Source: an uncultured Gammaproteobacteria bacterium | GTDB lineage: Bacteria; Pseudomonadota; Gammaproteobacteria; Arenicellales; Poriferihabitantaceae | Direction: 5' to 3' | DNA: 64,000 bases | NCBI GenBank assembly: GCA_947259885.1 | Contig: CAMYNW010000022.1 | Span: 1,871 to 65,870, forward strand | Shown: positions 1-64,000 of the stretch, piece after piece | Layout: each line of letters starts with the position of its first letter | Numbering within the stretch: position 1 is the stretch's first letter | Made by a program: the position numbers and the translations under genes | Notes under the pieces: model-generated | Seen by the model: only the letters and a program-made list of their open reading frames with translations | Told to the model about the DNA's origin: nothing | Databases searched by the model: none

Positions 1-3000
1 GTCATCACTTTTTCAGGCGGAACGATCAGCGCGGGCGAACTCGTAACACTTAGTTTTAATATCACGCTGGCAGACCCTATCGCTCTGGACCCGAATGAAG
101 TCATCAGCAATACCTCTGATGTGACCGGCAATTCACTGCCACCGAGCGATCCGAATGCAGACGAACAGCGGACAACCACTGATGAGGATGAAGACGAGTT
201 GTACGGACTGCCGGCAATCATCAAGGAGGTCGCAGACAACTATGATGACGTGCCGCCTGGAGATGCGGATTTTGAAGCGACCAGTCACGCAGGTACAGAT
301 GACAGCCAATTCGATACCACGCTGCCGGATCTTACAATAGGAGAGGTGGTCACCTATGAAGTGACGGTCGTTATACCCAACACCTTTGACGATCCGAATC
401 TCACAACCATCGCAACTTCGATTACGGATACCTTGCCGGTCGGGTTGGGCTTGATTGACGCAAGAGTAGTGGCTATCGGCGGTAACCGCAGTGCTGGTGC
501 CACCGAGGGCGGTGAGTTGGTCAACGATACCAATGCAGCGGTTACCGTTGGACCGGCCAGCAGCGGTCTGGCAGTGGGAAATTCCCTGGCCGCTGGCAGC
601 GCTAACATAAGTGGAACAGTAGGCGGCTCTTCAGTGACTTTCGATTTTGGAGGCCTTGCGGTTAATGATCTCGATGGGGCGGTTGGCGACGAGCAGACCA
701 TTGTGGTGCAGATTGATGCTGTAGTTCTCGATGATGCCAGTAATGCGGCAGGTGACGTGAAAGTCAACTCAGCGCAACTCATCTGGGAGGAGACTGCCGG
801 GGACCCGATTGTTATCGAAGATGATGCGGAAATTGAGATCGTAGAGCCGGAACTGGAAATAACCAAATCTTTTATCGATCCCGCTACCGGAGTGGATGTT
901 TACACCGTAGGCGAAGGAGACCAGGTCGTTGCGGTTTTGAATGTCACCAATAACGGTAGTGCAAATGTCTATGACGTTCTGGTTACTGATGAAATCGATC
1001 TGGTGAACTGGATCATTATCAGCGAACAGGTGACGCCACCCGGTTTTATCTATTCGGTTGAAGATGGCGTCAATGCCGTACCTGCTGATACGGTCACTTA
1101 CACCATGAATTCTTCTCTCGACGCCGCTAATCCGGACAATTTTGTTGCGCCTGGCGAGACGGTGACTATCGAGTTCATTCTTCAATACACGGGTGCCGAT
1201 GATGGCGGAGCGCAGATCGACAACACTGCTGAGGCCACTGGAAATTCTCTTCCAGCAAACGAAGTCCTGGTTGTTCCGGGCCTGGATACTGTTCGTGATA
1301 CCGAAGACGAAGGCTCTGATTTCGTTTATGAGGATCCTGGCCTCGAGAAGGTGGTGATCGAGGGACTTAATCCCGATACCGGCTCCGAACAGCACGATCC
1401 TGCTCTGGTCGATCTGAATATAGGCGAACAGGTAACCTATGAGCTCACCATCACATTACCGGAATCCTTGCTCGATGCGAGTGGCGCAATGATCCCGGTC
1501 ACCGTGAACCTGATTGATGATCTACCGGGTGGTTTTACCGTGGTTGGGGCAGAAATTACCGGTATAGGCAGTGCCGTGACCGCCGCTGACCTAGCGCTAG
1601 GGAATACCCTGACCGTGCTGGATCCGGTAACGCTTGGGCTTGGTGTACCTGCGGCAACTGACGATCCTGATATCTCCTCGGCAGATGTCAATTTCCCCGC
1701 GCCAGCAGTTGGCGACGGTTTTGATGATCAGGTGTTATTCAGTTTTGGCGGGGTCACGGTTGATGACGTTGATAATCTCGCGCTGCAAACCATCACAGTG
1801 CGTGTGACTGCTGTAGTGATGGATGTTGAACCCGAAAACATCGACGGCGAAGTTAGAACTAACGATGCGACGCTCGAGTTTTTTGGTACCCCGACCGGTG
1901 ATCCGGCTAATCCTTTCGACGAGATCGTTCCGATTGAGATCACCGATTCTGCAGATGTGGAAATCGTCGAGCCCGAGCTGGAGATTGAGAAGACTTTCTT
2001 GAATGCCGCGGGCACTGCTGAAGTTGAAAGCGTGACCTCTGGAGATACGATTACAGTTCAATTGACAGTGACTAACACGGGTACCGGCCCGGCTTATGAT
2101 CTGGTGATTGAGGATCCTTTGGATCCAACCAAATTCAATATTTCTACAATATCGCCGGTCTCCACTCCAGCAGCGTTTATGTTCAGTCTGTCGGGGAATA
2201 GCGTGATCTACACGCTTGATTCCGGTGCGGGCACCCCAGGGAGCCCAGCGCATGTGGTGACACCAGGAGAGAGCGTTGTTCTGACTTTTACCGTACAGGT
2301 ACTTGAGGGCATTGGACCTGATACTGCCCTCAACACTGCCACTGTCGATGGAGACTCTGCACCTGGCGACAACCCTTTTGAGCGCGACGAGCCCACTAAG
2401 GAAGGTACCGATGAACTCGCTATCCTGGCGGTGCCGTTACCTCCATCAATCTCCCCCCCTTCTCAAGGTCTTACCGGTTTAGAAGATACCGGAGATTCAG
2501 AAACTCTCGCCGATCAGGTACTGAGGACATATCGATACGACATCTTCGATCGGCTCAGGGATGAGTATGATGAACTGTTTGAACAGATCCGGCGTGATCT
2601 CCAAACCGAACTACCTAAGCTCTCAGCGAACTATATGGCCACCGGGATCACCGAGCACGGATCAAACGTTACGCTGATCGTTTACGATGAAACCGGAGCT
2701 ATTGTTGGCTACTCTTCTACCCTTGCCGATACCGCGGGCAACTGGGCAGTGAGCTTTCCTCAGACCGTTCTGGATAAATCACCTCACCATGTCGAAGTGC
2801 AGGTATCAGCGGCCAGCTATAATGAAAGCACCGCCGGTGAATTTAATACCCGTATATATTTCACTCCCGCCACTGATGCCAGAGTGGCGCATTATAAGGG
2901 CCTCCAGGTCGGCGACGTGATTGCAGAGCGCGCGGATTCGTTGCTCGAGAGCATGCATCAGGGTAACCAGACGCCGTTCGGTTCTCCGGGCGCAAACTGG

Positions 3001-3048
3001 AATCATCCCTATGAGTTCCTTGGTACCGCAAGTATTGAAAACCTCTAA
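1..3048 (+). CDS. C-terminal part of a very large repeat-containing surface/secreted protein (DUF11 / 'conserved repeat domain' type); 5' end lies outside the window
   Basis: Frame 1 is open from base 1 (VITFSGGTISAGELVTLSFNITLADP...) into the listed ORF at 121, so the gene is truncated by the window edge. The signature 'E(I/V)VEPELEI(T/E)K(S/T)F ... VTN(N/T)G(S/T)..(V/A)YD(V/L)V(V/I)(T/E)D' occurs at nt ~835-1000 and ~1960-2110. The protein is acidic, rich in Thr/Val/Asp and has no Cys. The last ~190 aa are non-repeat and include an Ig-like 'GSNVTLIVYDETGAIVGYSSTLADTAGNWAVSFP' segment. Stop TAA is at 3046-3048. Confidence 0.85.
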   Translation, partial: VITFSGGTISAGELVTLSFNITLADPIALDPNEVISNTSDVTGNSLPPSDPNADEQRTTTDEDEDELYGLPAIIKEVADNYDDVPPGDADFEATSHAGTDDSQFDTTLPDLTIGEVVTYEVTVVIPNTFDDPNLTTIATSITDTLPVGLGLIDARVVAIGGNRSAGATEGGELVNDTNAAVTVGPASSGLAVGNSLAAGSANISGTVGGSSVTFDFGGLAVNDLDGAVGDEQTIVVQIDAVVLDDASNAAGDVKVNSAQLIWEETAGDPIVIEDDAEIEIVEPELEITKSFIDPATGVDVYTVGEGDQVVAVLNVTNNGSANVYDVLVTDEIDLVNWIIISEQVTPPGFIYSVEDGVNAVPADTVTYTMNSSLDAANPDNFVAPGETVTIEFILQYTGADDGGAQIDNTAEATGNSLPANEVLVVPGLDTVRDTEDEGSDFVYEDPGLEKVVIEGLNPDTGSEQHDPALVDLNIGEQVTYELTITLPESLLDASGAMIPVTVNLIDDLPGGFTVVGAEITGIGSAVTAADLALGNTLTVLDPVTLGLGVPAATDDPDISSADVNFPAPAVGDGFDDQVLFSFGGVTVDDVDNLALQTITVRVTAVVMDVEPENIDGEVRTNDATLEFFGTPTGDPANPFDEIVPIEITDSADVEIVEPELEIEKTFLNAAGTAEVESVTSGDTITVQLTVTNTGTGPAYDLVIEDPLDPTKFNISTISPVSTPAAFMFSLSGNSVIYTLDSGAGTPGSPAHVVTPGESVVLTFTVQVLEGIGPDTALNTATVDGDSAPGDNPFERDEPTKEGTDELAILAVPLPPSISPPSQGLTGLEDTGDSETLADQVLRTYRYDIFDRLRDEYDELFEQIRRDLQTELPKLSANYMATGITEHGSNVTLIVYDETGAIVGYSSTLADTAGNWAVSFPQTVLDKSPHHVEVQVSAASYNESTAGEFNTRIYFTPATDARVAHYKGLQVGDVIAERADSLLESMHQGNQTPFGSPGANWNHPYEFLGTASIENL
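124..2400 (+). repeat. Intragenic super-repeat of ~1.11 kb (~370 aa) within the adhesin-like gene, about two full copies plus a partial third
   Basis: Unit boundaries recur as 'TGNSLPPSDPNADEQRTTTDEDEDELYGLP' (nt ~124), 'TGNSLPANEVLVVPGLDTVRDTEDEGSDFVYEDPGLE' (nt ~1237) and 'DGDSAPGDNPFERDEPTKEGTDELAILAVP' (nt ~2347). 'VEPELEI.K.F' recurs ~1125 nt apart. The copies are diverged at the DNA level, so the repeat is visible in protein rather than nucleotide sequence. Confidence 0.6.
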
Positions 3049-3067
3049 AATACAAATAGCCTATCTC

Positions 3068-5029
3068 ATGCCCATAAACACCACAGCAAACCAAATCAAA
3101 GCCCTGACGCTCTTTCTCTGGGTGGCATTTTGTCTGGCTACTCCCGTTAATTCGAGTGCAGAGGACTGGAAATTTTCTGAGAGTTCCGCTGAGGAATCAG
3201 CAGTTCTCAAACAAAATTTGAAGCGTCAGTTTGCCGATGATGAGGTGACAGATAATATTGAAGAGAGATATCAGTCGGACGACGAACCGGTGAATTGGCG
3301 AAACAAAGACAAGGAGTTTGATCCTGCGATTATTGATTGGGAGCGAGACGAAGATTTACAGCGCCTGTCACCGATTGTTGAGGATGCAGAGAAGAATGTC
3401 GAACTCATCGGTACTGGCGGCAACCCTTACGCGAGTGACATCAGCGATGGGAAAATGCCTGATAAATTAAACATCTGGTGGGATCGTGAAGTACTCTCAC
3501 AGATGGGCAGGAACACCGTGCCGAATCGCGAAACACCGGAGAGCTTGATCCTCAGAGCGATGGAGCATTCGAGTCAGATCAAGGTCTTTTCTGATGTGCC
3601 CATCATACGAGAAACCGCAGAACTTGAGGCGGTTGGAGAATTTGATCCGATAGCCTATTCCGAGTATCGAATGACCGATCTCGATGAGCCGGTGGGGAGT
3701 ACACTCAAGACCGGTGGTCCAGAGCGTTTTTTCGAGGACGAATGGTTATTCAGGGCAGGTATCAGAAAAAAGTTCGTAACCGGAACCGAGATCGACCTAT
3801 CACAAAGATGGGGAGTTTTAGATAACAATTCAGAATTTCTTGTGCCAAAGGATCAGGGCAATGCAAAAATCGCAATCACCCTCACCCAGCCACTGATCAA
3901 TGGTGCGGGAATCCGCTATAACCGGAGTTTGATCGATGTTGCCCAACTTGATGGCAGCATCGCCCGTGATGAATTCAAGCGCCAAGTTGAATCTCATCTG
4001 CTTGAACTCGTGCGATCCTACTGGGGACTCTACCTGGAGCGCGCTACACTTACACAGCGCAGGGCATTGGTAAGGCGCACTCAGAAGATTGCAGACACCC
4101 TCGAGGCCCGATCAGGTTATGACGTGTCAGAAGTCCAGGCTCAGAGAGTCCGGTCTGAGGTGCTGGTGCGAAAGTCCGATGTAGTGCGAGCTGAATCTGC
4201 GGTTCGAAATGCGGAAGCCCGAATTGTGTCCCTGATCAATGATCCCGAATTCAGTATGCGAGACACGTTTGAGTTGTTACCAGAGACCACACCCATCACA
4301 GCAGCGAGCACGGTAACACATGACATGGCGCTCGCACTTGCGCTCGCAAACCGACCAGAGATCGATCAGGCATTCAAGCAGGCACGTGCCAGTGCGATTC
4401 GAGTTAAGATGACCAGAAACGAACTGCGCCCGGTTCTTAATTTCGTGCTCGGGTATGCCCGTGATGGATTGGCGGGTGAAGGTGATTATAACCAGGCCTT
4501 TGAGAATGAGTTTGACCTTGGTGATGGAAGCTGGATCGCAGGTTTGGTATTTGAAATGCCGCTCGGGAACCGTGTGGCCAAGTCCCGACTCGAAAGACGT
4601 CAAGCAGAAGCTAGACAGTTGGCCTATCAGCTCAAGACAACCGTGGATACTGTGCTGCTGGAGGTTCAGGTTTCGGTTCGAGAAATCCATACGTCATACC
4701 GTGAAATGCATGCTAAGTACACCGCAATGCAGGCGCTGGTAGCTGAAGTCGATAGTCTGGAACAACGTCAGGGAGTTGAACTTGTGGACGGCAACAGCGG
4801 CGGTAGATATCTTGAGAGACTACTGGACGCACAGGATCGGCTGACAGAATCTGAACACGAGTTCCTGAAGAGCATGACGACTTATAATGTAGCGTTAGTA
4901 AATCTGGATCGTGCTACCGGCATGTTTATGCAGACAAATGACATTCAGCCCCGATATTTTGATGATATAGATCCTTATATTGATGGACTTCCCACATACG
5001 AACTGGAAAAAGTCAGTAGTTCACAATAA
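3068..5029 (+). CDS. TolC-family outer-membrane efflux/secretion protein
   Basis: The listed ORF starts at 2921 inside the upstream gene. The in-frame ATG at 3068 gives a signal peptide, 'MPINTTANQIKALTLFLWVAFCLATPVNSSAED'. The body shows the two-fold OEP repeat pattern: 'LLELVRSYWGLYLERATL', 'ALALALANRPEIDQAFKQARAS' and 'LLEVQVSVREIHTSYREM'. Confidence 0.85.
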   Translation: MPINTTANQIKALTLFLWVAFCLATPVNSSAEDWKFSESSAEESAVLKQNLKRQFADDEVTDNIEERYQSDDEPVNWRNKDKEFDPAIIDWERDEDLQRLSPIVEDAEKNVELIGTGGNPYASDISDGKMPDKLNIWWDREVLSQMGRNTVPNRETPESLILRAMEHSSQIKVFSDVPIIRETAELEAVGEFDPIAYSEYRMTDLDEPVGSTLKTGGPERFFEDEWLFRAGIRKKFVTGTEIDLSQRWGVLDNNSEFLVPKDQGNAKIAITLTQPLINGAGIRYNRSLIDVAQLDGSIARDEFKRQVESHLLELVRSYWGLYLERATLTQRRALVRRTQKIADTLEARSGYDVSEVQAQRVRSEVLVRKSDVVRAESAVRNAEARIVSLINDPEFSMRDTFELLPETTPITAASTVTHDMALALALANRPEIDQAFKQARASAIRVKMTRNELRPVLNFVLGYARDGLAGEGDYNQAFENEFDLGDGSWIAGLVFEMPLGNRVAKSRLERRQAEARQLAYQLKTTVDTVLLEVQVSVREIHTSYREMHAKYTAMQALVAEVDSLEQRQGVELVDGNSGGRYLERLLDAQDRLTESEHEFLKSMTTYNVALVNLDRATGMFMQTNDIQPRYFDDIDPYIDGLPTYELEKVSSSQ

Positions 5030-5062
5030 CGACTTCCACAGCGGAGTCTGGCACTTTGTACG

Positions 5063-5857
5063 ATGACATTTCGGGCAAGTATATACTCCCTGATCGCTGT
5101 TTTGAGTCTGGCCTCTCAGCCAGTCTTGTCGTTCGAAGGTTTTCTCGAGCCGTTGCAGACCGTCGATATAACTGCTGCTGAAACAGGTGTTTTGAGCACA
5201 CTCAGTGTTTCAGAAGGTGCTGAAGTAAAAGCTGGCGATGTCCTCGCAGTTCTTGACTCGCGTCTGATTGAAGCTTCTCTGAAAGTAGCCAAGGCCAAGA
5301 AAAACTCAACTGCAACGATCCTGGGAGCCAGTGCGGAGTGGGAGGTTTCAAAAAACAAACTGGCCCAGTTTGAAAAACTGTATGCGGCAGGTAATGCGAG
5401 GAAAGATGAACTGGTGCGGGCAGATCTGGATGAAAAGATCGTGGCGGCGAAACTGGCGCGTGCCAGGGAACAGAAAGAAATCCTGGAGTTGGAGTACCAA
5501 CGAATTCAAATGCAGATCGAGCAACGAATTATCCGCAGCCCGATTAACGGTGTCGCGGTAACCGTGAATAGGGAAGCTGGAGAACTGGTGAGTGCTTCGC
5601 ATGGACCTTTCATCCGTATTGTCGATATATCTCAGCTGAAGTTCATCACTAATATACCCCAGCAGGACGCACGGAAAATTAACCGGGGCGATGAAGTCAG
5701 TATAGGGCTTGATGCGGAAGGGGAAAAGCTGACAGGTAAAGTTGAATATGTCTCTCAGATCATCGATCCAACCAGTAATACCGTTAAAGTCTCGGTGAAT
5801 CTTGAGAATCCTGGCGGCGTCAGAAGTGGAAACGCAGGGCGTCTTTTGCTGCAGTAA
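5063..5857 (+). CDS. HlyD-family periplasmic adaptor (membrane-fusion protein), short form with signal peptide
   Basis: N-terminal signal 'MTFRASIYSLIAVLSLASQPVLS'. Lipoyl-like hairpin 'GVLSTLSVSEGAEVKAGDVLAVLD', a coiled-coil stretch, then 'IRSPINGVAVTVNREAGELV' and a beta-barrel tail 'GKVEYVSQIIDPTSNTVKVSVNLEN'. Confidence 0.85.
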   Translation: MTFRASIYSLIAVLSLASQPVLSFEGFLEPLQTVDITAAETGVLSTLSVSEGAEVKAGDVLAVLDSRLIEASLKVAKAKKNSTATILGASAEWEVSKNKLAQFEKLYAAGNARKDELVRADLDEKIVAAKLARAREQKEILELEYQRIQMQIEQRIIRSPINGVAVTVNREAGELVSASHGPFIRIVDISQLKFITNIPQQDARKINRGDEVSIGLDAEGEKLTGKVEYVSQIIDPTSNTVKVSVNLENPGGVRSGNAGRLLLQ

Positions 5858-5935
5858 ACTATCTGTGAACTTGCAGGCGGCCGTAATGAAAATTTATTGT
5901 TTGATTTTCAGAATCTGTTGTAAAAATGCTTACCG

Positions 5936-7903
5936 ATGCAGGGAGTTTCCCGATCTCGCAAAGCCCATACCGCGTGTTATCGCATGCGAAAAATGAATAC
6001 ATCTTTAAAACCTTCCATTAAATCTCAGAAGGCCGATGCGGAGTCATCGGTTGCGGAGCAATTGGCGCGAACTGATGTACCAAAATTTGACAGTCAAACT
6101 ACCTATGCCCAGCTGTTAAGGTTGACCGAGACGCTGAGCACGCGCCAGGAATTTCTCCTTTCTTTACTACAGTATGCAGTCAGCGTGTCCCACGCCCATG
6201 GCGGGGTTTATTACTTGCTTGATGATTCCGGGGTGCTGAAGCTAGGTCCGAGACTTTTATCTCGGGAGCTTATGTATCAGGTTCCTGGGGCGATGGAGAA
6301 TATCAATGCTCTTGCAAAGGACTGTCTCAATAAAGGTTACAGTATCAGTGGCGCAATTGACCCTGCAGAATCGATTCAAGCTGTAATGTCTCCTGTCAGC
6401 TGCGGTGATCAAGGTGCTGAAGTTATTTGTCTAGTGGTCAATGTAGAGGCGTCACAGAAAAGCTACTGGAGTCTTTTTGTTCAGCTGCTTGCAGGTTACG
6501 TTAACTTGTGGGAGCAATCGCTATCGAATCGTCGGCTGCTCGAAGAGACCACATTTACCGCTGGTCTGGTCGAAATTATCAGTGAACTTAACCATACAGA
6601 AGATACGGAGAAGGCACACATTAATTTCACTTCGCAGCTAAAGCATCTCACGCAAGCTGACAGGGTGGCACTTGGCTTATCCCGACGCAGCCGGTCAGGG
6701 TTAAGTTTGGTGCAGCTTTCTGATGGGGATGATGTAAACAAACGTGGCGAATTTACTCGTTTGTTGGAGCTGTGCTTCGAAGAATCCATGGATTTTGGAG
6801 AACCCGTTGTTTGGCCAGAGGATAATGATAGAAACGATCGTGGTTTGTTTGGCGGCCACAAGCGTTTCAGTGAATTTGTCGAAGCCAAAAGCATGTTGTC
6901 GGTACCTCTGGTCGGGACAGACGATGAGCGAACCGGCGTGGTGACGCTTTGGTGGAGCGATAAAGTTCCGAATAATCAGATAAGACATTCTATGGGCGCT
7001 GCAGCAGAGCCGCTGGCAAATGCGATCGAGGCAAGAGAACGCTTCAAAGGATCTGCCTATCACAAGCTTTTGTTCAAGCGACACCGCAATCGGACAAAAG
7101 TTTTGATGTTTCTGCTGATGATTGCAGTAACCGGCACCATGTTTTTTCCGATCACTCACCGGATTACCGGCGATGTTTTGATTCAGCCAGTTGGTCAGCG
7201 AATAGTTTCAACTTCGTTCGATGCGATCCTCGATGAAGTTTTCGTGGATACGGGTGATCTGGTAAAGAAAGGAGATAAGCTCGCTGAATTTGATGGCCGA
7301 GAGTTGAAGTGGCAGCTGAACAGTCTCGAAGCCGAAGCTGCAAGTGCAAAGAAGACCAAAGATCTGAAGCTCGCGGAAAGGGATGCTCAGGGTGCGCAAG
7401 TCGCGCGACTCGACATGGAACGCATTGACCTGCAGGGAGAGTTGCTTCGTCACTACATTGCAAACCTTGAAGTCCGATCCCCGATAAGCGGCATTATTCT
7501 AAGTGGAGACTTAGAGCAGAGACGCGGCAGTCTGATCTCTAAAGGACAATCAATATTCGAGATCGCCCCGCTCGACAATGTCGAAGCAGAAATAAGACTA
7601 TCAGCGCTCGATTTCAAACATATTGGACCCGATATGCCCGCTGAAATTTCTCTTGAAGCTCTTCCAGGTGAAAACTGGCCGGTGACCCTGGAGCGGGTCC
7701 AGCCACGGGCCATGGTGCTCGATTCAAAATCGGTGTTTATTGGCCGTGAGAGTATTAACAACGCTGATAAAAGAATACGACCGGGGATGCGTGGTGCGGT
7801 CTCGATCGCAGGAGAGAAAAGGCGCATTGGTTGGGTTTTGTTTCATCGCGCGTATGACAAGGTTGCGTTATGGTTGCGCGCTAAGTTTGGCTTGAAGGCG
7901 TGA
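5936..7903 (+). CDS. HlyD-family adaptor with a long cytoplasmic N-terminal region (two GAF-like segments) and one TM helix
   Basis: The C-terminal half is HlyD-like: 'GDVLIQPVGQRIVSTSFDAILDEVFVDTGDLVKKGDKLAEFD', a coiled coil, 'VRSPISGIILSGDLEQRRGSLISKGQSIFEIAP' and 'RPGMRGAVSI'. A TM helix 'VLMFLLMIAVTGTMFFPI' precedes it. The N-terminal ~380 aa contains two alpha/beta segments ending in 'EVICLVVNVE' and 'TGVVTLWW', which resemble GAF folds; this is inference. The start is uncertain, with in-frame ATGs at 5936, 5984 and 5993 and no good SD for any of them. Confidence 0.8.
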   Translation: MQGVSRSRKAHTACYRMRKMNTSLKPSIKSQKADAESSVAEQLARTDVPKFDSQTTYAQLLRLTETLSTRQEFLLSLLQYAVSVSHAHGGVYYLLDDSGVLKLGPRLLSRELMYQVPGAMENINALAKDCLNKGYSISGAIDPAESIQAVMSPVSCGDQGAEVICLVVNVEASQKSYWSLFVQLLAGYVNLWEQSLSNRRLLEETTFTAGLVEIISELNHTEDTEKAHINFTSQLKHLTQADRVALGLSRRSRSGLSLVQLSDGDDVNKRGEFTRLLELCFEESMDFGEPVVWPEDNDRNDRGLFGGHKRFSEFVEAKSMLSVPLVGTDDERTGVVTLWWSDKVPNNQIRHSMGAAAEPLANAIEARERFKGSAYHKLLFKRHRNRTKVLMFLLMIAVTGTMFFPITHRITGDVLIQPVGQRIVSTSFDAILDEVFVDTGDLVKKGDKLAEFDGRELKWQLNSLEAEAASAKKTKDLKLAERDAQGAQVARLDMERIDLQGELLRHYIANLEVRSPISGIILSGDLEQRRGSLISKGQSIFEIAPLDNVEAEIRLSALDFKHIGPDMPAEISLEALPGENWPVTLERVQPRAMVLDSKSVFIGRESINNADKRIRPGMRGAVSIAGEKRRIGWVLFHRAYDKVALWLRAKFGLKA

Positions 7904-10047
7904 TAAACACAGATAAAAGCGTCAGAGAACTGAACCGTCTGAAGCTCAAGATCAGATCGGATGTTTCCATTTCAGCCAGGACAGATGGCGCTGAGCGCAC
8001 ATTTCTAATTGAAGATTCAATCGGCGGTAAATTTTATCGCGTGGGTGAATCGGAGTATCGATTTATAAGTCTGCTCGATGGCAGCGCGACCATAGGTGAA
8101 ATACTTATCCAACTGGCGCGAGATCTGGGAGAGGCCGCCTTGACCGAGCAAGACGCGGCGGTGATCGTGAACTGGCTATCTGAGTCGCGTTTATTGCAGC
8201 CAGAGTCTGGGATCGAAGCAGATCAGATAATCGACGCACGAAGCAGCAGGGACAGTAATCGCTTTCTGCGATGGTTGAACCCGTTATTCATAAAGATCCC
8301 ATTGTGTAATCCGGATCGCTTTCTAGAGTGGTGTAAACCTCTTTCCCGGATTCTTTACTCTCCTACTGCATTTATTATCTGGTGTGTAATCGTTGTCAGT
8401 GGTCTTTATCAGGTGGTTGTCAACGCCAGCCGGTTTTCTACAGAAGCTTCAGGCGTACTTGCGGTCTCAAACTGGGCATTGCTGCTGATAGTCTGGATAG
8501 TGCTCAAAGTGATCCATGAGCTCTCACACGGATTGGTATGCAAACATTTTGGCGGGAGTGTTAACGAAGCCGGAGTGATAATGATACTGCTGGTGCCAAT
8601 AGGGTATGTGAACGCCACAAGTTCCTGGGGATTCTCTTCTCGCTGGCGACGAATCTATACGGCCGTTGCGGGAATCTATGTGGAATTTTTTATCGCCGCT
8701 GTTGCAGCGTGGGTTTGGGTCGGATCAGAACCTGGTTTGCTGCGTGCAGTCTGCTACAACACGATTGTTATCGCTAGTATTAATACGCTGTTGTTCAACG
8801 CAAACCCCCTGATGAAGTTTGACGGCTACTATGTTTTTTCCGATCTGGTCAAAATCCCTAATCTGTATCTTGAGGGCGTATCCTATGTGAAGTATCTGGC
8901 GCGCAGATATTTGCTCGGTTTGCCAATACGTTTTACAGGTCGAAGTGCCCGAGAAGATATTGTTATCCGCGTCTACGGTGTTTTGTCATTGATATGGAGG
9001 ATACTCGTGATTGCCACACTGCTGATTGCAGCAAGTGCGTTGTTTCACGGGCTTGGCCTGGTCATGGCCTTTCTGGCCCTCTGTGTAATAGTTGTGTTGC
9101 CGGGGCTGAAATTCTTGCGCTATCTGGTTTCTGGAAATCAGTACGAAAAACCACGTGCCTTTCGATTCGTCACCATGATCTCGGTGGTGGCTTTAATTAT
9201 ATATTTTGGTCTGTTCAGTTTTAAGTGGAACCAGTCAATTGCCGCGCATGGACTTGTTGAGTTTTCCTCGATCAAAGAGTACCGCACGATCTATCCTGGA
9301 GAGATACGGGCGATATTGGTCGAAGATGGCGAGGAAGTATCTGCAGGCCAAAGACTAGTTGACCTGTCGAATCCGGAGTTGGTAGTTCAGGTCGCCACTA
9401 AGCGAAACGAGCTGGAGAAAATCAGGCTCGAGCGAAAGGAGCTTTTACGTCAGAATAAGCTCGCCGCCTATCAGGCCACCAAGGAGCGTGAAACTGCCGC
9501 AAGGCGCCAGCTACTGGAGTTTGAGCAAATGCTGGCTGGACTGGAATTGACGGCGGAGTCAGAAGGGGTCGTGATTTTAAACAACCCAGATTTGTTGGTT
9601 GGCAGATACGTGAGAAATTCAGACGTACTGCTCTCGATCGCGCATTCACTGGAAAAAGAACTGCGCATTGCGCTACCGCAACGTGATGTGAGTCGTCTGC
9701 AGTTGCAGGAGGATGACAGATTTAGGTTTCTGCTACTCGGCGGTGATGCTATAGAAGCAGAAATCCAAACGATATCGCCGAGCGCCACCGATCTATTAGT
9801 CAATCCTGTCCTCACCGCGGTCGGGGGTGGACCTCTTGCAGTGCTCTCGGAAGATTCGAATCGGTTCAGGATGACAGAACCACACTTCTGGATTATCGCT
9901 AGCATTATCAACAGCACCCGAGATGTCCTCGGAGCCGGGGAGCGGGGTTTGGCGGTGTTACAGGGTGTACCTACATCTATTGGCTATCTCTGGATACGAT
10001 CTGTGAAAGACTGGATCGAGGGAATTACCAATCAGATCAAAAGATAG
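7900..10047 (+). CDS. Triple fusion: PqqD-like (RRE-like) N-terminal domain, site-2-protease family M50 membrane metalloprotease, and HlyD-like C-terminal domain
   Basis: The GTG start at 7900 overlaps the upstream stop (GTGA). The N-terminus 'YRFISLLDGSATIGEILIQLARDLGEAALTEQDAAVIVNWLSESRLL' resembles PqqD-type peptide-binding domains. The zinc motif HELSH lies at nt 8515-8529. The second S2P motif N-x2-P-x4-DG ('NANPLMKFDG') lies at nt 8797-8826. Multiple TM helices follow. The C-terminal part has coiled-coil and barrel elements: 'GEEVSAGQRLVDLSNPELVVQVATKRNELEKIRLERKELLRQNKL' and 'ESEGVVILNNPDLLVGRYV'. Confidence 0.85.
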   Translation: MINTDKSVRELNRLKLKIRSDVSISARTDGAERTFLIEDSIGGKFYRVGESEYRFISLLDGSATIGEILIQLARDLGEAALTEQDAAVIVNWLSESRLLQPESGIEADQIIDARSSRDSNRFLRWLNPLFIKIPLCNPDRFLEWCKPLSRILYSPTAFIIWCVIVVSGLYQVVVNASRFSTEASGVLAVSNWALLLIVWIVLKVIHELSHGLVCKHFGGSVNEAGVIMILLVPIGYVNATSSWGFSSRWRRIYTAVAGIYVEFFIAAVAAWVWVGSEPGLLRAVCYNTIVIASINTLLFNANPLMKFDGYYVFSDLVKIPNLYLEGVSYVKYLARRYLLGLPIRFTGRSAREDIVIRVYGVLSLIWRILVIATLLIAASALFHGLGLVMAFLALCVIVVLPGLKFLRYLVSGNQYEKPRAFRFVTMISVVALIIYFGLFSFKWNQSIAAHGLVEFSSIKEYRTIYPGEIRAILVEDGEEVSAGQRLVDLSNPELVVQVATKRNELEKIRLERKELLRQNKLAAYQATKERETAARRQLLEFEQMLAGLELTAESEGVVILNNPDLLVGRYVRNSDVLLSIAHSLEKELRIALPQRDVSRLQLQEDDRFRFLLLGGDAIEAEIQTISPSATDLLVNPVLTAVGGGPLAVLSEDSNRFRMTEPHFWIIASIINSTRDVLGAGERGLAVLQGVPTSIGYLWIRSVKDWIEGITNQIKR

Positions 10048-10063
10048 GTAATTACAGGGTAGC

Positions 10064-11968
10064 GTGAGAGTATGGCACCAATTATGGAGAAGGGACCCGG
10101 CCGGTTTCACTGCGTCTGACTTTTCGCTTGTGGAGAGGGTCAATAGTCTTTATAGCGAGCTTAACAGCCAGTCTGATTCAGAGCTTTGTGAACGGTTTCA
10201 AGCGCTCCGAAAACGCGCTGCAGATCTTACGCAGAGCCAACTGACCTTATCTGACGATCAGTTCATTGCCAATGGGTTTTCCTGTATTAAGGAAGCGGGT
10301 CGGCGTGCACTGAATATGGAACTGTATGATGTTCAGATTCTGGCTGGTATAGCGATGGTGCGTGGAAACGTGGCTGAGATGGCGACGGGAGAAGGAAAGA
10401 CACTGGTCGCGGCGTTGCCGGCCTGCGTATTCGCATTGTGGGGGAAAGGGGTGCATATTATGACCACTAATGCCTATCTGGCCCAACGTGATTGTGAGCT
10501 TATGGGGCCTCTATATCGAATGCTGGGGCTGAATGTGGGTCTTATATTCAGCCAAATGCCTCGATCTGAAAAGCACGATGCGTACCTGGCAGATATAACG
10601 TATGGCGTCGGCAATGAATTTGGTTTTGATTATTTGCGCGATCAGTCGATGCTGCACCAGATGCCCAAGGCGGCTATTGGAAGCGCGTATCGTGATCGTT
10701 TGCGCGGCCAAACTGACGAGAAGATAAAACCTCTGCAGCGTGGACACGCTTTCGCAGTGATTGATGAGGCAGATAGCGTCATGATCGATGATGCCAATTC
10801 AACATTGATTCTGAGTGGGTCATCGGGATTGCCGCACCCACAACCAGAACCTTATAAGGTGGCGAGAGCGATATTCGAAGAACTGGTTGAGAACAAAGAC
10901 TACGTGGTCGCCGATACTGAGAAGAAAGTTTCGCTTTCCAGTGCTGGTATGGAAAAAATAGTCCAGCGCCTCGATCGCGATACACGCCTGTCGTTGACAA
11001 GGCCATGGGAGACATACGTCGTTAATGCAATCTATACGGATAGATTTTACAGTCTAGACATCGACTACATCATTAAAGATGAAGCGATTCAGATAATCGA
11101 TGAGTCGACCGGACGCCGTTTGGAGGACCGCAGCTGGAGTAACGGATTGCACCAGGCGGTCGAGGCGAAAGAAGGGGTGCCGATAACGGAAGAGAGTGCA
11201 TCTTATCTGAAAATATCTCGACAGCGTTTTTTTCAATCTTACCAAGTACCCTGCAGCATGACCGGAACTGCACTTGATTGCGAACAGGAGTTCAAGCGGT
11301 TTTATCATATGAGTGTCAAGAAAGTTCCGTTACACAAGAAGAGCCGCAGGAAACACCTGCCAATTAAGTTCTTCGCCAGCCGAGAGGAAAAGCGGAAAGG
11401 AGTTTCGGCGCTGGTTCGTAAAGTCCACTTAGCTGGAATCCCGATTTTGATCGGCACACGGAATGTAAAGGATAGCGAGAGTCTCTCGGAATTGATCCAC
11501 ACAGGTGGAATCAAATGTAATGTTTTGAATGCCAGGCATGATCAATTTGAAGCAGAAATAATTAAAAAGGCTGGTAAGAAATTCGCGGTTACAGTGGCGA
11601 CCAATATGGCCGGGCGCGGAACGGATATTCCAATAGATAAAGAAGTTGAGGATCTCGGAGGTTTATTTGTGATTGTTTTCGAGCCACACCTGTCACGGCG
11701 TCTGGATCGTCAGTTTATTGGGAGATGTGCGCGACAGGGTGAACCGGGAACAGCTGTAATGTTATCGTGTCAGGACGATGAGATTTTTCAGATCGCCAGA
11801 TTCACCGGGTGGTCTTCCCTGAAAAGAAACAAACAATGGGACCCTGAGAAGCTTGCGATACAAATCCGGGGGCTGCAATCAAAACTTGATGCCGAGGCTT
11901 ATTTGAACAGACAGCAATTGATGCGGCGAGATAAGTGGCAAGCGGAACTGCTGAACAAACTTACCTAG
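10064..11968 (+). CDS. SecA-like ATPase (accessory SecA paralog), C-terminally truncated relative to canonical SecA
   Basis: The start lies 16 nt after the upstream stop. SecA motor motifs are present: Walker A 'MATGEGKTLVAALPA', DEAD-like 'VIDEADSVMIDDANSTLILSG', 'ATNMAGRGTDI' and 'RRLDRQFIGRCARQGEPG'. The N-terminus 'ERVNSLYSELNSQSDSELCERF' parallels that of SecA. The protein is only 634 aa and ends shortly after the start of the scaffold helix ('LQSKLDAEAYLNRQQLMRRDKWQAELL'). Confidence 0.85.
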   Translation: MRVWHQLWRRDPAGFTASDFSLVERVNSLYSELNSQSDSELCERFQALRKRAADLTQSQLTLSDDQFIANGFSCIKEAGRRALNMELYDVQILAGIAMVRGNVAEMATGEGKTLVAALPACVFALWGKGVHIMTTNAYLAQRDCELMGPLYRMLGLNVGLIFSQMPRSEKHDAYLADITYGVGNEFGFDYLRDQSMLHQMPKAAIGSAYRDRLRGQTDEKIKPLQRGHAFAVIDEADSVMIDDANSTLILSGSSGLPHPQPEPYKVARAIFEELVENKDYVVADTEKKVSLSSAGMEKIVQRLDRDTRLSLTRPWETYVVNAIYTDRFYSLDIDYIIKDEAIQIIDESTGRRLEDRSWSNGLHQAVEAKEGVPITEESASYLKISRQRFFQSYQVPCSMTGTALDCEQEFKRFYHMSVKKVPLHKKSRRKHLPIKFFASREEKRKGVSALVRKVHLAGIPILIGTRNVKDSESLSELIHTGGIKCNVLNARHDQFEAEIIKKAGKKFAVTVATNMAGRGTDIPIDKEVEDLGGLFVIVFEPHLSRRLDRQFIGRCARQGEPGTAVMLSCQDDEIFQIARFTGWSSLKRNKQWDPEKLAIQIRGLQSKLDAEAYLNRQQLMRRDKWQAELLNKLT

Positions 11969-12124
11969 CCATGAGATAGGGTACGAAGTAAGGTATTAGT
12001 TTACAAGTCAGCATCTTATCTTTCGACCTACAATTTGGAACTTGATTAAGCCTAACGTCGGAAAAGCTGCCGTTCACCAGAATCCCCCGAAACTCTCAAG
12101 ATGCTCCCGAGCCGACATTGATAA

Positions 12125-13099
12125 ATGGAGAACCATACGGAGATAGCCTATGCTTATAAATGCGCTGCATTCCCTTATTCAGAATATAATCAGGAAATGG
12201 TTTCGGGCAATCTTAAAGTAACTCGCCTCGCCGGTGCTCTGGGTGCGGAAGTAAAAGGCATGCCACTAGCAGATGTTGATGCTGCGCAAGTTGATATTGT
12301 TAAATCTCTGTTGCTGGAGCACCAGGTTTTGTTCTTTCCAGATCAATTTCTAGGCGTTGACGCACATGTCAATCTAGGGCGCTATTTCGGCATATTGGAA
12401 TCGCACCCAAATCTAAATAATCCTTACACTGAACATCCGGAAATTTTCGAGCTTGCAGCCAGTCACGGCGGTGTTGCAGATGAGTGGCACAGCGACATTT
12501 CATTTCAAGCCAACCCCTCCATCATGTCTATATTGAACATGATTAAATGCCCTGATGTTGGTGGTGATACGCTTTGGTCGAGCACCTACGCCGCATACGA
12601 AGGTTTGTCTGCTCCGATGAAAGATCTCCTGGACGGGCTGACCGCTCTCCATGACGCCGCCCCGCATTGTAAACCAGATATTACCGCTATCCATCCGGTA
12701 GTCCGTATTCATCCAGAAACGAACCGAAAGGCCATATTCGTTAATGAACACTTTACCCGGCGGATCGTCGAACTTAGCCATCAAGAAAGCAGACTACTCC
12801 TTGAGTATTTAATTGGCTGGATCGCCAGCCCTCGATTTACCGTCCGCTATCATTGGCAGCAGGGTGCCATAGCCATCTGGGACAACCGCTGTACTCAGCA
12901 CTATGTTTTGAGCGATTTTGATGAGGAAAGGATTATTCAAAGGGTCACAGTGATGGGGGATAACCCAAGACCAGCGGGGCCGCCTCGTTGGGAACCGTTT
13001 ACACGAACAGAAGTAACGGGTGCAACAAGTCGGTTTGACCAGCAGTTGAATAAACATTTAGGAAGGGAAGTTAACACCCTAGCAAGTAATAAAAAGTAA
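12125..13099 (+). CDS. TauD/TfdA-family Fe(II)/2-oxoglutarate-dependent dioxygenase
   Basis: 'ADEWHSDISFQANPSIMSILNMIKCPDVGGDTLWSS' carries the HxD facial-triad region. 'AIWDNRCTQHYVLSDF' is the typical C-terminal TauD motif. Confidence 0.85.
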   Translation: MENHTEIAYAYKCAAFPYSEYNQEMVSGNLKVTRLAGALGAEVKGMPLADVDAAQVDIVKSLLLEHQVLFFPDQFLGVDAHVNLGRYFGILESHPNLNNPYTEHPEIFELAASHGGVADEWHSDISFQANPSIMSILNMIKCPDVGGDTLWSSTYAAYEGLSAPMKDLLDGLTALHDAAPHCKPDITAIHPVVRIHPETNRKAIFVNEHFTRRIVELSHQESRLLLEYLIGWIASPRFTVRYHWQQGAIAIWDNRCTQHYVLSDFDEERIIQRVTVMGDNPRPAGPPRWEPFTRTEVTGATSRFDQQLNKHLGREVNTLASNKK

Positions 13100-13895
13100 A
13101 CACGGTTGATTGGTACTGAAAACTGTATCCAAAACTGAGTGGTTTTTATCGGAAGCGAATGGTTACGTCAAAACTGATACTTGAGACCGCTGCCCAATAG
13201 AAAGTGCGAAAGAATATTGACACTACCTACGTCAACGTTGTTCTCCATTTGCGCAATTTACGTATCTGCTCACTCTAGGAAAATAAAATAATTCTAGTTA
13301 CCCGACATTCGTGAAGATAATCGAAATGACTAAGTTTGCTCCGAAGCGGACTTTCATTGGAAGATGAAAACGAGTTGTTGCACTGCAACCGCAAAGTCTC
13401 AGAACGGTCCTTTTCCGCCATTAACTGAATTTCATTGAAATGCGGTTCTATGGTTCAGCCCTTAAAAAATGGACCACTATGAAAGTCCACTAGCTCTAAG
13501 TTTGACTTGGAGACTGTGAAAAGCTGACATTCCAATCATAGCCATTTGTTAAGGAGCCTCTGATTAAAACTGGACGAATCATGTTGAGGTTTAAAATGAT
13601 CGAGTTCGAGGCGGGAAACGCACGTAATAGCAGGGCTATTGCGAAGTTTTCGAAATAGGTCATTTTGGGCTCAAATTGATCGTTCATGTTTTGATCAGAG
13701 GTTCCTTAAGTATTTCGTTCGTAAAAAGTGTAAATTACCACAGAAATCTCAGCTCCTAAAGTCGCGACTCTTTCGATAATTCTACGCTCTATTTTCAAGT
13801 CAAGGTTAGCTCCCGAATCTCCGCTCTTGAACCCAACAGCAAAAGTCCTAAAATATCACCAACCCCATTCAAACCATAACATGCAGGGAAATTCA

Positions 13896-15767
13896 ATGAC
13901 GAATAAGTCGAAAACCGTAGTGTTTGACAGTAACCCCGGCCGCAACGCCCAAACTTATGGTGTGGCGCGTGAGCTCGGCACTGATATGGATTTGATCCAC
14001 GAACCATCTGTGGGTGTCATGGGTACTAAGGGCGATAGTCAATGTTATTTGGGTGTGCAGCGAAAGGTCGAAGCCATTCACGAAAATCTGCGCCAACGTC
14101 TTGGGCGCGGTGACGGTCAGATGCCAATGCGTTTGGTACAACCTGAATATACGGTTGCGACCTCGGATGGTATGCGTAACGGTACACGGGAAATGCGCTA
14201 TTCACTCATTGGTCGTGAGGTCACCCATGATACGGTTTGCGAACACCTGAGCGCGAGTGGCCTGGAAGGAACAATCGCGGTGGTTGCCTGTGACAAACCA
14301 CCGGTTGGCACTTTGGCCGGCATCCTTGAGCATGATCGACCTGCGATCATCATGTCTGATGGCCCGATCCGGCCCGGTAAAGATTCAGTAACAGCAGAGT
14401 CCATCGATATCATTAGTGGCTTCCAGGTGGCGGGTAGTCATGATACCGAGCTTAAAGACCGTATCGCTCGCGAAGCATGCCCGGGATATGGAAGTTGCGG
14501 CGGCATCTTTACCTATAACACGATGCAGACTTTTATTGCGGTTGTCGGAATGCAGCCGCTGCACATGGTTGCGCCGCCGTCAGACGACCCGCGCCGGATT
14601 AACGAATTCCCGGAACAGCTTGTTACCTACTTGAAAGGCATGATTGAACGGGGTCAAACGCCGCGCGACATCGTCACCCGTGATGCCATCCGCAACGGCG
14701 TAATTGTTGCCATGGCGATCGGCGGATCAACAAATGTCCTGTTACATGCGCCCGAAATTGCGAGAGCGGCGGGATTTCGCAGTTTTTCTGAAAACATTAT
14801 GTCGCCAGAAGAATTTAATCACTTGTCACAGTATGTGGTCCCTGTTTTAACCGACGCTCGCCCATACGGTAAATACTCCATGGTCGACATCGATGAAAAA
14901 GGCGGTGTGCAAGTAATCATCAAAGAGTTAATGGATGCAGGGCTGTTAAATGGCGATACGGAAACCTGCACCGGCGAAACACTGGCCGAGCAAATCGCGC
15001 GGCTCAATACTGCGGGACCAGATGGCACCGTGGTGTATACCGTGGAGAAACCATTCAAACCAACTGGAGGCCTGCGGGTACTAGGCGGCAATCTTTCGCC
15101 TGAATTCAGCGCAGTACTTAAACTGGCCGGCGTTGAAGGCGGGCTGGAAAACAATCGCTTTGTTGGCAAAGCTCGCATCTTTAACGGGGAACAGGGGCTG
15201 CTCGATGCACTGGAACTAACACCGGAAAGTTTCAGCAATCACGATATGGTAATTGTGCGCTATGAAGGGCCTTGTGGTGCACCAGGGATGCCGGAAATGC
15301 TTGACTCAACTTCCCGTATCACAACGCTTTGCCGTGAGAAAAACATTGTGGTAGGCATGATGACCGATGCCCGTTTTTCCGGTGGCTCTGTCGGCCTAGT
15401 AATCGGCCACGTTGGGCCAGAAGCCGCGTTGGGTGGACCAATTGCCCTTGTCGAAGATGGTGATGAGATTATCGTGGATCTCGACGCCAATCAGATCAAC
15501 TGCTCGTCATTGGATGACACGGCAATACTCAATACGCGTAAAGCGGCATGGGAAAAAATGGTTGCTGATAATGGTGGAATGCATCCCGCCTGTGGCGAAG
15601 TCGATACCCGTTTATTAAACCGGATGCGAATGTCTGCAGTTTCCGCAGTCTACGGAGCCGGAATGCATCCGGATCGAGTCCTATGGGTGCCACAACCGCG
15701 TGAAGCAGGAAAAAGTGGTTTCGTACCACACAACAAATATCGTGAGGGATCTCAGAAAGTGTTCTAA
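13896..15767 (+). CDS. IlvD/Edd-family dehydratase (dihydroxy-acid / sugar-acid dehydratase type)
   Basis: Family motifs: 'VACDKPPVGTLAG', 'CPGYGSCGGIFTYNTMQTFIAVVGMQ' (Fe-S cluster Cys region), 'MAIGGSTNVLLHAPEIA', 'DARFSGGSVGLVIGHVGPEAALGGPIALVEDGDEI'. I chose the ATG at 13896 because it follows 'cagggaa'. In-frame ATGs also occur at 13827 and 13881. Confidence 0.85.
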   Translation: MTNKSKTVVFDSNPGRNAQTYGVARELGTDMDLIHEPSVGVMGTKGDSQCYLGVQRKVEAIHENLRQRLGRGDGQMPMRLVQPEYTVATSDGMRNGTREMRYSLIGREVTHDTVCEHLSASGLEGTIAVVACDKPPVGTLAGILEHDRPAIIMSDGPIRPGKDSVTAESIDIISGFQVAGSHDTELKDRIAREACPGYGSCGGIFTYNTMQTFIAVVGMQPLHMVAPPSDDPRRINEFPEQLVTYLKGMIERGQTPRDIVTRDAIRNGVIVAMAIGGSTNVLLHAPEIARAAGFRSFSENIMSPEEFNHLSQYVVPVLTDARPYGKYSMVDIDEKGGVQVIIKELMDAGLLNGDTETCTGETLAEQIARLNTAGPDGTVVYTVEKPFKPTGGLRVLGGNLSPEFSAVLKLAGVEGGLENNRFVGKARIFNGEQGLLDALELTPESFSNHDMVIVRYEGPCGAPGMPEMLDSTSRITTLCREKNIVVGMMTDARFSGGSVGLVIGHVGPEAALGGPIALVEDGDEIIVDLDANQINCSSLDDTAILNTRKAAWEKMVADNGGMHPACGEVDTRLLNRMRMSAVSAVYGAGMHPDRVLWVPQPREAGKSGFVPHNKYREGSQKVF

Positions 15768-15874
15768 GGCAGCATGACCAGGTTGCTAGAACAAGTGGTT
15801 GTCCGAGTTTTGCTGTGGATTCAGATGGTAGATGCAACATACTAATCTTTTGTTAAAGAGAGGGAGTGTTGCAG

Positions 15875-16006
15875 ATGAAATACAGACGACGGATTCATTA
15901 CACGGATACTCAGAAAACCCAGTTGTCAGATCAGGTTGAAACTGGATATCCATACCGGTTGATCAGATCCCAACTAATACATATGAGTAGTGTTACATAT
16001 GAGTAG
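15875..16006 (+). pseudogene. 43-codon ORF, possibly the decayed N-terminal stub of an IS30-like transposase or HTH protein
   Basis: ATG at 15875 follows 'agagagggag'. The peptide 'MKYRRRIHYTDTQKTQLSDQVETGY...' resembles the '...RRR.HY(S/T)..QK...WDRW..G.S' N-termini I associate with IS30-family transposases. The HTH continuation is lost, and the ORF ends inside a duplicated 12-mer ACATATGAGTAG (15979-15990 and 15995-16006). Recognition is weak and by eye only. Confidence 0.25.
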
Positions 16007-16299
16007 ACCTCTTCGTCATGAAATAGTGCTTTTACTATTAATGTGCGCATAGATCCGGTCAGCGCTAATTCATACAGTGCCGCTTGAGGAATCAAAAGTG
16101 TGCTCCAGAGTTGATTTATTTGCTCGAATGATTACGTATTGTGTCTTGCCCCGTATACGGAGTCCTGCCGTTCAGTTAGTTTTGAGTTATTTCTTTTAAG
16201 CATATATATTTTAGGATTGAATATATAATTTCATTCCGATAAAGTTGGCTTCGAGTAGGCGAATACTTCCGCAAGAACTATGAAAACAGGAGCAGCAGA

Positions 16300-18585
16300 A
16301 TGAAGATTGTTTGTTTGGGTGGTGGACCTGCGGGGCTCTATTTTGCGATATCGATGAAGTTGCGTGACCCGCGACACGATATTTGTGTGATGGAACGTAA
16401 CCGCCCTGATGATACTTTTGGATGGGGTGTTGTCTTATCAGACGAAACACTTGATCACCTTGAGCGCAACGACGCGAAGAGTGCAAAGCGCATTCGGGAG
16501 CACTTTGCTTATTGGGATGACATAGCGGTTAACTACCGGGATACAAAAATTAAATCCTCTGGGCACGGGTTTTGCGGTATTGGCAGAAAACAGCTTTTAG
16601 TATTACTGCAGCAACGGGCGAAAGAACTCGGCGTTGAACTACGTTTCGAAGCAGAAATTTCCACTACACAAGAACTTGCCGATCAGTACGATCTTGTGAT
16701 TGCGTCCGATGGTCTAAATTCTCGAACAAGAACCGAATATGCTGAATACTTTGAGCCAGATATAGATTTACGAAAATGTAAATTTGTGTGGCTGGGTACG
16801 CATCAAAAATTCGACGATGCGTTTACTTTTATCTTTGAAGAAACCGAGTGTGGCTGGATCTGGGCGCATGCCTATCAATTTGATGGTGATACCGCCACCT
16901 TTATCGTTGAATGCGATGAACAAACCTGGGACAACTATGGTTTCGGTGATTTGAGCCAGGAGCAATCTATCGCGATTTGTGAAAAGATTTTTGAAAAGTA
17001 TCTTGGCGGTCATAGGCTGATGACCAACGCGAACCATATTCGTGGCTCAGCCTGGTTGAATTTTCCGAGAGTCTTGTGTCACAAGTGGTTCCATAAAAAC
17101 ATCGTCCTAATAGGTGATGCGGCAGCTACAGCACATTTCTCGATTGGTTCCGGTACGAAGTTGGCGTTAGAAAGCGGTATTGCTTTGGCCGAATCGCTGC
17201 ACACGGAAGAAAACCTCGAGTCAGCATTCATAAAATATCAGGATGATCGAAGACTAGAAGTATTGCGGCTTCAGTCTGCGGCACGAAATTCAGTGGAATG
17301 GTTCGAGGACATCAGTCGGTATTTGAATCTGGACCCGGTGCAATTTAACTATTCATTGTTAACGCGCTCGCAACGAATCAGCCATGAAAACCTGCGTCTT
17401 AGAGATCCTGAATGGTTAAAGGGCGCGGAGCGCTGGTTTCAGCAGCGCGCATCAAGGGCTGAAAATTCAGAGGTTCGGGTCCCGATGTTTGCGCCCTACA
17501 CACTAAGAGAACTCACGCTAAAAAATCGAATTGTGGTGTCTCCAATGGCCCAGTACAAAGCGGTTGATGGCTGTCCTACGGACTGGCACCTGGTGCACTA
17601 TGGCGAACGAGCCAAGGGTGGTGCGGGCTTGGTGTATACAGAAATGACCTGTGTTTCAGCGAATGGTCGGATAACGCCTGGGTGCACTGGAATGTATACA
17701 GAGGAGCAGGAACTGGCATGGCGTCGCATCGTTGATTTTGTACATCAGGAAACCGAAGCAAAGATTTGTATGCAGCTTGGCCATTCCGGTGCAAAAGGAT
17801 CGACTCAAGTTGGCTGGGAGGAAATGGACGCGCCTTTAAAGCAGAGTAATTGGCCCTTGATGTCTGCATCAGATATACCCTGGTCTGACCATAATCAAAG
17901 GCCGAGAATGATGGATCGAGACGATATGGCGCTGGTATTGCAGCAGTTTGTATCTGCAGCCGAGGCCGCTGAACGGGCCGGTTTCGATATGCTGGAAATT
18001 CATGCTGCACACGGATATCTATTGTCCTCTTTCATCACACCGCTCACCAATATCAGACAGGATGAGTATGGTGGTTCGCTGGAAAACAGAATGCGATTTC
18101 CGCTTGCCGTGTTTAATGCCGTTCGCTCCGTTTTCCCTGAAGAAAAGCCGATCTCTATTCGAATTTCAGCCAACGATTGGGTCGGAACAGACGGGATTAC
18201 GCCGGAAGACGCAGTGGAGGTAGCGCGCATTTTGCAGACAGCTGGCGTGGATATCTGCGATGTTTCTGCTGGTCAAACCTCCACAAAAGCCGAGCCAGTC
18301 TATGGTCGGATGTTCCAGACGCCGTTTTCTGACCGTATTCGCAATGAAACGGGGATGGCGACCATGGCAGTGGGAAATATCTATGAACCAGACCATGTGA
18401 ACTCTATCCTGATGGCCGGTCGTGCGGATCTGGTGTGTTTGGCAAGACCCCATCTAGCTAATCCTTATTGGACGCTGCATGCCGGCAGTGAGATTGGCGA
18501 CCGATTAGCGAAATGGCCCGATCCCTATCTGCCAGGACGGGATCAGATGTGGCGGCTGGCAGATCGGGCCGACGTCTATGTCTAG
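16300..18585 (+). CDS. Bifunctional FAD monooxygenase / Old-Yellow-Enzyme-type reductase (salicylyl-CoA 5-hydroxylase / 2-aminobenzoyl-CoA monooxygenase-reductase family)
   Basis: SD 'aggag' lies 9 nt upstream. The N-terminal half has a FAD fold '[16 protein letters not shown]' and '[22 protein letters not shown]'. The C-terminal half is OYE-like: '[44 protein letters not shown]', '[20 protein letters not shown]', '[34 protein letters not shown]'. This two-domain fusion is characteristic of the family. Confidence 0.9.
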
Positions 18586-19351
18586 TGATACGCTAAATCT
18601 AACCGGAAAAGTAGCCTGGGTAACGGGGGGCGGCACTGGGGTGGGCGCGCAAATCGCCTTATCTTTGGCGCAGGCCGGAGCGTCTGTCGTTGTCTCTGGC
18701 CGCACTAAGAATGCTCTAAAGGATACGGTTTCGAAGCATTCCTCTATAACCAGCTTCGCCGGTGACGTGACCGTTCGTAATGATGTGGATCAGTGTTGTG
18801 CGCATATTAAAAATCATTTTGACGGACTGGATATTGTTGTTGCCAATGCGGGTCATGCTTCAAGTGCGCCGTTTTCGCAGGTTAGCGAGCGTGATTTTCG
18901 TACCTTGTTCGAGGTCAACGTTCTGGGGGTGTTCAACGTGTGGCAATCGGCTTTGCCCCTGGTTAAAGCAGCAGATGCCGGGCGCCTGGTTGTGATCGCG
19001 TCTACCGCAGGGTTAAAGGGTTATCCCTATGTGTCGGGGTATTGCGCAGCCAAACATGCTGTCGTCGGTTTAACAAAATCTGTGGCTGCAGAACTATCAG
19101 AAAGCAACGTTACAGTGAACGCGGTTTGTCCTGGATACATCAATACGCCAATGTTAGATCGCACTATTGCGAACATTGTCAAAAAAACAGGGCTGTCCAA
19201 AAATAAGGCTGAAGCCGCTTTGAAAAAAACTAATCCACAAGGGCGATTTATCGAGCCCATTGAGGTCGCATCAACGGTACTCTGGGTGTGTCATAACAAT
19301 TCGGGCTCTATTACAGGTCAAACAATTTCAGTTTCTGGTGGGGAAACATGA
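18578..19351 (+). CDS. SDR-family oxidoreductase (3-hydroxyacyl-CoA-dehydrogenase-like)
   Basis: '[14 protein letters not shown]' (TGxxxGxG), 'NAG' and '[14 protein letters not shown]' (YxxxK). The start overlaps the upstream stop by 8 nt. Confidence 0.9.
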
Positions 19352-19863
19352 GTACTTCTTCGGTGCAAGACGTCAAACTATCTGTTGACCGTTTAGATGA
19401 CGATAATATTGAATCAAAAACAAGACTACGTTTATGGTTGCATTTACTGAAAGCGACAAAAGAGATTGAGGGCGAACTAAGGGAGCGGCTGCGCCAGGAA
19501 TTTAATACTACTTTGCCTCGATTTGACGTCATGGCTGCGTTATATCGCTTTGAAAATGGATTAAAGATGAGTGAGATATCAGGGGTCTTAAAAGTTTCCA
19601 ATGGCAATGTGACGGGTATTGTCGATCGGCTTACAGATGAAGGATTATTGGTGCGCGTTCCTGTTAAAGGCGATCGGCGAGCCCTGTTAGTCAAATTGAC
19701 CCAAAAAGGACGAGAACAATTCGGGGCTATGGCGGTGAAACACGAGAGCTGGGTCAACGAAGTGTTGTCAGCAATCTCAGCTGTTGACGGTGAAGAACTA
19801 ATCGAACAGTTAGAATTGTTGCTTCCTAAAACCGCTACTGACGAGGGTGAAATCCATGTTTGA
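19348..19863 (+). CDS. MarR-family transcriptional regulator
   Basis: Winged-helix region '[66 protein letters not shown]'. ATGA overlap with the upstream stop. Confidence 0.85.
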
Positions 19864-20668
19864 TGCCAACCGGTTTAAACCCGAACACTTTAATTACGCT
19901 TTCGATGATGGAGTCGCTCGGGTTTCCTTAGACAGGGCGGAGCGCAAGAATCCATTGACGTTTGATAGCTATGCAGAACTGCGCGACTACTTTCGAGATC
20001 TTGTTTGCTGTGAGCAAACAGGTGCTGTTGTATTTGCCTCTAACGGTGGCAACTTCTCTTCAGGAGGAGACGTGCACGACATAATCGGTCCATTGCTCGA
20101 GAAAGATATGAAAGGACTATTACAATTTACTCGGATGACGGGCGACCTGGTGAAAGCCATGATTGCCTGTGGTAAACCGGTAGTTGCAGCAGTCGATGGG
20201 ATTTGTGTTGGCGCCGGAGCGATTATCGCAATGGCCGCGGATCTTCGACTTGCAACTCCCTCCGCCAAGACCGCATTTTTGTTCAATCGAGTGGGATTGG
20301 CGGGTTGCGATATGGGGGCTTGCGCTATTTTGCCTAGAATCATTGGACAGGGTAGAGCAGCTGAATTGCTCTATACCGGAAGATCGATGAGCGCTGAAGA
20401 GGGAGAAAAATGGGGATTCTTCAATCGGTTGGTGGCTGAAGATGCACTGGAAGGAGCAGCCGCAAAATTGGCTGCTCAAATTGCTGGCGGACCAAGTTTC
20501 GCCAACATGATTACCAAAACCATGTTGGCGCAAGAATGGAGTATGAGTCTGGATCAGGCTATTGAATCTGAAGCACAAGCTCAGGCTATTTGTATGCAAA
20601 CAAAGGACTTCAAGCGAGCGTTCGATGGCTTTGTGAACAAACAGAAGCCTGAGTTCAAGGGAGACTGA
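19856..20668 (+). CDS. Enoyl-CoA hydratase/isomerase (crotonase) family protein
   Basis: '[11 protein letters not shown]' and '[27 protein letters not shown]' are crotonase oxyanion-hole regions. The ATG at 19856, preceded by 'gaggg', is preferred over the GTG at 19847. It overlaps the MarR stop. Confidence 0.85.
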
Positions 20669-20669
20669 A

Positions 20670-21824
20670 ATGGATCGCAGTTTTCTCAGCTGGCCGTTCT
20701 TTGATGCTCGGCATCGTGCGTTAGCGGAGGACATCGAGACTTGGTCTCGACAATACCTGGGTGAGATCGATCATGAGAATGTGGATGCCACGTGCCAGAA
20801 TCTTGTCAAAGCTCTGGGAGACGCTGGATGGTTGGATCATTCGTCCCTTGATCCTGAAGATCCGGATTCCAAGCTGGATGTGAGGAGTTTATGTTTGATC
20901 CGGGAGACCCTTGCCCGACATGATGGCCTGGCTGATTTTGCATTTGCAATGCAAGGGCTCGGCACTGGTGCCATATCGCTCTTTGGCACACCGGCACAAA
21001 AAACATACTGGCTTGAGAAAACTCGCACAGGTAGGGCACTGTCGGCATTCGCTCTCACCGAACCACAGTCGGGCTCGGACGTTGCCAACATTTCCTTGAA
21101 AGCAGAAAAAGAAAGCGATGGTTATGTACTCAATGGCGAAAAAACGTGGATTTCGAATGGCGGTATTGCAGACGTTTACTGTTTGTTTGCGAGAACCGGA
21201 GAAGCGCCGGGGGCAAAGGGCATATCTGCATTTATCGTCACCCCGGATATGCCTGGTTTTGAAATCGTAGAAAGGCTCGAAACAATCTCTCCGCATCCGT
21301 TGGCGCGTATTTCGTTTAAGGATTGTCATGTTCCTGCTTCTGCCATGATTGGGGAGTCTGGCAGTGGATTTCGCATTGCCATGTCCGTATTAGACGTATT
21401 TCGACCTACGGTTGCCGCCGCCGCGCTCGGCTTTGCTAGGCGTGCACTGGATGAGTCTATCAACAGAGCAAAAAGCAGAGAGCTGTTTGGCGCTCCGCTT
21501 GGAAGTCTTCAAATGGTGCAAGGACATCTTGCCGATATGGCACTTGATGTTGATGCCTCCGCATTGCTGATCTATCGCGCCGCCTGGTGCAAAGACATGG
21601 GCACCGAGCGAATTAGTCGAGAAGCATCCATGGCCAAATTGTTTGCCACCGACCATGCCCAGCATGTCATTGATAAAGCGGTGCAGATTCATGGCGGGGA
21701 TGGTGTAAGAAAAGGCCACATTGTCGAACGTTTGTACCGGGAGATACGTGCGCTTCGCATCTATGAAGGTGCTTCTGACGTGCAGAAAGTCGTGATTGCA
21801 AAGCACCTGATTGAGAATTATTAG
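20670..21824 (+). CDS. Acyl-CoA dehydrogenase family protein
   Basis: 'FALTEPQSGSDVANI', 'GEKTWISNGGIADVY' and 'IHGGDGVRKGHIVERLYREIRALRIYEGASDVQ' (catalytic Glu region). The start is 1 nt after the upstream stop. Confidence 0.9.
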   Translation: MDRSFLSWPFFDARHRALAEDIETWSRQYLGEIDHENVDATCQNLVKALGDAGWLDHSSLDPEDPDSKLDVRSLCLIRETLARHDGLADFAFAMQGLGTGAISLFGTPAQKTYWLEKTRTGRALSAFALTEPQSGSDVANISLKAEKESDGYVLNGEKTWISNGGIADVYCLFARTGEAPGAKGISAFIVTPDMPGFEIVERLETISPHPLARISFKDCHVPASAMIGESGSGFRIAMSVLDVFRPTVAAAALGFARRALDESINRAKSRELFGAPLGSLQMVQGHLADMALDVDASALLIYRAAWCKDMGTERISREASMAKLFATDHAQHVIDKAVQIHGGDGVRKGHIVERLYREIRALRIYEGASDVQKVVIAKHLIENY

Positions 21825-21833
21825 GAGGGATTT

Positions 21834-23450
21834 ATGCTGAGTTTCAGTGCACACACCGACACATTTGCGAGGGATAATCTGCCGCCGTTGGATCATTGGC
21901 CAGAATTTCTTCTTAAAGATTTCCCTTATCCGGATCAACTGAATGCTGCGGAAGAGTTGACCGACAACATGGTTGACAAGGGATTTGGCGATCATACCGC
22001 CTTGATCGGGAATGGAAGAAGGAGAACGTATAAGGAATTGACCGACTGGACCAATCGGATCGCGCATGTACTGCGGGACGACTTTGGAATATTGCCAGGC
22101 AACAGAGTTCTCATTCGTTCTGCCAACAACCCTGCTATGGTTGCATGTTGGTTAGCGGCGACGAAAGTCGGTGCCGTGGTGGTGAATACAATGCCCATGT
22201 TGCGTGCCAGCGAATTGGGTAAAGTGATCGATAAAGCTGAAGTCACCTTGGCCTTATGCGATTCTCGATTAGTGCAAGAACTAGCCGGCGCAATGGAAAC
22301 GAGTGAGCACCTGCAGAAAATTGTTGAATTTGACGGTACAGCGAATCACAACTCGGAACTTGACCAGCTGGCCTTAGAGAAGCCAGTTAGATTTGAATCC
22401 ATTAAAACAGGCAAGGACGATGTGGCTTTGCTTGGATTTACTTCGGGTACTACCGGTGTGCCCAAAGCGACCATGCATTTTCACCGGGATCTGATGATCA
22501 TTGCTGATGGTTATGCCAAGGAAGTGCTGGGAGTAAAACCAGAGGACGTGTTCGTTGGTTCTCCTCCACTGGCGTTTACTTTTGGCCTGGGTGGGTTAGC
22601 TATTTTTCCGTTGCGATTCGGCGCGTCAGCGGTGCTGTTGGAGAACGCGTCACCACCTAATTTGATCGAAATTATTGAAAATTACAAAGCAACCGTCTGC
22701 TTTACAGCTCCCACTGCATACGGTGTCATGCTGGCTGCAATGGATGATGGGGCTGACCTATCCTCTCTTAGGGCAGCGGTTTCCGCTGGTGAAACATTGC
22801 CTGCGCCGATCTACGAAGCATGGATAAAAAAGACAGGTAAACCAATGCTTGACGGTATCGGCGCTACAGAAATGCTGCATATATTTTTGTCAAACAGATT
22901 TGGCGATTCGCATCCTTCTTGTGCCGGCAAACCTGTAAACGGCTACGAAGCAAAGGTTGTGAATGAGGGTATGGAAGAAGTAACTGCTGGCACGGTTGGT
23001 TGGTTAGCTGTGCGTGGGCCGACAGGTTGTCGTTACTTGTCCGATGACCGTCAGCGTGAATACGTAAAAAATGGATGGAACCTTACAGGTGATTCATTTT
23101 TTCAGGATGAAGCCGGTTATTTCCATTTTGTTGCCCGAAACGATGACATGATCGTGTCATCAGGTTACAACATTGCGGGTCCAGAAGTGGAGTCAGCCCT
23201 TTTGGGACACGACTATATTAAAGAATGTGCGGTGATCGGCACCCCAGATAGTGAGAGAGGACAGTTGGTGCGGGCACATGTCGTCCTTAATGAAGGCGTC
23301 GAAGCCAATGAAGAAACGACCAGGCAATTACAGGATTACGTGAAAACTGTGATTGCCCCTTATAAATATCCGAGATCAATTATTTTTGTTGATTCATTAC
23401 CGAAGACACAAACTGGAAAGATCCAGCGTTTTCGTCTCAGGCAAGAATAA
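21834..23450 (+). CDS. AMP-forming aromatic-acid-CoA ligase (benzoate / 2-aminobenzoate-CoA ligase family)
   Basis: Strong SD 'taggaggg' upstream. Motifs 'FTSGTTGVPKATMH', 'GIGATEMLHIF', 'GDSFFQDEAGYFHFVARNDDMIVSSGYNIAGPEVE' and 'LPKTQTGKIQRFRLR'. Confidence 0.9.
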   Translation: MLSFSAHTDTFARDNLPPLDHWPEFLLKDFPYPDQLNAAEELTDNMVDKGFGDHTALIGNGRRRTYKELTDWTNRIAHVLRDDFGILPGNRVLIRSANNPAMVACWLAATKVGAVVVNTMPMLRASELGKVIDKAEVTLALCDSRLVQELAGAMETSEHLQKIVEFDGTANHNSELDQLALEKPVRFESIKTGKDDVALLGFTSGTTGVPKATMHFHRDLMIIADGYAKEVLGVKPEDVFVGSPPLAFTFGLGGLAIFPLRFGASAVLLENASPPNLIEIIENYKATVCFTAPTAYGVMLAAMDDGADLSSLRAAVSAGETLPAPIYEAWIKKTGKPMLDGIGATEMLHIFLSNRFGDSHPSCAGKPVNGYEAKVVNEGMEEVTAGTVGWLAVRGPTGCRYLSDDRQREYVKNGWNLTGDSFFQDEAGYFHFVARNDDMIVSSGYNIAGPEVESALLGHDYIKECAVIGTPDSERGQLVRAHVVLNEGVEANEETTRQLQDYVKTVIAPYKYPRSIIFVDSLPKTQTGKIQRFRLRQE

Positions 23451-23531
23451 CGACTGACAGATCTAAATCTAGTACAACCTTGACTATTCAAGAATCAGTC
23501 TTGAATAACCCGGCATAAGTTGGAGATATCT

Positions 23532-23933
23532 ATGCACAAAATAATCAATCCGCAAGGCTGGAAAAAAGCCAAGGGATACTCAAATGGCGTGGTGGCAACG
23601 GGCCCAACTCTATACATAGGCGGGCAAATCGGCTGGAATAAAGATCAGATATTCATTGCCGACGACTTTATAGGTCAAATGGAGCAATGCTTAAAAAACA
23701 TCGTGGACGTGACTACCACTGCGGGCGGACAAGTGACCGATTTGGTAAGAATGACCTGGTATGTCACCGACAAGTCCGAATATATAGCGAATCAAAGTGA
23801 GGTTGGGGAGGTATATCGAAAAATCATTGGAAGGCATTTCCCTGCAATGACAATGGTTGTTGTTTCGGAGCTGGTGGAGGATAAGGCCCTGATCGAGATT
23901 GAAGCCACTGCAGTACTGAGCGAATCTGCCTGA
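23532..23933 (+). CDS. RidA/YjgF-family protein
   Basis: ATG at 23532 follows 'ggag'. 'GYSNGVVATGPTLYIGGQIG' and 'PAMTMVVVSELVEDKALIEIEATA' are typical RidA N- and C-terminal blocks. Confidence 0.85.
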   Translation: MHKIINPQGWKKAKGYSNGVVATGPTLYIGGQIGWNKDQIFIADDFIGQMEQCLKNIVDVTTTAGGQVTDLVRMTWYVTDKSEYIANQSEVGEVYRKIIGRHFPAMTMVVVSELVEDKALIEIEATAVLSESA

Positions 23934-24288
23934 GAATGCCCAGTAGTTCATATGCTGGGAACACAACATTTAATGACCAGGATGGGTTTCTGGAATCCGA
24001 GGTCAGTTGTGAATTGTGCCCCCAGAACCTAGCAAATCGGTTGGTAGCTGCCTATTGGGGTCGAGAACCCAATGCCGATTAAGGCTGTCGAATAAAGGTC
24101 CACGCCAAACGAAGTATCTTTGAATGCATAGAAGTCTTTTACATCCGAAGACAGCGGCATTCCTCTCTGAACTATCTTAGCCCAGTAAAATACGAGCAGA
24201 AGTATACAAATGCGCATTGATTAGTGTACATGTCCTATTCGGAGAGCCTCACTCTATCAACTAGTTCTGTTACGCGGAATTGGGAGTT

Positions 24289-25071
24289 ATGATTAATCCA
24301 ACTTACACGACAAAAGACTTCTATGTTGTTGCCTATGAACCAGGTGCGGAACATCCGTCCTTGCCTGTATGGGCGAATCATCAACCCAATCCTGCAGGCT
24401 TGGCCGATATTGCGCCAAGCACCGTCAAACTCGAAGCGCTTGATCAGGTCCCCGGTACTTTCCAGCTATTGAATGTGTTGTCATCTGAAGAATGTCAACG
24501 CCTGGTTGGCCTCAGTGAATCGCTCGGCTATTTACCGGATGCGTCGGTTTCGTTACCACGCAGTGTGCGTCACAACGACAATGTGGTGTGGGTAGTTGAT
24601 GAAAAAACGGATGGTTTAATCTGGAAGCGAATAGAAAATCAGTTGAATGATTTTGCAGCTATTTTTGACGGCAAACACGCCCTGGGAATTAATGCCCGCT
24701 TTCGATTCTACCGTTATGGTCCCGAAGATTATTTTAAGGCTCATACCGATGGCGCCTGGCCAGGCAGTCGAGTGGTTGATGGGGAATTGATTGCTAATGC
24801 GTATCCTGATCGTTATAGCCAGATGAGTTTTTTAATTTTTCTGAGTGAGAACTTTGAAGGTGGTGCGACAAGATTCCTGGTCGATAATAATGATCCGCAG
24901 CGACCCGCACGCGGTGGAGACCCCGTGAAGGAAGTCGATATACGCACTCGAATTGGTGGTGTATTGTGTTTTCCTCATGGTGCTCATCCGATGCACTGTG
25001 TACATAGTTCAGAGCCGATCATCCACGGGAAAAAATATATTATTCGTACTGATTTATTGTTTGAGATATAG
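24289..25071 (+). CDS. 2OG-Fe(II) oxygenase (prolyl-4-hydroxylase-like)
   Basis: 'YGPEDYFKAHTDGAW' (HxD), 'MSFLIFLSENFEGGATRF' and 'GGVLCFPHGAHPMHCVHSSEPIIHGKKYIIRTDLLF' (distal His and Arg/Lys). The start is either ATG 24289 or TTG 24280. Confidence 0.75.
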   Translation: MINPTYTTKDFYVVAYEPGAEHPSLPVWANHQPNPAGLADIAPSTVKLEALDQVPGTFQLLNVLSSEECQRLVGLSESLGYLPDASVSLPRSVRHNDNVVWVVDEKTDGLIWKRIENQLNDFAAIFDGKHALGINARFRFYRYGPEDYFKAHTDGAWPGSRVVDGELIANAYPDRYSQMSFLIFLSENFEGGATRFLVDNNDPQRPARGGDPVKEVDIRTRIGGVLCFPHGAHPMHCVHSSEPIIHGKKYIIRTDLLFEI

Positions 25072-25216
25072 GTGTCGAGCAGCACTGAAGCTTGATGTTT
25101 GATACCAAACGGTAAATCTGTCGACCAGGCTTATCCCGGAGGTGCATTACCTATATTATTCGATATAAGTTCCACATCAATCATCAGGTAGATAATGTGT
25201 TACAAAATACAAAAAA

Positions 25217-26515
25217 ATGAACACGGCAACTACTGTGAATGAGCATAAAACTACTGACTTGATTTCCCTCTGGGATGCTTCCGCCAAAGAAAATGCGGCA
25301 TCGTCCACGATGAGCGGAAACATCGTTACTGATGTTGCCATTGTAGGAGGCGGATTTACGGGTATCTCAACGGCTCTGCACTTGGCCGAACGAGGTATTG
25401 AATGCCATGTTCTAGAGGCGCAGAAAATCGGATATGGCGGTTCCGGACGAAACGTCGGGTTGGTCAATGCCGGACTTTGGCTGCCACCGCAGAATGTTCG
25501 TGCGCAGTTAGGGGATGCAGTCGGAAGTCGGTTATTGCGTTTGCTCGGCGAAGCGCCGGCCTATGTGTTTTCACTGATTAAAAAGCACGACATCGAGTGT
25601 GAACCGCGACAGAATGGCACAATCCATGCTGCACACTCTCTTTCAGGATTTGAGGATCTTAAAAGGCGGTGCGAACAGTGGCATCGTCTGGGCGCGCCTG
25701 TGGATCTGTTAAACCGCGAGCAAGCGGCCGATAAGATCGGTACGCATGTTTTTCATGGCGGGCTGCTCGATCATCGTGCTGGGACCATCAACCCAATGGG
25801 ATATGTTCGCGGTCTTGCGCGTGCGGCCCAAGCGGCAGGCGCCAGGATTCATATCGGTGCAACGGTGAATAGCCTTCAGCCCGATCATGGAAAGTGGATT
25901 CTGGGCACAACCCAAGGCAGGGTTACTGCGAACAGGGTCGTCCTGGGCACAAATGCTTATACCGATGATCTGTGGCCCGATCTGAAGCGTTGTTTCACCA
26001 TGATTCATTATTTCCAGATCGCCACTGAACCCCTTGGACAACAGGCTGATTTTATTCTTCCCGAGAGACAGGGTGTTTGGGACACCGCGCCGATTATGTT
26101 CAACGTGAGACGTGATGACCATGGCAGGATTCTCATTGGTTCAATGGGTAGGGTTTTTGGTGGTAGCCGCGGTCTCACCCAGCGATGGGCAAAGCGCAAC
26201 ATTGAAAGACTGTTTTCTAAGTTAGGTGATGTCCGGCTTGAAAAGTCCTGGTATGGACAAATTGCCATGACGCCCGATCATTTGCCTAGAATTTATAGAC
26301 TGGCTGAAGGACTCTACACACCGATCGGATATAACGGCCGGGGCATTGCCCCCGGTACCATATTCGGTCGGGATATCGCTAAATATCTGTCGGGTGCTGC
26401 AGAGAATGAGTTGCCCTTGCCGATCACGAATTTTCATAAAGTGGGATTTAGTTCGCTCAAGTCTCGACTGTATGCGATGGCGTTTACCGCGAATCAGGTG
26501 ATTAGGTCCCTTTAA
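25217..26515 (+). CDS. FAD-dependent oxidoreductase (DAO family)
   Basis: 'DVAIVGGGFTGISTALHLAERG' dinucleotide fold, 'GSGRNVGLV' and a C-terminal 'GYNGRGIAPGTIFGRDIA' block. Confidence 0.85.
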   Translation: MNTATTVNEHKTTDLISLWDASAKENAASSTMSGNIVTDVAIVGGGFTGISTALHLAERGIECHVLEAQKIGYGGSGRNVGLVNAGLWLPPQNVRAQLGDAVGSRLLRLLGEAPAYVFSLIKKHDIECEPRQNGTIHAAHSLSGFEDLKRRCEQWHRLGAPVDLLNREQAADKIGTHVFHGGLLDHRAGTINPMGYVRGLARAAQAAGARIHIGATVNSLQPDHGKWILGTTQGRVTANRVVLGTNAYTDDLWPDLKRCFTMIHYFQIATEPLGQQADFILPERQGVWDTAPIMFNVRRDDHGRILIGSMGRVFGGSRGLTQRWAKRNIERLFSKLGDVRLEKSWYGQIAMTPDHLPRIYRLAEGLYTPIGYNGRGIAPGTIFGRDIAKYLSGAAENELPLPITNFHKVGFSSLKSRLYAMAFTANQVIRSL

Positions 26516-26535
26516 CTATTTCATTTTCCTCCCCA

Positions 26536-27411
26536 ATGAAAATTGTGACTTACAACGCGCACTACGCAATTGGCAAGGATAACCGGTACGATCTCGCTCG
26601 AGTCATTGATGCAGTGAATGGTGCTGACATTATTGCGTTACAGGAGATCGAAAGATATTACGGGCCGCCGAACGGTCCGTCGCAACCCGAGGACGTTGCC
26701 AGGTTGTTACCCGAGTATTACTGGGTATTTGATGCGTCCTTCGATATCGATGGCAGTGAAAAACTCGGGGATGGCATAATCCTCAATCGACGTCGCCAGT
26801 ATGGACAAATGCTACTTAGCCGATGGCCGATACTCAGCAAACGATACTATCCGCTGCCCCGATTGCATATCGATTACGCGTTCAACATGCAGATGGGCGT
26901 GCTTGAAGGTGTCTTATCAACCCCTGCAGGGGCGCTGCGCGTATACAACGCGCACTTCGGTTCGGTATCCAGTGAGGAGCGTCAGCACCAGGCAAGATTC
27001 CTGGTCTCGCTGATAAGGGTTGCGCCTTCTCAAGGTGGTGCATGGACAGGACCGTCCAGTGAGGACGGGGAAAGGGATTGGTCCAGCGGCACACCTCAAC
27101 CACCGATGCCCGAGAATGCAGTGGTGTTGGGAGACTTTAATATGGGGCCTGACAGCCCGGAGTTTAAGATTATGTCCACGGCCTTAATCGGGGATGATAT
27201 GCCGTTGCTAACCGATATCTGGGCAAAGAATAATCCTGGAAAACGTGTATTGACCTGGCATCCAAATCCAGGGCGACCTGGAAATGAAAAGAGCGCACGA
27301 CTGGACTATTGTTTCTTGACCGCCGCGCTCGTGGCCCGTGCTAAATCGTCGTGGGTGGATCAAGAAGCCAGCAGTTCAGACCATCAACCCGTGTGGGTAG
27401 AGCTTGATTAG
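26536..27411 (+). CDS. Endonuclease/exonuclease/phosphatase (EEP) family protein
   Basis: 'MKIVTYNAHY', 'DIIALQEIE', 'VVLGDFNMGPDSPEF' and 'RLDYCFL...SDHQPVWVELD' are canonical EEP motifs. Confidence 0.85.
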   Translation: MKIVTYNAHYAIGKDNRYDLARVIDAVNGADIIALQEIERYYGPPNGPSQPEDVARLLPEYYWVFDASFDIDGSEKLGDGIILNRRRQYGQMLLSRWPILSKRYYPLPRLHIDYAFNMQMGVLEGVLSTPAGALRVYNAHFGSVSSEERQHQARFLVSLIRVAPSQGGAWTGPSSEDGERDWSSGTPQPPMPENAVVLGDFNMGPDSPEFKIMSTALIGDDMPLLTDIWAKNNPGKRVLTWHPNPGRPGNEKSARLDYCFLTAALVARAKSSWVDQEASSSDHQPVWVELD

Positions 27412-27444
27412 TCTAAAGGCAGCGGGTCATCTGAAGAAACCTCG

Positions 27445-27466
27445 GGATCCCGCCATGGCGGGATCC
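27445..27466. terminator. Perfect 22-nt palindrome, a likely bidirectional intrinsic terminator between convergent genes
   Basis: GGATCCCGCCATGGCGGGATCC gives a 9-bp GC-rich stem with a CATG loop. On the + strand it is followed by 'tgttcatatcgttctt'. On the - strand the downstream sequence is the T-rich 'gaggtttcttc'. It lies between the stops at 27411 (+) and 27492 (-). Confidence 0.7.
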
Positions 27467-27491
27467 TGTTCATATCGTTCTTAACACACTA

Positions 27492-28331
27492 TCAGTTCAC
27501 CGCGCCGGATTCGATCAAATGTCGTGCCATGCCCTGAACATTGAGCGCGCGCCACTGATCAAAATTGCCCCAATCCTTATATTTCTCCATTAATACGGTC
27601 TGACTAAGTTCTTCGGCTGTCTTCCCTGCCTGCAATCCGGCCAGCACCTCGGCGCGCATTTCCTCGAGATATATGCGTCCATCGGTGGCGTCCGACTTCG
27701 TTCCAAGTACGCCATGACCGCCCGCAAGAATATCAAAATCCAGTGATTCGACCTTACGCACCTGATCGATCCAATGGTCAACATTGGCGTTTGGGAAATC
27801 GCGAAAAAAGACACGTTTCGGGGTGACCGCATCCACAACGAATCCGATATTTTCAGGCCGTATTACCATCGCAATCAGATCGGTGCCGTGACCTGGGCCG
27901 AGATAGGTCAACTCAAATGTTTTGCCACCCTGGGAAAACTCCATTTTATCTTCAAAGCGCTGGGTTGGAGTCACGACATCGATGTCCTCGGGGGCATTTT
28001 CATGCGCAACGACATTCGGCACCTCACCAAAGAACGCACCGCCTGAAGCGTGATCGGCATGACTGTGGCTGTACACAAGATGGGTTATCGGCTGATCTGT
28101 CATTTTTTCGATTTCGCCTCTGAGCCACTCGGCGGCATCGGCGCTGATTGGGTCTGTGACCACAACGCCATCTCCGGTGATGACAAACACCGAGTAATGA
28201 AAATTGTTTTGAAACCGATATACGTCGCCGGCAACCTTGGTAATTGCGCGTTGTGAGTCTTGGCTCATTGCGACAGAGGTGAAAATTCCTAGAAATAGCG
28301 GTATGAGTAGTCTTATGATGATTTTTGTCAT
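27492..28331 (-). CDS. Secreted MBL-fold metallo-hydrolase
   Basis: The internal ATG at 28331 is preceded by 'caAGGAGtattgacc' and yields the signal peptide 'MTKIIIRLLIPLFLGIFTSVAMSQ'. The metal motif is 'YSHSHADHASGG' (HxHxDH). Confidence 0.85.
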   Translation of the reverse strand: MTKIIIRLLIPLFLGIFTSVAMSQDSQRAITKVAGDVYRFQNNFHYSVFVITGDGVVVTDPISADAAEWLRGEIEKMTDQPITHLVYSHSHADHASGGAFFGEVPNVVAHENAPEDIDVVTPTQRFEDKMEFSQGGKTFELTYLGPGHGTDLIAMVIRPENIGFVVDAVTPKRVFFRDFPNANVDHWIDQVRKVESLDFDILAGGHGVLGTKSDATDGRIYLEEMRAEVLAGLQAGKTAEELSQTVLMEKYKDWGNFDQWRALNVQGMARHLIESGAVN

Positions 28332-28636
28332 GGTCAATACTCCTTGTTGATGGGTGAGAACAATATCGTCGCCGAACTTATCGACATTCAATTTGACCCG
28401 GGTCAAACCTACAGGTTCAGATTAGTTGAAATTCTTAGTGTCTGTGACGAAACGCGTTTAGGGTTCCTGCGATTTATAATACCGATTATTCAGTATAGAA
28501 AATACTTGGAAGACAGCTTTCCAACATATGAAATTTCGTTTATTTTAATACAACCAATTCTGGACACAGTATTATTAGCAATATAACTAGTTACGAATGC
28601 AGTCAGAGTGGAACAGCGGCTGCGTCCACTGCGGCT

Positions 28637-30055
28637 GTGTCCACTGCGACGAGGTTTGCTGCCGGTGCCCAGTCGACGGGCAGTGTTCTTTCGAGCGATC
28701 GGAATAAGACGCTGCTGGTGAAGAATATACATACCCTGGTCACCATGGACGATGAGCGGCGCGAGATTCATAATGGTGCGATCTTGGTGCAAAATAATGT
28801 CATCAAAGTCGTGGGCACAACCGAGGAGCTGCCAAAAGTTGGGTCGGAGGTGCTCGACTTGCAAGGCCGCTACGTCGTTATGCCGGGTATGGTGAATACG
28901 CACCACCACTTCTACCAGGTATTAACGCGGGTCATTACACCTGACGGTACGCTGTTTCCATGGCTCAAGTCGCTATACCCGATCTGGAAAAACATGCGCT
29001 CAACAGATATTTACTTGAGCGCGAAGTTGGCTGCTGCCGAGCTATTGCTTAGCGGGTGTACGACCTCGAGTGACCATCTGTATATATTGCCGAACGATTG
29101 TCGTATCGATGATGAGATTCGTGCGCTCGCCGATATTGGTATGCGTTTTACCGCAGTGCGTGGCAGTATGAGTATTGGTGAAAGTGACGGCGGGTTACCG
29201 CCCGATAACGTGGTCGAGACCATTCCCGCCATCCTCAAGGATTCGCAAAGAATTATTGAAGAACATCACGATAATTCGCGCCATTCAATGATTCGTGTCG
29301 CGTTAGGCCCTTGCTCGCCGTTTACCGTTACGGTTGACGCTATGTCCGAATCGGCAAAGTTAATCGAAGATTATGAAGGCGTGCGCTTACATACGCATCT
29401 CGCTGAGAATGCCGATGATATTGCTTATATGAAAGAAAAATACGGTGCCCGTCCGGCGGAGTGGACCGAGTCGCTGGGTTGGCTTAGTGATAAGGTCTGG
29501 CATGCACACTGCGTGCATCTCGATGATACGGATATTGGTATGTTTGCCAAAGCCGGCACTGGCGCCGCGCATTGCCCGGCAAGCAATATGCGTCTCGCCA
29601 GTGGTGCGGCTCCGATTCGAGCCATGCGTGACGCTGGCATGAGAGTTGGTCTGGGCGTGGATGGTTCGGCCTCGAACGATACGAGCAACATGCTGCAGGA
29701 GGCCCGGCTCGCCCTTTTGCTTGCGCGGGTGCGCGAGGTTTCGGTGGACGGTATGACCGCGCGCGAGGCGATCGAAATAGCAACGCGGGGAGGTGCGGAA
29801 GTGCTGGGCCGTGATGACATCGGGTATCCCACGCCGGGAATGTCTGCTGATTTCATCGCAGTCGATACCCACCGCAACGAATTCGTCGGCGCTCACGCAG
29901 ATCCGGTTGCCGCACTGGTGCTGTGCCAGACGGATCATGTCGATTACAGCTTCGTCAATGGAAGAAAGGTGGTCGACCAGGGCCGGTTGACCACGGTGGA
30001 CTATGACTTACTTGCGAAACAGACGCGAGCGGCGGCGATTGCCCTTGTTTCCTGA
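28637..30055 (+). CDS. Amidohydrolase-superfamily deaminase (8-oxoguanine-deaminase-like)
   Basis: 'VVMPGMVNTHHHFYQVLTRV', 'RLHTHLAEN', 'AHCVHL' and 'VGLGVDGSASND' are metal-ligand blocks of this family. The GTG start at 28637 lies inside a 15-bp tandem repeat, so the true start is uncertain. Confidence 0.8.
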   Translation: MSTATRFAAGAQSTGSVLSSDRNKTLLVKNIHTLVTMDDERREIHNGAILVQNNVIKVVGTTEELPKVGSEVLDLQGRYVVMPGMVNTHHHFYQVLTRVITPDGTLFPWLKSLYPIWKNMRSTDIYLSAKLAAAELLLSGCTTSSDHLYILPNDCRIDDEIRALADIGMRFTAVRGSMSIGESDGGLPPDNVVETIPAILKDSQRIIEEHHDNSRHSMIRVALGPCSPFTVTVDAMSESAKLIEDYEGVRLHTHLAENADDIAYMKEKYGARPAEWTESLGWLSDKVWHAHCVHLDDTDIGMFAKAGTGAAHCPASNMRLASGAAPIRAMRDAGMRVGLGVDGSASNDTSNMLQEARLALLLARVREVSVDGMTAREAIEIATRGGAEVLGRDDIGYPTPGMSADFIAVDTHRNEFVGAHADPVAALVLCQTDHVDYSFVNGRKVVDQGRLTTVDYDLLAKQTRAAAIALVS

Positions 30056-30089
30056 CAATAATTTATGACTTCTGACTACATACACCATT

Positions 30090-31436
30090 ATGCATGAGTT
30101 TCTAGCGGATGGGTTTAGTGAACAACCCTGGTGGTGGCGTGATGCCGCCCCTGTAGAGCAATCTACCTGTGATGCTTCTGGTGAAGCGGATGTTGTGGTA
30201 GTGGGTAGTGGTTACGCTGGATTGTCCTCGGCATTGGAGCTTGCACGAAGTGGATTAAAGGTAACCGTTATTGATGCCGGCAAGTGCGGTATTGGGGCCA
30301 GTACGCGAAATGCAGGCTTCCTGTCCGGCAGAGCGGGGGTCAGCAAACAGATCAACCTGCAGGCCATAGTGGGAACAGAACACGCAAACCGAATTTTTGC
30401 TGAAGCGGATAAAGCCTATGATCATTTGAAGGCCCTGGTTTCACGCGAGAACATTCAGTGTAACCTGGATTCGGTGGGTCGATTTGTTGGTGCCCATACG
30501 CCAGCTGCTTATGACAAGCTTTCAAAGAAAATGGACGAATACAATAACGATGGGCGGAGCAACTTTCGTATGGTTTCGAAACGTGAGCAGCGCGACTACG
30601 TTGCCAGCGACTATTGATATGGTGGGATGTATGTCGAAAATGCCGGGACTATTCATCCGTCGCGATATCATAAAGGCCTGATGGATCTTTGCCGGACCGC
30701 CGGTGTGTCATTTGTTTCAGACAGCCGCGTTATTGGCATTGTTACTGAAGGGTCGACCAAACACGTCCGTATACTGAGCGGCGACTTCAGAGCGAGAGAA
30801 GTTGTATTGGCGACAAATGGGTATACTGAAAGTTTATCTCCGTGGCATCAAAAACGCCTGGTTCCCGTCATGAGCAACATCGTAGCGAGCGAAGAAATTG
30901 GTGAAGACAGGGTTAATGCAATGTTGCCAATGCTATGTCCTGTCATCGATACCAAACGCGTTGTCTGTTTTGCCCGAGCGACCCCCGATAGAAAGCACAT
31001 TCTTTTTGGGGGCCGTGCTCGATTCTCACCCATGGGTCCGAAGGGTAGTGCGCAAATTCTGCATCAGCAACTAGTACAAATGTTTCCGCAGATGCGAGAT
31101 ATAAAAGCGACCAGCGCATGGTCAGGCTATATGGCGTTCACCTTTGATTTTTTACCCAAGATCGGTGTACACGAAGGGGTGCATTATGCAATTGTATGTA
31201 ACGGCGGCTGTGGCATAGTCATGATGAGTTGGCTTGGTAAGAAGGTCGCGCAAAACATTCTCGGCTCGGCACAACAAAAAAGTGCATTTGAAGGGCTGCC
31301 GTTTAAAACGCAGTTGTTCTATGCGGGTAAACCCTGGTTTCTGCCCATTGTTGGGAACTGGTGGCGTTTTAGGGACTGGGTTGAAATCCAACAAGCCAGA
31401 ATGGGCTCTGGGCACCAGCCCAAATTGAAATTCTAA
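30090..31436 (+). pseudogene. FAD-dependent oxidoreductase (DAO / gamma-glutamylputrescine-oxidase-like) interrupted by one in-frame TGA
   Basis: ORFs 30090-30617 and 30627-31436 are in the same frame (both coordinates are divisible by 3). They are separated only by TGA at 30615-30617: '...YVASDY*YGGMYVENAGTIHPSRYHKGL...'. The N-terminal part has 'DVVVVGSGYAGLSSALELARSG'. The C-terminal part continues the same family fold, with '...H.HP..Y..GL' directly after the stop. Confidence 0.75.
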
Positions 31437-31488
31437 AACTCTGGAAGCCAATAGGCAGACGAATACAAAAGTAAGTATTCATTAACCA

Positions 31489-31502
31489 GCGGAAAATTCC
31501 GC
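31489..31502. terminator. Weak hairpin between convergent genes
   Basis: GCGGAAAATTCCGC forms a 5-bp stem followed by 'gaatttctgtttc'. It sits between the stop at 31436 (+) and the stop at 31515 (-). The stem is short, so confidence is low. Confidence 0.25.
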
Positions 31503-31514
31503 GAATTTCTGTTT

Positions 31515-34079
31515 CTAGGTCTTCGGCAAATCATTAGCAGGGTCATAAAGAGCTTTACACCCCACAGCTTCAACTTTTATTGGAAACGGTTCGTCAAAAT
31601 ACTCCATGATCAGTTCACGCCCCTCCTCTGCATAAGCTCGTGGAAGATAGCCCAGGGCGATGTTCTTGCCCACAGACGGGCCGTAGGCGATGCTGGTGAT
31701 AAATGAGCGCCTGCCCAGCTCATCAATAAGGACTTCATTGGTGTCCGGGTCGAGAATCGGCCATTGACCAACGGGATAGCGGGCAATACCCTTGGCGTCC
31801 ACATTATTGGTCATAGTCATGGTGCAGAGATATGCGGGCTGGTGCTCACGCTCGCGTTGCGCAAGGTAGGCGGCCTTGCCGTGGAAATCCGCTTCCTTGA
31901 CCTTAGGGCGGGCAAGGCCCGCTTCATACAGATTGTATTCGGTGAGAAGGTCCGCATTCTGCAATCGCAAGCTTTTTTCCAGACGACGGCTATTGGCATA
32001 AGTTTCTACACCCACGGGTGTTGCGCCCTGTTCGTAGATCATATCCCAAAGTGATAGGCCATAACTGAATGGCACGTGCAGTTCCCAACCCTGCTCACCT
32101 ACATAGGAGATGCGGAATGCCAGCACTGGAATACCGCGCAGGGTGATATTTTTGGTGGTGGCAAAACGAAAATTATCGGCGTCTAATTCTTCGGGATGAT
32201 CGGCTACCGCCTGTAGCATTTTACGGGCGTTAGGGCCCCATAATCCAAGGCAGGAAATGTGGTCGCTGCGGTCTTCGATATACACGCTCCAACCATGATC
32301 TTCAGCCATGCGTTTCAGCCAGATATAGTCCCTGTTGCCGGCGTCGGCACCGTCAATTACCCGATACTTGTCTGAGTCGAGCCGAATCACCGTGAGGTCC
32401 GCACGCACGCCACCACTGTGATCGAGAAAGTGGGTATAGATGCCTTTGCCGATTGCGGTGTCGCCACCAACCTTGGCTACGCAGACGTACTCCATCAGCG
32501 CTTCGGCATCGGCGCCGGTCACATCGTACACCGCAAAGTGTGAGAGGTTGATCATGCCCGCATTTTCTGACATAGCCAAATGTTCGGCGTTGGATACCCG
32601 CCAGAAGTGACGATTGTCCCATTCGTTTTCTCGAACGGGCACCTTGTCGGCATATTTTTCGAGCAAGTGTTCATTGGAGGAATATCCATGAGCCCGCTCC
32701 CAGCCAGCGAGTTCCATAAAGTATCCTCCGAGTTCCTGCTCCCTTGACCAGAATGGGCTGCGACGAAGATTGCGGCCCTTGGAGTAAGGTTCTCGGCTGT
32801 GCACAGCTGGATTGTATATTTTGAACGCGGTCTCATAACATCGATCGTAGATGTACGTTGGCGTTTTTTGAATCGGGTAATAGCGCGCGACGTCGATACT
32901 GTGGATATCCATTTCAGTTACGCCGTCGGTCATCATTTCAGCCAACACCTTACCAATGCCAGGCGCGTCCTTGACCCAGACCGACTCGGCGTACCACAGG
33001 CCGCGTGTCTCCGGAGATTCGCCAATGGAAGGTCCGCCGTCTGCGGTGACCTGCAAAAGGCCGTTAAACGAACGTTTTTCATCCCACCCCAGTTCGCCAA
33101 GAATTGGGGTGAGTTCCATAGCGCGTTCCAGCGGTTCCATAATCTGCTCAACTTCAAGATCGCGCTGGGATGGCGACAGGCGCGCTTCGCCTTTTTCTAG
33201 CAGATCCTTTGGATGCACTAGGCGCGGGTCCTTTTCCTCGTAGTAGCCCCATTCAATCTGGCCACCCTCCGGGGTGGTGGGGTCACCAGTGTCACGAAGA
33301 TAAGCCGAGTTGCCCTGATCACGAAGAAGCGGATAACCAATATCTTTACCAGTGCCTTCAAATTCAGTATAGGGGCCGAAAAAACACAATGGATGGTCTA
33401 CCGGCATGATGGGCAGATCCTCACCCGCCATCTGTGCGATCAGACGACCCCACAGGCCGGCGCAAACCACGACAGTACTAGTTTCGATGTAACCGCGGCT
33501 GGTTTCGACACCCTTGATTTGGCCATTTTCGATATCAAGGCCGGTTGCGGAAGTATTGGCAAAGGATTGCAACTTACCGGTCGCCTTGGCCTGGTCTACC
33601 AGTTCGCCCGCTACGGTCTGCGAGCGCGGGACAACCAACCCTGCGTCAGGATCCCACATTGCGCCCTGGATCATGTCTTCTTCAAGCAACGGAAATTTTT
33701 CTTTGGTTTCCTTGGCGGTGATCATGCGGACATTGGTCCCAAATGCTTTGCCTGACCCTACTTTGCGCTTGAGTTCTTGCATGCGCTCATCATCGTCATG
33801 TCGCGCTACCTCGAGACCACCAATCCGAGCGTAACGCCCCATCTTGTCAAAAAACTCCACGCTGTATTTGGTGGTGTAACAGGTCAGATTGTCATGGGCG
33901 GTTAAATAGCAGAAATCGGAGGCATGGGAGGTGGAGCCGATGTCTGTTGGGATCGATGATTTATCGAGGCCGACGATATTCTCCCATCCTTTTTCGATCA
34001 GGTGATGGACCACGGATGCGCCAACGATCCCACCTTGACCGATAATGACAACATCTGCACTTGTAGGAAATTTCGCCAT
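31515..34079 (-). CDS. Dimethylglycine/sarcosine-dehydrogenase-like fusion (FAD-dependent oxidoreductase plus GcvT-type folate-binding aminomethyltransferase domain)
   Basis: N-terminus 'DVVIIGQGGIVGASVVHHL'. At 854 aa it has a DAO-type N-terminal half and a C-terminal half with GcvT-like blocks ('VYDVTGADAEALMEYV', 'AFRISYVGEQGWELHVP', 'YANSRRLEKSLRLQNADL'). Confidence 0.85.
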   Translation of the reverse strand: MAKFPTSADVVIIGQGGIVGASVVHHLIEKGWENIVGLDKSSIPTDIGSTSHASDFCYLTAHDNLTCYTTKYSVEFFDKMGRYARIGGLEVARHDDDERMQELKRKVGSGKAFGTNVRMITAKETKEKFPLLEEDMIQGAMWDPDAGLVVPRSQTVAGELVDQAKATGKLQSFANTSATGLDIENGQIKGVETSRGYIETSTVVVCAGLWGRLIAQMAGEDLPIMPVDHPLCFFGPYTEFEGTGKDIGYPLLRDQGNSAYLRDTGDPTTPEGGQIEWGYYEEKDPRLVHPKDLLEKGEARLSPSQRDLEVEQIMEPLERAMELTPILGELGWDEKRSFNGLLQVTADGGPSIGESPETRGLWYAESVWVKDAPGIGKVLAEMMTDGVTEMDIHSIDVARYYPIQKTPTYIYDRCYETAFKIYNPAVHSREPYSKGRNLRRSPFWSREQELGGYFMELAGWERAHGYSSNEHLLEKYADKVPVRENEWDNRHFWRVSNAEHLAMSENAGMINLSHFAVYDVTGADAEALMEYVCVAKVGGDTAIGKGIYTHFLDHSGGVRADLTVIRLDSDKYRVIDGADAGNRDYIWLKRMAEDHGWSVYIEDRSDHISCLGLWGPNARKMLQAVADHPEELDADNFRFATTKNITLRGIPVLAFRISYVGEQGWELHVPFSYGLSLWDMIYEQGATPVGVETYANSRRLEKSLRLQNADLLTEYNLYEAGLARPKVKEADFHGKAAYLAQREREHQPAYLCTMTMTNNVDAKGIARYPVGQWPILDPDTNEVLIDELGRRSFITSIAYGPSVGKNIALGYLPRAYAEEGRELIMEYFDEPFPIKVEAVGCKALYDPANDLPKT

Positions 34080-34745
34080 GAATCTATTCTCTCTGTATGC
34101 GTGGTTAAGCGGAGTTTTTGGAACTGTATGGAGCTACAGAATTCCAGTTCTTGAACAAACAGACTGGATCGGAAGTCGCTGAGAAAAATTTATGTTTACC
34201 CATTCTAGCCGACTTTAAGTAGATTATAAGCACGTTTTCTGGTGTAGATAAATTTATATCCGACATGGTGTTTTCCTTACGCGGCTCCAAAAAATGCCAC
34301 CGTTTTTGAATTTGGCGCCACCTTGAATTTTCGATAAAGCTTTAGACTATTTAGGCATGGTGTGTGTTGCTAAAGTTTCTATCTGCGGTTCTAGCTCAAG
34401 GAAATTACAACCGATTAGGATACAGTGCAAAACACGCCTGCTTCTGTAAAGGTTTCAGCATTGAAGTATGCGTCTGCACAATAGTTCAATGCAGATTCGT
34501 CGGGCAGGCCAGGGCACTTTTTCTGGGCAGAATTTTTGAAATACCAGGCCTCCACTGGCACCGCCGCCTGGGCATATACCGCGAATTTCATAACCGCCGG
34601 GACCAGCATTGCTCTACAGGATTTATGTTCATAGGAATATCCCCAGGTCGGGTGTATTCAGTTGAGTAAAGATGATTTGGAGCTATTTTGTAGGACTGTA
34701 TAACAGACTTAATTAAGAGCTGTGAAGAAACAGACGCAAGAAAAT

Positions 34746-35639
34746 TCAGATCATGTTAAAAGCTCCAGCTTCGTCCAGCAGCCACTGACGGAACAGCTGA
34801 AATGCTTTCTGATTCTCCGCTTTTGACGTGTGCACCAGATAGAATCCATAGCCCTCAAGCTGGATGTCGAATGGTTCTACTAAGAAGCCCCGAACTATGT
34901 CTTCACTGAGAAGCCGGTTTGCGAGAACCAGTCCATGGCCATCGATGGCGGATTGAACACGGACATTGGGATCGACAATGACGGGACCAGGACCTGATCC
35001 GAGATCTTCCAGGCCCGCTTTCAATAACCATTCATGCCAGCCATCGTTTCCTTCCTGATCATGCAGAAAAACCTGATGACGCAAATCACTGAGTTGTTCT
35101 ATCGGTGTCTCACTCTCAATAAGTTTAGGAGAGCAGACTGCAATCATGGGTGACGGAATTAACAACTCTGATTCACATCTCGACCAGCTTCCATCCCCCC
35201 ATCGAATGGCCAGGTCGACCTCCTTGAGATCGAAGTCAGGATCATTAACAGAATGTTTCAGTTTTATTGTGATGCTAGGGTGGTCGGTAAGGAAGTTGCC
35301 CAGTCTTTGCGACAGCCAGCGAGTGACAAAGTAGGTGCTTACGGATATCGTCAGACTCAGACGATTCGTGATCGGTGCAATGTTGTGAACCTCATCCTCG
35401 AGCTCGCGAAATAACCGATGCGTGGTGCGAAACAGGCTTTGGCCCTCTGGGGTCAAATTCACCTGTCTTGCGCTACGAGCAAACAGGACGATGTTGAGTT
35501 TCGACTCTAGTATTTTGATTTGGTAGCTTACTGCGCCTTGTGTCAGCGACAGTTCTTTTGCAGCCTCCGTAAAACTGCCGTGCCGGGCGGCGGCTTCAAA
35601 TGCACGCAGCGCTTTTAGTGGTGGTAATCGTTCAAACAT
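34746..35639 (-). CDS. LysR-family transcriptional regulator (GcvA-like)
   Basis: N-terminal HTH 'LPPLKALRAFEAAARHGSFTEAAKELSLTQGAVSYQIKILE', followed by a LysR substrate-binding fold. Confidence 0.9.
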   Translation of the reverse strand: MFERLPPLKALRAFEAAARHGSFTEAAKELSLTQGAVSYQIKILESKLNIVLFARSARQVNLTPEGQSLFRTTHRLFRELEDEVHNIAPITNRLSLTISVSTYFVTRWLSQRLGNFLTDHPSITIKLKHSVNDPDFDLKEVDLAIRWGDGSWSRCESELLIPSPMIAVCSPKLIESETPIEQLSDLRHQVFLHDQEGNDGWHEWLLKAGLEDLGSGPGPVIVDPNVRVQSAIDGHGLVLANRLLSEDIVRGFLVEPFDIQLEGYGFYLVHTSKAENQKAFQLFRQWLLDEAGAFNMI

Positions 35640-35670
35640 CGCTATAAATTAAAAATTTTAATTTATAGCG
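35640..35670. promoter_or_regulatory. 31-bp perfect palindrome abutting the LysR start codon; candidate operator in the divergent promoter region
   Basis: CGCTATAAATTAAAA-A-TTTTAATTTATAGCG consists of 15-bp arms with a 1-nt centre. It begins at the base adjacent to the LysR ATG (35639-35637 on the - strand). It lies in the 193-bp gap to the divergently transcribed hydroxylase gene at 35833. Confidence 0.5.
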
Positions 35671-35832
35671 TAAATTAATTCGGTTGTATTTGTCCATAAA
35701 TTAGTAATAAAGTAGGATTATTATATGCTTAATGAGCGTAAATACTTATTGCCATGAAATGCAGGGCTGTTAACACATTAATAATATTGTTGCTCAACGA
35801 TCCCAGAAAAACTCCATCTAGCACCAGTTGGT

Positions 35833-36843
35833 ATGACTGAAGCAGTGAACAAGGGGGCATCTCCGGCTGCTTCTTCCCGACCAAAAAGAAAGCAATGGAA
35901 CTATCGGCCGGAACTACCGTTGTCAGTCTCCCCGCTTTTCACGTTGCCATGGCGACCCATGGAAATCATCAAATGGATTGTTGGCGCCTGGTTTCCAATT
36001 TCTGAGCGACTGATTGTCCTGGCGCTTTCATTGATCAGCTGGTTCTTTCTCCACCCTTCCCTGGAGCGATGCAAGAATTTTGAGTTCGACTGGATTGCGC
36101 AGATATTTCTGCGAAATCTTGGTTTGCTGTTTCTCGTGGCGGGCGGACTGCATCTTTACTATTACGTCTTTCGCCTCCAGGGAGACGAAGGCCGTCATGA
36201 CACCCGGCCGCTGGTAAAGAACAGTCGGCAGTTCACATTTAACAACCAGATTCATGACAACATGTTCTGGAGCTGCGCGAGCGGAGTGACTGTGTGGACT
36301 GCGTATGAATCTCTGATGATGTGGGCTATTGCCAATGGTTACGCGTCCACACTGAACTGGTCGGAGAATCCCATTTGGTTTGTGATGCTCTTTCTTTTGT
36401 TGCCAGCGTGGGAGTCATTTTACTTCTACCTGGTACATCGTTTTCTGCACTGGCCGCCACTGTATAAAATCGCCCACGCGCTTCATCATCGGAACAATAA
36501 TGTAGGTCCGTGGTCTGGTTTGTCTATGCATCCGATCGAACACATTTTGTATTTAGGAACGGTTTTGATCCATTGGGTGGTGGCGGCTCATCCACTGCAT
36601 ATCATTTTCCATCTGCAGTATTTTACCCTCACCGCGGCGACCACCCATACCGGTTATTCGGGAATATTTATAAATGGAAAGAAGCGATTGGCGCTCGGCA
36701 CATTTCATCATCAATTGCACCACCGATTCTATGAATGTAATTATGGTGGTCTCGAAGTTCCTTTCGATCAATGGTTTGGATCCTTTCATAACGGCACAGA
36801 GGAATCTCACCGGCAGTTTCTCGATAGACGCAAATCATTCTAA
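35833..36843 (+). CDS. Fatty-acid hydroxylase / sterol-desaturase-family membrane di-iron oxygenase
   Basis: His boxes 'HRFLHWPPLYKIAHALHHRNNN', 'HPIEH' and 'HHQLHHRFYECNYG', with several TM helices. Confidence 0.85.
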   Translation: MTEAVNKGASPAASSRPKRKQWNYRPELPLSVSPLFTLPWRPMEIIKWIVGAWFPISERLIVLALSLISWFFLHPSLERCKNFEFDWIAQIFLRNLGLLFLVAGGLHLYYYVFRLQGDEGRHDTRPLVKNSRQFTFNNQIHDNMFWSCASGVTVWTAYESLMMWAIANGYASTLNWSENPIWFVMLFLLLPAWESFYFYLVHRFLHWPPLYKIAHALHHRNNNVGPWSGLSMHPIEHILYLGTVLIHWVVAAHPLHIIFHLQYFTLTAATTHTGYSGIFINGKKRLALGTFHHQLHHRFYECNYGGLEVPFDQWFGSFHNGTEESHRQFLDRRKSF

Positions 36844-37186
36844 AGACAACGTTTTAGCAATTTACCGATTTCTGTCAGCGAATCGCGGGCGTTCGGTAGC
36901 TCCGGATACGGTTCAAAGACGTGTCACATTTGTTCCCATACTCTCAGTTCAACATCATTTCCCGCGCGTCGTATGTCTCTTGTCAGATTAATGCAATGAC
37001 TCAACAGCAGATCTCGACTGCCACTGGTGATCAAAGTTGGTGGCATGCTTGAGGGTGGGCTTGTGAATTCTGGTGACAGATTTGGATGTTATTCAATAAA
37101 TCCAAGCAAATAATTAGAACTTATGCAATGCTCCGTTTTACACTAAGCACAAAGGAAAATTTCTTCAGTAAGAGGTGTAGTGAAGC

Positions 37187-39265
37187 ATGAATATGTCATC
37201 GATCCGGATGGGCGTCGATATTGGTGGAACGTTTACGGATATCGTACTTGAAACTGGAGAAAGTCAATTTTCGACTAAGGTCCTTACTACAAATAAAGCA
37301 CCTGAAGACGCGATTATCGCAGGGATGAGACAAGTTTGTGATCAGGCAGACATCCACCCCTCGGAGATAGAACAAATCATTCATGGTACGACACTGGCAA
37401 CTAACGCGCTAATAGAGCGACGCGGCGCCAAGACAGCGCTGATCACCACCCAGGGTTTTCGGGATGTTATCGAGATGCGCAGCGAATCCCGATTTGAGCA
37501 ATATGATCTCAATTTAATCTTACCGGAGCCACTACTTCCGAGGCAGCAGCGCTATACGGTCGAAGAGAGGATCAGTGCAAAGGGCGAGGTGCTCATCCCA
37601 TTGGCAGCCACTGAGGTGGAGGCTCTCGTAGATAGAATTAAAGATGAAGGCTACGAAAGTGTTGCCGTAGGCCTTATCCATTCGTATCTAAATGTCGATC
37701 ACGAAGCCATGATTCGCGAAGTATTGGCGGAAAAGCTGCCTGACGTAATGGTGTCTCTTTCGTCAGAAGTGTCGCCTCAGATGCGCGAATATGAACGATT
37801 CAACACCGTCGTTGCCAATGCTTACATAAAACCCATGATGAAAAACTATTTGGGAAGACTGGGAGGGCGGCTTCAAGATGAGGGTGTCAAATGCACTATC
37901 TTTCTGATGCATTCTGGCGGCGGAATTATTTCAATTGAGAGTGCAGCGGAGTTCCCGGTCAGACTGGTGGAGTCCGGGCCTGCCGGTGGTGCTGTTTTTG
38001 CTGCGCACATCGCTTCCAGATATGGGCTCGATAAGGTGTTGTCTTTCGACATGGGAGGGACTACTGCAAAAATTTGTCTGATTAAGAATCAAACGCCTAA
38101 AACAAGTCGCGTGTTTGAGGTCGCGAGAACCTATCGGTTTAAAAAGGGATCGGGAATGCCGATCTCGATTCCAGTTATCGATATGGTTGAAATTGGTGCG
38201 GGTGGTGGGTCATTGGCCCATGTCGATTTGATGCGCCAGATTCGAGTCGGACCAGAATCCGCAGGATCCGAACCAGGTCCCGCGTGTTATGGCCGAGGCG
38301 GTGAGCGACCTGCGGTAACGGATGCGGATCTTGTGTTAGGGAAGCTCGATCCGGAAAACTTTGCCGGTGGTACGATCAAGCTGCATAAGGAAAAAGCCAT
38401 CTGTGCATTGCAAAGTGCTTTGGGTGAACCCCTTGAGATGGATTCGCAAACCGCCGCCTATGGGCTCGCCGAAGTAGTCGATGAAAATATGGCTAATGCA
38501 GCACGCGTTCACGCGGTCGAGAACGGTGAAGACTTGGCCGAGTACACCATGATCGCATTCGGTGGCGCGGCACCCTTGCACGCGGGTCGTCTATGCGAAA
38601 AACTTGGTGTTGAAAGATTGCTTGTTCCGCCCGGTGCCGGGGTTGGTTCTGCTATTGGTTTTCTTCGTGCGCCCTTTAGCTTTGAGGCTAACCGAAGCGT
38701 ATATATGCGTCTGTCCGATTTCAAACCCGACAATATTCGTATTCTGCTTTCAGAGCTTGAAACCGAGGCGACCACTTTTGTTCGTTCTTGTGAGGCAAGT
38801 GCGGATATCCAGTCCGAATTTAAGGCCTACATGCGATACGCAGGTCAAGGAGAGGAAATTCCTATCGTGCTGAGCCCTGAACAAGCGATTGACCCCGACG
38901 CTGCAACATTTCAACGTTTATTTGAACACGACTACGTCACACTTTTTGGTCGTGCTGTTGAAGGCATGGACGTAGAGATCACGGTTTGGTCGGTTAACGC
39001 GACAACACAGAAAGAGTCTGTCAAGCCAATCCAACCGTTGATGGCTGATACGGAAGCAGTAACAAGCGGGCGTCGATCTATATTTGATCCAGCATTAGGT
39101 GAGTCGGTGGAGTCTGCAGTGGTTATGCGTAATGCCCTCAATTCTGGAGATAGAGTACAAGGGCCTGCGGCGATTACTGAAGACGAAACCACAATCATCC
39201 TGCCATCAAGCAGGCAGGCAATCCGTCAGTCTGACGGATGTATTGATATTGTCCAGCGCGCCTAA
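37187..39265 (+). CDS. Hydantoinase/oxoprolinase A-type subunit (HyuA family)
   Basis: 'MGVDIGGTFTDIVL', 'IHGTTLATNALIERRGAKTALITTQGFRDVIE', 'SFDMGGTTAKICLI'. Confidence 0.9.
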   Translation: MNMSSIRMGVDIGGTFTDIVLETGESQFSTKVLTTNKAPEDAIIAGMRQVCDQADIHPSEIEQIIHGTTLATNALIERRGAKTALITTQGFRDVIEMRSESRFEQYDLNLILPEPLLPRQQRYTVEERISAKGEVLIPLAATEVEALVDRIKDEGYESVAVGLIHSYLNVDHEAMIREVLAEKLPDVMVSLSSEVSPQMREYERFNTVVANAYIKPMMKNYLGRLGGRLQDEGVKCTIFLMHSGGGIISIESAAEFPVRLVESGPAGGAVFAAHIASRYGLDKVLSFDMGGTTAKICLIKNQTPKTSRVFEVARTYRFKKGSGMPISIPVIDMVEIGAGGGSLAHVDLMRQIRVGPESAGSEPGPACYGRGGERPAVTDADLVLGKLDPENFAGGTIKLHKEKAICALQSALGEPLEMDSQTAAYGLAEVVDENMANAARVHAVENGEDLAEYTMIAFGGAAPLHAGRLCEKLGVERLLVPPGAGVGSAIGFLRAPFSFEANRSVYMRLSDFKPDNIRILLSELETEATTFVRSCEASADIQSEFKAYMRYAGQGEEIPIVLSPEQAIDPDAATFQRLFEHDYVTLFGRAVEGMDVEITVWSVNATTQKESVKPIQPLMADTEAVTSGRRSIFDPALGESVESAVVMRNALNSGDRVQGPAAITEDETTIILPSSRQAIRQSDGCIDIVQRA

Positions 39266-39285
39266 TCAATATTCGGGAGATCGTT

Positions 39286-40992
39286 ATGACACAAAAAACC
39301 TCAACAGTTTCCAATCAAGTGATGTGGAATAGAATGATTTCTGTGGTTGAAGAACAGGCGCAAGCGCTTATTCGCACTGCGTTTTCTACTTCCGTACGCG
39401 AAGCTGGCGATCTGTCCGCTGGGGTATATGACACGAAAGGGCAAATGCTCGCGCAAGCGGTCACCGGCACACCAGGACATGTCAACGCCATGGCCGAATC
39501 TGTCGGGCATTTCATTCGACGAATAGGCTATGACAACATTTTTGCGGGTGATGTTTATGTCACCAATGATCCCTGGGAAGGAACCGGTCACCTGCATGAC
39601 ATCACGGTCGTTACGCCATCTTTTTACAAAGGCTCACTGGTTGGCTTCCTTGCGTGCACAGCACATGTTGTAGACATTGGTGGCAGAGGCTTTGGTGCGG
39701 ACGCCAACTCAGTCTATGAAGAGGGTCTTTATATCCCGATCATGAAATTCGCGCAAAAGGGCGAAGTGGACATGACCTTAATCAACCTTCTTCGTGGCAA
39801 TGTGCGAGAGCCAGATCAGGTTGTCGGTGATTTCTATGCCCTCGCGACTTGCAATGAGGTGGGGCACAGACGCCTTTCAGACATGATGGAAGAGTTCGAT
39901 CTGTCTGACTTGAGTGGCATCTCGACATTTATCCTTGAGAACTCACGTCGCGCAACTCTTGACCGTATCGCAGCACTCCCCAGGGCACAAGCTACCGGTG
40001 CTATGACCATCGACGGGTACAGCAAACCTGTTGTCCTTAGGGTTTCCCTCGACGTTCAAGCCGATCGCATCATCTGCGATTTCGAAGGCACGTCGGGCTT
40101 GGATAAAAAAGGCATCAATGTTCCTCTGGTCTATACAAAGGCCTATGCGTGCTACGCGTTGAAATGCGCAATTGCGCCGGAAATTCCCAATAACGCAGCT
40201 TCTCTTGCGCCATTTGAGGTAACGGCACCGGAAAACTCCATTGTCAATGCGCTACACCCTGCGCCGGTTGCACTAAGACATGTGATTGGCCACATGATTC
40301 CAGATGCGGTCTACGATGCATTGGACAAGATTTTACCCGATACTGTTCCTGCTGAAGGCGCCGGCACGTTGTGCAATTTTCAGGTTTCGCTTAGACCGAG
40401 AACAGATGTTAAGGCGCGAGAGATCGCGGTAAGAGCCGAAGTGCTGGCGTTTAACTCAGGCGGCTCCGGCGCCCGACCAACCGCTGACGGTATGAATGCG
40501 ACCGCCTTCCCATCAGGTGTAAAGACCATGCCTGTTGAGGCGACCGAACACACGGGTCCTGTGATTATATGGAGAAAGGAATTACGTCCAGATAGTGGTG
40601 GGGCTGGTAAATATCGCGGTGGCCTTGGTCAGTATATGGTAGTTGGCGCTAGTGAAGACCATGAGTTCGATTTCTCCGCCATGTTTGATCGTGTCGATCA
40701 CCCGGCACGCGGCAGACAAGGTGGCAAGAACGGCGCTTCCACAACTGTTAAAAGGGAAGATGGCACGCCTATGAAGGGCAAAGGTAAGCAGTTCGTCCCT
40801 GCCGGTGGTCGTGTAATGCTGGCGTTCCCTGGTGGCGCTGGGTATGGTAATCCCGCCGAAAGGGATGCCGAGTTGGTGCGCAGGGATCTTATCCGTGGAT
40901 ATATTTCAAAAGACATGGCTAAGGAGGAATACGGCATGAGTAATGAGGATATTGCTAGTGTCTTTGAAGCCAACAAAAGCGAGTTCAATTGA
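39286..40992 (+). CDS. Hydantoinase B/oxoprolinase-type subunit (HyuB family)
   Basis: 'RTAFSTSVREAGDLSAGVYD', 'VTNDPWEGTGHLHDITVVTP' and 'GGAGKYRGGLG' are HyuB blocks. The start is 20 nt after the HyuA stop. Confidence 0.9.
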   Translation: MTQKTSTVSNQVMWNRMISVVEEQAQALIRTAFSTSVREAGDLSAGVYDTKGQMLAQAVTGTPGHVNAMAESVGHFIRRIGYDNIFAGDVYVTNDPWEGTGHLHDITVVTPSFYKGSLVGFLACTAHVVDIGGRGFGADANSVYEEGLYIPIMKFAQKGEVDMTLINLLRGNVREPDQVVGDFYALATCNEVGHRRLSDMMEEFDLSDLSGISTFILENSRRATLDRIAALPRAQATGAMTIDGYSKPVVLRVSLDVQADRIICDFEGTSGLDKKGINVPLVYTKAYACYALKCAIAPEIPNNAASLAPFEVTAPENSIVNALHPAPVALRHVIGHMIPDAVYDALDKILPDTVPAEGAGTLCNFQVSLRPRTDVKAREIAVRAEVLAFNSGGSGARPTADGMNATAFPSGVKTMPVEATEHTGPVIIWRKELRPDSGGAGKYRGGLGQYMVVGASEDHEFDFSAMFDRVDHPARGRQGGKNGASTTVKREDGTPMKGKGKQFVPAGGRVMLAFPGGAGYGNPAERDAELVRRDLIRGYISKDMAKEEYGMSNEDIASVFEANKSEFN

Positions 40993-41225
40993 TCTATCAA
41001 GCTTTTCGATTTTAGGACTGGAGACTGCGCCTTTAACGCCTTTGAACAGAATGCGATTCTCGGCCCGTACACAAGCATCAAAATTTTTATATTTTTGAAT
41101 GGGTTTCAGGTCATGGATTGCAGCAAGCTCCCGCGATGGGACGCGGTCTTTCGGAGATGATTACCTATGGAGAATATCGCTCGCTTGAATTATCGCCCTT
41201 TAACTACCAACCGATCGAGCGCTAG
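40993..41225 (+). pseudogene. Decayed 3'-terminal fragment (~75 codons, one frameshift) of a DAO-family FAD-dependent oxidoreductase
   Basis: Directly after the HyuB stop one frame reads '...GDLAFNAFEQNAILGPYTSIKIFIFLNGF'. At ~41103 the +1-shifted frame continues 'SGHGLQQAPAMGRGLSEMITYGEYRSLELSPFNYQPIER*' (stop 41223-41225). Together these match the conserved C-terminal block '...N.I.GP.P...NL....GFSGHG.QQ.PA.GR.L.E.I..G......L.PF...R' of this family. No N-terminal part is present. Confidence 0.6.
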
Positions 41226-41241
41226 GACTGCGGAATCTGGT

Positions 41242-42630
41242 CTACATACCTTGTTTATGCAATGACGCCAGTTCAGCCAGGGTAACTGGTTTGATCGGTG
41301 GGCGAATTCGGTAGTAACCTACTTCTGAGACCGGAACCTGCCTTTGGTCCGCAATTAGTTCGCTAACGACCAATCCGCAATACCTGCCCTGACAGGGCCC
41401 CATTCCCGGACGTCCAAAGGACTTGGTCTGATTTGGGCCGGTGCATCCTAGATCGACATAACTTCGGATGTCGCCCGCACTGACTTCTTCACACCTACAG
41501 ACGATCGTTTCGTCAGCGGGTGTTAAAAATTCCTGTGAAGGAGCATACAAACAGTCTATAAAGGGTCTTGCTGAACTAAGTGGCAAAAGCTTTTCCTTTG
41601 TGATCTGAATCATTTCTTTAGCACCCGACTGGTCTGTTTTATCTAACGATACAATGGCGGACCATGCAGCCAGTGTTCCCTGAAGCTCCGCCGCTTTTGC
41701 GCCAAATATGCCGCGACCATCCCCAGCAATTCGAAGCCAGCTTAATTCAGTTTCTCCGCAGGGGCCTGTGCGCGGATACCAGCAGTGTTGTACTGGTTGC
41801 CAGTCATGAGACAAGTTTAAATGCCGGGAGATCTGAATATTGGGCACAACACCGATATGTATTCCAAGCACACTACAGCCTAGTTCGTGCATTCTGCCGC
41901 CAGACCTAAACTGTAAACCCTCGACTTTCTCTTTTCCAACAGCGGTTAAACTGCTCGCATGGCGATAGTGAGGAATGCCGTGTTTACGAATTACTCCCGT
42001 TAACTGTATGCCGCTGCGCAACAACTCTCTGGATTTCAGCATTCCAGGGAAATACTTTAAAGCTCTAAAACTATTTTGGCGGGGTGTCGTCTCTATCAGG
42101 GCAGTTATCTTGCCGCCAGCATTCAGAACTTGTCGAGTAAGTAAAAGCAGTAATGGGCCGCTGCCTACCAGCACAAATTCTCCTTCCGGGGTAAGCCCTG
42201 CAGTTTTTAATGCAATCTGTATCCCGCCAGCGGTCATCACACCAGGTAAGGTCCAGCCTGGAAATGGCATAGGCCGTTCCAAAGCTCCTGTGGCAAGGAT
42301 AACTTGCTCGGATTGGAGGTATGAAGAGCCCGTTGGATCAGAATAATAGACTGTACCATCTTCGGTGATCTGCCAAACCGTCGCTTGCGGTTTCCAGGTA
42401 ACTGAAGCATGTTCGAGTCCAGAGACCAGTTCTCGTCCTGATTTATATTCAGGGCCAAGTACTTTCAGTAAATTATCTCCAATGTCACTCAGGCCGCGAT
42501 AGATTTGTCCGCCAGCGCTTTTTTGGTCGTCGAGCACAATGGTATCGATGCCTAATCGGCCAGCGACATCTGCTGCGGCCAGTCCTGCTGGGCCCGCGCC
42601 AATGATCACGAGAGGTGATTTATGTGTCAT
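41242..42630 (-). CDS. NAD(P)/FAD-dependent oxidoreductase, HcnB / opine-oxidase-subunit-A-like, with a BFD-like [2Fe-2S] segment
   Basis: 'MTHKSPLVIIGAGPAGLAAA' is the start preferred at 42630; the ORF also opens at 42663. A second dinucleotide fold is 'FVLVGSGPLLLLL'. The Cys cluster is 'VCRCEEVSAGDIRSYVDLGCTGPNQTKSFGRPGMGPCQGRYC'. Confidence 0.8.
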   Translation of the reverse strand: MTHKSPLVIIGAGPAGLAAADVAGRLGIDTIVLDDQKSAGGQIYRGLSDIGDNLLKVLGPEYKSGRELVSGLEHASVTWKPQATVWQITEDGTVYYSDPTGSSYLQSEQVILATGALERPMPFPGWTLPGVMTAGGIQIALKTAGLTPEGEFVLVGSGPLLLLLTRQVLNAGGKITALIETTPRQNSFRALKYFPGMLKSRELLRSGIQLTGVIRKHGIPHYRHASSLTAVGKEKVEGLQFRSGGRMHELGCSVLGIHIGVVPNIQISRHLNLSHDWQPVQHCWYPRTGPCGETELSWLRIAGDGRGIFGAKAAELQGTLAAWSAIVSLDKTDQSGAKEMIQITKEKLLPLSSARPFIDCLYAPSQEFLTPADETIVCRCEEVSAGDIRSYVDLGCTGPNQTKSFGRPGMGPCQGRYCGLVVSELIADQRQVPVSEVGYYRIRPPIKPVTLAELASLHKQGM

Positions 42631-42976
42631 CGTCAGGATTTCTTGGGCCGTACATCCGACCAACCACCATTCCTTCTTGCACTTCGATCATACAGGCTTG
42701 TAGATTGGGAATTTGATCGACTTCCATCAGACATTCAAAACACGTCCCCACCATGCAAAATGGTGCGCGGGCTTGACCATTTACAGGCGTCTTTCTTGTA
42801 AAGTCTATTCCGTTTGCTAACAGGGCTGCCGCGATTGTCTCTCCTTCTCGCGCCTCTATGACCTGGTTTTCAAACTGAATGCTTACTAGTCTGGTGTCTC
42901 GATTAATGCTGCGACTAAATCGAAAAACGCTTGCCACTAAAACTCTCCAGGTTTTTGGGTTGATCTTCGCCACCAA
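42620..42976 (-). CDS. Small (2Fe-2S)-binding protein, HcnA / opine-oxidase small-subunit-like
   Basis: 'VSIQFENQVIEAREGETIAAALLANGI...RAPFCMVGTCFECLMEVD'. The start is uncertain (ATG 42976, GTG 42973 or GTG 42937), and every candidate overlaps the upstream gene's 3' end. Confidence 0.7.
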   Translation of the reverse strand: MVAKINPKTWRVLVASVFRFSRSINRDTRLVSIQFENQVIEAREGETIAAALLANGIDFTRKTPVNGQARAPFCMVGTCFECLMEVDQIPNLQACMIEVQEGMVVGRMYGPRNPDDDT

Positions 42977-44009
42977 TCCATCTTGTGAGCACTAGTGCGT
43001 GTATGGCTGCTAATGTTATACCACTATGGCAGGTTACAACGTATGCTCCTGGGTGGGCGTCAGACTGTTGATATATAGGAAAACCGTCAGGGCTCATGAC
43101 CCGTAATGCTGCCCAGGTTCTAATAGTGCGCAGATGGGACAGCAATGGGTAGATCTTTATTGCGCGGCGCGCAATGCGCGAAATTACCTCCGGTGAGGTG
43201 CGATCATCAAAACCAACGTTCTCCTTCGAATCGCCAATTTGGACTGCACCTTCACCGACTTGCCTGATCTGCACGGAGGGGTAACGCATGAATGGTATAA
43301 CGCGTTCGCATATCATGATTTGACCTCGGTTCGGCTCGACCGGCACATTAAGGCCAACCATTTCCCCGAGCTTGCGGTTCCCAAGGCCTGCACACAACAC
43401 CACCTTCTGCGCAAACATCTCGACGCCTCCACTCAAACGGAAGCCGCTATTTTCTTGTTTAATTTTGTCCACGCTGACGCCATTAACCACTCGTCCGCCA
43501 CGCGACTGAAAGTCTGTATACAAAGCCCTAAGAAGGTATAGTGGGTTGACGTGTCCATCTTTCGGGCAATAAGTTCCCCCCACCACATCTGGACCGATCT
43601 CTGGCGTCAATTTGCGAAGCTCGGTATTTTCAATGTACTCGAACGGATAATCTATGCTTAGAGAATCACGAATACCGCTAAGACGTGCCACGGCGTTTTC
43701 AGCTTCATCATTACTCAGGCAAAAATCAATGCCTCCAGGTTGCGACAACTCCAGCTTGATCCCGGTAGTGTCCTCCAGCTCATCAGCGAAGTCAGGCCAA
43801 AGCGAAGCAGAACGCAGAGTCCATCGCGTATAGTCAGGTAAGCCATCTCCCTTACCCTGCACCCAGACCAGTCCAAAGTTTCCTCTGGAGGCGCGGAAGG
43901 CAAAATCTCCTTCGTCAATGACCATGACATCGCGTCCGATGCGTTGCAAACCCCAGGCAATTGATATGCCCAGAATACCACCACCAACGATTGCGAATTC
44001 AGATTCCAC
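42915..44009 (-). CDS. FAD-dependent oxidoreductase, HcnC / opine-oxidase-subunit-B / DAO-like
   Basis: 'EFAIVGGGILGISIAWGLQRIGRDVMVIDEGD', 'RASRGNFGLVWVQGKG' and a C-terminal 'HSGITLAAIHALVL'. Confidence 0.85.
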   Translation of the reverse strand: MESEFAIVGGGILGISIAWGLQRIGRDVMVIDEGDFAFRASRGNFGLVWVQGKGDGLPDYTRWTLRSASLWPDFADELEDTTGIKLELSQPGGIDFCLSNDEAENAVARLSGIRDSLSIDYPFEYIENTELRKLTPEIGPDVVGGTYCPKDGHVNPLYLLRALYTDFQSRGGRVVNGVSVDKIKQENSGFRLSGGVEMFAQKVVLCAGLGNRKLGEMVGLNVPVEPNRGQIMICERVIPFMRYPSVQIRQVGEGAVQIGDSKENVGFDDRTSPEVISRIARRAIKIYPLLSHLRTIRTWAALRVMSPDGFPIYQQSDAHPGAYVVTCHSGITLAAIHALVLTRWIGGEDQPKNLESFSGKRFSI

Positions 44010-44151
44010 GGGTTGTATTTATTTTGACGGACAAACTAGTTTATACCTGGCTTAAAACGATCAGCTAAATCTGGTGGCATATCCTTTGACCGGAAACAAG
44101 TGCTACTCAGTGAACAGAAAGTCAAAACAGGTCAGGCTAACATGACTAGCA

Positions 44152-45498
44152 TCATTGCTGGTGCTGCTTCGATCGACCAAAAATAAAGTAACCCGGGATT
44201 GCCATGGCAAAGATCACCAGTCCGACGAGCAATGATGAGTATTCATTCCCAAACAAAACTACCGGGTGATCGATGGTAAGAAGCATCAGCACACAACTGA
44301 TGGCGCCGAGCACTGATACGACAGGCAGATTACCGATGTTGAAAGGAGTGCGCCATGGACGTGGCAGTTCGGGGCGGCGTAACCGCAACAGGATATTGCT
44401 CAGGTTGACAATCAGGAACAGGATAAAAATACCGACATCGGTTATCGAAGCCAGAACCTCTAAATGTTTAAAGAAAAGGAAGGCAATTGAGATGCCGCCG
44501 GCGATGCAGACAGCCAGGTAAGGGGTATAGCGACTGCGGGAAACCCGAGATAGTGCACGAGGCATCGACCCATCTGACGACATGCCGTATAACATTCTGG
44601 CGCTGACAATAAGGGTGATCAGAACAGTATTGGCGGTCGCAAATAGTGCAATGATGGCGATCAGAGTCGGTGCGGCACCGCCGATAAGTTCTTCCATGAT
44701 CACCGAAAGGGGTTGCTCTGATTCAGCCAACTGCTGGTAGGGAACCACACTGACAGCGACTACTGCCACCAGTATGTATATGAAGGTCGAAATCACCAGT
44801 GCATAAATAAATGCGCGGGGCAAATCACGATATGGATCTCGTGCTTCTTCTGCAATGTTGGCAATATCCTCAAATCCCAGATACGCAAAAAAAATCAATG
44901 CTCCCGCCGAGATTACCGGCAGAAAGGGCCATTCTTCGGGCGCCACTGTCGGCGCTTCAAGTAGATTTGCGAGTGGGATGACACCATCAATTATCTGGTA
45001 CCCGCCTACAGCGATGACCAACAAAAGGCCGCCAATCTCAATACTGGTAGCAAAAACATTGAAGCGAGCAGACTCCTTGATTCCCCAGTAGTTGAGCACT
45101 GACATCGCAATAATGAGACCGCCGGCTGCAAATACCGTATTCATGGGAACAAACTGATTCAGATATTGGGCGAAGCCGACCGCCACTGCGCTGGCGGCAG
45201 CAAAACCAACGACCAGGGCGCAGAAGCCGGTGATCCAGGCTACTGCGCGCGAGGAAAAAGCCTCTCTGGCAAATACGAACTCTGCGCCTGCGGCCGGAAA
45301 CAGCGCGCTGAGCTCGGCATAACTGAGCGCGGTAAAACTCGCGACCAGCGCTGCCACTAGGAAAGCAAGCCATAGCATATTGCCTGCGATTCCTGCTGCC
45401 GCACCAATCAGAACATAGATTCCGGCACCCAGAATCAGGCCAACGCCATAGATGACGATTTCCCAAAGGCCAAGACAGCGTTTAAGAGCAGTTGTCAA
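44152..45498 (-). CDS. APC-superfamily amino-acid/polyamine permease
   Basis: About 12 predicted TM helices. The N-terminus 'LGLWEIVIYGVGLILGAGIYVLIGAAAGIAG' and 'FAYLGFEDIANIAEEARDP' are typical APC blocks. Confidence 0.85.
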   Translation of the reverse strand: MTTALKRCLGLWEIVIYGVGLILGAGIYVLIGAAAGIAGNMLWLAFLVAALVASFTALSYAELSALFPAAGAEFVFAREAFSSRAVAWITGFCALVVGFAAASAVAVGFAQYLNQFVPMNTVFAAGGLIIAMSVLNYWGIKESARFNVFATSIEIGGLLLVIAVGGYQIIDGVIPLANLLEAPTVAPEEWPFLPVISAGALIFFAYLGFEDIANIAEEARDPYRDLPRAFIYALVISTFIYILVAVVAVSVVPYQQLAESEQPLSVIMEELIGGAAPTLIAIIALFATANTVLITLIVSARMLYGMSSDGSMPRALSRVSRSRYTPYLAVCIAGGISIAFLFFKHLEVLASITDVGIFILFLIVNLSNILLRLRRPELPRPWRTPFNIGNLPVVSVLGAISCVLMLLTIDHPVVLFGNEYSSLLVGLVIFAMAIPGYFIFGRSKQHQQ

Positions 45499-45745
45499 AT
45501 CAAACTTCTATTGCACTTTGATAGACCCAGACCAAAAGAAGATCAGGGATTGTTTGTTGTTACTTAATCCGGCATGTTCGCGTGCCGCAGTCAGTATACA
45601 TTCTGTGACTGCTACATCGTCCAGATTTAGTCTAACCCAGACCAATGCATTCGGTTTCTAACGCTGAGCCCCGCGGTTGCTGAGTCAGGTATTCCTGTAA
45701 ATTCTCTTCAGATTCAAGGACAACTAGGTATCAAGCGAACTTAGG

Positions 45746-47152
45746 TTAATTAATTGAAATACCTTGTTTCTTCAGGTCTTCCACCACTTCCGACATGGAG
45801 TCGCGAAGAATGGTAACAAGCTCGTCGATTTGTGTCCGGGTAATAGTCAAGGGTGGAGATAGTACATTCAAGTTTCCGACTGGTCGAACCAGTAACCCCC
45901 TCTTTTCCGCAGCGTTTGAGATTCGTTTGCCGATATTAACTTCATCTGGAAGCGTTTCCCGGGTTTCCTTGTTCCCAACGTTGACCACACACGCCATCAG
46001 GTGTTTACCTCGGACATCGCCGACAGTAGGCATATCCCGCAGCTCATTAAGCTTCTGCATAAAATACGGGCCCACATCATTTTTTACATGATCAAGCAGA
46101 TTTTCCCGTTCCATGATTTCAATGTTCTTAAGTGCTGAAGCGCAGGCGACCGGGTGACCGGAATAGGTATAGCCATTGGTAAACCAGCGATCATGCCCTT
46201 TGGCGCTGATCACATCATAGATCTGGTCCGAGAATATGGTCGCGCCAAGCGGCTGGTAGCCCGAAGTTAGCCCTTTTGCGCAGGTGATGATGTCAGGCTG
46301 AATATTAAATACGTCTTTAGATGCGAACCACGCGCCCAGGCGCCCAAAACCAGTGACCACTTCATCTGAAACAAAGACAATACCGTGTGATTTGCACAGC
46401 TTGTGCACGGCTTCCACATAGCGCTGCGGAGGCACAACCACCCCACCAGCGCCGAGTATAGGTTCGGCGAAGAATGCGGCAACATTGTTAGCACCAAGTT
46501 CTTCCAGTTTGCCTTTGAAGTCAGCGATTAAAAAATCTGTAAAAGCCTCTTCATCCATATCACGCGGGCGCCGATAAACATTTGGCTCGGCTACATGATG
46601 AATAAAATCGGTGGCGTACTCGAACTCAGGCTGCCGATCTGCAGGTTTCCCTGTCAGCGACTGCGTGATGTAAGTGCTACCGTGATATGAGCCTTTGCGA
46701 GAGAGGAAATGCTTTCGATTTTTCTCGCCTTTGCAGCCCCAATAATACTGAATCAATCTAAACGCAGTTTCATTTGCGGTGGATCCGCCGCCCGCAAAAC
46801 TTACATGGTTTAGCGAGCCTGGTGCCAGTTCAGCCAATTTGGCTGCCAGTTTCGCAGCAGGCGCATTGGTGACATCGACAAAGGGATTGGCATAAGCCAG
46901 TTTGAGGGTCTGTTCAGCGACAACTTCAGCCATTTCTTCCCGTCCATATCCGATGTTGACACACCATAGCCCGCCCACTCCATCAAGATATCGATTGCCT
47001 TCGGCGTCTACCGTATACACACCTTCTGCCTGGTGCATAACCAGCGAACCTTCCTCTTTAAAAGAATCAAAATGGGTCCACGGATGAACAAAATGTTGTC
47101 GATCTTTAGCCCAGATATCCTGGGCAACGTCTTTGGGTAATGTTGCGCTCAT
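45746..47152 (-). CDS. Class-III (omega) aminotransferase, PLP-dependent
   Basis: 'GVGGLWCVNIGYGREE', 'FAEPILGAGGVVVPP', 'FVSDEVVTGFGRLGAWFAS' and 'DIITCAKGLTSGYQPLGA' (PLP Lys). I chose the ATG at 47152 (MSATLPKD...) over the longer ORF start at 47200. Confidence 0.9.
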   Translation of the reverse strand: MSATLPKDVAQDIWAKDRQHFVHPWTHFDSFKEEGSLVMHQAEGVYTVDAEGNRYLDGVGGLWCVNIGYGREEMAEVVAEQTLKLAYANPFVDVTNAPAAKLAAKLAELAPGSLNHVSFAGGGSTANETAFRLIQYYWGCKGEKNRKHFLSRKGSYHGSTYITQSLTGKPADRQPEFEYATDFIHHVAEPNVYRRPRDMDEEAFTDFLIADFKGKLEELGANNVAAFFAEPILGAGGVVVPPQRYVEAVHKLCKSHGIVFVSDEVVTGFGRLGAWFASKDVFNIQPDIITCAKGLTSGYQPLGATIFSDQIYDVISAKGHDRWFTNGYTYSGHPVACASALKNIEIMERENLLDHVKNDVGPYFMQKLNELRDMPTVGDVRGKHLMACVVNVGNKETRETLPDEVNIGKRISNAAEKRGLLVRPVGNLNVLSPPLTITRTQIDELVTILRDSMSEVVEDLKKQGISIN

Positions 47153-47329
47153 AAATCTAATAGTGAATTGAGATAACCATATTGAAGAATCGCATATCAA
47201 GGCGTCTTATTGAATATGGCATTTCGTATAGCGTTGTGTTGAAAATCGATAGAAAGATCTGGATACAACGTTATAATTAACTTTGATGAAGCCATACCAG
47301 CAGTCTCAGCTCCAGGCGTAAACTTTCAT

Positions 47330-48157
47330 ATGCAAAGCCGATATCCGGTCAGAATGGGACCAAAGAGTATTCCGATATCAGATCTCTTTGACGGAATCTC
47401 TGCACTTTATGCTGTTGCAACTGAGGACAAGTTCTTATCGCATTTAATAGAGTTCATAGAAAAATGGATACCGGTTCAGCATGCAGATATTCTGGAGTTC
47501 AAGAAAGGACTTCAGCCTCGATCGTTGAAGGCAACAGCGGGAGGATATGATCACGATTTGTCCAAGTACCTGAACGGCCTTTATTTGTTGGACCCCTATT
47601 ACGATCTATACGAGAACCAGGATCGAACAGGCATTTTTAAATTAAATCTTGAAGATTGGGACAACTTTTCAAGCACGGAAGATTACAAGCGCTATTGGCG
47701 AATGTTCGTGGGTAACAATGAAGTAGCCGGTCTCTATAAAATTACGGATCAGCACTGTATTCACGTATCATTCATGATTCAGACCGAAGACCAGCAACTT
47801 GTGCAGGATGCGGTAGAGTTGATGCGTTTGTTGGAGTCAAATTTCTGTATTCTGTTTAGAAACTATTTCTATTCCAAAGGCCGACAGTCGACGATGAATG
47901 AAATCGATCGCCGCGAATTTCATACAACAGTCAGTGCGGTGCTCGAGAATTTCGGAAGTGATGTATTGAGTGATCGTGAACAAGAGATTGTACGGCTCTT
48001 GTTAAAAGGCCATTCAGCAAAATCCATAGCGACTCTTCTCGACATTACAGCCGGAACGGTCAGTGTTCATCGTTCAAATATTTATCAAAAGCTGGCTGTC
48101 GCGGGGCAAGGAGATCTTTTTTCTGAATTTGTTACGAGCCTGACAAGTCTAAGATAA
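47330..48157 (+). CDS. LuxR-family transcriptional regulator (C-terminal HTH; N-terminal domain of unknown type)
   Basis: C-terminus 'LSDREQEIVRLLLKGHSAKSIATLLDITAGTVSVHRSNIYQKL'. It is divergent from the aminotransferase gene. Confidence 0.8.
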   Translation: MQSRYPVRMGPKSIPISDLFDGISALYAVATEDKFLSHLIEFIEKWIPVQHADILEFKKGLQPRSLKATAGGYDHDLSKYLNGLYLLDPYYDLYENQDRTGIFKLNLEDWDNFSSTEDYKRYWRMFVGNNEVAGLYKITDQHCIHVSFMIQTEDQQLVQDAVELMRLLESNFCILFRNYFYSKGRQSTMNEIDRREFHTTVSAVLENFGSDVLSDREQEIVRLLLKGHSAKSIATLLDITAGTVSVHRSNIYQKLAVAGQGDLFSEFVTSLTSLR

Positions 48158-48203
48158 ATTCAGGTGCGTTGTTTAGTCAATAACTATTGAAGATATTAAA
48201 TAA

Positions 48204-48848
48204 ATGAGTGGATTTCCCGACAGCCTGCTAAGCGGCTATAGTAATTTTATGCGTGGGCGATATCCAGCCGAGCGCGACAGATACTCTAATCTCGCAAAGA
48301 AGGGTCAGAAACCTGAAACGCTAGTCATTGCGTGCTGTGACTCGAGAGCCGCACCGGAGACAGTTTTCGACTGTGGACCTGGAGAACTATTCGTAATGCG
48401 CAACGTTGCGAATCTAGTGCCGCCTTATGCGCCGGATAGCTCTCTTCACGCGACCTCGGCGGCTCTCGAATTTGCCGTGCAGGCGCTGCGTGTCAAACAT
48501 ATCGTGGTGATGGGGCATGGGCGCTGCGGTGGTATTCAGGCTGCGCTGGACCCCGCAGATGAACCCTTATCTCCGGGTGACTTTATCGGCAACTGGATGA
48601 GTATGGTCGCTCCTCTGGCAGAACAAATGCAGAACTATACAGCGCTTACCGAATCTGAGCGTCAAACTGCGCTTGAACGAATCTCCATCCGTAATTCAAT
48701 CAATAATTTGCTGACATTTCCGTGTATAAAAATTTTATTTGAACAGGGGAAACTACATCTTCATGGCGCCTGGTTTGATATATCTACCGGGGAGCTTTGG
48801 GTAATGGATGCCGACAGCGGTGATTTTGAGCGACCTGATATCGATTGA
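48204..48848 (+). CDS. Beta-class carbonic anhydrase
   Basis: 'LVIACCDSRAAPE' and 'VVMGHGRCGGIQAAL' supply the Zn ligands (Cys, His, Cys) of beta-CAs. Confidence 0.9.
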   Translation: MSGFPDSLLSGYSNFMRGRYPAERDRYSNLAKKGQKPETLVIACCDSRAAPETVFDCGPGELFVMRNVANLVPPYAPDSSLHATSAALEFAVQALRVKHIVVMGHGRCGGIQAALDPADEPLSPGDFIGNWMSMVAPLAEQMQNYTALTESERQTALERISIRNSINNLLTFPCIKILFEQGKLHLHGAWFDISTGELWVMDADSGDFERPDID

Positions 48849-49157
48849 CAGGCTGGCCTGTGCGCAGTCGCCCTGATTAATATTGCATTACTGGGAGGAC
48901 TCTACCGAAGTAAGTTTGACCTGTATCAAATAACCTTATGCGCCAATAAGTTAAAAACATAGGAATTCGGGCCATGGTCGATTCCGCTGTACTGATGCGG
49001 AGTCTGGTTTTGCTCTCCATCACTCTCTATGAGGAATGCTCAATGGGCCGTATAAAGGTAGCCGGGTTTATTTTCCCCGGCACTTTCTTGGAAAGAAAAC
49101 TGGTCGCTCACCAGTGTGGAGAGGCATTGCGACCTTAACTACTAATTGGAAAAAACA

Positions 49158-50129
49158 ATGAACTTAAGTAAATTACTACGAATAATTACCAATGCCGCAG
49201 TATTTTCGGCTCTATTTACACTCCCTGCACTATCAAACGCAGCAGAAAGGATCGTATTTGGTGGCGGTCCAGCCGGCGGCACTTTTCAGGTTGTAGCAAA
49301 CGCCATTCAGGTCTATGGACCTGTTAAAGAATCTACTGATTACACGGTAAAAGCCCAGTCATCTGCAGGCTCGATTGAGAATCTTCGCAAAGTCAATCAA
49401 GGTAAATCTGATTTTGGTGTTGTGTATTCTGGACATGTGTATCTTGGACGAGAGGGATCGCTCAAGAACGATACCAACAAGTATGAGGATGTGATGGCAG
49501 TATCCTTCTTGTATGGCGCCCCGGCCCAACTCGTGGTCCGCAAAGATTCAGGGATTACCAGCGTTAAAGATCTTGAAGGAAAAAAGGTGGGCGTTGGTAA
49601 CGCTGGTTCCGGCGCATTCGCTAACTGTGAATTGTTCTTTACCCACATGGGGGTCTGGGACAAGATCGAGCGTAATGCAATGGGCTATAACGATGCCGCA
49701 AATGCATTTGGTAATAACCAGCTCGACGCTTTCTGGCTGTTTACCGCTTTTCCCAGCGGCGCTGTGATCATGGCTGCCCAAACCAACGATATTGATCTGA
49801 TTGATCTTGGTAAGGATGCGGAGGAAAGTGGTTTCTATGAGAAGTACCCTTACTTTTCCAAGCTATCAGTTCCCGCTGGCACCTATAAAGGTGTTGAGAA
49901 AGAATCACCTTCGTTTCGGGATTCAGCGCTATGGGTAGCGAATGCGGAGGTGTCGGACGAAATCGTTTACGATCTGCTTTCAAAAATATATACCGACGAA
50001 GGACTTGCGTATATGAAGGAACAGAAAAAGACGTTCAACGAGATGGCTATTGAAACTGGAATTGATGGGATAGTCACACCGCTTCATCCGGGCGCGGAGA
50101 AATTCTGGAAAGAAAAAGGTCTGATGTAG
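49158..50129 (+). CDS. TAXI-family TRAP transporter solute-binding protein
   Basis: The ATG at 49158 gives the signal peptide 'MNLSKLLRIITNAAVFSALFTLPALSNAAE'. 'GGGPAGGTFQVVANAI', 'SSAGSIENLRKVNQGKSDFGVVYS' and 'LHPGAEKFWKEKG' are TAXI hallmarks. Confidence 0.85.
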   Translation: MNLSKLLRIITNAAVFSALFTLPALSNAAERIVFGGGPAGGTFQVVANAIQVYGPVKESTDYTVKAQSSAGSIENLRKVNQGKSDFGVVYSGHVYLGREGSLKNDTNKYEDVMAVSFLYGAPAQLVVRKDSGITSVKDLEGKKVGVGNAGSGAFANCELFFTHMGVWDKIERNAMGYNDAANAFGNNQLDAFWLFTAFPSGAVIMAAQTNDIDLIDLGKDAEESGFYEKYPYFSKLSVPAGTYKGVEKESPSFRDSALWVANAEVSDEIVYDLLSKIYTDEGLAYMKEQKKTFNEMAIETGIDGIVTPLHPGAEKFWKEKGLM

Positions 50130-50138
50130 AGTACTGAA

Positions 50139-50176
50139 GAGGGAAAGGCGGACAAATAGAACTCCGTCTTTCCCTC
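50139..50176 (+). promoter_or_regulatory. Intercistronic stem-loop between the TAXI binding-protein gene and the permease gene
   Basis: GAGGGAAAGGCGGA-(10-nt loop)-TCCGTCTTTCCCTC pairs at 13 of 14 positions. It starts 10 nt after the stop at 50129. No U-tract follows, so it looks more like an mRNA-stabilising or partial-termination element than a canonical terminator. Confidence 0.5.
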
Positions 50177-50222
50177 CAATCTCTATGCAACAATAATATT
50201 TGGGGCCGATGAGAAGAAATTT

Positions 50223-51956
50223 ATGTTTGATAAACTAACTCGAGCGGAACAGGTTATCTTCGATGTATTAGCCGTTTTCCTCGTGCTTTTCTATTCCTAT
50301 TCGGCGGTCCTGGAGCCGGCAGCGACCCAGTATCACCGTGGCATATATGTCATCATCACATATATCCTTGTATTCCTGCTTTATAAATCCGACTCTACTC
50401 TAGGCAGAATAACTGATTATGTTCTTATATTAATTTCTGTGATCACGATCGGCTATTGGATCTATAACTTCGAAGTTATTAACTATCGTGCAGGCGCAGA
50501 AACCACACTGGATAAAACCATTGCAGTTGCCGGGGTCCTGATTGGTATTGAACTTGCGAGAAGGGTGGTTGGAAATATCTTTGTGGTCATTGGTGGGATC
50601 ATGTTGCTCTATGGGGTGTTCGGAGAATATGCACCAGAACTGATTTCTCATGCAGGGGACACTTTCCCTGATCTGTGTACCAGCATTTTTTATAAAAGTG
50701 ACGGCGTTTTTGGCATCATGGCCAATGTGTTGGCGACCTACGTCGTGTTGTTTGTGATTTTTGGTGCCTTTCTCGAAAAGTGCGGTGCACATCGATTCTT
50801 TATGAGCTGGCCAATGGCAGCAGTCGGGCACAAGATCGGCGGGCCGGGAAAGGTGGCTGTCATTGCGAGCGGGCTGTTTGGTTCGATATCGGGCAGCGCC
50901 ATTGCAAATACAGTATCAACAGGCGCGTTCACCATTCCGCTGATGAAGAAGGCTGGCTTCAAGCCGCATGTGGCAGGAGCCATTGAGCCTGCAGCTTCAA
51001 TTGGTGGTATGTTCTTGCCACCGATCATGGGGGCCGGCGGATTTATCATGGCCGAGCTGACGGGTATCCCTTATTCGCAGATCATGTTGATCGCAATTTT
51101 TCCGGCGCTGATGTATTTCTTCAGCGTTTTCGTCATGGTGCATTACGAAGCCAAGAAACATAATATCGTCGGTGAGAAAAGTGAAGAGAGTGCCAAAGCG
51201 ATTTTTGCGCGCGAATGGTTTTATCTTTTACCGCTCGTGGCTATTACTATACTAATGTTGGCAGGATACTCTCCCGGGTATGCTGCAATCCTTGGTGTTG
51301 TTTCTTGTATCGTGGTCAGCTGGTTCAGAAAGGACACGAGGATTGACATTAAAGGTTTCATCCACGCATCACGGGCGGGCGCCGAGAGCAGTTTAAAGAT
51401 AGGTGCGACCGTTGGCGTGATCGGTATCATTATTGGTGTATTAACCTACAGCGGTCTGGTGCTGACATTTGCCGATATTGTCATTGAACTGGCGAACGGA
51501 AAGCTGTTCCTGACTATTTTGCTGATTGCGCTGGCTTCCCTGGTGCTTGGAATGGGTGTGCCTGTCACCGCGGCTTACCTGATTACCGCTGTGGTAGCAG
51601 TTCCAGCACTTACGCATCTTGGCGTCAATCCAATTGCAGCGCACATGATTGTGTACTGGCTGTCTCAGGATTCAAACATCACCCCGCCGGTCTGCATCGC
51701 TGCCTTTGCCGGCGCCACCATTGCCAAGGCGGACATGTGGAAAACAGCGTTTAACGCATTTAAATTTGCGAAGTTTCTATATTTGGCGCCATTTCTGTTT
51801 GGATATGTGCCCGGATTTTCTTTAGACGGCAGTGCCACCGATATTGTTATCGCATTCGCGCTGATTGCGCTCGGGACCTTTGCCTATTCCTGGTTTCTCA
51901 GTGGTATCTGGATAAAGCCACTAAAGAGTCGGTTTGCAGGAGCACCGAAAGCTTGA
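50223..51956 (+). CDS. TRAP transporter fused permease (TAXI-associated DctQM-type)
   Basis: Highly hydrophobic 577-aa protein with many TM helices. It carries 'GPGKVAVIASGLFGSISGSAIANTVSTGAFTIPLMKKAGF' and 'GGMFLPPIMGAGGFIMAE', blocks typical of TRAP large-subunit permeases. Confidence 0.85.
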   Translation: MFDKLTRAEQVIFDVLAVFLVLFYSYSAVLEPAATQYHRGIYVIITYILVFLLYKSDSTLGRITDYVLILISVITIGYWIYNFEVINYRAGAETTLDKTIAVAGVLIGIELARRVVGNIFVVIGGIMLLYGVFGEYAPELISHAGDTFPDLCTSIFYKSDGVFGIMANVLATYVVLFVIFGAFLEKCGAHRFFMSWPMAAVGHKIGGPGKVAVIASGLFGSISGSAIANTVSTGAFTIPLMKKAGFKPHVAGAIEPAASIGGMFLPPIMGAGGFIMAELTGIPYSQIMLIAIFPALMYFFSVFVMVHYEAKKHNIVGEKSEESAKAIFAREWFYLLPLVAITILMLAGYSPGYAAILGVVSCIVVSWFRKDTRIDIKGFIHASRAGAESSLKIGATVGVIGIIIGVLTYSGLVLTFADIVIELANGKLFLTILLIALASLVLGMGVPVTAAYLITAVVAVPALTHLGVNPIAAHMIVYWLSQDSNITPPVCIAAFAGATIAKADMWKTAFNAFKFAKFLYLAPFLFGYVPGFSLDGSATDIVIAFALIALGTFAYSWFLSGIWIKPLKSRFAGAPKA

Positions 51957-52013
51957 CTGGATAGCGGATGAATCCTCACTCCGCACAGAATTCTGGATTT
52001 AAACGAGTGGTAG

Positions 52014-52870
52014 TTATCTTCTAGAATACTTGTTATTGGCTTGCAGAATATTTCCCATAATCTCGGCTATTTCATATACCTGTGGTGCTTCCAGAATGCT
52101 TCGGTGGTGCCCGGACACTAGAAACGACTCTAGTCTCCCCCCACATGCTGCGTTCCATAAAGACAATTCGTATTGAGTCTTTTCTGCGTTTTGGAATTGT
52201 TCACTATAGAGAAAAGTGACTTCACCTGGGTATTCACTGGTCCTATACCGTCTCGTCAGAAAAGCCTGATAGAGAAACATCCGCTTGGTACGGTCGCCGG
52301 TGGATTGTTCAGAGGCTTTAGACTGAGATTGATGCGTCAATTTATAAACAAATGGCATAGTGGAGATGTATTTTTTTGTGAGCTCCAGGAATCTTCCTGT
52401 TTTTAGGTGTCTGATCACTTTAATGGGGAGTGGGGCGGTTCGCGAATAGCGAACTTTGGATCGTAAGTTTTCCGAAGTCGAGGGTTGCAGTTTACTTAAG
52501 TGAGGCCCTCCAGCATCAAGAACGAATAGTTCGTTGACCTTGTCCCCGGATTGCATGAGTTGCTGGGCGATCTCAAAAGCGATTAATCCACCGAAACACA
52601 TTCCACATAGAGTGTATGGTCCAGTAGCGTGAACAGACTTGATTTCTTTAATATAGCTCGCGGCCATTTCTTCGATTGACGAAAAACGCTTTCGTTCATC
52701 TCCGAGCTCGGGGCTTTGCAAACCATAGAATGGCTGATTGTCTCCAAGACTCAGGGATAAATCACGGTAAAAAAGAACGTTGCCTTCGGCATGTATGCCA
52801 AAAATAGGGGATTTATCACCCTGCGGTTGAATTGGGACCAGGACTTGTAAATGTGATTCGGCTCCCTTTA
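52014..52870 (-). other. Thioesterase domain with GxCxG (Cys replacing the nucleophilic Ser)
   Basis: The usual 'G(W/Y)S.GG' motif reads 'GMCFGG'. The Cys codon TGT lies at 52596-52598 on the - strand (aa 1727). A candidate catalytic His sits in 'VSGHHRSILE'. Confidence 0.8.
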
Positions 52871-55800
52871 GCAGGGCTTTTGCCAGGCTTTCAACGGTAT
52901 TGTTTTCTATCAGCATCGCAAGCGGCATTTTAAGGTCTAATAGTTTCTCTATTGCATTGGCTACCCGCACCGCTAACAGCGAATTCCCACCCAGGTCAAA
53001 AAAACTTTGTTCAACATTTTCGACTCGTTGTCTTAGGATATCTTGCCAGATCGCGACAATAGATCTTTCGAGCCCGGTATTGCCCGCATATCTCTGATTA
53101 CGATTTGGTGCTTCCTTATATTGAACGTGATCTACATCAAAAAATGATCTGCTCACCCTTGCAAGTTTCATCATTTCAGCAGGATTTTCTGAGTCAATCC
53201 ATGAAATCAATAAATCTTTTACAGTTGCCATCAATTGTTGACCTAAAGCATGGTTGAATACCGCGCTATTGAAATGCAGGCTCACGGTAAGCGCGTTACT
53301 CTCTGGAACCCCGACCAAGGTTAGAGGAAAGTTACTTGAAATGCCGGACTGGGAAAACTGAGTGTACTGACCACGTCGCTGAAGCGAAGTAATCAAAATA
53401 CTGTGCTTATGATCGATGTGTTTACCCGGCTGCCAGGGGAAATTCTCCATCATCAAGAGTGACTGGATTCCTACGGGTCCTTTTTTAGTTTTGACTATGG
53501 TGTTCAATGGGTGCACACACCAGTTCTGCAATACATTGGGTGAGACGTGTTCGCAGTCACGCAGTGAATTAGATTGTTTTTCGATTTGAGAGACGAACTC
53601 TGAAAACTCTGCCTCATCCGGTTGATTACAGATAACAGGGAGATGGTTAACAAACTGACCTGTCATCTTGTCAATGCCAGGGACTGGTGCGGTGCGACCG
53701 GAAACCGTGGTAAAAAAGGCGACAAGGTCGGCGTCACTGGCTGAACTCAGGCAAGCCGCCCAGGCCGCCTGCAACAATTGAGCAAAGGTGATCTGATTTT
53801 CCGCCAGGTGATCTTCCAGCCGCAAGAATGTATCTCCGGATATCTGGAATTCAGCTGAAACTTGCTTGCGACTTCTTTCCTGGCCTAGTGATAGCGCCGA
53901 CAGATCAGTCCTTGATTGGGCATAGGGCCCAAGAAAATTCGTCCAGTGCTTTTTTACTCCCAGTAAATCTGTCTGGGAAAGCCAGCGCTGGTACTGATAA
54001 AACTGAGGGGGATCCGACAGCCGGGTCACAGTTTCCATCAGCCTTGATTGATAAATTTCTATAACCTCCTGCAGAATAATCGAGGCCGACCAACCGTCAA
54101 CTAATCCATGATGAAAACTCCAGCATAAAATTGATTCATTCTGTTCAAGCTGGAATACAAAAATTCGCCAGGATGGATACTGATCAAGGTTGAGACCCTG
54201 TTGTCTATCGGCTGTCAGTCGCTTATCGATGGATTCCATTGGATTGTTCGGGTCTACATTCTCATATGAAATCTTCACCTCGCTCCTTGCATACACAACC
54301 TGTTCGGGTTCAGCTTTGTCACGCCAATGAATCAAGGTTCTCAGCGCGTCATGTCTGGTCACCACCTCGCTGCAGCACCGCTGCAGCAGATCGAGATCAA
54401 GATCGCCTTCAATTCGAGCCTGAATTTGCATGTGTCCAGGATCAGCAGCGCCACGACTCAAGTGAGAGAACAGGAATGCCGCCTGAGTGTCGCTTAGAGG
54501 AAAAGCGGCCGTCGCTTTTTCTCCATACTCTTCGGTAATTCGTTTCTTCTCTTCTGGTGTAACTAACCATGCTGCGTTCGAGGCCTTTGTCACTGTCGGT
54601 GCCATGCGGAGGCTCAGCTGCGCGATAGTTGGCGCTTCGAACAGATCGTTTGGACCAACCTTGAAACCTGCTTGCAGGATTTTAGAAACAATCTGGATAC
54701 TAAGTATTGAATCTCCGCCTAGACTAAAAAAGTTATCATCAATGCTGATTTGCTCCACGCCAAGAACTGTCTGCCAGATTTCCTGAAGGCAGCGCTGGAC
54801 CTCACTACTGGGTTGTCGAACACCATTTCGGGGTGAGGAGTTGCCATCATGCTGTTCAGCGATCTTTGCTAGAGCTTGCCTATCCAGCTTTTCGTTCGAC
54901 AAGGTCGGAAGTTCGGGCAGTTCGATAATCTGTGCTGGCACCATGTGTGACGGTAATTGAGTCGCAAGAGTGTCACGCAGTGTGTCTATTGTCCCTTCAT
55001 CAGACTCCATCACGACAAATGCGGTGAGTGTCGGCGCTCCTGCGCGAGAATACACCGAAACTATACTAGCAGCCCGGACATCGGGTAGAGACAAAATTCG
55101 CGCTTCGATTTCACCGGGATCAATACGGTGTCCGCGGATCTTGATCTGTTGATCGATTCGACCGAGGTAAATCAGGTTTCCATCTTCCAAGTACCGGACC
55201 AGGTCACCTGTATGGTAAACGGTGGTATTACCCTGATCGATGCAGAGGTGTCGGCGAAAGGCATTCTGAGTGGCCTCACTCTCTTGCCAGTAACCTGCTG
55301 AGACCCCGTCTCCTGCAATAACCAGTTCACCCGAAGCACCCAAAGGCGCAAGTTGCTCGTTCGGGTTCATGACAAACAGTCTAGTATTGGCTATGGGTCT
55401 GCCTATAGGCACCGGAACTGAACTGTCGTGGTGTGTCGCATCGTAGGCCGCGCACCATACGGTTGCCTCAGTGGGCCCGTATTCGTTGAAAATCTGGGCG
55501 TTCGGTAACAACGATCGATGCTGCTTCAGGTGCTCACCCGAGGGCATGGCTTCACCCGCATTGATGACAACCTGTATGCTACGGAGCGCCGATTTTTGCT
55601 CGCTCGAAGATGCATGGTCAAGTACGGACTGATACAGGCTGGGCAGGCATAACGTATGACTGATTTGCTCGGTAGAAATGGTGTGCAAAAGACTCTCGAT
55701 ATCCTGTTCCTGACGCGGTAGCGAAATCACCAGCTTTCCGCCATTAATCAAGGTCCAGAATATTCCAGCCACAGAGCTGTCAAAGGACAGTGATGAAAGC

Positions 55801-57776
55801 AATAAAAAAGAGGAGGGCGATGAGTTGTAGAATTGTTCTCGGGCTAATGTGGAGTGAACCAGATTGCGATGGGAGATCATCACCCCCTTGGGTACGCCGG
55901 TACTCCCGGAAGTAAACAATATATAAGCATTATCGCTAGTGAGTCTGTTCGGCGCAGGAGCTAGGTTCGGCCCCGCTTCAATACCGCATAACTCGTCAAT
56001 AACAAGTGCGGCGCAGCCCTTAGCTTGTACCCGGGCAGATGTATCCCGATTGGTCACCACCACCGAAGCCCCGCTGTGAGTCAGCATTTCCTGAAGACGG
56101 GATGAGGGGTATTGTGGATCCAGCATCAAGTAGGTGGCGCCAGATCTCAGTACTGCGAGCATCCATACCAGGCATTCGTTACTGCGAGGCAGGCAGATGC
56201 CGACAACACTCCCTGGCATAATATTTCTGGAAAGCAGGTATGTCATTTTGATATGTGACAGACGATCCAGCTCACCATAACTCAGTCTTTCTTCACCGCA
56301 CACCAATGCGGTGGCATCAGGGTGGCTTCTTGCCTGATCCAGTATCAGTTGATCAATAAAGCGATCAGCGTTTAATTCTGCTTCAGTGGTGTTCCATTTA
56401 TAAAGCAGAGTGTCCGACTCTTCCACCGGAAGAAAGGCCAGTTTTTTCAGTGCCACGTTTGCATCCAAGGACAAGCTGATAAGAAAAAATCTTAACTGGT
56501 CCAGCATGCGTGCGATCTGTTGCGCAGTGAACACACCCCTATCGTAGATCAGGATCAGTCTAAGGTCATTTTCTGGCAGAGCAATCAACGCTAGCGGAAG
56601 ATCACTTTGTTCCTTGTATTCGATTTCGGAAAGCGCCAATGAACCCTCGCTGTCAGGCTCGCCGTTGTCGATAGAATCCGAGGGGTAGTTTTCGTAGACC
56701 ACTACCGAACCGAGTAGAGATTGACCTGCGGGGCATTCGCTCCAATGCATGATGTCCGTCAGAGCAGTATTCTCATGCTCCATCACCGTAAGCTGATTAC
56801 TTTGGGTTGCCTGAAGGTAATCAGCCGCTGGCTGATCCCAGTTGATGTGCGATCTCAAAGGAATTGTGTTGATAAACAAGCCGACAGATTCTTCTATTCC
56901 CTTCAGCGAGGCAGGTCTTCCTGATACGGTTACGCCCCAGACAACGTCGTCACTGCCAGAGTAGCGACTGAGTAACACCGACCAGGCGGCTTGAAGTGCG
57001 GTATTTATGGTGACACGCAATGGTTTACATAGGGCTTCTAATGCATCAAAAGTTTTGGCAGGTACCAGGCGTGACGCTTCCTCATAGTCCCCCAACCGAT
57101 GCGAGGCTTCACGCACTCTTTCTATGCTGAGAGTGGTGCGATGATTTACCCCTTGGAGGTACTGCTTCCAGAAGACCTGTTGGGTCTCGCGGTTTTGTTG
57201 TTTGAGCCAGGCGATATAGTTACGGTAGGGAGGCGCAGGTTTAAAAACAATGGATTCGCCTTTAATCAATCCGGCATAAAGTCGCTTGAGTTCCTTGATT
57301 ACGTGATTGGTAGACCAACCGTCGGCAATCAGATGATGTCTGGTCCAAATCCAGGTGTAGCTGCCTTTGCCGGTCCGGACCAAGGTCATGCGCATCAACG
57401 GCGCCTTATTTAATAAGAATTCGGCTTTCCGATCGGATTGTTTTAACTGTTCAAGTTTTGAATCCTGGCTGGTCGGGTCTTCTCCCTCCCAGTCATGCTC
57501 TACCCATTCTAGCGAGACACTTTTTCGGACAACCTGCAGTGGCTCTCTCAAGTCCTTCCATATAAACGCGGTGCGAAATGCACTGTGTCGCTGTATAAGC
57601 AGATCCCAGCACTTCTTAAACGTTTCTGGTGAGAAGCCCTGCTGGTTGACGTTTACTGAGAGCTGCTCAAGATAGACACCTGATTCAGGAGAGGAAATTG
57701 TATGAAACAACATGCCCTGCTGCAGTGGCGACAGTGGATAGGCATCCTCAATATTTTCATGCAAAGGCGCAGACAT
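52014..57776 (-). CDS. Non-ribosomal peptide synthetase, domain order C-A-T-C-T-TE (terminal module lacks an A domain)
   Basis: C1 has 'LSPLQQGMLFH' and 'RHHLIADGWS'. The A domain has 'LSYGELD', 'LFTSGSTGVPKGV', 'NEYGPTE', 'YHTGDLVRY', 'GRIDQQIKIRGHRIDPGEIE' and 'LSNEKLDRQAL'. T1 has 'FFSLGGDSILSIQ', with the Ser codon at 54708-54710. C2 has 'FHHGLVDGWS'. T2 has 'FFDLGGNSLLAVRV', with the Ser codon at 52980-52982. The TE has 'PIFGIHAEGNVLFYRDL', 'LCGMCFGG' and 'SGHHRSIL'. Confidence 0.92.
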   Translation of the reverse strand: MSAPLHENIEDAYPLSPLQQGMLFHTISSPESGVYLEQLSVNVNQQGFSPETFKKCWDLLIQRHSAFRTAFIWKDLREPLQVVRKSVSLEWVEHDWEGEDPTSQDSKLEQLKQSDRKAEFLLNKAPLMRMTLVRTGKGSYTWIWTRHHLIADGWSTNHVIKELKRLYAGLIKGESIVFKPAPPYRNYIAWLKQQNRETQQVFWKQYLQGVNHRTTLSIERVREASHRLGDYEEASRLVPAKTFDALEALCKPLRVTINTALQAAWSVLLSRYSGSDDVVWGVTVSGRPASLKGIEESVGLFINTIPLRSHINWDQPAADYLQATQSNQLTVMEHENTALTDIMHWSECPAGQSLLGSVVVYENYPSDSIDNGEPDSEGSLALSEIEYKEQSDLPLALIALPENDLRLILIYDRGVFTAQQIARMLDQLRFFLISLSLDANVALKKLAFLPVEESDTLLYKWNTTEAELNADRFIDQLILDQARSHPDATALVCGEERLSYGELDRLSHIKMTYLLSRNIMPGSVVGICLPRSNECLVWMLAVLRSGATYLMLDPQYPSSRLQEMLTHSGASVVVTNRDTSARVQAKGCAALVIDELCGIEAGPNLAPAPNRLTSDNAYILFTSGSTGVPKGVMISHRNLVHSTLAREQFYNSSPSSFLLLSSLSFDSSVAGIFWTLINGGKLVISLPRQEQDIESLLHTISTEQISHTLCLPSLYQSVLDHASSSEQKSALRSIQVVINAGEAMPSGEHLKQHRSLLPNAQIFNEYGPTEATVWCAAYDATHHDSSVPVPIGRPIANTRLFVMNPNEQLAPLGASGELVIAGDGVSAGYWQESEATQNAFRRHLCIDQGNTTVYHTGDLVRYLEDGNLIYLGRIDQQIKIRGHRIDPGEIEARILSLPDVRAASIVSVYSRAGAPTLTAFVVMESDEGTIDTLRDTLATQLPSHMVPAQIIELPELPTLSNEKLDRQALAKIAEQHDGNSSPRNGVRQPSSEVQRCLQEIWQTVLGVEQISIDDNFFSLGGDSILSIQIVSKILQAGFKVGPNDLFEAPTIAQLSLRMAPTVTKASNAAWLVTPEEKKRITEEYGEKATAAFPLSDTQAAFLFSHLSRGAADPGHMQIQARIEGDLDLDLLQRCCSEVVTRHDALRTLIHWRDKAEPEQVVYARSEVKISYENVDPNNPMESIDKRLTADRQQGLNLDQYPSWRIFVFQLEQNESILCWSFHHGLVDGWSASIILQEVIEIYQSRLMETVTRLSDPPQFYQYQRWLSQTDLLGVKKHWTNFLGPYAQSRTDLSALSLGQERSRKQVSAEFQISGDTFLRLEDHLAENQITFAQLLQAAWAACLSSASDADLVAFFTTVSGRTAPVPGIDKMTGQFVNHLPVICNQPDEAEFSEFVSQIEKQSNSLRDCEHVSPNVLQNWCVHPLNTIVKTKKGPVGIQSLLMMENFPWQPGKHIDHKHSILITSLQRRGQYTQFSQSGISSNFPLTLVGVPESNALTVSLHFNSAVFNHALGQQLMATVKDLLISWIDSENPAEMMKLARVSRSFFDVDHVQYKEAPNRNQRYAGNTGLERSIVAIWQDILRQRVENVEQSFFDLGGNSLLAVRVANAIEKLLDLKMPLAMLIENNTVESLAKALLKGAESHLQVLVPIQPQGDKSPIFGIHAEGNVLFYRDLSLSLGDNQPFYGLQSPELGDERKRFSSIEEMAASYIKEIKSVHATGPYTLCGMCFGGLIAFEIAQQLMQSGDKVNELFVLDAGGPHLSKLQPSTSENLRSKVRYSRTAPLPIKVIRHLKTGRFLELTKKYISTMPFVYKLTHQSQSKASEQSTGDRTKRMFLYQAFLTRRYRTSEYPGEVTFLYSEQFQNAEKTQYELSLWNAACGGRLESFLVSGHHRSILEAPQVYEIAEIMGNILQANNKYSRR

Positions 57777-57805
57777 GCTTCAGTCAATAGGTGCAGACCA
57801 GACCG

Positions 57806-60800
57806 TTAGGGGTCCAGTAACGACGACAGGTTCTTGAGAGTATCCTCGTCATGATTCAGAAGTGAGAACGGTGTTTGATCCGCCGATTGCTGTTGCTCGT
57901 CAGTCGAGTCTTTTGAACCCACAGCGAGCGCCAGTTGTTGAATGGTCTGGTGCAAAAAGAGCTGATTAGGCCTAAGTGATATCCCTTTCTGGCCGGCACG
58001 AACAACAATCTGAATCGCTACGATTGAATCTCCACCAAGATCAAAAAAGTTATCATGAATACCCACTTGATTGATGCGCAGCGCATCACACCAGATCCTG
58101 GTTAACATTTTCTCATTTTCGGTAGTTGCTGGAATCATAACCTGATCCAGCTTGGGTCTTTCGTTGCGCGGGTCCGGCAGCGCGTTGTGATCTACTTTTC
58201 CATTGACGGTGAGCGGAAAACTGTCGACAAAAACAAAATACGATGGAACCATCGCTTCCGGTAAGCGCGATCTCAAATAAGATTTCAGCACTTCAGTACT
58301 GACTAATGCGTTTCCTGTGTAGTACGCTACCATTTTATTATGCCCTCTACCCTGCAATAAATCTCCATCGTCGTAGCTGATTTCTTGGAGAATCTCGTGT
58401 ACTCGATTGGCATCGATCTGGTCGTTGAGTTCTTCGAGCGCAGCGGTTCTTTGTTTGTGACCTAATCGAACGTCCCAGCTGTAGGGTAACGCATAATTGT
58501 GATAACCCATTTTTTGCTTATGTACGAATATGCCAGTGTCATTAATCAGGCAATTTGTCGATCGGCCGGTATCTTCAGGCCTTGTCCAAGGGGCATGCTG
58601 CTCAAGAAACGCGTACATTGCGCCCATCGAAACATCACAATAGCGATAGAAGTCGACAAACTGAATCTCATTAAAAATATCGTCTGATGCGAAAAGACTC
58701 ATATCCAGACACTCGGTGACTTTGTCCGGAATACGGTGATACACTTTTCGAGCTTCTATAACCTCCCGGTCAATCGACTCAGGGTCGAATTCTGATTGTT
58801 CAAAGACCTGTCTGGTCAGACGGGTTTCAAACATCTGCCCTCGAGATAATCCGGTGACAATAACGGGTATGTCAAGCTTATGCGCATGGTTGATCGCTAG
58901 AGTGTAAATTGTTTTGAAGCAGCCATAGCAGACGCTGGAATGGCGATTAAGACTGTCACTGAAGATCTCGTTCATGAAATCTGTAGTAACAAATTCATGA
59001 TCTATTCCGAGATCAGCAACACTTCTTCTGATGTTTGCCTTAGCACCCTCAGATATGTATCCATTGTCTAAAGTCATCGCGAACACATTCAGATCCATCG
59101 CACATATCTGATACAGAGCATAGGTGCTGTCCTTGCCCCCACTTAACAGCATCATGCAGTCGTATCGACCTCGCTTGGGTTTCGATAATTCCACTAAATG
59201 CGACTGTAACTCAGGCAGTGATCGGAAATATCCCGCCGCAAGATTACGATAACTGTTAAAGTCCTGGCAATGATTACATAATCCGGCGTCATCAAAGCTG
59301 ACACCAGGATAATTCGATGCCAGCCCGCATGATGCGCAATAATGCGGTGTCTGGAAAGTGTCACGATCCGTGTCTTGCAAAATACCGATATGGCAATCAC
59401 TGATCAGAGGGTGGGATTTTACTGCCCGAGAAATTTCAGCGATTTCGATGCGCACCCCGCGAATCTTTAACTGGCTGTCTTTTCTGCCCAGATAAACGAG
59501 TTGTCGGTTTCGGTTGACTCGCGCCAGATCCCCGGTTCTATACATCTTACGGTCAGGTAAAAAAGGGTCTGGAATGAAGCGATCGGAAGTCATACCGGGC
59601 TGGCGCAGATATCCAGATGCCAACCGCCGCCCTCCAATATGGATTTCTCCGGTCACGCCTTCCGGAACAGGATTGCTGGCGGAATCAAGCAGATAGATGT
59701 TCACCCCCTCAGCTGGATGGCCAATGGGCACCGATACGTCGTTATCCTCGCCAGGTACATACTGATGAAGCATGCATCCGACCACCGCCTCGGTAGGGCC
59801 GTATTCGTTGAATACCCTGATACCAGACCCGAAAATACGTTGTGCTTGCTGTGCCAGCGACGTAGTGAAATCCTCACCCCCGAGAATTAGAGTATGTACT
59901 CGAGAGGTCGTCAGGTTCATGCCGGTCAACAAGGAAAGGTGGGCGGGGGTCAGTTTAATCACGTCGACGGTATCGTCTTGCACGACCTTTATAATACTGA
60001 GATCCATCGCGCTGCGATCATCCGGATATATACGGATACAGCCGCCTATTGAGAGCGGTACAAAAATAGAAGTAAGTGTGAGGTCAAATCCTATTGAAGA
60101 ATACAGGGGAAAGTCACAACCCTGTCTCGAAGCAGGCGGCTCTGCGACTTGCCCCTTAACATTACAATAAGTCCGGGCTGCCCAATGAACATAATCCCCT
60201 AAAGCGCCTTGCTGTATGACAACGCCTTTAGGCTCTCCGGTGGAGCCAGAGGTAAAGATCACATAGGCATCGTCTTCCGGACTGATTTCGGGTAGCACAT
60301 CCAGTTGTTGAGAAGCAAAGCCATGTTCAGTGTGGTCGATATTTATGACCGTGCTGCAAATATCTGCCAGGCGGTGATTCTGATCAGAATGGCACAGCAA
60401 TAGCTTGATACCAGCATTGGTGCAGATCTGCTGCAGCCGAGTGTCTGGATTCGCAGGATCGAGCGGTATAAAAGCCGCTCCGGCTTTATGCACAGAAATA
60501 AGAGCCACAAGCAATTCAATTGAGCGCGCTGCACAAACGCCTATAAGCTTCGGTGCATCTACCTGGTTTAGAATCCTGTATGCCAACATATTGCTCAGGT
60601 GATCGAGCTCCGAATAGGATATGGAGCGATCCTGATCAATCACCGCAGGCGCGTCAGGTCTGTGTTTAACCTGGTGTCTGAATCGATTGACTACGCTCTC
60701 GGAATACAAGGCATGCTCGGATTCAACAGTTGATTGGCTATAACTCCAGAACCGGTGCAGCAATTTCTGGCCTTCAGTGTCACCTGTCAATTTAACAGTG

Positions 60801-62122
60801 GAAATATGCTGACCAGGGTCTGATAGCAAGCTCTTAAGGACGTTTACAAAATGAAAAAGTGCGTCATTGCCGCGCATTTCGTCCAGGGTTTCTCGCTTGA
60901 CATCAAAACACAAGCGCAGATCGCCGTCGCCGCAAAGATCAAATAATTGAAGGCGAAGATCGTGTTGTGGATCGATGTGATTGTTATGCAGCCAGTCGGT
61001 TCGACACGGATAAGGGCCAAAATCCGCAAATTGAGCTGTGATGTAATTGAAAATTACGTTGTAGCCTCGGACGGCATCCACTTCACTGTTTGCCGCCGAG
61101 GCTGATTTCAAATGCTGAAAAGTTGCAGCCGAGACTTTATCGTGCAAAGTAACAAAGGTGTCCTCTGGATCGACACTTACGTGCAATGGAAAGACTTCGA
61201 TAAACAGTCCGATAGTGTTCTTTAAATTGATGTTGCCCCGGTTATGCACAGGGCAGCCGATTGCTAATTCTTCATCATCACTGATTCGATGCAAGTAGGC
61301 AAAAAATGCAGTGGCCACCAGATTAAATACAGATAAATCAAGACTAAGCGTCGAGAATTCTGGGCGCCGCGCAAGCGCGTACAGTTGTCGCGTTAAGACT
61401 TCACCCAGTTGGGTTTGAACACGGTAGGCGCGAGTGTCTCTTGATCCGCTCTTATTGTGATAAAGCTCGATCGGAGTGGAGGGGTTAGTCGAGGAATCCT
61501 CAATTGGTGCCGGATTATCCGGGTGTTTGAATTTTTCAGCCGTTCTATAAGATTCGAATTGTGGCAGGACCGCAGCGTCTGAAGTGCTCGCAGATGATTC
61601 TGATGAAATATGCACCAGGTAGCGATTCGATACCTGTCGAAAAATCAGCTCAATGGAAGCGATATCAGTGAAACAATGATGCTGATTAAAAAACCAGACA
61701 TAATGCGAGGTGCCCAGCTTGATCAGCGCGCAGTCAAAATTCACCTTGGATAAGTCTATGATTCGGCCGGTTCTTCGCTCAATTTCATCATCGCAGCGCT
61801 GATCTGCATCACTGAATCCAGATAGATCTATAAATTCAAAGTAATCATAAATGGAACTTACAATCCTTTGCTGTGGAACCTGGTCAGTAACTTCGAGAAC
61901 ACTTCTCATTGTGTCGCTATCTTTGATCACCCCGCTAATTGCCTCGCGAAATGCTTTGACATCAAGCGCTCCATCGATGTCGAACCTCATCGCCATGTTG
62001 TAGAGTGGTGAATCGGGATTCAGTCTCTGACCCAGCCAGACCAGAAGCTGGCTGTTAGTCAGATTACTGCGGGTTGCCAGATCATCAAATCTGGGAAGGT
62101 TTGTAATCGGCTGTTGGGACAA
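57806..62122 (-). CDS. Non-ribosomal peptide synthetase, C-A(interrupted by a PP-loop domain)-T
   Basis: The TTG start at 62122 is 15 nt after the carrier-protein stop. The C domain has 'NQHHCFTDIAS'. The A domain has 'ISYSELD', 'VIFTSGSTGEPKGV', 'NEYGPTE', 'YRTGDLARV' and 'GRKDSQLKIRGVRIEIAEI'. A ~347-aa insert follows, then 'LPEAMVPSYFVFVDSFPLTVNGKVD'. The T domain has 'FFDLGGDSIVAIQ', with the Ser codon at 58025-58027. Confidence 0.92.
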   Translation of the reverse strand: MSQQPITNLPRFDDLATRSNLTNSQLLVWLGQRLNPDSPLYNMAMRFDIDGALDVKAFREAISGVIKDSDTMRSVLEVTDQVPQQRIVSSIYDYFEFIDLSGFSDADQRCDDEIERRTGRIIDLSKVNFDCALIKLGTSHYVWFFNQHHCFTDIASIELIFRQVSNRYLVHISSESSASTSDAAVLPQFESYRTAEKFKHPDNPAPIEDSSTNPSTPIELYHNKSGSRDTRAYRVQTQLGEVLTRQLYALARRPEFSTLSLDLSVFNLVATAFFAYLHRISDDEELAIGCPVHNRGNINLKNTIGLFIEVFPLHVSVDPEDTFVTLHDKVSAATFQHLKSASAANSEVDAVRGYNVIFNYITAQFADFGPYPCRTDWLHNNHIDPQHDLRLQLFDLCGDGDLRLCFDVKRETLDEMRGNDALFHFVNVLKSLLSDPGQHISTVKLTGDTEGQKLLHRFWSYSQSTVESEHALYSESVVNRFRHQVKHRPDAPAVIDQDRSISYSELDHLSNMLAYRILNQVDAPKLIGVCAARSIELLVALISVHKAGAAFIPLDPANPDTRLQQICTNAGIKLLLCHSDQNHRLADICSTVINIDHTEHGFASQQLDVLPEISPEDDAYVIFTSGSTGEPKGVVIQQGALGDYVHWAARTYCNVKGQVAEPPASRQGCDFPLYSSIGFDLTLTSIFVPLSIGGCIRIYPDDRSAMDLSIIKVVQDDTVDVIKLTPAHLSLLTGMNLTTSRVHTLILGGEDFTTSLAQQAQRIFGSGIRVFNEYGPTEAVVGCMLHQYVPGEDNDVSVPIGHPAEGVNIYLLDSASNPVPEGVTGEIHIGGRRLASGYLRQPGMTSDRFIPDPFLPDRKMYRTGDLARVNRNRQLVYLGRKDSQLKIRGVRIEIAEISRAVKSHPLISDCHIGILQDTDRDTFQTPHYCASCGLASNYPGVSFDDAGLCNHCQDFNSYRNLAAGYFRSLPELQSHLVELSKPKRGRYDCMMLLSGGKDSTYALYQICAMDLNVFAMTLDNGYISEGAKANIRRSVADLGIDHEFVTTDFMNEIFSDSLNRHSSVCYGCFKTIYTLAINHAHKLDIPVIVTGLSRGQMFETRLTRQVFEQSEFDPESIDREVIEARKVYHRIPDKVTECLDMSLFASDDIFNEIQFVDFYRYCDVSMGAMYAFLEQHAPWTRPEDTGRSTNCLINDTGIFVHKQKMGYHNYALPYSWDVRLGHKQRTAALEELNDQIDANRVHEILQEISYDDGDLLQGRGHNKMVAYYTGNALVSTEVLKSYLRSRLPEAMVPSYFVFVDSFPLTVNGKVDHNALPDPRNERPKLDQVMIPATTENEKMLTRIWCDALRINQVGIHDNFFDLGGDSIVAIQIVVRAGQKGISLRPNQLFLHQTIQQLALAVGSKDSTDEQQQSADQTPFSLLNHDEDTLKNLSSLLDP
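58337..59377 (-). other. PP-loop ATP-pyrophosphatase-type domain (N-acetyl-sugar-amidotransferase / PseA-WbpG-like) inserted between A8 and A9 of the adenylation domain
   Basis: Spans aa ~916-1262. It opens with a Cys knuckle 'YCASCGLASNYPGVSFDDAGLCNHCQDF', followed by 'RYDCMMLLSGGKDSTYALYQI' (SGGKDS at nt 59126-59143). Later come 'SSVCYGCFKTIYTLAINHAHKLDIPVIVTGLSRGQMFE'. Normal A-domain sequence flanks it on both sides. Confidence 0.75.
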
Positions 62123-62137
62123 ATCGATGAGCTCGGC

Positions 62138-62377
62138 TTAGATCGTTGCGATCTCAGAATCGAGGTAGCTGACAATAGTATTGACGTTACCAAAGTTTTC
62201 GAGGGTCACGTCCTTTGGAGGAATGGTGGTTTCAAGGTTCTTCTCAATAAAACCCACCAAACGCATCACGCCAATAGAATCTATCAATCCGCTGATTAAT
62301 AGATCTTCCTCGGCAGTTATCGATTGTTGGTCGTTTAAAAGCTCAGACTGAATGAACGTTACCAGTTTCTGTTTCAT
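62138..62377 (-). CDS. Free-standing acyl/peptidyl carrier protein
   Basis: The 79-aa protein carries the phosphopantetheine-attachment motif 'LISGLIDSIGVMRLVGFIE'. Confidence 0.85.
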   Translation of the reverse strand: MKQKLVTFIQSELLNDQQSITAEEDLLISGLIDSIGVMRLVGFIEKNLETTIPPKDVTLENFGNVNTIVSYLDSEIATI

Positions 62378-62429
62378 ATTGTGCTGTGTGAGATTAAGAA
62401 CAAAATATCTTTTAACGGGCGCCGCGAAT

Positions 62430-64000
62430 TTAACCCTGGACTTTATCTATCTGCAGGTTCTGGACTCGAAGCTCGGTCAATTTTCGACGATCGATCTTCC
62501 CGGATGTCGTCCTTGGGAACTGGTCCAAGAAAACGATCTGATCAGGCACCGCATACTTGGGTAGTCTCTCTCCAACGTAATGGCGAAAGCTTTCCTCCTT
62601 ATCGTCTGATTTGGCATCGAGCAACAGGGCCAGTTCAAGTCGCTCATGCTCTGTGCCCGAATCCAGAATGTACGCCGCTGCTTCTTCCACCTCGTTGTGT
62701 GTCAGTATGGCTGCCTCGACTTCGTCCAGCTCGACACGGTTACCACGCACCTTGACCAGACGATCCATCCTACCATGGTAGTGCATCAAGTTAACATGAT
62801 CCCTGCTTGCCAGATCCCCGGTTCGAAAGAAAATTTTGGTGTCCGATGGGCGCTGGTAAAAACATCTGCTGTTGAGATCTGATCGATTCCAGTACCCTTT
62901 CATCATCGTGGGCGTATGAATCAGCAGTTCCCCCACTTCATCGATCTCAACCGGCGTGTTGTTTGTATCAACGATCAGCGCCTCGGTTTCGGCCCATACG
63001 TCTCCAATGGGAATAGACTCTTCGGTTCCTTTCAGTGAGTCCGGCACGAGATAAAGTGTGCACTGGTTTACCTCTGCCGGTCCATACAGGTTGGCAAACT
63101 GTGCCTGGGGCCAATAGTCCATCAGTTCCCGGATCTGACGGGGAGAAAATGGGTCACCGCCATATAGAATCCAGCGGAGAGACGATAGATCACGTTCATC
63201 AAGTACTCCGCGGGTCAGCACCTGTATCAGGGCAAATGGCACTGAATACCAGATCGTGAATTTTTCATCCTGGGCCAGCTTGGTCATGCTGGCGGGCATT
63301 CTGGTGTGCGGCTCAGGGATAATTATTGTCGTCGCGCCTGCGAGGGGTACTGCGAGATATCCTAGTGTAGAAATATCAAAATGCAGCGGAGCGTGATTGC
63401 CTACTCGGTCTGAGGGAGAGATCGAATAGGTATCCACCGTGATCCTGGCATACGCATGCCCACTGTCATGGGTATGCATAATGCCCTTCGGTGACCCGGT
63501 CGATCCAGAGGTAAACATGATATACGCGAGGTCATCAGATTTGATTCCAGTGGCGCAGTGAGGAGAATCGTCACTGTTAAAAATTTCCGACCAGGAAATA
63601 AACTGGATTCTTTCCGGATCAGTAAAGTCTGATTTATCCACTGGACTGCATCCAAGCACATACTTTAGAGAGGGAAAACTTTCCGCGGAACGCATCATGA
63701 AGGCCAATTTGCTGGGCGCAGACACGATGCAACTGATATCACAACTCTCTAAAATTGTGCCTATGCGCGACACGGGGGAGAGGGGGTCAATCGGCACGTA
63801 AGCGGCGCCCGCCTTGAGTATTCCGTATACCGCAACGGCAGTTTCGAGGCTTCGATCGAGGTAAATGCCTACTCGATCCCCTTTTTCCACATTGCACTGC
63901 TGCAACTGTCTTGCCAGCTGGTTGGTTCGACGATCCAGTTCCGAGTACTTTAATTCGGTCTCAGCAAATCGAAATGCAACGTTTTCCGGATAACGATCAG
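62430..64000 (-). CDS. Free-standing adenylation enzyme (ANL superfamily, amino-acid-type A domain); 5' end outside the window
   Basis: The frame stays open upstream of the listed TTG at 63905, through to the window edge. There it reads '...DRYPENVAFRFAETELKYSELDRRTNQLARQLQQCNVEKGDRVGIY...', which includes the A1 core. Further motifs are 'MFTSGSTGSPKGIMHTH', 'NLYGPAE', 'FRTGDLAS', 'GRMDRLVKVRGNRVELDEVE' and 'PRTTSGKIDRRKL'. Confidence 0.9.
   Translation of the reverse strand, partial: DRYPENVAFRFAETELKYSELDRRTNQLARQLQQCNVEKGDRVGIYLDRSLETAVAVYGILKAGAAYVPIDPLSPVSRIGTILESCDISCIVSAPSKLAFMMRSAESFPSLKYVLGCSPVDKSDFTDPERIQFISWSEIFNSDDSPHCATGIKSDDLAYIMFTSGSTGSPKGIMHTHDSGHAYARITVDTYSISPSDRVGNHAPLHFDISTLGYLAVPLAGATTIIIPEPHTRMPASMTKLAQDEKFTIWYSVPFALIQVLTRGVLDERDLSSLRWILYGGDPFSPRQIRELMDYWPQAQFANLYGPAEVNQCTLYLVPDSLKGTEESIPIGDVWAETEALIVDTNNTPVEIDEVGELLIHTPTMMKGYWNRSDLNSRCFYQRPSDTKIFFRTGDLASRDHVNLMHYHGRMDRLVKVRGNRVELDEVEAAILTHNEVEEAAAYILDSGTEHERLELALLLDAKSDDKEESFRHYVGERLPKYAVPDQIVFLDQFPRTTSGKIDRRKLTELRVQNLQIDKVQG

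Follow-up and report, generated by a model that had tools for sequence, protein, structure and literature searches.

A TolC/HlyD operon with a leader-binding membrane protease and a short SecA as a candidate export machine for LEPR-XLL giant adhesins

What does an operon export, and with which motor, if it encodes a TolC-type duct and HlyD-type adaptors together with a membrane protease and a short SecA paralog, and no ABC transporter? The question is raised by a 64-kb stretch of gammaproteobacterial DNA (the window), in which the 3' end of a giant adhesin gene is followed by five co-transcribed genes. All six genes lie on the + strand and overlap or are separated by short junctions (ORF analysis of the window):

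1..3048, +, giant adhesin-like gene, 3' part (1015 codons), candidate cargo; DUF11/CLIPPER and isopeptide-type repeats; open from base 1, stop TAA 3046-3048
2590..3045, +, extreme C-terminal domain of the cargo family, ~150 aa; exhaustive search, alignment and AF2 model
3068..5029, +, TolC-family outer-membrane factor (OEP); Pfam OEP and TIGR01844; ATG 3068 (start maybe ATG 3011), stop TAA 5027-5029
5063..5857, +, small periplasmic adaptor HlyD/MFP, 264 aa; HlyD_D23 and TIGR01730; ATG 5063, stop TAA 5855-5857
5936..7903, +, GAF-HlyD; domain searches, TM helix and ortholog GAF matches; ATG 5936 (alternative ATG 5993), stop TGA 7901-7903
7900..10047, +, fusion of RRE (PqqD-like), M50 protease and HlyD (M50-HlyD); profile searches, AF2, Foldseek and conservation in 64 homologs; GTG 7900, stop TAG 10045-10047
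10064..11968, +, short SecA paralog, 634 aa; SecA profiles, motifs and 3jux alignment; GTG 10064

The genes and junctions of the first-pass annotation were borne out by the ORF check, including the GTGA overlap at 7900-7903, which is real because M50-HlyD starts at GTG 7900, and the 16-nt spacer that separates the stop at 10047 from the start codon of the short SecA gene. The alternative OEP start, ATG 3011, gives a 38-nt overlap with the adhesin gene; it was picked by the gene caller in a related locus (L083), and an identical overlap is found in L089. The latter is a complete ortholog, encoding a 4178-aa LEPR-type adhesin, OEP, HlyD, GAF-HlyD, M50-HlyD and short SecA in the same order as the window.

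The first-pass annotation did not recognise this combination as a characterised system. However, such a locus had already been described in silico, with a 'secondary SecA_DEAD' protein, HlyD, GAF-HlyD, M50-HlyD, sometimes OEP and no ABC; its SecA paralog lacks the wing/scaffold domain, and SecA was assigned as the ATPase and M50 as the membrane part (Kamneva, Poudel & Ward 2015, PMC4452313). The window operon is like that locus in its components (including the small HlyD/biotin_lipoyl protein), its phyla and the lack of an ABC; it adds a gammaproteobacterial-type instance in which all six genes form one operon. No experimental follow-up of the locus type was found in the literature. Neither a substrate nor an RRE/PqqD domain or an N-terminal tag is named by Kamneva et al. 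(2015); what is added here is the leader-binding fold and the cargo family, defined by a LEPR-XLL leader, DUF4347 and a C-terminal domain.

No ABC nucleotide-binding domain was detected anywhere in the 64-kb window (tblastn, E <= 1e-3), as had been claimed for the operon region, and ABC domains occur in only 3 of 42 fully flanked M50-HlyD loci and in 4/82 and 6/80 related loci. An ABC or RND pump just upstream had been named as the arrangement that would speak against an export machine of a new kind; upstream of the L089 adhesin there are small ORFs only, and neither type of pump.

The initial domain calls (OEP, HlyD, M50, SecA and DUF11) hold on profile search. The OEP protein matches Pfam OEP (79 bits, two repeats) as well as TIGR01844. 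Besides a signal peptide it carries an N-terminal extension of ~130 aa that is acidic and poorly conserved, conservation setting in at about residue 120-137. HlyD_D23/HlyD_3 is matched in all three adaptors. The small one (HlyD_D23 67 bits; TIGR01730 113 bits, over its cutoff) is an adaptor as first annotated, but the term 'soluble' has to be qualified, since the protein carries an N-terminal signal or anchor segment; in PVC genomes its gene lies directly 3' of the short SecA gene. In GAF-HlyD, a single TM helix (389-407) connects a GAF-type region in the cytoplasm (residues ~60-365) to an HlyD adaptor in the periplasm. Its GAF score in the window protein (18-25 bits) is below threshold, although six of seven orthologs pass the Pfam cutoff. 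An HlyD-type gene stands immediately upstream of M50-HlyD in 75/82 loci.

M50-HlyD consists of an RRE region (residues ~13-97, nt ~7936-8190), a polytopic M50 core (~130-440) and an HlyD adaptor part (~445-715). Peptidase_M50 is matched at 29.7 bits (cutoff 27.2), and residues 30-400 match NF041824, 'daptide intramembrane metalloprotease', at 182 bits, which falls under the equivalog cutoff of 300. The HELSH motif annotated earlier was confirmed at nt 8515-8529; it spans residues 206-210, so the numbering of E207 is correct. The second motif, NANPLMKFDGYY, lies at nt 8797-8832, and 64 homologs share H206, E207, H210, N300, P303, D308 and G309 without exception. Foldseek searches with the AF2 model (pLDDT 82.7) retrieved S2P (3b4r) and lasso-peptide RREs with bound leader (5v1u, 5v1v and 6jx3), with TM 0.72-0.76 normalised to the target. 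The N-terminus has no Pfam PqqD match, yet the call of a PqqD-like domain stands because the predicted fold agrees with it: the region is predicted with high confidence to adopt the RRE/PqqD fold, of the type that binds leader peptides. Profile matches show RRE-M50 as a whole to be a homolog of the leader peptidases of daptides and YydH-type RiPPs.

The short SecA scores 298 bits with SecA_DEAD, 86 bits with SecA_PP_bind and 137 bits with P-loop_SecA, and SecA_SW is absent on profile search. It comprises NBD1, PPXD, NBD2 and the first scaffold helix only. Its alignment to T. maritima SecA (3jux) covers residues 16-644 of 822, and thus the wing domain, two-helix finger and C-terminal tail are missing. 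Walker A (MATGEGKT, nt 10379-10402), the DEAD box (nt 10763-10777) and TNMAGRGTDI (nt 11600-11629) are present; the catalytic motifs of M50 and the motor motifs of SecA are intact and conserved. The paralog belongs to a distinct family of ~580-700 aa without PF07516, encoded on the same contig as M50-HlyD in at least 11 cases. From these homologies, the operon appears to encode a real envelope-spanning apparatus, with a TolC duct, three adaptors, a leader-binding membrane protease and a short SecA.

The gene beside the apparatus points to its probable substrate. The window adhesin matched DUF11 and an isopeptide domain on profile search, and its N-terminus falls beyond the window and beyond its contig. 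The same gene in L083 encodes at least 3463 aa, where a contig end cuts it, and the L089 ortholog, P0248 (4178 aa), has an N-terminal '...KKRSLRLQSLEERILWDATLAPEP' leader followed by DUF4347. The window adhesin would carry such a leader too, as read from its orthologs (C-terminal domains 45-64% identical). The giant neighbours of these systems form one cargo family: a basic N-terminus is followed by L-E-[DEP]-R-[IVL]-L-[FLW]-[DS]-A ([FLW] also given as x), the tag known as NCBIfam NF012209, LEPR-XLL. The proteins are mostly 2000-6800 aa, without a Sec-type hydrophobic signal, and many contain DUF4347. No Sec signal peptide was found in the cargo parts seen, and a domain search detected no RTX repeats in the C-terminal 1015 aa of the window adhesin.

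The window's cargo class also shares a conserved domain of ~150 aa, found by exhaustive search in 226 representative clusters, always at the very C-terminus and mostly of proteins of 2000-6800 aa. An Ig-like beta-sandwich core is followed by a tail ending ...NWNHPYEFLGTASIENL; in the AF2 model, with a mean pLDDT of 63.7, the core reaches 80-90, and fold matches are generic. The leader lies within the first 100 residues in 45 of 70 carriers of at least 1500 aa (background, 6 hits in 228,345 residues), and the other carriers look N-terminally truncated. The N- and C-terminal marks of the cargo travel together.

Cargo genes adjoin those for M50-HlyD, GAF-HlyD and small HlyD, and often those for short SecA and TolC, an arrangement found in Planctomycetota, Verrucomicrobiota, Kiritimatiellota, Proteobacteria, Desulfobulbaceae and others. 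In a forward test, the six-frame ORFs of M50-HlyD loci (1.07 M residues) were searched for the strict leader motif, which occurs 30 times, always at an ORF N-terminus. A LEPR-type ORF is carried by 30/84 loci (~1 expected by chance), and 3 of the 30 leader-bearing proteins pass NF012209. In the reverse test, 80 loci were fetched by DUF4347 alone: a LEPR-type leader is present in all 29 that are M50-HlyD-positive (26 by regex, 3 variants by eye), and leaderless cyanobacterial DUF4347 proteins have no M50-HlyD system nearby (Fisher p = 5e-4). The cargo link thus runs both ways, and it strongly backs the earlier suggestion that the substrate is the upstream repeat protein. Circumstantial backing comes from Chl. 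chlorochromatii, in which the giant LEPRxLL proteins Cag_663 and Cag_665 flank a TolC gene, 'lack known signals' and are co-expressed with an acquired secA (preprint). Solitary M50-HlyD genes, with no cargo, SecA or OEP nearby, occur in Thioflexithrix, Beggiatoa and Venteria (L002, L007, L008).

Taken at sequence level, these data indicate that the operon handles the adjacent giant surface protein, presumably as cargo. With moderate confidence, we read it as a T1SS-like one-step machine for LEPR-XLL giant adhesins, including that of the window, which it would recognise, probably clip and export. The cytoplasmic RRE of M50-HlyD would bind the LEPR-type leader by beta-strand addition, in the way known from RREs and RiPP leaders, and the intact intramembrane M50 site would cut it off. 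The three adaptor paralogs could form a mixed ring docked on the TolC-type trimer. The short SecA, which would keep the ATPase motor and preprotein clamp and have lost the SecY-engaging parts, may drive ATP-dependent threading at a platform of M50 and GAF-HlyD transmembrane segments, and the GAF domain may gate export on a small-ligand signal. Threading could run N-first or C-first, and the C-terminal domain of the cargo may serve either as a signal or as a surface anchor. We infer the motor role of the short SecA and this inner-membrane platform, whose pore-forming component is putative.

Among the 42 fully flanked M50-HlyD loci, short SecA (17/42) and OEP (22/42) co-locate (Fisher p = 6e-6), a positive outcome of the co-occurrence test proposed with the first-pass annotation, and short SecA also co-locates with LEPR ORFs (p = 0.002). 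However, more than half of M50-HlyD loci have no short SecA within 10 kb; in Amphritea and Marinobacter, for instance, none lies within 10 kb upstream of the cargo gene. The short SecA may therefore be accessory, or encoded elsewhere. Thus the machine first proposed may, but need not, be 'self-contained' and 'SecA-driven'.

The absence of the short SecA from many loci would also suit a Lap-like switch. LapA-type adhesins have their retention module and LapG cleavage site at the N-terminus. By analogy, the adhesin could be exported by an unlinked ABC T1SS or by Sec, and RRE-M50 and GAF would serve only to retain the N-terminal LEPR tag and later cut it, with TolC and the adaptors as the anchoring site, so that clipping sets retention on the cell versus release. 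The N-terminal tag, the intact protease and the GAF sensor fused to an adaptor suit such a switch. We nonetheless consider it unlikely: the loci bring their own TolC and three adaptors and almost never an ABC or other pump, the cargo shows no Sec signal peptide or RTX repeats in the parts seen, and a dedicated polypeptide-handling ATPase is frequently co-encoded. The window operon resembles giant-adhesin T1SSs (LapA/LapBCE, LapG/LapD; RTX) in its TolC duct, adaptors, co-encoded giant repetitive adhesin, dedicated protease and cytoplasmic small-ligand sensor. It differs in lacking an ABC transporter, in having three different adaptors instead of one, an intramembrane M50 protease fused to an adaptor instead of a periplasmic cysteine protease, and a GAF instead of a GGDEF/EAL sensor. 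Its cargo differs as well, with no RTX repeats detected in the C-terminal 1015 aa and the conserved tag at the N-terminus.

PCATs with HlyD and TolC (e.g. colicin V CvaAB-TolC) combine recognition and removal of a leader with export of the cargo via adaptor and TolC. The one-step machine proposed here would follow the same logic, with M50 and RRE instead of C39, a SecA-type instead of an ABC ATPase, and cargo of thousands of residues. It is quite improbable that the operon is instead a PCAT-like exporter of a small leader-bearing, RiPP- or bacteriocin-like peptide, with the giant gene as a frequent neighbour. RRE-M50 is indeed closest to RiPP leader peptidases (daptide NF041824; YydH/LiaK NF058609), sharing the HExxH and NxxPxxxxDG motifs; the structural matches of the RRE are all RiPP enzymes, and the LEPR-tagged ORFs include a few short ones (221-469 aa; L040, L045 and L076). 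Unlike those peptidases, however, the module continues into a periplasmic HlyD adaptor, and no RiPP-modifying enzymes adjoin the operon. In the window, neither the operon nor its flanks contain a small leader-motif ORF, and the single broad-motif match of the whole window (a 44-aa ORF at 25.6 kb) is chance-compatible; in L089 nothing matches beyond the giant gene itself. It is the giant proteins themselves that bear the leader motif, with statistical linkage in both directions. Ordinary small-molecule or metal efflux, with a pump encoded elsewhere and SecA, the M50 fusion and the adhesin as unrelated neighbours, would suit adaptors that score best on RND-type MFP models (TIGR01730) and is hardly credible given the translational coupling of the genes, the conservation of fusions and neighbourhood across phyla, and the lack of a linked pump.

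The short SecA itself recalls the accessory SecA2 systems of Gram-positives and mycobacteria, in which a second SecA-type ATPase serves particular, often huge, surface proteins. Giant proteins of Omnitrophota hold wingless SecA domains, and cases without the scaffold/wing domain are found in Omnitrophota and Actinobacteriota (bioRxiv 10.1101/2023.11.21.568195). Unlike SecA2, the window's paralog has no SecY2/Asp partners, and unlike either SecA2 or the Omnitrophota domains, it is a free-standing protein of 634 aa in a TolC/HlyD operon of a diderm.

The operon at the start of the window combines the 3′ part of a giant adhesin gene with five further genes, whose junctions are short or overlapping:

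open from base 1 to 3048, + strand: adhesin ORF, 3′ part
3068-5029, + strand: TolC-family outer-membrane factor (OEP; Pfam OEP match, 79 bits)
5063-5857, + strand: small HlyD adaptor (HlyD_D23/HlyD_3 match)
5936-7903, + strand: GAF-HlyD (HlyD_D23/HlyD_3 match)
7900-10047, + strand: M50-HlyD (Peptidase_M50 and HlyD_D23/HlyD_3 matches)
10064-11968, + strand: short SecA (SecA_DEAD, SecA_PP_bind and P-loop_SecA matches)
12125-13099: TauD, the next gene after the short SecA

The ORF coordinates bear out the gene set and junctions of the first-pass annotation, including the GTGA overlap of GAF-HlyD and M50-HlyD at 7900-7903 (verified base by base), and profile searches recover its domain calls for OEP, HlyD, M50, SecA and DUF11. 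An alternative OEP start, ATG 3011, gives a 38-nt overlap with the end of the adhesin gene. This start is picked by the gene call on the window's own contig (L083) and the overlap is repeated in the complete ortholog L089 (14087 vs 14124), which suggests that the cargo and the OEP duct may be translationally coupled. Neither Rfam (zero matches) nor a promoter/terminator scan (same as shuffled sequence) distinguished any further element within the window. Metabolic genes and a nonribosomal peptide synthetase (NRPS) cluster follow TauD; the NRPS genes (52014-63905, - strand) encode a 1919-aa C-A-T-...-TE protein, a 1437-aa C-A-T protein and a 490-aa adenylation-type ORF, and have no relation to the export operon.

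The window operon shares with classical type I secretion a TolC-family factor and an HlyD-family adaptor, but it lacks the HlyB-type inner-membrane ABC transporter of those systems. As the first-pass annotation had stated, no ABC partner is encoded: no ABC nucleotide-binding domain (NBD) is detectable in the entire 64-kb window. A hidden ABC pump upstream is rejected on the evidence of L089 (adhesin P0248, OEP, HlyD, GAF-HlyD, M50-HlyD, short SecA), where only small ORFs precede the adhesin. The first-pass annotation had not recognised the combination as a characterised secretion system; it was anticipated in silico by the description of "secondary SecA_DEAD" proteins without a wing/scaffold domain (Kamneva, Poudel & Ward, PLoS One 2015, PMC4452313). 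These proteins are encoded with Peptidase_M50-HlyD, GAF-HlyD, HlyD and sometimes OEP, and no ABC transporter, and the window operon matches this locus both in its wingless SecA paralog with M50-HlyD, GAF-HlyD and small HlyD and in having no ABC component. SecA was proposed to be the ATPase and the M50 protein the membrane component, and the biological role of the locus was stated to be "completely unknown" (PMC4452313). Literature searches found no later paper characterising the locus, experimentally or otherwise. Thus, the finding is a rediscovery, and the window is a newly added instance of an already described, uncharacterised system type. The text of PMC4452313 makes no mention of a substrate, a PqqD/RRE domain, an adhesin or DUF4347, and no paper tying LEPR-XLL or DUF4347 to the locus was found in literature searches; the cargo link and the RRE domain described below appear to be new to the searchable literature.

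Widespread among bacteria of this locus type, the M50-HlyD fusion (~715 aa) joins an intramembrane zinc protease whose active site is intact to a predicted leader-binding fold facing the cytoplasm. Its zinc-site motifs, HELSH (206-210) and NANPLMKFDG (300-309), lie within a polytopic membrane core, and H206, E207 and H210 together with NxxPxxxxDG (N300...D308, G309) are invariant across 64 homologs. The Pfam M50 score is 29.7 against a cutoff of 27.2, and the AlphaFold (AF2) model of residues 1-440 (mean pLDDT 82.7) matches the site-2 protease of M. jannaschii (3b4r) with a Foldseek probability of 1.0. Residues 15-95 are modelled as strands followed by helices (pLDDT ~80-90), and the first ~95 residues match leader-bound lasso-peptide B1 RREs in Foldseek, namely TbiB1 (5v1u/5v1v) and 6jx3_B, with target-normalised TM of 0.72-0.76 and rmsd of 2.6-3.5 Å. 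The RRE and M50 module is homologous to daptide and YydH-type RiPP leader peptidases. The "PqqD-like" domain proposed earlier for this protein is therefore a fold-based call, supported by the RRE matches but not by any Pfam PqqD sequence match. The GAF-like region proposed for GAF-HlyD likewise stands in part: it falls under the threshold in the window protein but passes the Pfam cutoff in 6/7 orthologs. GAF-HlyD has a single TM helix (389-407) and the M50 fusion has several; this topology puts the GAF domain and the predicted RRE on the cytoplasmic side and the adaptor domains on the periplasmic side.

The short SecA is a putative motor stripped of its SecY-engaging parts. Profile searches detect the DEAD motor and the preprotein cross-linking domain (PPXD) and leave the wing/scaffold model SecA_SW unmatched, and T. 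maritima SecA (822 residues) is covered by the alignment only up to residue ~644. The Walker A motif (MATGEGKT, residues 106-113), the DEAD box (234-238), the NBD2 motifs and the cross-linking domain are kept; the scaffold is reduced to its first helix, with no wing domain, two-helix finger or C-terminal tail. Proteins of this type form a separate family of ~580-700 aa without PF07516, which scores above all canonical SecA and SecA2 sequences; a locus search with the single window sequence returned no close relative in GTDB genomes. Unlike the accessory SecA2-SecY2 system, which has a dedicated SecY2 and Asp proteins, the window operon has neither: SecY2/Asp-type domains are absent from all six operon products in profile searches, and SecA2 models score under their cutoffs. 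Wingless SecA domains have also been reported within giant proteins of Omnitrophota and actinobacteria, where they were proposed to help export the very protein that contains them (bioRxiv 10.1101/2023.11.21.568195).

Conservation of the set was followed in 80 GTDB loci fetched with an M50-HlyD alignment and scored by tblastn, to which L001 (Lignipirellula cremea) and L002 (Thioflexithrix) were added (n=82). A second HlyD-type gene lies directly upstream of M50-HlyD in 75/82 loci, and a small HlyD (49/82), an OEP (36/82) and a short SecA (29/82) are found less often. The set of M50-HlyD, GAF-HlyD and small HlyD, with or without OEP and with no ABC component, occurs in the window, L001, L089 and ~30 further loci. 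Any ABC NBD is rare (4/82 M50-HlyD loci, and 6/80 loci fetched by DUF4347, a domain following the N-terminal tag in many giant proteins) and never lies inside the cluster. Among the 42 loci with full flanks, 17 have a short SecA and 3 have ABC domains; OEP accompanies 16 of the 17 short SecA genes (Fisher p = 6e-6). The tightest gene pairs are M50-HlyD with GAF-HlyD and short SecA with small HlyD, and the window's complete six-gene order is one layout among several. In Lignipirellula cremea, for instance, the order is OEP, short SecA, two SUKH genes, HlyD, GAF-HlyD, M50-HlyD and a 2564-aa cadherin-type protein. Five look-ups of neighbourhoods on the short-SecA side gave, besides this order, an 8020-aa protein, DUF3467, HlyD, a 723-aa protein, short SecA and small HlyD in Kiritimatiellota; OEP, short SecA and small HlyD in Chthoniobacter, where genes for a 4806-aa protein and a 723-aa HlyD protein are in the vicinity; and just short SecA, small HlyD and YkuD in two further PVC contigs. 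In Amphritea sp. HPY (L111) and Marinobacter suaedae (L120), the order is GAF-HlyD, M50-HlyD, small HlyD and a giant with a LEPR-type tag, and the 10 kb upstream of the cargo gene contain no short SecA. M50-HlyD genes with the RRE region also stand alone in L002, Ca. Venteria (L007) and Beggiatoa (L008), with no adaptors, SecA, OEP or LEPR ORF nearby; a SBP_bac_5 gene precedes the one in L002, and the role of these stand-alone proteins may be different.

The giant neighbours share an N-terminal tag and lack a Sec signal. In 37/86 sequences (85 loci and the window) the cluster is flanked by ORFs of 1000 aa or more, some of them spurious overlapping frames. The giant N-termini have a common motif 10-70 residues from the start, made up of a basic stretch and then L-E-[DEP]-R-[IVL]-[LM]-[FLYW]-[DS]-A, as in "LLIEQLEERALFDAVP" and "LQFEALEPRVLFDAAP"; a further leader peptide of the LEPR type is KKRSLRLQSLEERILWDATLAPEP. 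The tag is recognised by NF012209 (LEPR-XLL), the model of an N-terminal ~24-aa LEPRxLL-type motif, with 24-27 bits against a cutoff of 17 in proteins of three loci (L028, L041, L059). A hydrophobic Sec-type h-region is absent from the ortholog cargo N-termini. In the six-frame ORFs of the M50-HlyD loci (1.07 M residues), a strict regular expression matched the tag 30 times, always at an ORF N-terminus, against an estimated ~1.3 chance matches from residue frequencies. LEPR ORFs are present in 14/17 SecA-positive vs 8/25 SecA-negative full-flank loci (p = 0.002). The reverse test used 80 loci fetched with a DUF4347 alignment: a LEPR-type leader was matched by the regular expression in 52, M50-HlyD lay within 10 kb in 26 of these 52 but in only 3 of the 28 without a match (Fisher p = 5e-4), and a short SecA was nearby in 21 of the 80. 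The three regex-negative loci with M50-HlyD have, on inspection, the variant leaders LEEHILYSAD, LEPRILLSTV and LEPRQLFSAG. Conversely, cyanobacterial DUF4347 proteins (L117, L128, L144, L161 and others) have neither a LEPR-type leader nor the M50-HlyD/SecA system, and DUF4347 alone is therefore not the export determinant.

The window adhesin is at least 3463 aa long (L083), with DUF11 and isopeptide repeats, and its N-terminus lies beyond both window and contig. The tag was read in the full-length orthologs P0248-P0251 ("LEERILWDA", "LDERILMDA"); P0248 (4178 aa), among the closest full-length relatives, has the leader "LRLQSLEERILWDATL", and the leaders of P0249-P0251 are similar. A word-indexed homolog search with a 1015-aa adhesin fragment gave six fragmentary matches and no full-length N-terminus, and an exhaustive search with the C-terminal domain was used in its place. 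The last ~150 residues of the adhesin make up a domain, possibly an export signal or a surface anchor, that 226 representative clusters carry at their extreme C-terminus; the carriers are mostly 2000-6800 aa long. The leader lies in the first 100 residues of 45 of the 70 carriers that reach 1500 aa (background, 6 matches per 228,345 residues), and the remaining 25 begin inside repeats and look N-terminally truncated. The model of the C-terminal domain is of moderate confidence and matches FlgD-like or CBM-like beta-sandwiches, folds uninformative on function. RTX repeats were not found, with no HemolysinCabind match in the C-terminal 1015 aa.

The TolC duct, three adaptors, GAF sensor, intramembrane protease, SecA motor and giant neighbour form a conserved co-transcribed set. 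In an export mechanism built from these parts, the RRE of M50-HlyD would capture the LEPR tag, the M50 site would clip it, the three adaptors would assemble as a mixed ring beneath TolC, and the short SecA would thread the chain. TriABC is a known example of a system with a heteromeric adaptor pair. It is tentatively proposed, at somewhat less than even probability, that the locus type is a distinct and widespread diderm secretion system with an RRE-M50-adaptor gate, a three-paralog ring joined to TolC, a wingless SecA for power and LEPR-XLL giants as specific substrates. The main weakness of the export reading is that the short SecA is not always near M50-HlyD or the cargo. The first-pass interpretation is partly supported: the conserved set without an ABC pump stands, and a self-contained, SecA-driven machine is a possible reading of it. 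The main rival is a Lap-like switch for retention and release. A small-peptide exporter and an efflux system both fit the data poorly. As to RND pumps, the ACR_tran family is listed in none of the annotated neighbourhoods.

If the locus type is indeed a distinct secretion system, LEPR-XLL would define a new type of N-terminal signal for export, and the exit of many of the largest bacterial proteins would be explained, possibly including the Chlorochromatium symbiosis giants. According to a 2026 preprint, two symbiosis proteins of Chlorobium chlorochromatii, 36,806 and 20,647 aa long, bear N-terminal LEPRxLL domains, "lack known signals", flank a TolC gene and are co-expressed with a horizontally acquired secA. 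One Chlorobi genome is listed with a secondary SecA in PMC4452313, and because the main text leaves it unnamed the Chlorochromatium link counts as a lead rather than a result. Many of the giant adhesin-like proteins that are common in marine and soil bacteria have no recognised export signal. A LEPR-XLL tag acting as an address label would provide a secretion route for a large class of such "orphan" proteins, give a ten-year-old in-silico locus a substrate and hence an assay, and imply SecA-type motors working outside SecYEG in diderm bacteria. The link to LEPR-XLL cargo and the RRE domain together make the locus a testable candidate for a new secretion route of giant surface proteins, directly so because the system is present in culturable strains (for example Piscinibacter sakaiensis 201-F6, Lignipirellula cremea, Methylobacterium extorquens AM1, Marinobacter suaedae and Amphritea).

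Several loci hold additional genes. The two genes between short SecA and small HlyD in Lignipirellula cremea (L001, 5516-6684) are of the SUKH/SMI1-KNR4 immunity type, which suggests that some cargos of the M50-HlyD/short SecA system may carry toxin modules. The 95-aa DUF3467 gene that separates the 8020-aa cargo from the adaptor genes in Kiritimatiellota (L085, 5638-5925) may encode a small accessory protein or chaperone. Three PVC contigs have a YkuD (L,D-transpeptidase) gene downstream of short SecA and small HlyD (L086, 15238-16149; L087, 12845-13825; L088, 13011-14003); it immediately adjoins the pair in L087 and L088 and is separated from it by one kinase-domain gene in L086. DUF4347 has invariant "sHG" and "YGC" motifs (L089, ~1588-2900; L001, 12259-13300; A4 alignment), a His/Cys pattern that recalls caspase/CHAT-type cysteine proteases and hints at possible self-processing.

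Follow-up and report, generated by a model that had tools for sequence, protein, structure and literature searches.

The Peptidase_M50-HlyD fusion and the secondary-SecA locus type that carries it are not new, having been known since 2015, when Kamneva, Poudel & Ward (PLoS One, PMC4452313) described the 'secondary SecA_DEAD' locus in silico and proposed SecA as its ATPase and the M50 protein as its membrane component. The genes of that locus (GAF-HlyD, Peptidase_M50-HlyD, a SecA_DEAD paralogue, a short HlyD/biotin-lipoyl protein and sometimes OEP/TolC) are shared with the operon analysed here, as is the spread across Planctomycetes, Verrucomicrobia and Proteobacteria. The 2015 study was purely comparative, terming the M50 similarity 'weak' and the biological role 'completely unknown', and the N-terminal RRE-like domain, catalytic invariance, cargo and export signal described below are not part of its report.

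In its authors' description, the daptide protease MpaP carries an RRE at the N-terminus of a site-2 protease and acts as an RRE-dependent intramembrane leader peptidase. It is without a C-terminal adaptor and has short peptide substrates in Gram-positive bacteria. The operon analysed here has a TolC-like duct and a periplasmic adaptor in common with type I secretion systems and peptidase-containing ABC transporters (PCATs; HlyBD-TolC, CvaAB-TolC, PCAT1). PCATs bind the N-terminal leader and cleave it off at cargo entry, using a peptidase domain that faces the cytoplasm. The giant repeat adhesin LapA also passes through a TolC-type duct, and whether it is retained on the cell depends on a dedicated protease and on an element at its N-terminus.

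The signal 'RRLxxExLExRxLLA' is attributed, as cited in PMC8567305, to Studholme et al. 2004 (Pfam PF07595), and in the planctomycete Tuwongella immobilis it sits on 8 of the 10 longest proteins; no paper assigning a machine to this planctomycete export signal was found in the literature searched. Here we analyse a window of 64,000 nucleotides from an uncultured gammaproteobacterium, in which, as far as sequence comparison can indicate, an M50-adaptor fusion protein probably reads and clips such a tag on the adjoining giant protein.

Operon and layout of the fusion protein

The features discussed are as follows.

1..3048, + strand: giant surface protein, C-terminal 1015 aa (frame 1, no stop before nt 3046); the gene extends past the window's left end
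3011..5029, + strand: TolC-like outer-membrane factor (Pfam OEP 7e-24; TIGR01844; L001 gene call)
5063..5857, + strand: short periplasmic adaptor (MFP), 264 aa (HlyD_D23 1.3e-18; RND_mfp 112.6 bits, cut-off 94.9)
5993..7903, + strand: GAF-like cytoplasmic domain, TM helix and periplasmic adaptor (GAF-MFP), 655 aa (HlyD_D23 6e-19; GAF_2 weak)
7900..10047, + strand: fusion of RRE-like domain, S2P (M50) and MFP (M50-MFP), 715 aa, GTG start
7963..8199, + strand: RRE-like winged-helix domain of the fusion, cytoplasmic, aa 22-100 (AF2; Foldseek TbiB1/B1; daptide_HExxH)
8362..9216, + strand: S2P core with seven predicted TM helices, aa 155-439 (motifs; AF2; weak mjS2P 3b4r match)
9217..10044, + strand: adaptor, predicted periplasmic, aa 440-715 (Foldseek; Pfam HlyD_D23 and HlyD_3)
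10064..11968, + strand: truncated SecA paralogue, 634 aa, with NBD1, PPXD and NBD2 only (SecA_DEAD 1e-88; SecA_PP_bind; P-loop_SecA)

The six genes (giant gene, TolC, MFP, GAF-MFP, M50-MFP, SecA-like) overlap or are tightly spaced, with operon-internal gaps of 16-78 nt and a 4 nt overlap between the GAF-MFP stop codon and the M50-MFP start. Signal-peptide-like segments occur at the N-terminus of the short MFP and, in the TolC-like gene, behind an alternative start at 3068 (public start, 3011), while GAF-MFP has a single TM helix (aa 387-408). No ABC transporter is present in the locus. ATPase motifs (GEGKT109, DEAD234, TNMAGRG513) and the preprotein-binding domain are retained in the SecA paralogue, which aligns to residues 16-644 of Thermotoga maritima SecA, out of about 820-870; since the alignment ends at residue 644, it is without the wing domain, the two-helix finger and the C-terminal tail, and the SecY-engaging parts are missing. 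Among 86 related loci, a GAF-MFP gene lies within 10 kb of the M50-MFP gene, in one cluster, in 75, and the SecA paralogue was seen within 10 kb in about a third, many contigs being short. The module also occurs in Planctomycetota, Verrucomicrobiota, Gammaproteobacteria and others, and sediment metatranscriptome contigs match the giant, GAF-MFP and M50-MFP genes at 99-100%.

The first-pass annotation had placed the fusion ORF and two intact S2P motifs exactly where we find them. In the predicted topology HELSH (aa 206-210, nt 8515-8529) lies in TM2, and NANPLMKFDG (aa 300-309, nt 8797-8826) at the end of TM4 that faces the cytoplasm. The Pfam scores exceed the gathering cut-offs for Peptidase_M50 (29.7 bits against 27.2), HlyD_D23 (34 against 30) and HlyD_3 (28.7 against 22.2), and mjS2P 3b4r gives a weak match to aa 192-324. 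The full-length AF2 model has a pLDDT of 82.6. In an alignment of 49 full-length, diverse relatives at 32-88% identity, H206, E207, H210, N300, N302, P303, D308 and G309 are invariant (49/49), and the whole architecture is matched at E<=1e-30 by ~6,000 cluster representatives (50% identity); this invariance and the number of clusters together argue that the fusion is more than a chance event. The S2P active site is predicted to be complete, invariant across the family and close to the cytoplasmic face of the membrane.

The C-terminal part has the lipoyl domain, alpha-hairpin (492-546) and beta-barrel of an adaptor, and Foldseek matched it to MacA (3fpp, E 3e-11), MexA and AcrA. An adaptor had been read in the last ~240 aa; it is there, although ~275 aa long (440-715). 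Hydropathy, the AF2 helices and the positive-inside rule together predict seven TM helices and, from the distribution of K and R (7 and 2 in the cytoplasmic loops; 1, 0 and 0 in the periplasmic ones), an N-in, C-out orientation, which therefore places the adaptor in the periplasm and the N-terminal domain in the cytoplasm, as the first-pass annotation, which had named topology among its own tests, required.

The N-terminal domain

The AF2 model of the N-terminal domain (pLDDT >94 across aa 11-100) shows the beta3-alpha3 winged-helix topology of RREs, with strands at 22-29, 32-39 and 44-48 and helices at 50-57, 65-79 and 83-95. Foldseek aligned it to the leader-bound lasso-peptide RREs TbiB1 (5v1v/5v1u) and B1 (6jx3) with target-normalised TM-scores of 0.72-0.76 and an rmsd of ~3 A, and to the RRE-containing CteB and ThcOx, although its top matches are the GdmN/NovN carbamoyltransferase domain and not an RRE. 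In isolation it matches the N-terminal part of the NCBIfam model daptide_HExxH in 23 of 25 family members. Aa 30-400 of the fusion protein align end to end with that model (NF041824; E 1.6e-53), including its N-terminal RRE region; in both, the cytoplasmic recognition domain precedes the intramembrane HExxH protease. On the strength of these profile matches, the domain and the RRE of MpaP, the daptide RRE-S2P protease, are homologues. The fusion protein nevertheless scores 182 bits, far under the equivalog cut-off of 300, and no daptide gene (MpaA/B/C/D/M) lies near M50-MFP.

A PqqD-type domain at aa 15-105 had been proposed on the basis of a string that we locate exactly, at aa 55-99 (nt 8062-8196). 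The domain exists and the structural comparison that had been offered as a test came out in its favour; what holds is the winged-helix RRE fold and the daptide homology, with a folded span nearer aa 22-95, whereas PqqD HMMs gave no significant match to the fusion protein (E 0.03-0.14). A precomputed PqqD match exists for the homologue at L089, as a single case. Conservation of the RRE-like domain equals that of the protease core and exceeds that of the adaptor. Within the domain it is highest in alpha1 and in beta3, the strand that canonically forms the peptide-binding edge in RREs.

The giant neighbour and its predicted leader

A public partial gene call for the giant protein (GCA_049669845.1) has at least 3463 aa and reaches the contig end. 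Its repeats are of isopeptide-forming, DUF11/CLIPPER and DUF7507 types, and its composition (0 Cys, 17% D+E, 2.6% K+R) recalls the giant, acidic, Cys-free repeat adhesins known as type I cargo, with RTX repeats absent from the sequence. Syntenic giant genes at L002, L007 and L008 bear DUF4347, and giant proteins of related loci combine DUF4347 with the N-terminal motif L-E-x-R-x-L-F-[DS]-[AG]. Because this organism's N-terminus lies outside the window and past the public contig end, its leader and DUF4347 are inferred from these syntenic relatives.

Six-frame ORFs totalling 858,006 aa contain 25 copies of the motif, against an expectation of 0.65 from shuffles. Every copy is at the N-terminus of a large neighbouring ORF, often locus-truncated, and 23 of the 25 are in a DUF4347 ORF. 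The motif is present in 74 of 116 DUF4347 N-terminal fragments (median start, aa 19), and a giant or DUF4347 ORF lies within 10 kb in 42 of the 86 loci, many of them on short contigs. Reverse look-up of five leader-bearing DUF4347 proteins recovered module genes within 10 kb for four (L089, L090, L092, L093), the fifth being out of range; for a leaderless control protein it found none.

The leaders have a short basic N-terminus ahead of the core and no hydrophobic Sec-type core, and share L-E-x-L-E-x-R-x-L-[LF]-[SD]-A with the planctomycete signal as cited in PMC8567305. Judged by this consensus, the motif is the orphan "planctomycete export signal", although PF07595 in the Pfam copy used did not match 8 leader N-termini. 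Outside Planctomycetes it was found in Gammaproteobacteria including Pseudomonas putida, in Rhizobiaceae and in one Bacteroidota MAG. The adjacent giant, Cys-free, acidic surface protein is thus the likely cargo, a proposal that is new here, and not a small peptide.

A proposed secretion machine and competing explanations

On balance, we favour a type-I-like secretion machine that spans the envelope and has the fusion protein as its central subunit in the inner membrane. The protein would, with somewhat better than even probability, form the core of an ABC-less apparatus with the truncated SecA paralogue as motor and the giant leader-bearing protein as cargo.

The same parts could be arranged so that only the timing and purpose of cleavage differ: the secreted adhesin would stay anchored through its leader on the RRE-like domain until an S2P cut controlled by GAF-MFP frees it later. 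By analogy with LapA/LapG/LapD, this fits an adhesin-like repeat cargo, a sensory GAF domain fused to the second adaptor (the 75 loci above) and a protease site facing the cytoplasm, the expected place of an N-terminal anchor. Nothing, however, sets it apart from leader removal during translocation, and in the inspected neighbourhoods no genes for c-di-GMP or other signalling are conserved with the module. LapG and LapA are unrelated in sequence to the module proteins; LapG is a cysteine protease of the periplasm, and LapA is secreted by a T1SS of the ABC type. We consider such delayed release unlikely, if worth keeping in mind.

RiPP-type maturation and export, in which the RRE-like domain binds a small precursor, the S2P removes its leader as in MpaP or YydH/LiaK, and adaptor and TolC export the peptide, is a distinctly doubtful alternative despite the RRE fold and although RiPP leader peptidases (daptide_HExxH as above; YydH/LiaK, 1e-7) are the nearest annotated relatives of aa 30-400. 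Beyond the sub-cut-off daptide score, the narrow operon gaps leave no space for a precursor gene and no small precursor ORF is present; no RiPP-modifying enzyme is conserved in the inspected neighbourhoods, a downstream TauD gene being confined to this organism; and the motor is paralogous to a polypeptide translocase and has a preprotein-binding domain. The RiPP-like peptide cargo implied by the first-pass annotation is therefore probably wrong, because the operon has neither small ORF nor conserved modifying enzyme and its conserved neighbour is a giant protein with its own leader.

We likewise give little credence to the S2P being mainly a membrane scaffold and quality-control protease for stalled substrate, with the winged helix docking the SecA paralogue or GAF domain instead of cargo. 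Winged helices do mediate many protein-protein contacts, non-RRE proteins top the Foldseek list, and Kamneva et al. (PMC4452313) saw the M50 part as a pore substitute; against this stand the homology to the RRE part of NF041824, whose founding member MpaP is described as an RRE-dependent leader peptidase, the co-occurrence of a strongly conserved leader with the module, and conservation peaking at beta3, the peptide-binding edge, and alpha1. Bacterial M50 proteases are best known for classical regulated intramembrane proteolysis, yet cleavage of an anti-sigma factor or other membrane regulator, with the HlyD part incidental, is barely credible here, as sigma/anti-sigma genes occur in none of the inspected neighbourhoods and conservation extends to the adaptor fusion and to its linkage with TolC, the SecA-like protein and two more adaptors.

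In the secretion machine that we favour, the RRE-like domain would dock the leader [KR]..L-E-x-L-E-[PED]-R-x-L-F-[DS]-[AG]-x-P of the giant protein, its assignment as the docking site, rather than SecA-PPXD or the GAF domain, being putative. The SecA paralogue would feed unfolded cargo into a channel of oligomerised S2P membrane domains, for which we know of no precedent, and the leader would be cut off at the S2P site as a commitment or release step; 'protease-gated exporter', the label given earlier to the fusion protein, is what we infer from this. The three adaptors (M50-MFP, GAF-MFP and short MFP) would form the periplasmic duct to the TolC-like protein, and the GAF domain would supply cytoplasmic regulation. 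In contrast to type I systems and PCATs, the motor is a SecA paralogue and not an ABC transporter, the protease is a membrane-embedded metalloprotease and not a C39 cysteine protease, three different adaptors are present, and the signal is N-terminal, with neither RTX repeats nor a C-terminal signal. The module would thus follow a PCAT-like logic assembled from different parts, with cargo on the megadalton scale.

Domain organization of the M50-MFP protein

The M50-MFP gene encodes an RRE-like domain, a site-2 protease (S2P, M50) and an HlyD-type periplasmic adaptor (MFP) in a single reading frame, and the coordinates assigned to its motifs and N-terminal string in the first-pass annotation were exact on re-check.

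7900-10047, + strand: M50-MFP gene, uninterrupted ORF with GTG start, 715 aa
aa 55-99, + strand: N-terminal string quoted in the first-pass annotation
aa 206-210 (nt 8515-8529), + strand: HELSH zinc motif, within predicted helix 189-216
aa 300-309 (nt 8797-8826), + strand: NANPLMKFDG, the second motif, at the end of helix 280-300

Both catalytic S2P motifs are intact, as had been proposed: H206, E207, H210, N300, N302, P303, D308 and G309 are invariant in an alignment with 49 full-length relatives of 32-88% identity (49/49), so selection maintains an intact protease site throughout the family. The third zinc ligand, an Asp, is supplied by the second S2P motif, NxxPxxxxDG. Three Pfam families score above their gathering thresholds on the protein, namely Peptidase_M50, HlyD_D23 and HlyD_3, the PF02163 match (29.7 bits, cut-off 27.2) being confined to the model's first part, and the sole match of the whole protein among PDB sequences is a weak one to mjS2P (3b4r, E 0.2). 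By motif and Pfam match the protein classifies as a site-2 protease, predicted to cleave a membrane-proximal substrate. Searching 1.84 billion cluster representatives with a profile yielded 6,023 proteins (E<=1e-30); the top 150 range from 664 to 753 aa, most of them by far from 700 to 750, and with few exceptions match over the full length. When one genome per species was scanned, at least 590 places encoding the fusion were found. The fusion is real and common, and no assembly artefact.

Between the RRE-like domain and the first transmembrane helix lies a strongly conserved segment, LNPLFxKxPLxNPDR (window 8278-8325, aa 127-142), with N127 and P138 invariant, P134 and D139 nearly so, and a short strand predicted at aa 131-136, and it may join the protease's membrane-proximal beta-hairpin (aa 224-237). 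In a sediment run bearing this region, a minor contig (depth 2.3 vs ~8.5) carries six differences across window 8102-8250, in the part encoding the RRE-like domain, which indicates a co-existing strain variant.

AlphaFold2, run on the family alignment, modelled the full protein with a mean pLDDT of 82.6 and the N-terminal domain alone with pLDDT >94 across aa 11-100. Three strands (22-29, 32-39 and 44-48) are followed by three helices (50-57, 65-79 and 83-95), a predicted beta3-alpha3 winged helix of the PqqD-type recognition elements. Among the best Foldseek PDB matches of this domain are the RREs TbiB1 (5v1v/5v1u) and B1 (6jx3), both lasso-peptide RREs solved with leader peptides (target-normalised TM 0.72-0.76, rmsd ~3 A), together with the RRE-containing CteB and ThcOx; the very top matches are to a domain of GdmN/NovN carbamoyltransferases. 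Profile comparisons with PqqD itself were not significant: PF05402 found no match on the N-terminal 150 aa, TIGR03859 reached only E 0.14 on the M50-MFP protein, and the best of 25 family N-terminal domains scored E 0.034 with the PqqD HMM. A homologue at a related locus, L089, has a precomputed weak PqqD match. A profile of the domain retrieved nothing from PDB sequences at E<=10. In contrast, aa 30-400 align end to end with the NCBIfam model daptide_HExxH (E 1.6e-53), and in 23 of 25 family members the N-terminal domain by itself matches the model's N-terminal part. In the daptide paper the protease behind this model, MpaP, is presented as an RRE-dependent leader peptidase in which an N-terminal RRE precedes an intramembrane site-2 protease in one chain. 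We concluded that the domain has an RRE-type fold and is homologous to an established RRE-S2P fusion, and that its membership in Pfam PqqD cannot be demonstrated; the PqqD-like domain read from the sequence at first thus stands in fold and homology, but not in its match to PqqD HMMs. Conservation of the RRE-like domain equals that of the protease core and exceeds that of the adaptor, and within the domain it peaks in beta3 and the first helix (alpha1). Beta3 is the usual peptide-binding edge of RREs, and from homology and co-occurrence we infer a candidate contact in which a leader would be bound as an extra strand beside it.

The assignment of an HlyD-type adaptor to the C-terminus was borne out by Pfam (HlyD_D23, 34 bits vs a cut-off of 30; HlyD_3, 28.7 vs 22.2) and by Foldseek, in which the last 275 aa superpose on MacA, MexA and AcrA with E ~1e-11 to 1e-9 (MacA, 3e-11). 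This part is modelled as a lipoyl domain, a hairpin (492-546) and a beta-barrel, the beta domains flanking the hairpin. Seven long hydrophobic helices are present in the model (155-174, 189-216 with HELSH, 248-275, 280-300, 350-381, 385-411 and 420-439), and with the N-terminal domain inside, the predicted cytoplasmic loops hold 7 and 2 Lys/Arg and the predicted periplasmic loops 1, 0 and 0, which together point to an N-in, C-out arrangement. The predicted layout, consistent with the proposed topology at the level of prediction, places the RRE-like domain in the cytoplasm, the active site near the cytoplasmic leaflet and the adaptor in the periplasm; a TolC-like gene lies in the same operon.

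The operon and its locus type

The M50-MFP gene is the fifth in a tightly packed, same-strand operon:

1-3048, + strand: giant protein gene, 3' end
3011-5029, + strand: TolC-like factor
5063-5857, + strand: short adaptor with signal peptide
5993-7903, + strand: GAF-MFP, with a ~385-aa cytoplasmic GAF-like part, one TM helix and an adaptor; its stop overlaps the M50-MFP start by 4 nt
10064-11968, + strand: SecA paralogue, 634 aa

The SecA paralogue retains GEGKT, DEAD and TNMAGRG motifs and the preprotein cross-linking domain, and its end coincides with the start of the scaffold helix in T. maritima SecA, so that the SecY-engaging parts (wing domain, two-helix finger and C-terminal tail) are missing. 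A consensus scan found no terminator downstream of it. Metatranscriptome contigs from sediment are 99-100% identical to the giant, GAF-adaptor and M50-MFP genes, which suggests that all three are expressed in situ, with DNA carry-over possible.

GAF-HlyD, M50-HlyD, SecA_DEAD paralogue, short HlyD and OEP genes are contiguous on one strand at 3011-11968, a complete example, including the optional OEP, of a conserved locus recognized through comparative genomics by Kamneva, Poudel and Ward in 2015; they proposed that SecA serves as ATPase and the M50 protein as membrane component, the role of the locus being left 'completely unknown' (PMC4452313). Since the architecture had already been described in silico, the M50-MFP gene is a member of a known, uncharacterized family. 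Across 86 related loci, many on short contigs, a GAF-type adaptor lies within 10 kb in 75, a short adaptor in 60, a giant or DUF4347 ORF in 42, TolC in 39 and the SecA paralogue in 30.

Downstream of the SecA paralogue (window 12125-13099 and 13827-18585) are genes for a TauD-family dioxygenase, a dihydroxy-acid-dehydratase-like protein and a salicylyl-CoA 5-hydroxylase-like protein. The TauD gene is present in the same organism's public contig and missing from other loci, and so falls outside the conserved module. Some 40 kb away, three unrelated non-ribosomal peptide synthetase genes (C-A-T...TE; C-A-T; A) occupy window 52014-63905 on the - strand.

Giant proteins and their leader motif

Frame 1 is open from nt 1 to 3045, and the first gene of the operon therefore runs off the window; in the public contig it is called at 3463 aa, up to the contig end. 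Repeats (DUF11/CLIPPER and isopeptide-type) abound in the visible 1015 aa, which contain no Cys, 17% Asp+Glu and 2.6% Lys+Arg, a composition typical of proteins secreted unfolded, and carry no HemolysinCabind match. Used as a query against the protein collection, which seems limited to short fragments of such giant proteins, this C-terminal part gave six distant partial matches, the full giant protein and its N-terminus not among them. Syntenic loci of other Gammaproteobacteria have giant neighbours of 3876-4157 aa with DUF4347, and in the planctomycete Lignipirellula cremea the giant neighbour, also with DUF4347, is 2564 aa.

Upstream of the domain, the DUF4347 N-termini have a common motif, as in IEQLEERALFDAVP, LAELEDRILMSATP, ESLEDRVLFDGVP and FEALEPRVLFDAAP, with LNLESRMMFDGAAP as an example from Arenicella. 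A regular expression for this leader, run on the six-frame ORFs of the loci (858,006 aa), gave 25 matches vs 0.65 in shuffled sequence; each match is N-terminal in a neighbouring ORF that is large and often locus-truncated. DUF4347 ORFs account for 23 of these matches; the remaining two, both in Verrucomicrobia, fall in giant ORFs that lie immediately downstream of the M50-adaptor gene. In the protein collection the leader is found in 74 of 116 DUF4347 N-terminal fragments (median start aa 19), the rest mostly beginning directly with the domain, and it occurs nowhere else in the 64-kb window. The leaders begin with a short basic stretch and lack a hydrophobic core, and so are not Sec signal peptides. 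The motif is the 'RRLxxExLExRxLLA' export signal proposed for planctomycetes in 2004 by Studholme et al. (as cited in PMC8567305); the Pfam model of the planctomycete export signal did not match eight leader N-termini. According to a 2021 proteome study, eight of the ten longest Tuwongella immobilis proteins carry this signal (PMC8567305), and in the literature searched we found no paper assigning a machinery to it.

The association was also examined in reverse, starting from five leader-bearing DUF4347 proteins and one leaderless control and seeking module genes within 10 kb.

Module genes within 10 kb of DUF4347 proteins (protein; leader; locus; genes found)
P0130; yes; L089; GAF-MFP, M50-MFP, SecA-like, short MFP
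P0193; yes; L090; TolC, short MFP, GAF-MFP, M50-MFP (frameshifted)
P0171; yes; L092; TolC, short MFP, then contig end
P0189 (Pseudomonas putida isolate); yes; L093; short MFP, GAF-like MFP, M50-MFP
P0224; yes; L091; giant gene exceeds fetched range
P0223 (Vreelandella titanicae); no, control; L094; no module genes

At the locus of the cultivable P. putida isolate (GCA_023572415.1, JAMKDT010000064.1) the three MFPs lie ~4 kb upstream of the DUF4347 protein, whose leader reads ALEPRMMFDGA; the intervening genes are Asp/Asn hydroxylase-, sulfotransferase- and acetyltransferase-like, and the fetched part holds no SecA paralogue.

DUF4347 proteins fall into two classes, leader-bearing (74/116) and leaderless, the latter with the domain starting at ~aa 5-30. 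The leaderless V. titanicae protein adjoins Collar and DUF6916 genes as well as other giant genes, with no M50-MFP module nearby. RTX repeats are also present on some DUF4347 proteins, pointing to other export routes. The domain has a conserved His...Cys pattern (..hhHhhSHG..G and GDhhhYGC, e.g. ALHIISHGNDG / GDILIYGCDLA), seen in DUF4347 ORFs at L014:14898-15660, L005, L009, L011 and other loci and in proteins P0129-P0246, and a Dolichospermum protein has Gln for the His and Ser for the Cys. After DUF4347 itself, the best Pfam match over the His-Cys region is Peptidase_C80 (E 0.15), the cysteine protease domain with which MARTX and large clostridial toxins cleave themselves. On the strength of this pattern and match, the N-terminal DUF4347 of giant secreted proteins may be an autoprocessing domain of clan-CD-like type. 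Chain G of PDB 9qpe (201 aa), named 'DUF4347 domain-containing protein', weakly matches the DUF4347 sequences here (E 0.2-0.6), and the M50-MFP protein matches none of the chains of that entry.

A proposed export model and its alternatives

The following sequence of events can be proposed. The N-terminal leader of the giant protein would dock on the RRE-like domain at the cytoplasmic face, and the SecA paralogue, through its preprotein clamp and ATP, would thread the unfolded chain into a passage across the membrane. Oligomerised protease domains would form this passage, since adaptors normally assemble as rings; we know of no precedent for a protein channel of site-2 protease domains. The zinc site next to the cytoplasmic leaflet would cut off the leader, the three adaptors and the TolC-like protein would convey the chain to the surface, and the GAF domain would probably regulate the process. 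The signal L-E-x-L-E-x-R-x-L-F/L-[DS]-A is borne by giant surface proteins of Planctomycetes, Verrucomicrobia and many Proteobacteria. A more far-reaching and tentative proposal, to which we give slightly less than an even chance, is that the M50-MFP family is the missing receptor and signal peptidase of this orphan signal, and that with the SecA paralogue, two further adaptors and TolC it makes up a distinct one-step, SecA-powered, protease-gated, type-I-like pathway reusing a RiPP-type leader-recognition domain.

The M50-MFP system is a distinct variant of tripartite, type-I-like secretion. Canonical type I secretion is energised by an ABC transporter, whereas neither the operon nor the syntenic loci contain one and a SecA paralogue is found instead; its cargo carries an uncleaved C-terminal signal and RTX, whereas the related cargo here has an N-terminal motif. 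The inferred mechanism shares its logic with the peptidase-containing ABC exporters, but uses different parts and a cargo thousands of residues long.

The same parts would also serve a tether-and-release scheme, an unlikely though not negligible alternative in which cleavage would free an adhesin that is secreted beforehand and stays anchored by its leader, much as the Lap system does. Alternatively, the protein could possibly act in scaffolding and quality control, its winged helix docking a partner protein. A small peptide of RiPP type, the cargo implied in the first-pass annotation, is unlikely: despite the kinship with daptide MpaP, the M50-MFP protein scores 182 bits on that model (NF041824), far under the cut-off of 300, and the window operon holds no daptide biosynthetic genes. 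The operon leaves no room for a precursor gene, and there is no conserved tailoring enzyme, the downstream TauD gene being specific to the window organism; on these two grounds RiPP processing was ruled out as the main reading. Classical signalling by regulated intramembrane proteolysis has no support and was rejected, as none of the neighbourhoods inspected contains sigma or anti-sigma genes.

The structural reading made at first is supported, and its cargo is corrected to what is most likely a giant leader-bearing surface protein, with the leader and DUF4347 of the window's own giant protein taken from its relatives. The literature searched yielded no experimental work on the system, DUF4347, the motif or PDB 9qpe, the only relevant papers being the 2015 comparative and the 2021 Tuwongella proteome studies; the portion of a 2021 review of tripartite and type I systems available to us does not mention the locus, and a preprint on a Chlorochromatium giant protein was set aside as a precedent as it concerns an ordinary T1SS. 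No paper found in that literature connects the system to the orphan export signal or reports an RRE-type domain reused in this way, and both points are to this extent new.

The export model is directly testable because a Pseudomonas putida isolate has the M50-MFP module near a leader-bearing DUF4347 protein, and annotation would gain as well, the present labels being 'efflux RND transporter periplasmic adaptor subunit', 'peptidase M50' and 'putative peptide zinc metalloprotease'. If true, it would link an unexplained gene cluster of 2015, found in at least 590 places in species genomes and in ~6,000 sequence clusters, to the N-terminal export motif described in 2004 on the largest planctomycete proteins. 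The RRE, so far tied to peptide natural products, would apparently have been reused for reading a protein secretion signal, and megadalton adhesins would cross two membranes by means of a SecA-type motor and an intramembrane metalloprotease, with no ABC transporter.

Follow-up and report, generated by a model that had tools for sequence, protein, structure and literature searches.

A short SecA-like ATPase encoded beside HlyD, M50 and TolC-like proteins is a candidate motor for the export of giant surface proteins

[quoted passage not shown] These proteins are co-encoded with HlyD, GAF-HlyD and Peptidase_M50 proteins and sometimes with an OEP protein, and it was proposed that the SecA protein replaces the ABC ATPase of a T1SS-like system, with the M50 protein forming the pore (PMC4452313). 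Gammaproteobacteria are among the listed carriers, the proteins co-occur with canonical secA in the genomes surveyed, and most of the operon is weakly expressed or not expressed under laboratory conditions in M. extorquens (PMC4452313). That work does not take up a cargo, the precise point of truncation, or whether the M50 protein is catalytically competent and has an RRE-like N-terminal domain. In the literature that we searched, including that on LEPR-XLL and DUF4347, we found no experimental study of the short SecA family and no link to a cargo.

A second described group comprises giant proteins of Omnitrophota and Actinobacteria that embed SecA_DEAD/PPXD modules (West-Roberts et al., bioRxiv 10.1101/2023.11.21.568195). 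These modules, like the protein described below, are SecA motors without wing and scaffold that are linked to giant proteins and have been proposed to act as exporters. There, however, the SecA module lies inside the giant protein and has T2SS/T4P-like neighbors, whereas here a separate 634-aa motor is encoded in an operon with HlyD, M50 and TolC-like genes.

We analyzed a 64-kb stretch of DNA from an uncultured gammaproteobacterium (the window; Table 1). Its sole SecA-like gene has the domain, clade and neighborhood features of the 2015 family. The product contains SecA_DEAD and PPXD with at most a small fragment of SecA_SW, it belongs to a clade apart from canonical SecA (100/100 in a distance tree with 29 long sequences), and it is encoded among HlyD, GAF-HlyD, Peptidase_M50 and OEP genes, a neighborhood also seen in the loci sampled for comparison (L001-L007, L008-L087). 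We see no essential difference from the described family, to which the window adds a new sequence from an uncultured gammaproteobacterium. The interpretation offered in a preliminary description of this DNA matches the prediction published in 2015 (PMC4452313), and the short SecA is therefore of a kind already known.

Table 1. The operon encoding the short SecA-like ATPase and the region that follows it
Feature	Coordinates in the window	Strand	Details
Giant DUF11/CLIPPER-repeat gene, 3´ end	1..3048	+	last 1,015 codons; probable cargo
TolC-like outer-membrane factor	3068..5029	+	653 aa from ATG 3068; N-terminal signal peptide
Short periplasmic adaptor, HlyD/RND_mfp type	5063..5857	+	264 aa; signal-like N-terminus
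GAF-HlyD protein	5936..7903	+	655 aa; Pfam HlyD_D23, HlyD_3, GAF_2
M50-HlyD fusion	7900..10047	+	715 aa; Pfam Peptidase_M50 and HlyD
Short SecA-like ATPase	10064..11968	+	634 aa, GTG start; NBD1, PPXD, NBD2, first ~40 scaffold-helix residues
Intergenic spacer closing the operon	11969..12124	.	156 bp after the short SecA stop
TauD-family dioxygenase, unrelated	12125-13099		next gene after the spacer

The preliminary description had reported four ATPase motifs in the SecA-like product, and all four were located: MATGEGKT at residues 106-113, VIDEADSVMIDDANSTLILSG at 232-252, TNMAGRGTDI at 513-522 and RRLDRQFIGRCARQGEPG at 545-562. The core residues of these motifs are invariant across 88 members of the short SecA family. 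Pfam matches cover SecA_DEAD (22-411, 9.8e-89), P-loop_SecA (429-528 plus a second stretch, 9.9e-40) and SecA_PP_bind (263-367, 2.3e-24), the last of which bears out the earlier placement of a region at the preprotein cross-linking position. Neither SecA_SW (PF07516) nor SEC-C was matched by Pfam anywhere in the protein, and no TM segment was detected. The best named relatives are Arenicella and Acidiferrobacterales MAGs. The only uncertainty about the reading frame is its start codon, which could be the GTG at 10064 or the GTG at 10130; a metagenomic copy with 98% identity has been called 22 aa shorter.

The preliminary description also stated that the protein ends shortly after the scaffold begins, and the alignment and the structural model agree with it. 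Residues 594-634 align with residues 570-610 of P0085, a full-length SecA with a SecA_SW domain at 571-772. Of the roughly 200 residues of wing and scaffold, the short SecA thus keeps no more than about 40. In an AlphaFold model (pLDDT 91.3) this retained part forms a single helix, residues 594-633. The short SecA has in common with canonical SecA (PDB 3DIN, 6ITC; 34-42% identity) the NBD1-PPXD-NBD2 motor with all ATPase motifs and the beginning of the scaffold helix. Compared with the E. coli, B. subtilis and T. maritima proteins, however, about 130-260 C-terminal residues are missing, corresponding to the remaining scaffold, the wing, the two-helix finger, the C-terminal linker and the zinc finger. 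In its extent the protein approximates the engineered E. coli fragment SecA-N68 (PDB 5K9T) plus half of the scaffold helix. Scores against the canonical SecA models TIGR00963 (533 bits, cutoff 800) and NF009538 (517 bits, cutoff 814) both remain below cutoff.

Apart from the shortness of the protein, nothing favors the idea that it is a pseudogene or the product of a frameshift or assembly error, and we give this explanation practically no weight. Truncation is common to the family: each of the 91 short homologs, which come from several phyla, ends 0-11 residues from a single alignment column. Short-type genes are also present at 26 independently fetched genomic loci, and the model of the whole protein is confident. 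When C-terminal segments (165-264 residues) from nine full-length SecAs were compared with the window by tblastn in all frames, the best E value was 0.1; the two-helix finger, the wing domain and the C-terminal tail are encoded in no frame of the 64 kb. This null result rules out a frameshift or split gene and, together with the shared end point and the short type of the 26 loci, refutes an artefact in general. It also upholds two earlier observations, namely that these domains are missing (there being no PF07516 match either) and that no secA continuation follows position 11968, after which come the spacer and the dioxygenase gene.

A neighbor-joining tree of 121 sequences separated the short proteins from full-length SecA and SecA2 with 100/100 bootstrap support; this is a distance tree in which only 29 long sequences were sampled. 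The preliminary description had raised the question whether short SecA-like proteins tied to HlyD/M50 genes form a clade, and in this tree the short proteins do. In the lineage of the short SecA, everything that follows the first ~40 scaffold-helix residues has been lost. Residues that consistently distinguish short from long SecAs were found at only four positions (48, 94, 355 and 549), too few to interpret as the mark of a new partner surface.

SecA2 of Actinobacteria and Firmicutes is likewise a second, specialized SecA paralog, and its clade neighbors that of the short proteins in the published placement (PMC4452313). The SecA2 proteins in our data set (P0086; PDB 4UAQ, 6SXH; PDB chains of 705-786 residues) are all far longer than the short SecA, however, and keep SecA_SW. 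SecA2 proteins work with SecYEG or SecY2, whereas the short SecA is encoded with HlyD, M50 and TolC genes in outer-membrane-bearing bacteria, and its locus offers neither a secY2/asp context nor a Gram-positive, SecA2-only setting. It could nevertheless be an accessory, SecA2-like motor that docks on the housekeeping SecYEG and drives the giant protein through the inner membrane, after which the HlyD and TolC-like proteins capture it in the periplasm, a two-step route resembling MacAB-type capture. This would fit a close SecA homolog with its PPXD and clamp intact, the placement of the clade next to actinobacterial SecA2, and the Gram-positive systems in which a second SecA shares SecYEG (PMC4452313). 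The model, moreover, superposes on SecA with TMq up to 0.84, best on SecY-engaged SecA, such that on structure alone an interaction with SecY is possible; we count this predicted likeness against a SecYEG-independent function, as the short SecA may be able to contact SecY. Several observations weigh the other way. The wing and the two-helix finger, the part that enters SecY, are missing in 91 of 91 short members, and no hydrophobic Sec-type signal peptide was found in the N-termini of the candidate cargo proteins described below. Neither SecY-like, secY2 nor accessory Sec genes are present among the annotated ORFs of the window, and the NCBIfam SecA2 models TIGR04221, TIGR03714, TIGR04397 and NF012136 were missed by wide margins (425 bits against a cutoff of 725, 422 against 930, 529 against 1085 and 367 against 1100). 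On balance we consider docking on SecYEG rather unlikely.

The four genes directly before the short SecA gene encode the candidate parts of an envelope-spanning conduit. The mechanical ORF of the TolC-like gene begins at 2921, and we took the ATG listed in Table 1 as its start; the signal-like N-terminus MPINTTANQIKALTLFLWVAFCLATPVNSSA then comes after the stop codon of the giant gene. Its product matches Pfam OEP in two stretches (7e-24) and, below cutoff, NCBIfam type_I_sec_TolC (3e-12), and orthologs with 39-55% identity occur in four of the comparison loci (L002, L004, L005 and L007). The short adaptor matches Pfam HlyD_D23 and HlyD_3 as well as NCBIfam RND_mfp, at 112.6 bits against a cutoff of 94.9. 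In the GAF-HlyD protein, the N-terminal ~385 aa are cytoplasmic and contain the GAF domain; one hydrophobic segment, corresponding to a TM helix at 389-407, and a periplasmic adaptor domain follow. The start of the M50-HlyD gene overlaps the upstream stop codon by 4 nt. Pfam and NCBIfam revealed no ABC, RND or MFS pump in the operon, and no ABC domain was found in the six genes or their immediate flanks. No intrinsic terminator was found in the spacer 3´ of the short SecA gene.

Periplasmic adaptors and a TolC-family channel are common to this locus and to T1SSs (HlyBD-TolC, PCATs, LapBCE), and PCATs also have a protease domain inside their inner-membrane component, as M50-HlyD does. The locus differs in several ways: the motor is of the SecA DEAD type with no ABC transporter, the protease is an M50 intramembrane metalloprotease rather than a C39 cysteine protease, and three HlyD-domain proteins accompany one OEP protein where a T1SS has a single adaptor.

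The M50-HlyD fusion has six hydrophobic segments and, in an AF2 model (pLDDT 87.5), three parts: a cytoplasmic N-terminal domain (~20-95) of three strands followed by three helices, a membrane domain of the site-2-protease type (~150-440) in which HExxH occupies 206-210 and NANPLMKFDG 300-309, and, from 445 to 715, a periplasmic adaptor that resembles MacA/MexA. Residues H206, E207, H210, N300, N302 and D308 are invariant in 93 homologs. Among the RRE-fused site-2 proteases of RiPP pathways (MpaP, EpeP/YydH), the N-terminal 400 residues match the daptide protease model, including the stretch that forms the RRE in MpaP, and HExxH and NxxPxxxxDG are intact in the multi-pass membrane domain. The daptide protease MpaP, which joins an RRE to a site-2 protease, removes a leader peptide, and the M50 protease EpeP is thought to cleave its own peptide and also to export it. 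Among curated profiles, those of these RiPP leader peptidases come closest to the M50 half: NCBIfam daptide_HExxH aligns over residues 30-400 (1.6e-53; 182 bits, under the cutoff of 300) and YydH/LiaK matches at 1.2e-7. A Foldseek search with the whole model returned MacA, MexA and AcrA, in keeping with the fold of the C-terminal half, and the best 50 matches were adaptors only, with none to the fold of the protease or the N-terminal domain. The isolated N-terminal domain gave chance-level matches only, both to Pfam at E values up to 10 (four orthologs) and, as a 24-sequence profile, to all PDB sequences. Its possible likeness to an RRE is thus a lead, taken from the extent of the daptide match and the predicted topology.

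These relationships also allow the view that the system exports no protein at all. The SecA protein would feed the M50 protease much as the AAA module of FtsH does, in an ATP-fuelled intramembrane proteolysis, and the peptides so produced would leave through the HlyD and TolC-like parts, much as RiPPs are matured and exported. Besides the kinship with leader peptidases and the dual role ascribed to EpeP, it is in line with this view that many M50-HlyD loci lack both a nearby SecA gene and a nearby giant gene. Unlike MpaP and EpeP, however, M50-HlyD is fused to an HlyD adaptor and tied to giant proteins and a SecA-like ATPase rather than to precursor peptides; the operon contains no small precursor-peptide gene and no RiPP-modifying enzyme, and the association with giant proteins that have both termini in common is tight and specific. 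We regard a role in proteolysis or peptide export alone as improbable.

The short SecA lineage is accompanied by a TolC-like outer-membrane factor, by two or three periplasmic adaptors of the HlyD type and by the intramembrane M50 metalloprotease, itself fused to one of these adaptors. Orthologous genes make up the module of TolC-like protein, short HlyD adaptor, GAF-HlyD, M50-HlyD and short SecA in representatives of Gammaproteobacteria, Planctomycetota, Verrucomicrobiota, Kiritimatiellota and Desulfobacterales, and all six genes of the window operon have orthologs in the same neighborhood in other phyla. We sampled loci seeded with SecA (L001-L007), with M50-HlyD (n=80, L008-L087) and with the cargo (n=4). 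GAF-HlyD directly adjoins M50-HlyD in 76 of the 80 M50-HlyD-seeded loci, and the short HlyD adaptor is present beside it in 56; the same adaptor is next to the short SecA in all seven SecA-seeded loci. A SecA gene was found in 26 of the 80 loci (14 of the 34 with full flanks), and all 26 genes are short. In over half of these 80 loci the flanks contain no short SecA, so the motor is perhaps not obligatory, or is encoded elsewhere. The preliminary description suggested that the action of this paralog on SecYEG is probably not canonical and that it may serve the neighboring M50, HlyD and TolC-like components instead. This gains comparative support, since the module is conserved across phyla and the SecA genes within it are uniformly short; such a dedication appears probable.

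The first gene of the operon, open in frame 1 from base 1, extends past the 5´ end of the window. The recorded product (P0241, 3,463 aa) is identical to the window sequence over its last 200 aa (100%) and was probably cut at the end of its own contig, which would make the giant protein at least 3,463 aa long. Pfam assigns DUF11, DUF7507 and DUF7619 to it. It ends in a conserved C-terminal module of ~175 residues (window positions about 2520-3045) that aligns with the C-termini of the cargo proteins of nine loci (L001, L002, L007, L008, L014, L048, L054, L069 and L081). The module was found in 226 protein clusters, in proteins of up to 6,853 aa; of the best 106, 104 have it at most 35 aa from the C-terminus. 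Full-length relatives also carry an N-terminal LE(E/D)R(I/V)LFDA motif ("LEPR-XLL"-like), which is present in 44 of 55 module-containing proteins of at least 2,500 aa and in none of 2,010 other 100-aa windows. The motif is absent from P0241, probably because that record is 5´-truncated. About a third of the loci sampled have a cargo-type gene next to the system, a long ORF starting with the motif was found in 21 of 80, and system genes were present at all four cargo-seeded loci. The giant protein of the window has a pI of ~4 and no Cys (cargo proteins have 0-3), and we suggest that this acidic, Cys-free surface protein is probably the cargo of the short SecA system. This link between machinery and cargo through both termini is not in the 2015 description or in the literature that we searched.

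T1SS cargos are likewise acidic, Cys-poor, devoid of signal peptides and often giant adhesins encoded beside their machinery. The giant proteins have no hydrophobic signal peptide and a conserved C-terminal module, together with an additional conserved N-terminal motif and no RTX repeats (nonapeptides). The adhesin system LapA/LapG/LapD suggests an analogy in which export proceeds C-terminus first with retention at the N-terminus. The C-terminal module would then be the secretion signal and the short SecA an unfoldase or feeder, and the N-terminal motif would be a retention or cleavage site at which a GAF-controlled cut by the M50 protease frees the adhesin. The module does sit at the extreme C-terminus, as T1SS signals do, the composition of the cargo fits, and the GAF sensor and the protease are each fused to adaptors. 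However, RTX repeats and an ABC transporter are absent, and the M50 active site, placed by the AF2 model and the hydrophobic-segment topology, is in the inner membrane, whereas a retention module would be expected in the periplasm or where TolC opens to the outside. To our knowledge, moreover, SecA moves chains from N- to C-terminus in every characterized case. We therefore consider export of this type unlikely.

We give somewhat better than an even chance to the reading, built on comparison of sequences, in which the short SecA would power a T1SS-like exporter that carries giant adhesins without the help of SecYEG. In this model, the short SecA would be the cytoplasmic ATPase of an envelope-spanning type I-like exporter, standing in for the ABC transporter. 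The unfolded polypeptide, held in the clamp formed by PPXD and NBD2, would be pushed stepwise into a putative inner-membrane passage to which M50-HlyD and GAF-HlyD contribute their TM helices, and from there through the adaptor tunnel into the TolC-like channel, bypassing SecYEG. The cargo would be the neighboring giant acidic repeat protein with its N-terminal leader-like motif and C-terminal module; the RRE-like N-terminal domain of M50-HlyD may recognize the motif, the M50 protease may cleave it, and the GAF domain may gate export. More tentatively, and at somewhat less than even chances, we propose that RRE-like recognition, M50 cleavage, N-terminus-first threading by SecA and bypass of SecYEG together constitute a distinct pathway for giants of the "LEPR-XLL" type.

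If the proposed exporter exists, it would be a secretion route of diderm bacteria that is powered by a SecA derivative working without SecYEG, in place of an ABC transporter or a secretin-type ATPase. It would explain how adhesins of several thousand residues that lack signal peptides are placed on the surface of Planctomycetota, Verrucomicrobiota and several proteobacterial lineages, and would give a function to the "LEPR-XLL" N-terminal motif, which NCBI annotates on many giant proteins. A natural SecA motor without a two-helix finger is also a test of the role of the finger in the SecA mechanism. A candidate cargo with recognizable termini makes the family described in 2015 testable in cultured carriers, among them Methylobacterium extorquens AM1, Stieleria marina, Lignipirellula cremea and Thioflexithrix.

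The truncation of the SecA homologue encoded at the end of this operon (short SecA; see table) is confirmed. Apart from two candidate start sites, 10064 or a GTG 22 codons downstream, the gene structure is settled, with 16 nt separating the start at 10064 from the stop of the upstream gene. Pfam assigns SecA_DEAD to residues 22-411, the preprotein cross-linking domain to 263-367 and a second P-loop domain to 429-528 plus a second stretch, and matches neither PF07516 (wing/scaffold) nor the SEC-C zinc finger. This agrees with the preliminary description, in which the protein was read as stopping early in the scaffold, without wing domain or C-terminal tail. The four motor motifs quoted there were all located, and their key residues are invariant across 88 family members. 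The top PDB relatives are SecA proteins (E 1e-118 to 1e-92), and the alignment to T. maritima SecA reaches query residue 622, equivalent to its residue 644 of 822. In a 121-sequence alignment that maps the missing region, residues 594-634 correspond to residues 570-610 of a full-length SecA from Anoxybacillus, in which PF07516 covers 571-772; short SecA therefore retains about 40 of the roughly 200 residues of the wing/scaffold region. A confident AlphaFold model based on the family alignment (pLDDT 91.3, pTM 0.88) ends in one long helix, 594-633. The earlier impression that secA does not continue past 11968 also held, as tblastn queries made of the last 165-264 residues of nine full-length SecAs, run against all frames of the 64-kb window, returned no C-domain remnant (best E 0.1). 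The stop codon is followed by a 156-bp spacer and an unrelated TauD-family gene.

The short length is a family trait and not an artefact, an explanation that can be regarded as refuted. Among the 120 best database matches, 91 are proteins of 535-698 aa without PF07516, and 29 are proteins of 754-937 aa that carry it. All of the short proteins stop 0-11 residues from the final alignment column of the window protein, and the long SecAs run on for 127-264 residues beyond that point. The two groups separate with 100/100 bootstrap support in a neighbour-joining tree of 594 well-aligned columns, a distance method that included 29 long sequences, which answers the earlier suggestion of a phylogeny. 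Carriers include Arenicella, other Gammaproteobacteria, Pirellulaceae, Planctomycetaceae, Chthoniobacter, Rariglobus and a Kiritimatiellota isolate. Short SecA falls below the curated cutoff of every NCBIfam SecA and SecA2 model.

Proteins of this kind have been described before. Kamneva, Poudel and Ward (PLoS One 2015; PMC4452313) reported "secondary SecA_DEAD domain proteins", with SecA_SW absent or present only as a fragment, in Planctomycetes, Verrucomicrobia, Proteobacteria (including Gammaproteobacteria), Nitrospirae and Chlorobi, forming a clade separate from canonical SecA and neighbouring actinobacterial SecA2. The conserved locus contained HlyD, GAF-HlyD, Peptidase_M50 and sometimes OEP genes, and the authors proposed the SecA_DEAD protein as an ATPase replacing an ABC transporter, with the M50 membrane protein as a possible pore (PMC4452313). 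The experimental content was limited to a re-analysis of M. extorquens expression data, and a cargo was not discussed (PMC4452313). We found no later experimental work in the literature on the family or any member. A related case appears in a 2023 preprint, where SecA_DEAD/PPXD modules without wing/scaffold occur, but embedded inside giant Omnitrophota proteins. Since the kind was described computationally in 2015, the window gene is a further member of a kind that is apparently uncharacterised.

The five same-strand genes upstream of short SecA are closely packed or overlapping (table), and none of the operon's genes encodes an ABC, RND or MFS transporter. The same gene order was found in a gammaproteobacterial metagenome-assembled genome (loci L002 and L003) and in L007. 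The gene set is also present in Chthoniobacter (L005) and in a complete Kiritimatiellota genome (L001), there with the outer-membrane factor (OMP) gene not adjacent, and a Planctomycetaceae MAG (L004) encodes OMP, short SecA, HlyD and HlyD. The orthology of all six window proteins was upheld by tblastn.

Features of the short SecA operon and of the non-ribosomal peptide synthetase (NRPS) genes
Feature	Position	Strand	Details
Giant repeat-protein gene, 3' end	1-3048	+	frame 1 open from base 1
TolC-like outer-membrane factor	3068-5029	+	
Short HlyD/RND-type adaptor	5063-5857	+	
GAF-HlyD protein	5936-7903	+	one TM helix
Peptidase_M50-HlyD fusion	7900-10047	+	
Short SecA	10064-11968	+	634 codons, GTG start
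NRPS 1, 1,920 aa	within 52014-63905	-	two condensation matches, one adenylation, two PP-binding (carrier), thioesterase
NRPS 2, 1,438 aa	within 52014-63905	-	C-A-T; QueC-like insert in adenylation region
NRPS 3, 491-aa adenylation enzyme	within 52014-63905	-	runs towards window end

An unrelated catabolic cluster lies downstream of the operon (12125-23450). Its Pfam-scanned genes encode a TauD-family dioxygenase, a dihydroxy-acid/6-phosphogluconate dehydratase homologue and an FAD/old-yellow-enzyme fusion; a 257-aa ORF looks, from its translation judged by eye, like a short-chain dehydrogenase, and other ORFs, also by eye, like a MarR-type regulator, an enoyl-CoA hydratase, an acyl-CoA dehydrogenase and an AMP-forming ligase. 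The window also holds three NRPS genes.

An independent test was seeded from M50-HlyD, which has at least 575 relatives in species-representative genomes. Across the best 80 loci, an adjacent gene encodes GAF-HlyD in 76, short HlyD in 56, OMP in 36 and SecA in 26; where each side offers at least 8 kb of flank, SecA is adjacent in 14 of 34 loci. These SecA genes are without exception (26 of 26) of the short type: their stop codons lie 0-56 residues past the end of the tblastn match (0-36 in the 25 whose match reaches query residue 625 or beyond), and from stop to stop they measure no more than 711 aa. In over half of the 80 loci the flanks contain no short SecA; it is thus specifically tied to the module, if not always adjacent to it. 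These counts support the preliminary reading of the paralog as dedicated to the adjacent M50/HlyD/TolC components, an interpretation that is not new because the 2015 paper described the same proteins and locus.

Some loci have further features of note. In a planctomycete-type locus (L006, 8422-12061), an N-terminal SecA_DEAD fragment of 88 aa comes first, then Uma2-family and PIN-domain genes, and last a 686-aa short SecA; the arrangement resembles a toxin-antitoxin or mobile insertion by which the 5´ end was duplicated or split. A PhdYeFM/YoeB toxin-antitoxin pair lies inside the system operon of L090 (16891-17387), between the OMP gene and short secA. In the Kiritimatiellota locus L001, a 95-aa DUF3467 gene (5638-5925), which has no counterpart in the window, separates the giant gene (8,020 aa) from that for GAF-HlyD. 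Two separate M50-HlyD systems occur in Stieleria marina K23_9 (L054, L063), each with its own short SecA, and in a Mariniblastus MAG (L045, L066), which suggests several cargo-specific copies per cell.

The giant acidic repeat proteins are candidates for the cargo class. The window encodes the C-terminal 1,015 residues of protein P0241, whose record (3,463 aa) lacks the N-terminus and is probably truncated by a contig end, as its close relatives reach 3,936-4,178 aa. The last ~175 residues form a module (YxYDxF ... GxxExGxxVxxxVYDxxGxxxG ... ADxxGNW ... YNxR ... YEF), covered by no Pfam or NCBIfam model, that aligns with the C-termini of system-adjacent giant genes at nine further loci, which span five phyla or classes. 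When 1.84 billion cluster representatives were searched exhaustively, 226 clusters proved to carry it, and 106 of these matched at E ≤1e-10. In 104 of the 106, no more than 35 residues separate the end of the match from the C-terminus; 59 of the 106 proteins exceed 1,000 aa, 33 exceed 3,000 aa and the longest has 6,853 aa. At the other end, 44 of the 55 listed module proteins of at least 2,500 aa carry, in their first 100 residues, a basic stretch and then LE[EDPSQG]R[IVLRC][LFMY] (typically LLLEQLEERIFLDANP and LERLEDRILFDAVP), a motif that does not recur in another 2,010 windows of 100 residues taken from these proteins. None has a hydrophobic Sec-type signal peptide. One N-terminus passes the 24-residue NCBIfam "LEPR-XLL" model (20.4 bits, 17-bit cutoff), a second falls slightly under it and the gammaproteobacterial variants give no score; the searchable literature offers nothing on the function of this motif.

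The adjacency of giant and system genes is seen whichever of the two is taken as the starting point. A long ORF beginning with the N-terminal motif is present in 21 of the 80 M50-HlyD-seeded loci, and the C-terminal module in others. Conversely, system genes lie beside the giant gene in all four loci seeded from giant proteins: OMP and HlyD (L088), M50-HlyD (L089), OMP, short SecA and HlyD (L090), and the full set (L091). The giant proteins have a pI of ~4, 13-20% D+E, 2-4% K+R and 0-3 cysteines per 3,400-6,900 residues (window 1-3048, P0241, P0242, P0245, P0250, P0263, P0285, P0312, P0340). RTX nonapeptides are limited to one match in P0242, with none in the seven others examined. DUF4347 is frequent near the N-terminus of full-length giants, together with DUF11/CLIPPER, SdrD_B and SpaA-type repeats. 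Export could also proceed C-terminus first, with N-terminal retention and regulated release, in the manner of the LapA adhesin, a scheme we consider unlikely.

The M50-HlyD partner has invariant HExxH (H206, E207, H210) and NxNPLMxFDG (N300, N302, D308) motifs in 93 homologues, which argues for an active site-2-type protease. Its AlphaFold model (pLDDT 87.5) predicts a cytoplasmic N-domain (~20-95) in which three strands precede three helices, a membrane domain (~150-440) that is helical and contains six hydrophobic segments, and a periplasmic adaptor with an alpha-hairpin that superposes on MacA, MexA and AcrA. The N-terminal 400 residues match, from residue 30, the NCBIfam daptide intramembrane metalloprotease model (E 1.6e-53). 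The daptide enzyme MpaP, as described by Ren et al., is a site-2 protease that carries a RiPP recognition element (RRE) fused to its N-terminus and removes the leader peptide, and the M50 protease EpeP is thought to cleave and export its own peptide. The N-domain (window 7960-8185) has a conserved LLDGxxT ... W/FL pattern reminiscent of PqqD-like RREs. Direct sequence searches with the isolated N-domain gave no confirmation of an RRE, an assignment we put forward as a lead. A machine for ATP-fuelled proteolysis and peptide export seems quite improbable.

Short SecA keeps a complete motor and clamp, and lacks the parts through which SecA is coupled to the SecY channel and to SecB. It is in effect a natural counterpart of the engineered E. 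coli fragment SecA-N68 (5K9T, which is among the structural matches), plus half the scaffold helix. Its model (m43d94ecde5d9) superposes best on substrate-engaged, SecY-bound SecA (TMq 0.80-0.84; 6ITC, 3DL8, 5EUL, 3DIN). The modelled clamp is closed (TMq 0.84 to 6ITC versus ~0.7 for free SecA structures), which may be mere predictor bias. A SecA2-like motor that still works on SecYEG, followed by periplasmic capture, is a lesser possibility that deserves mention. We modestly favor, as the most likely reading overall, a model in which short SecA would push the giant protein, in unfolded form, into a passage in the inner membrane made up of the M50-HlyD and GAF-HlyD transmembrane helices; from there the chain would move on via the adaptor tunnel and then the TolC-like channel. 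In this model, the N-terminal motif would be a leader recognised and cut by M50-HlyD, and the GAF domain would supply regulation.

What adds interest to this family is the cargo link, with conservation at both termini and adjacency seen from either starting point, and the RRE-protease lead; with these two, an eleven-year-old prediction becomes a concrete, testable model.
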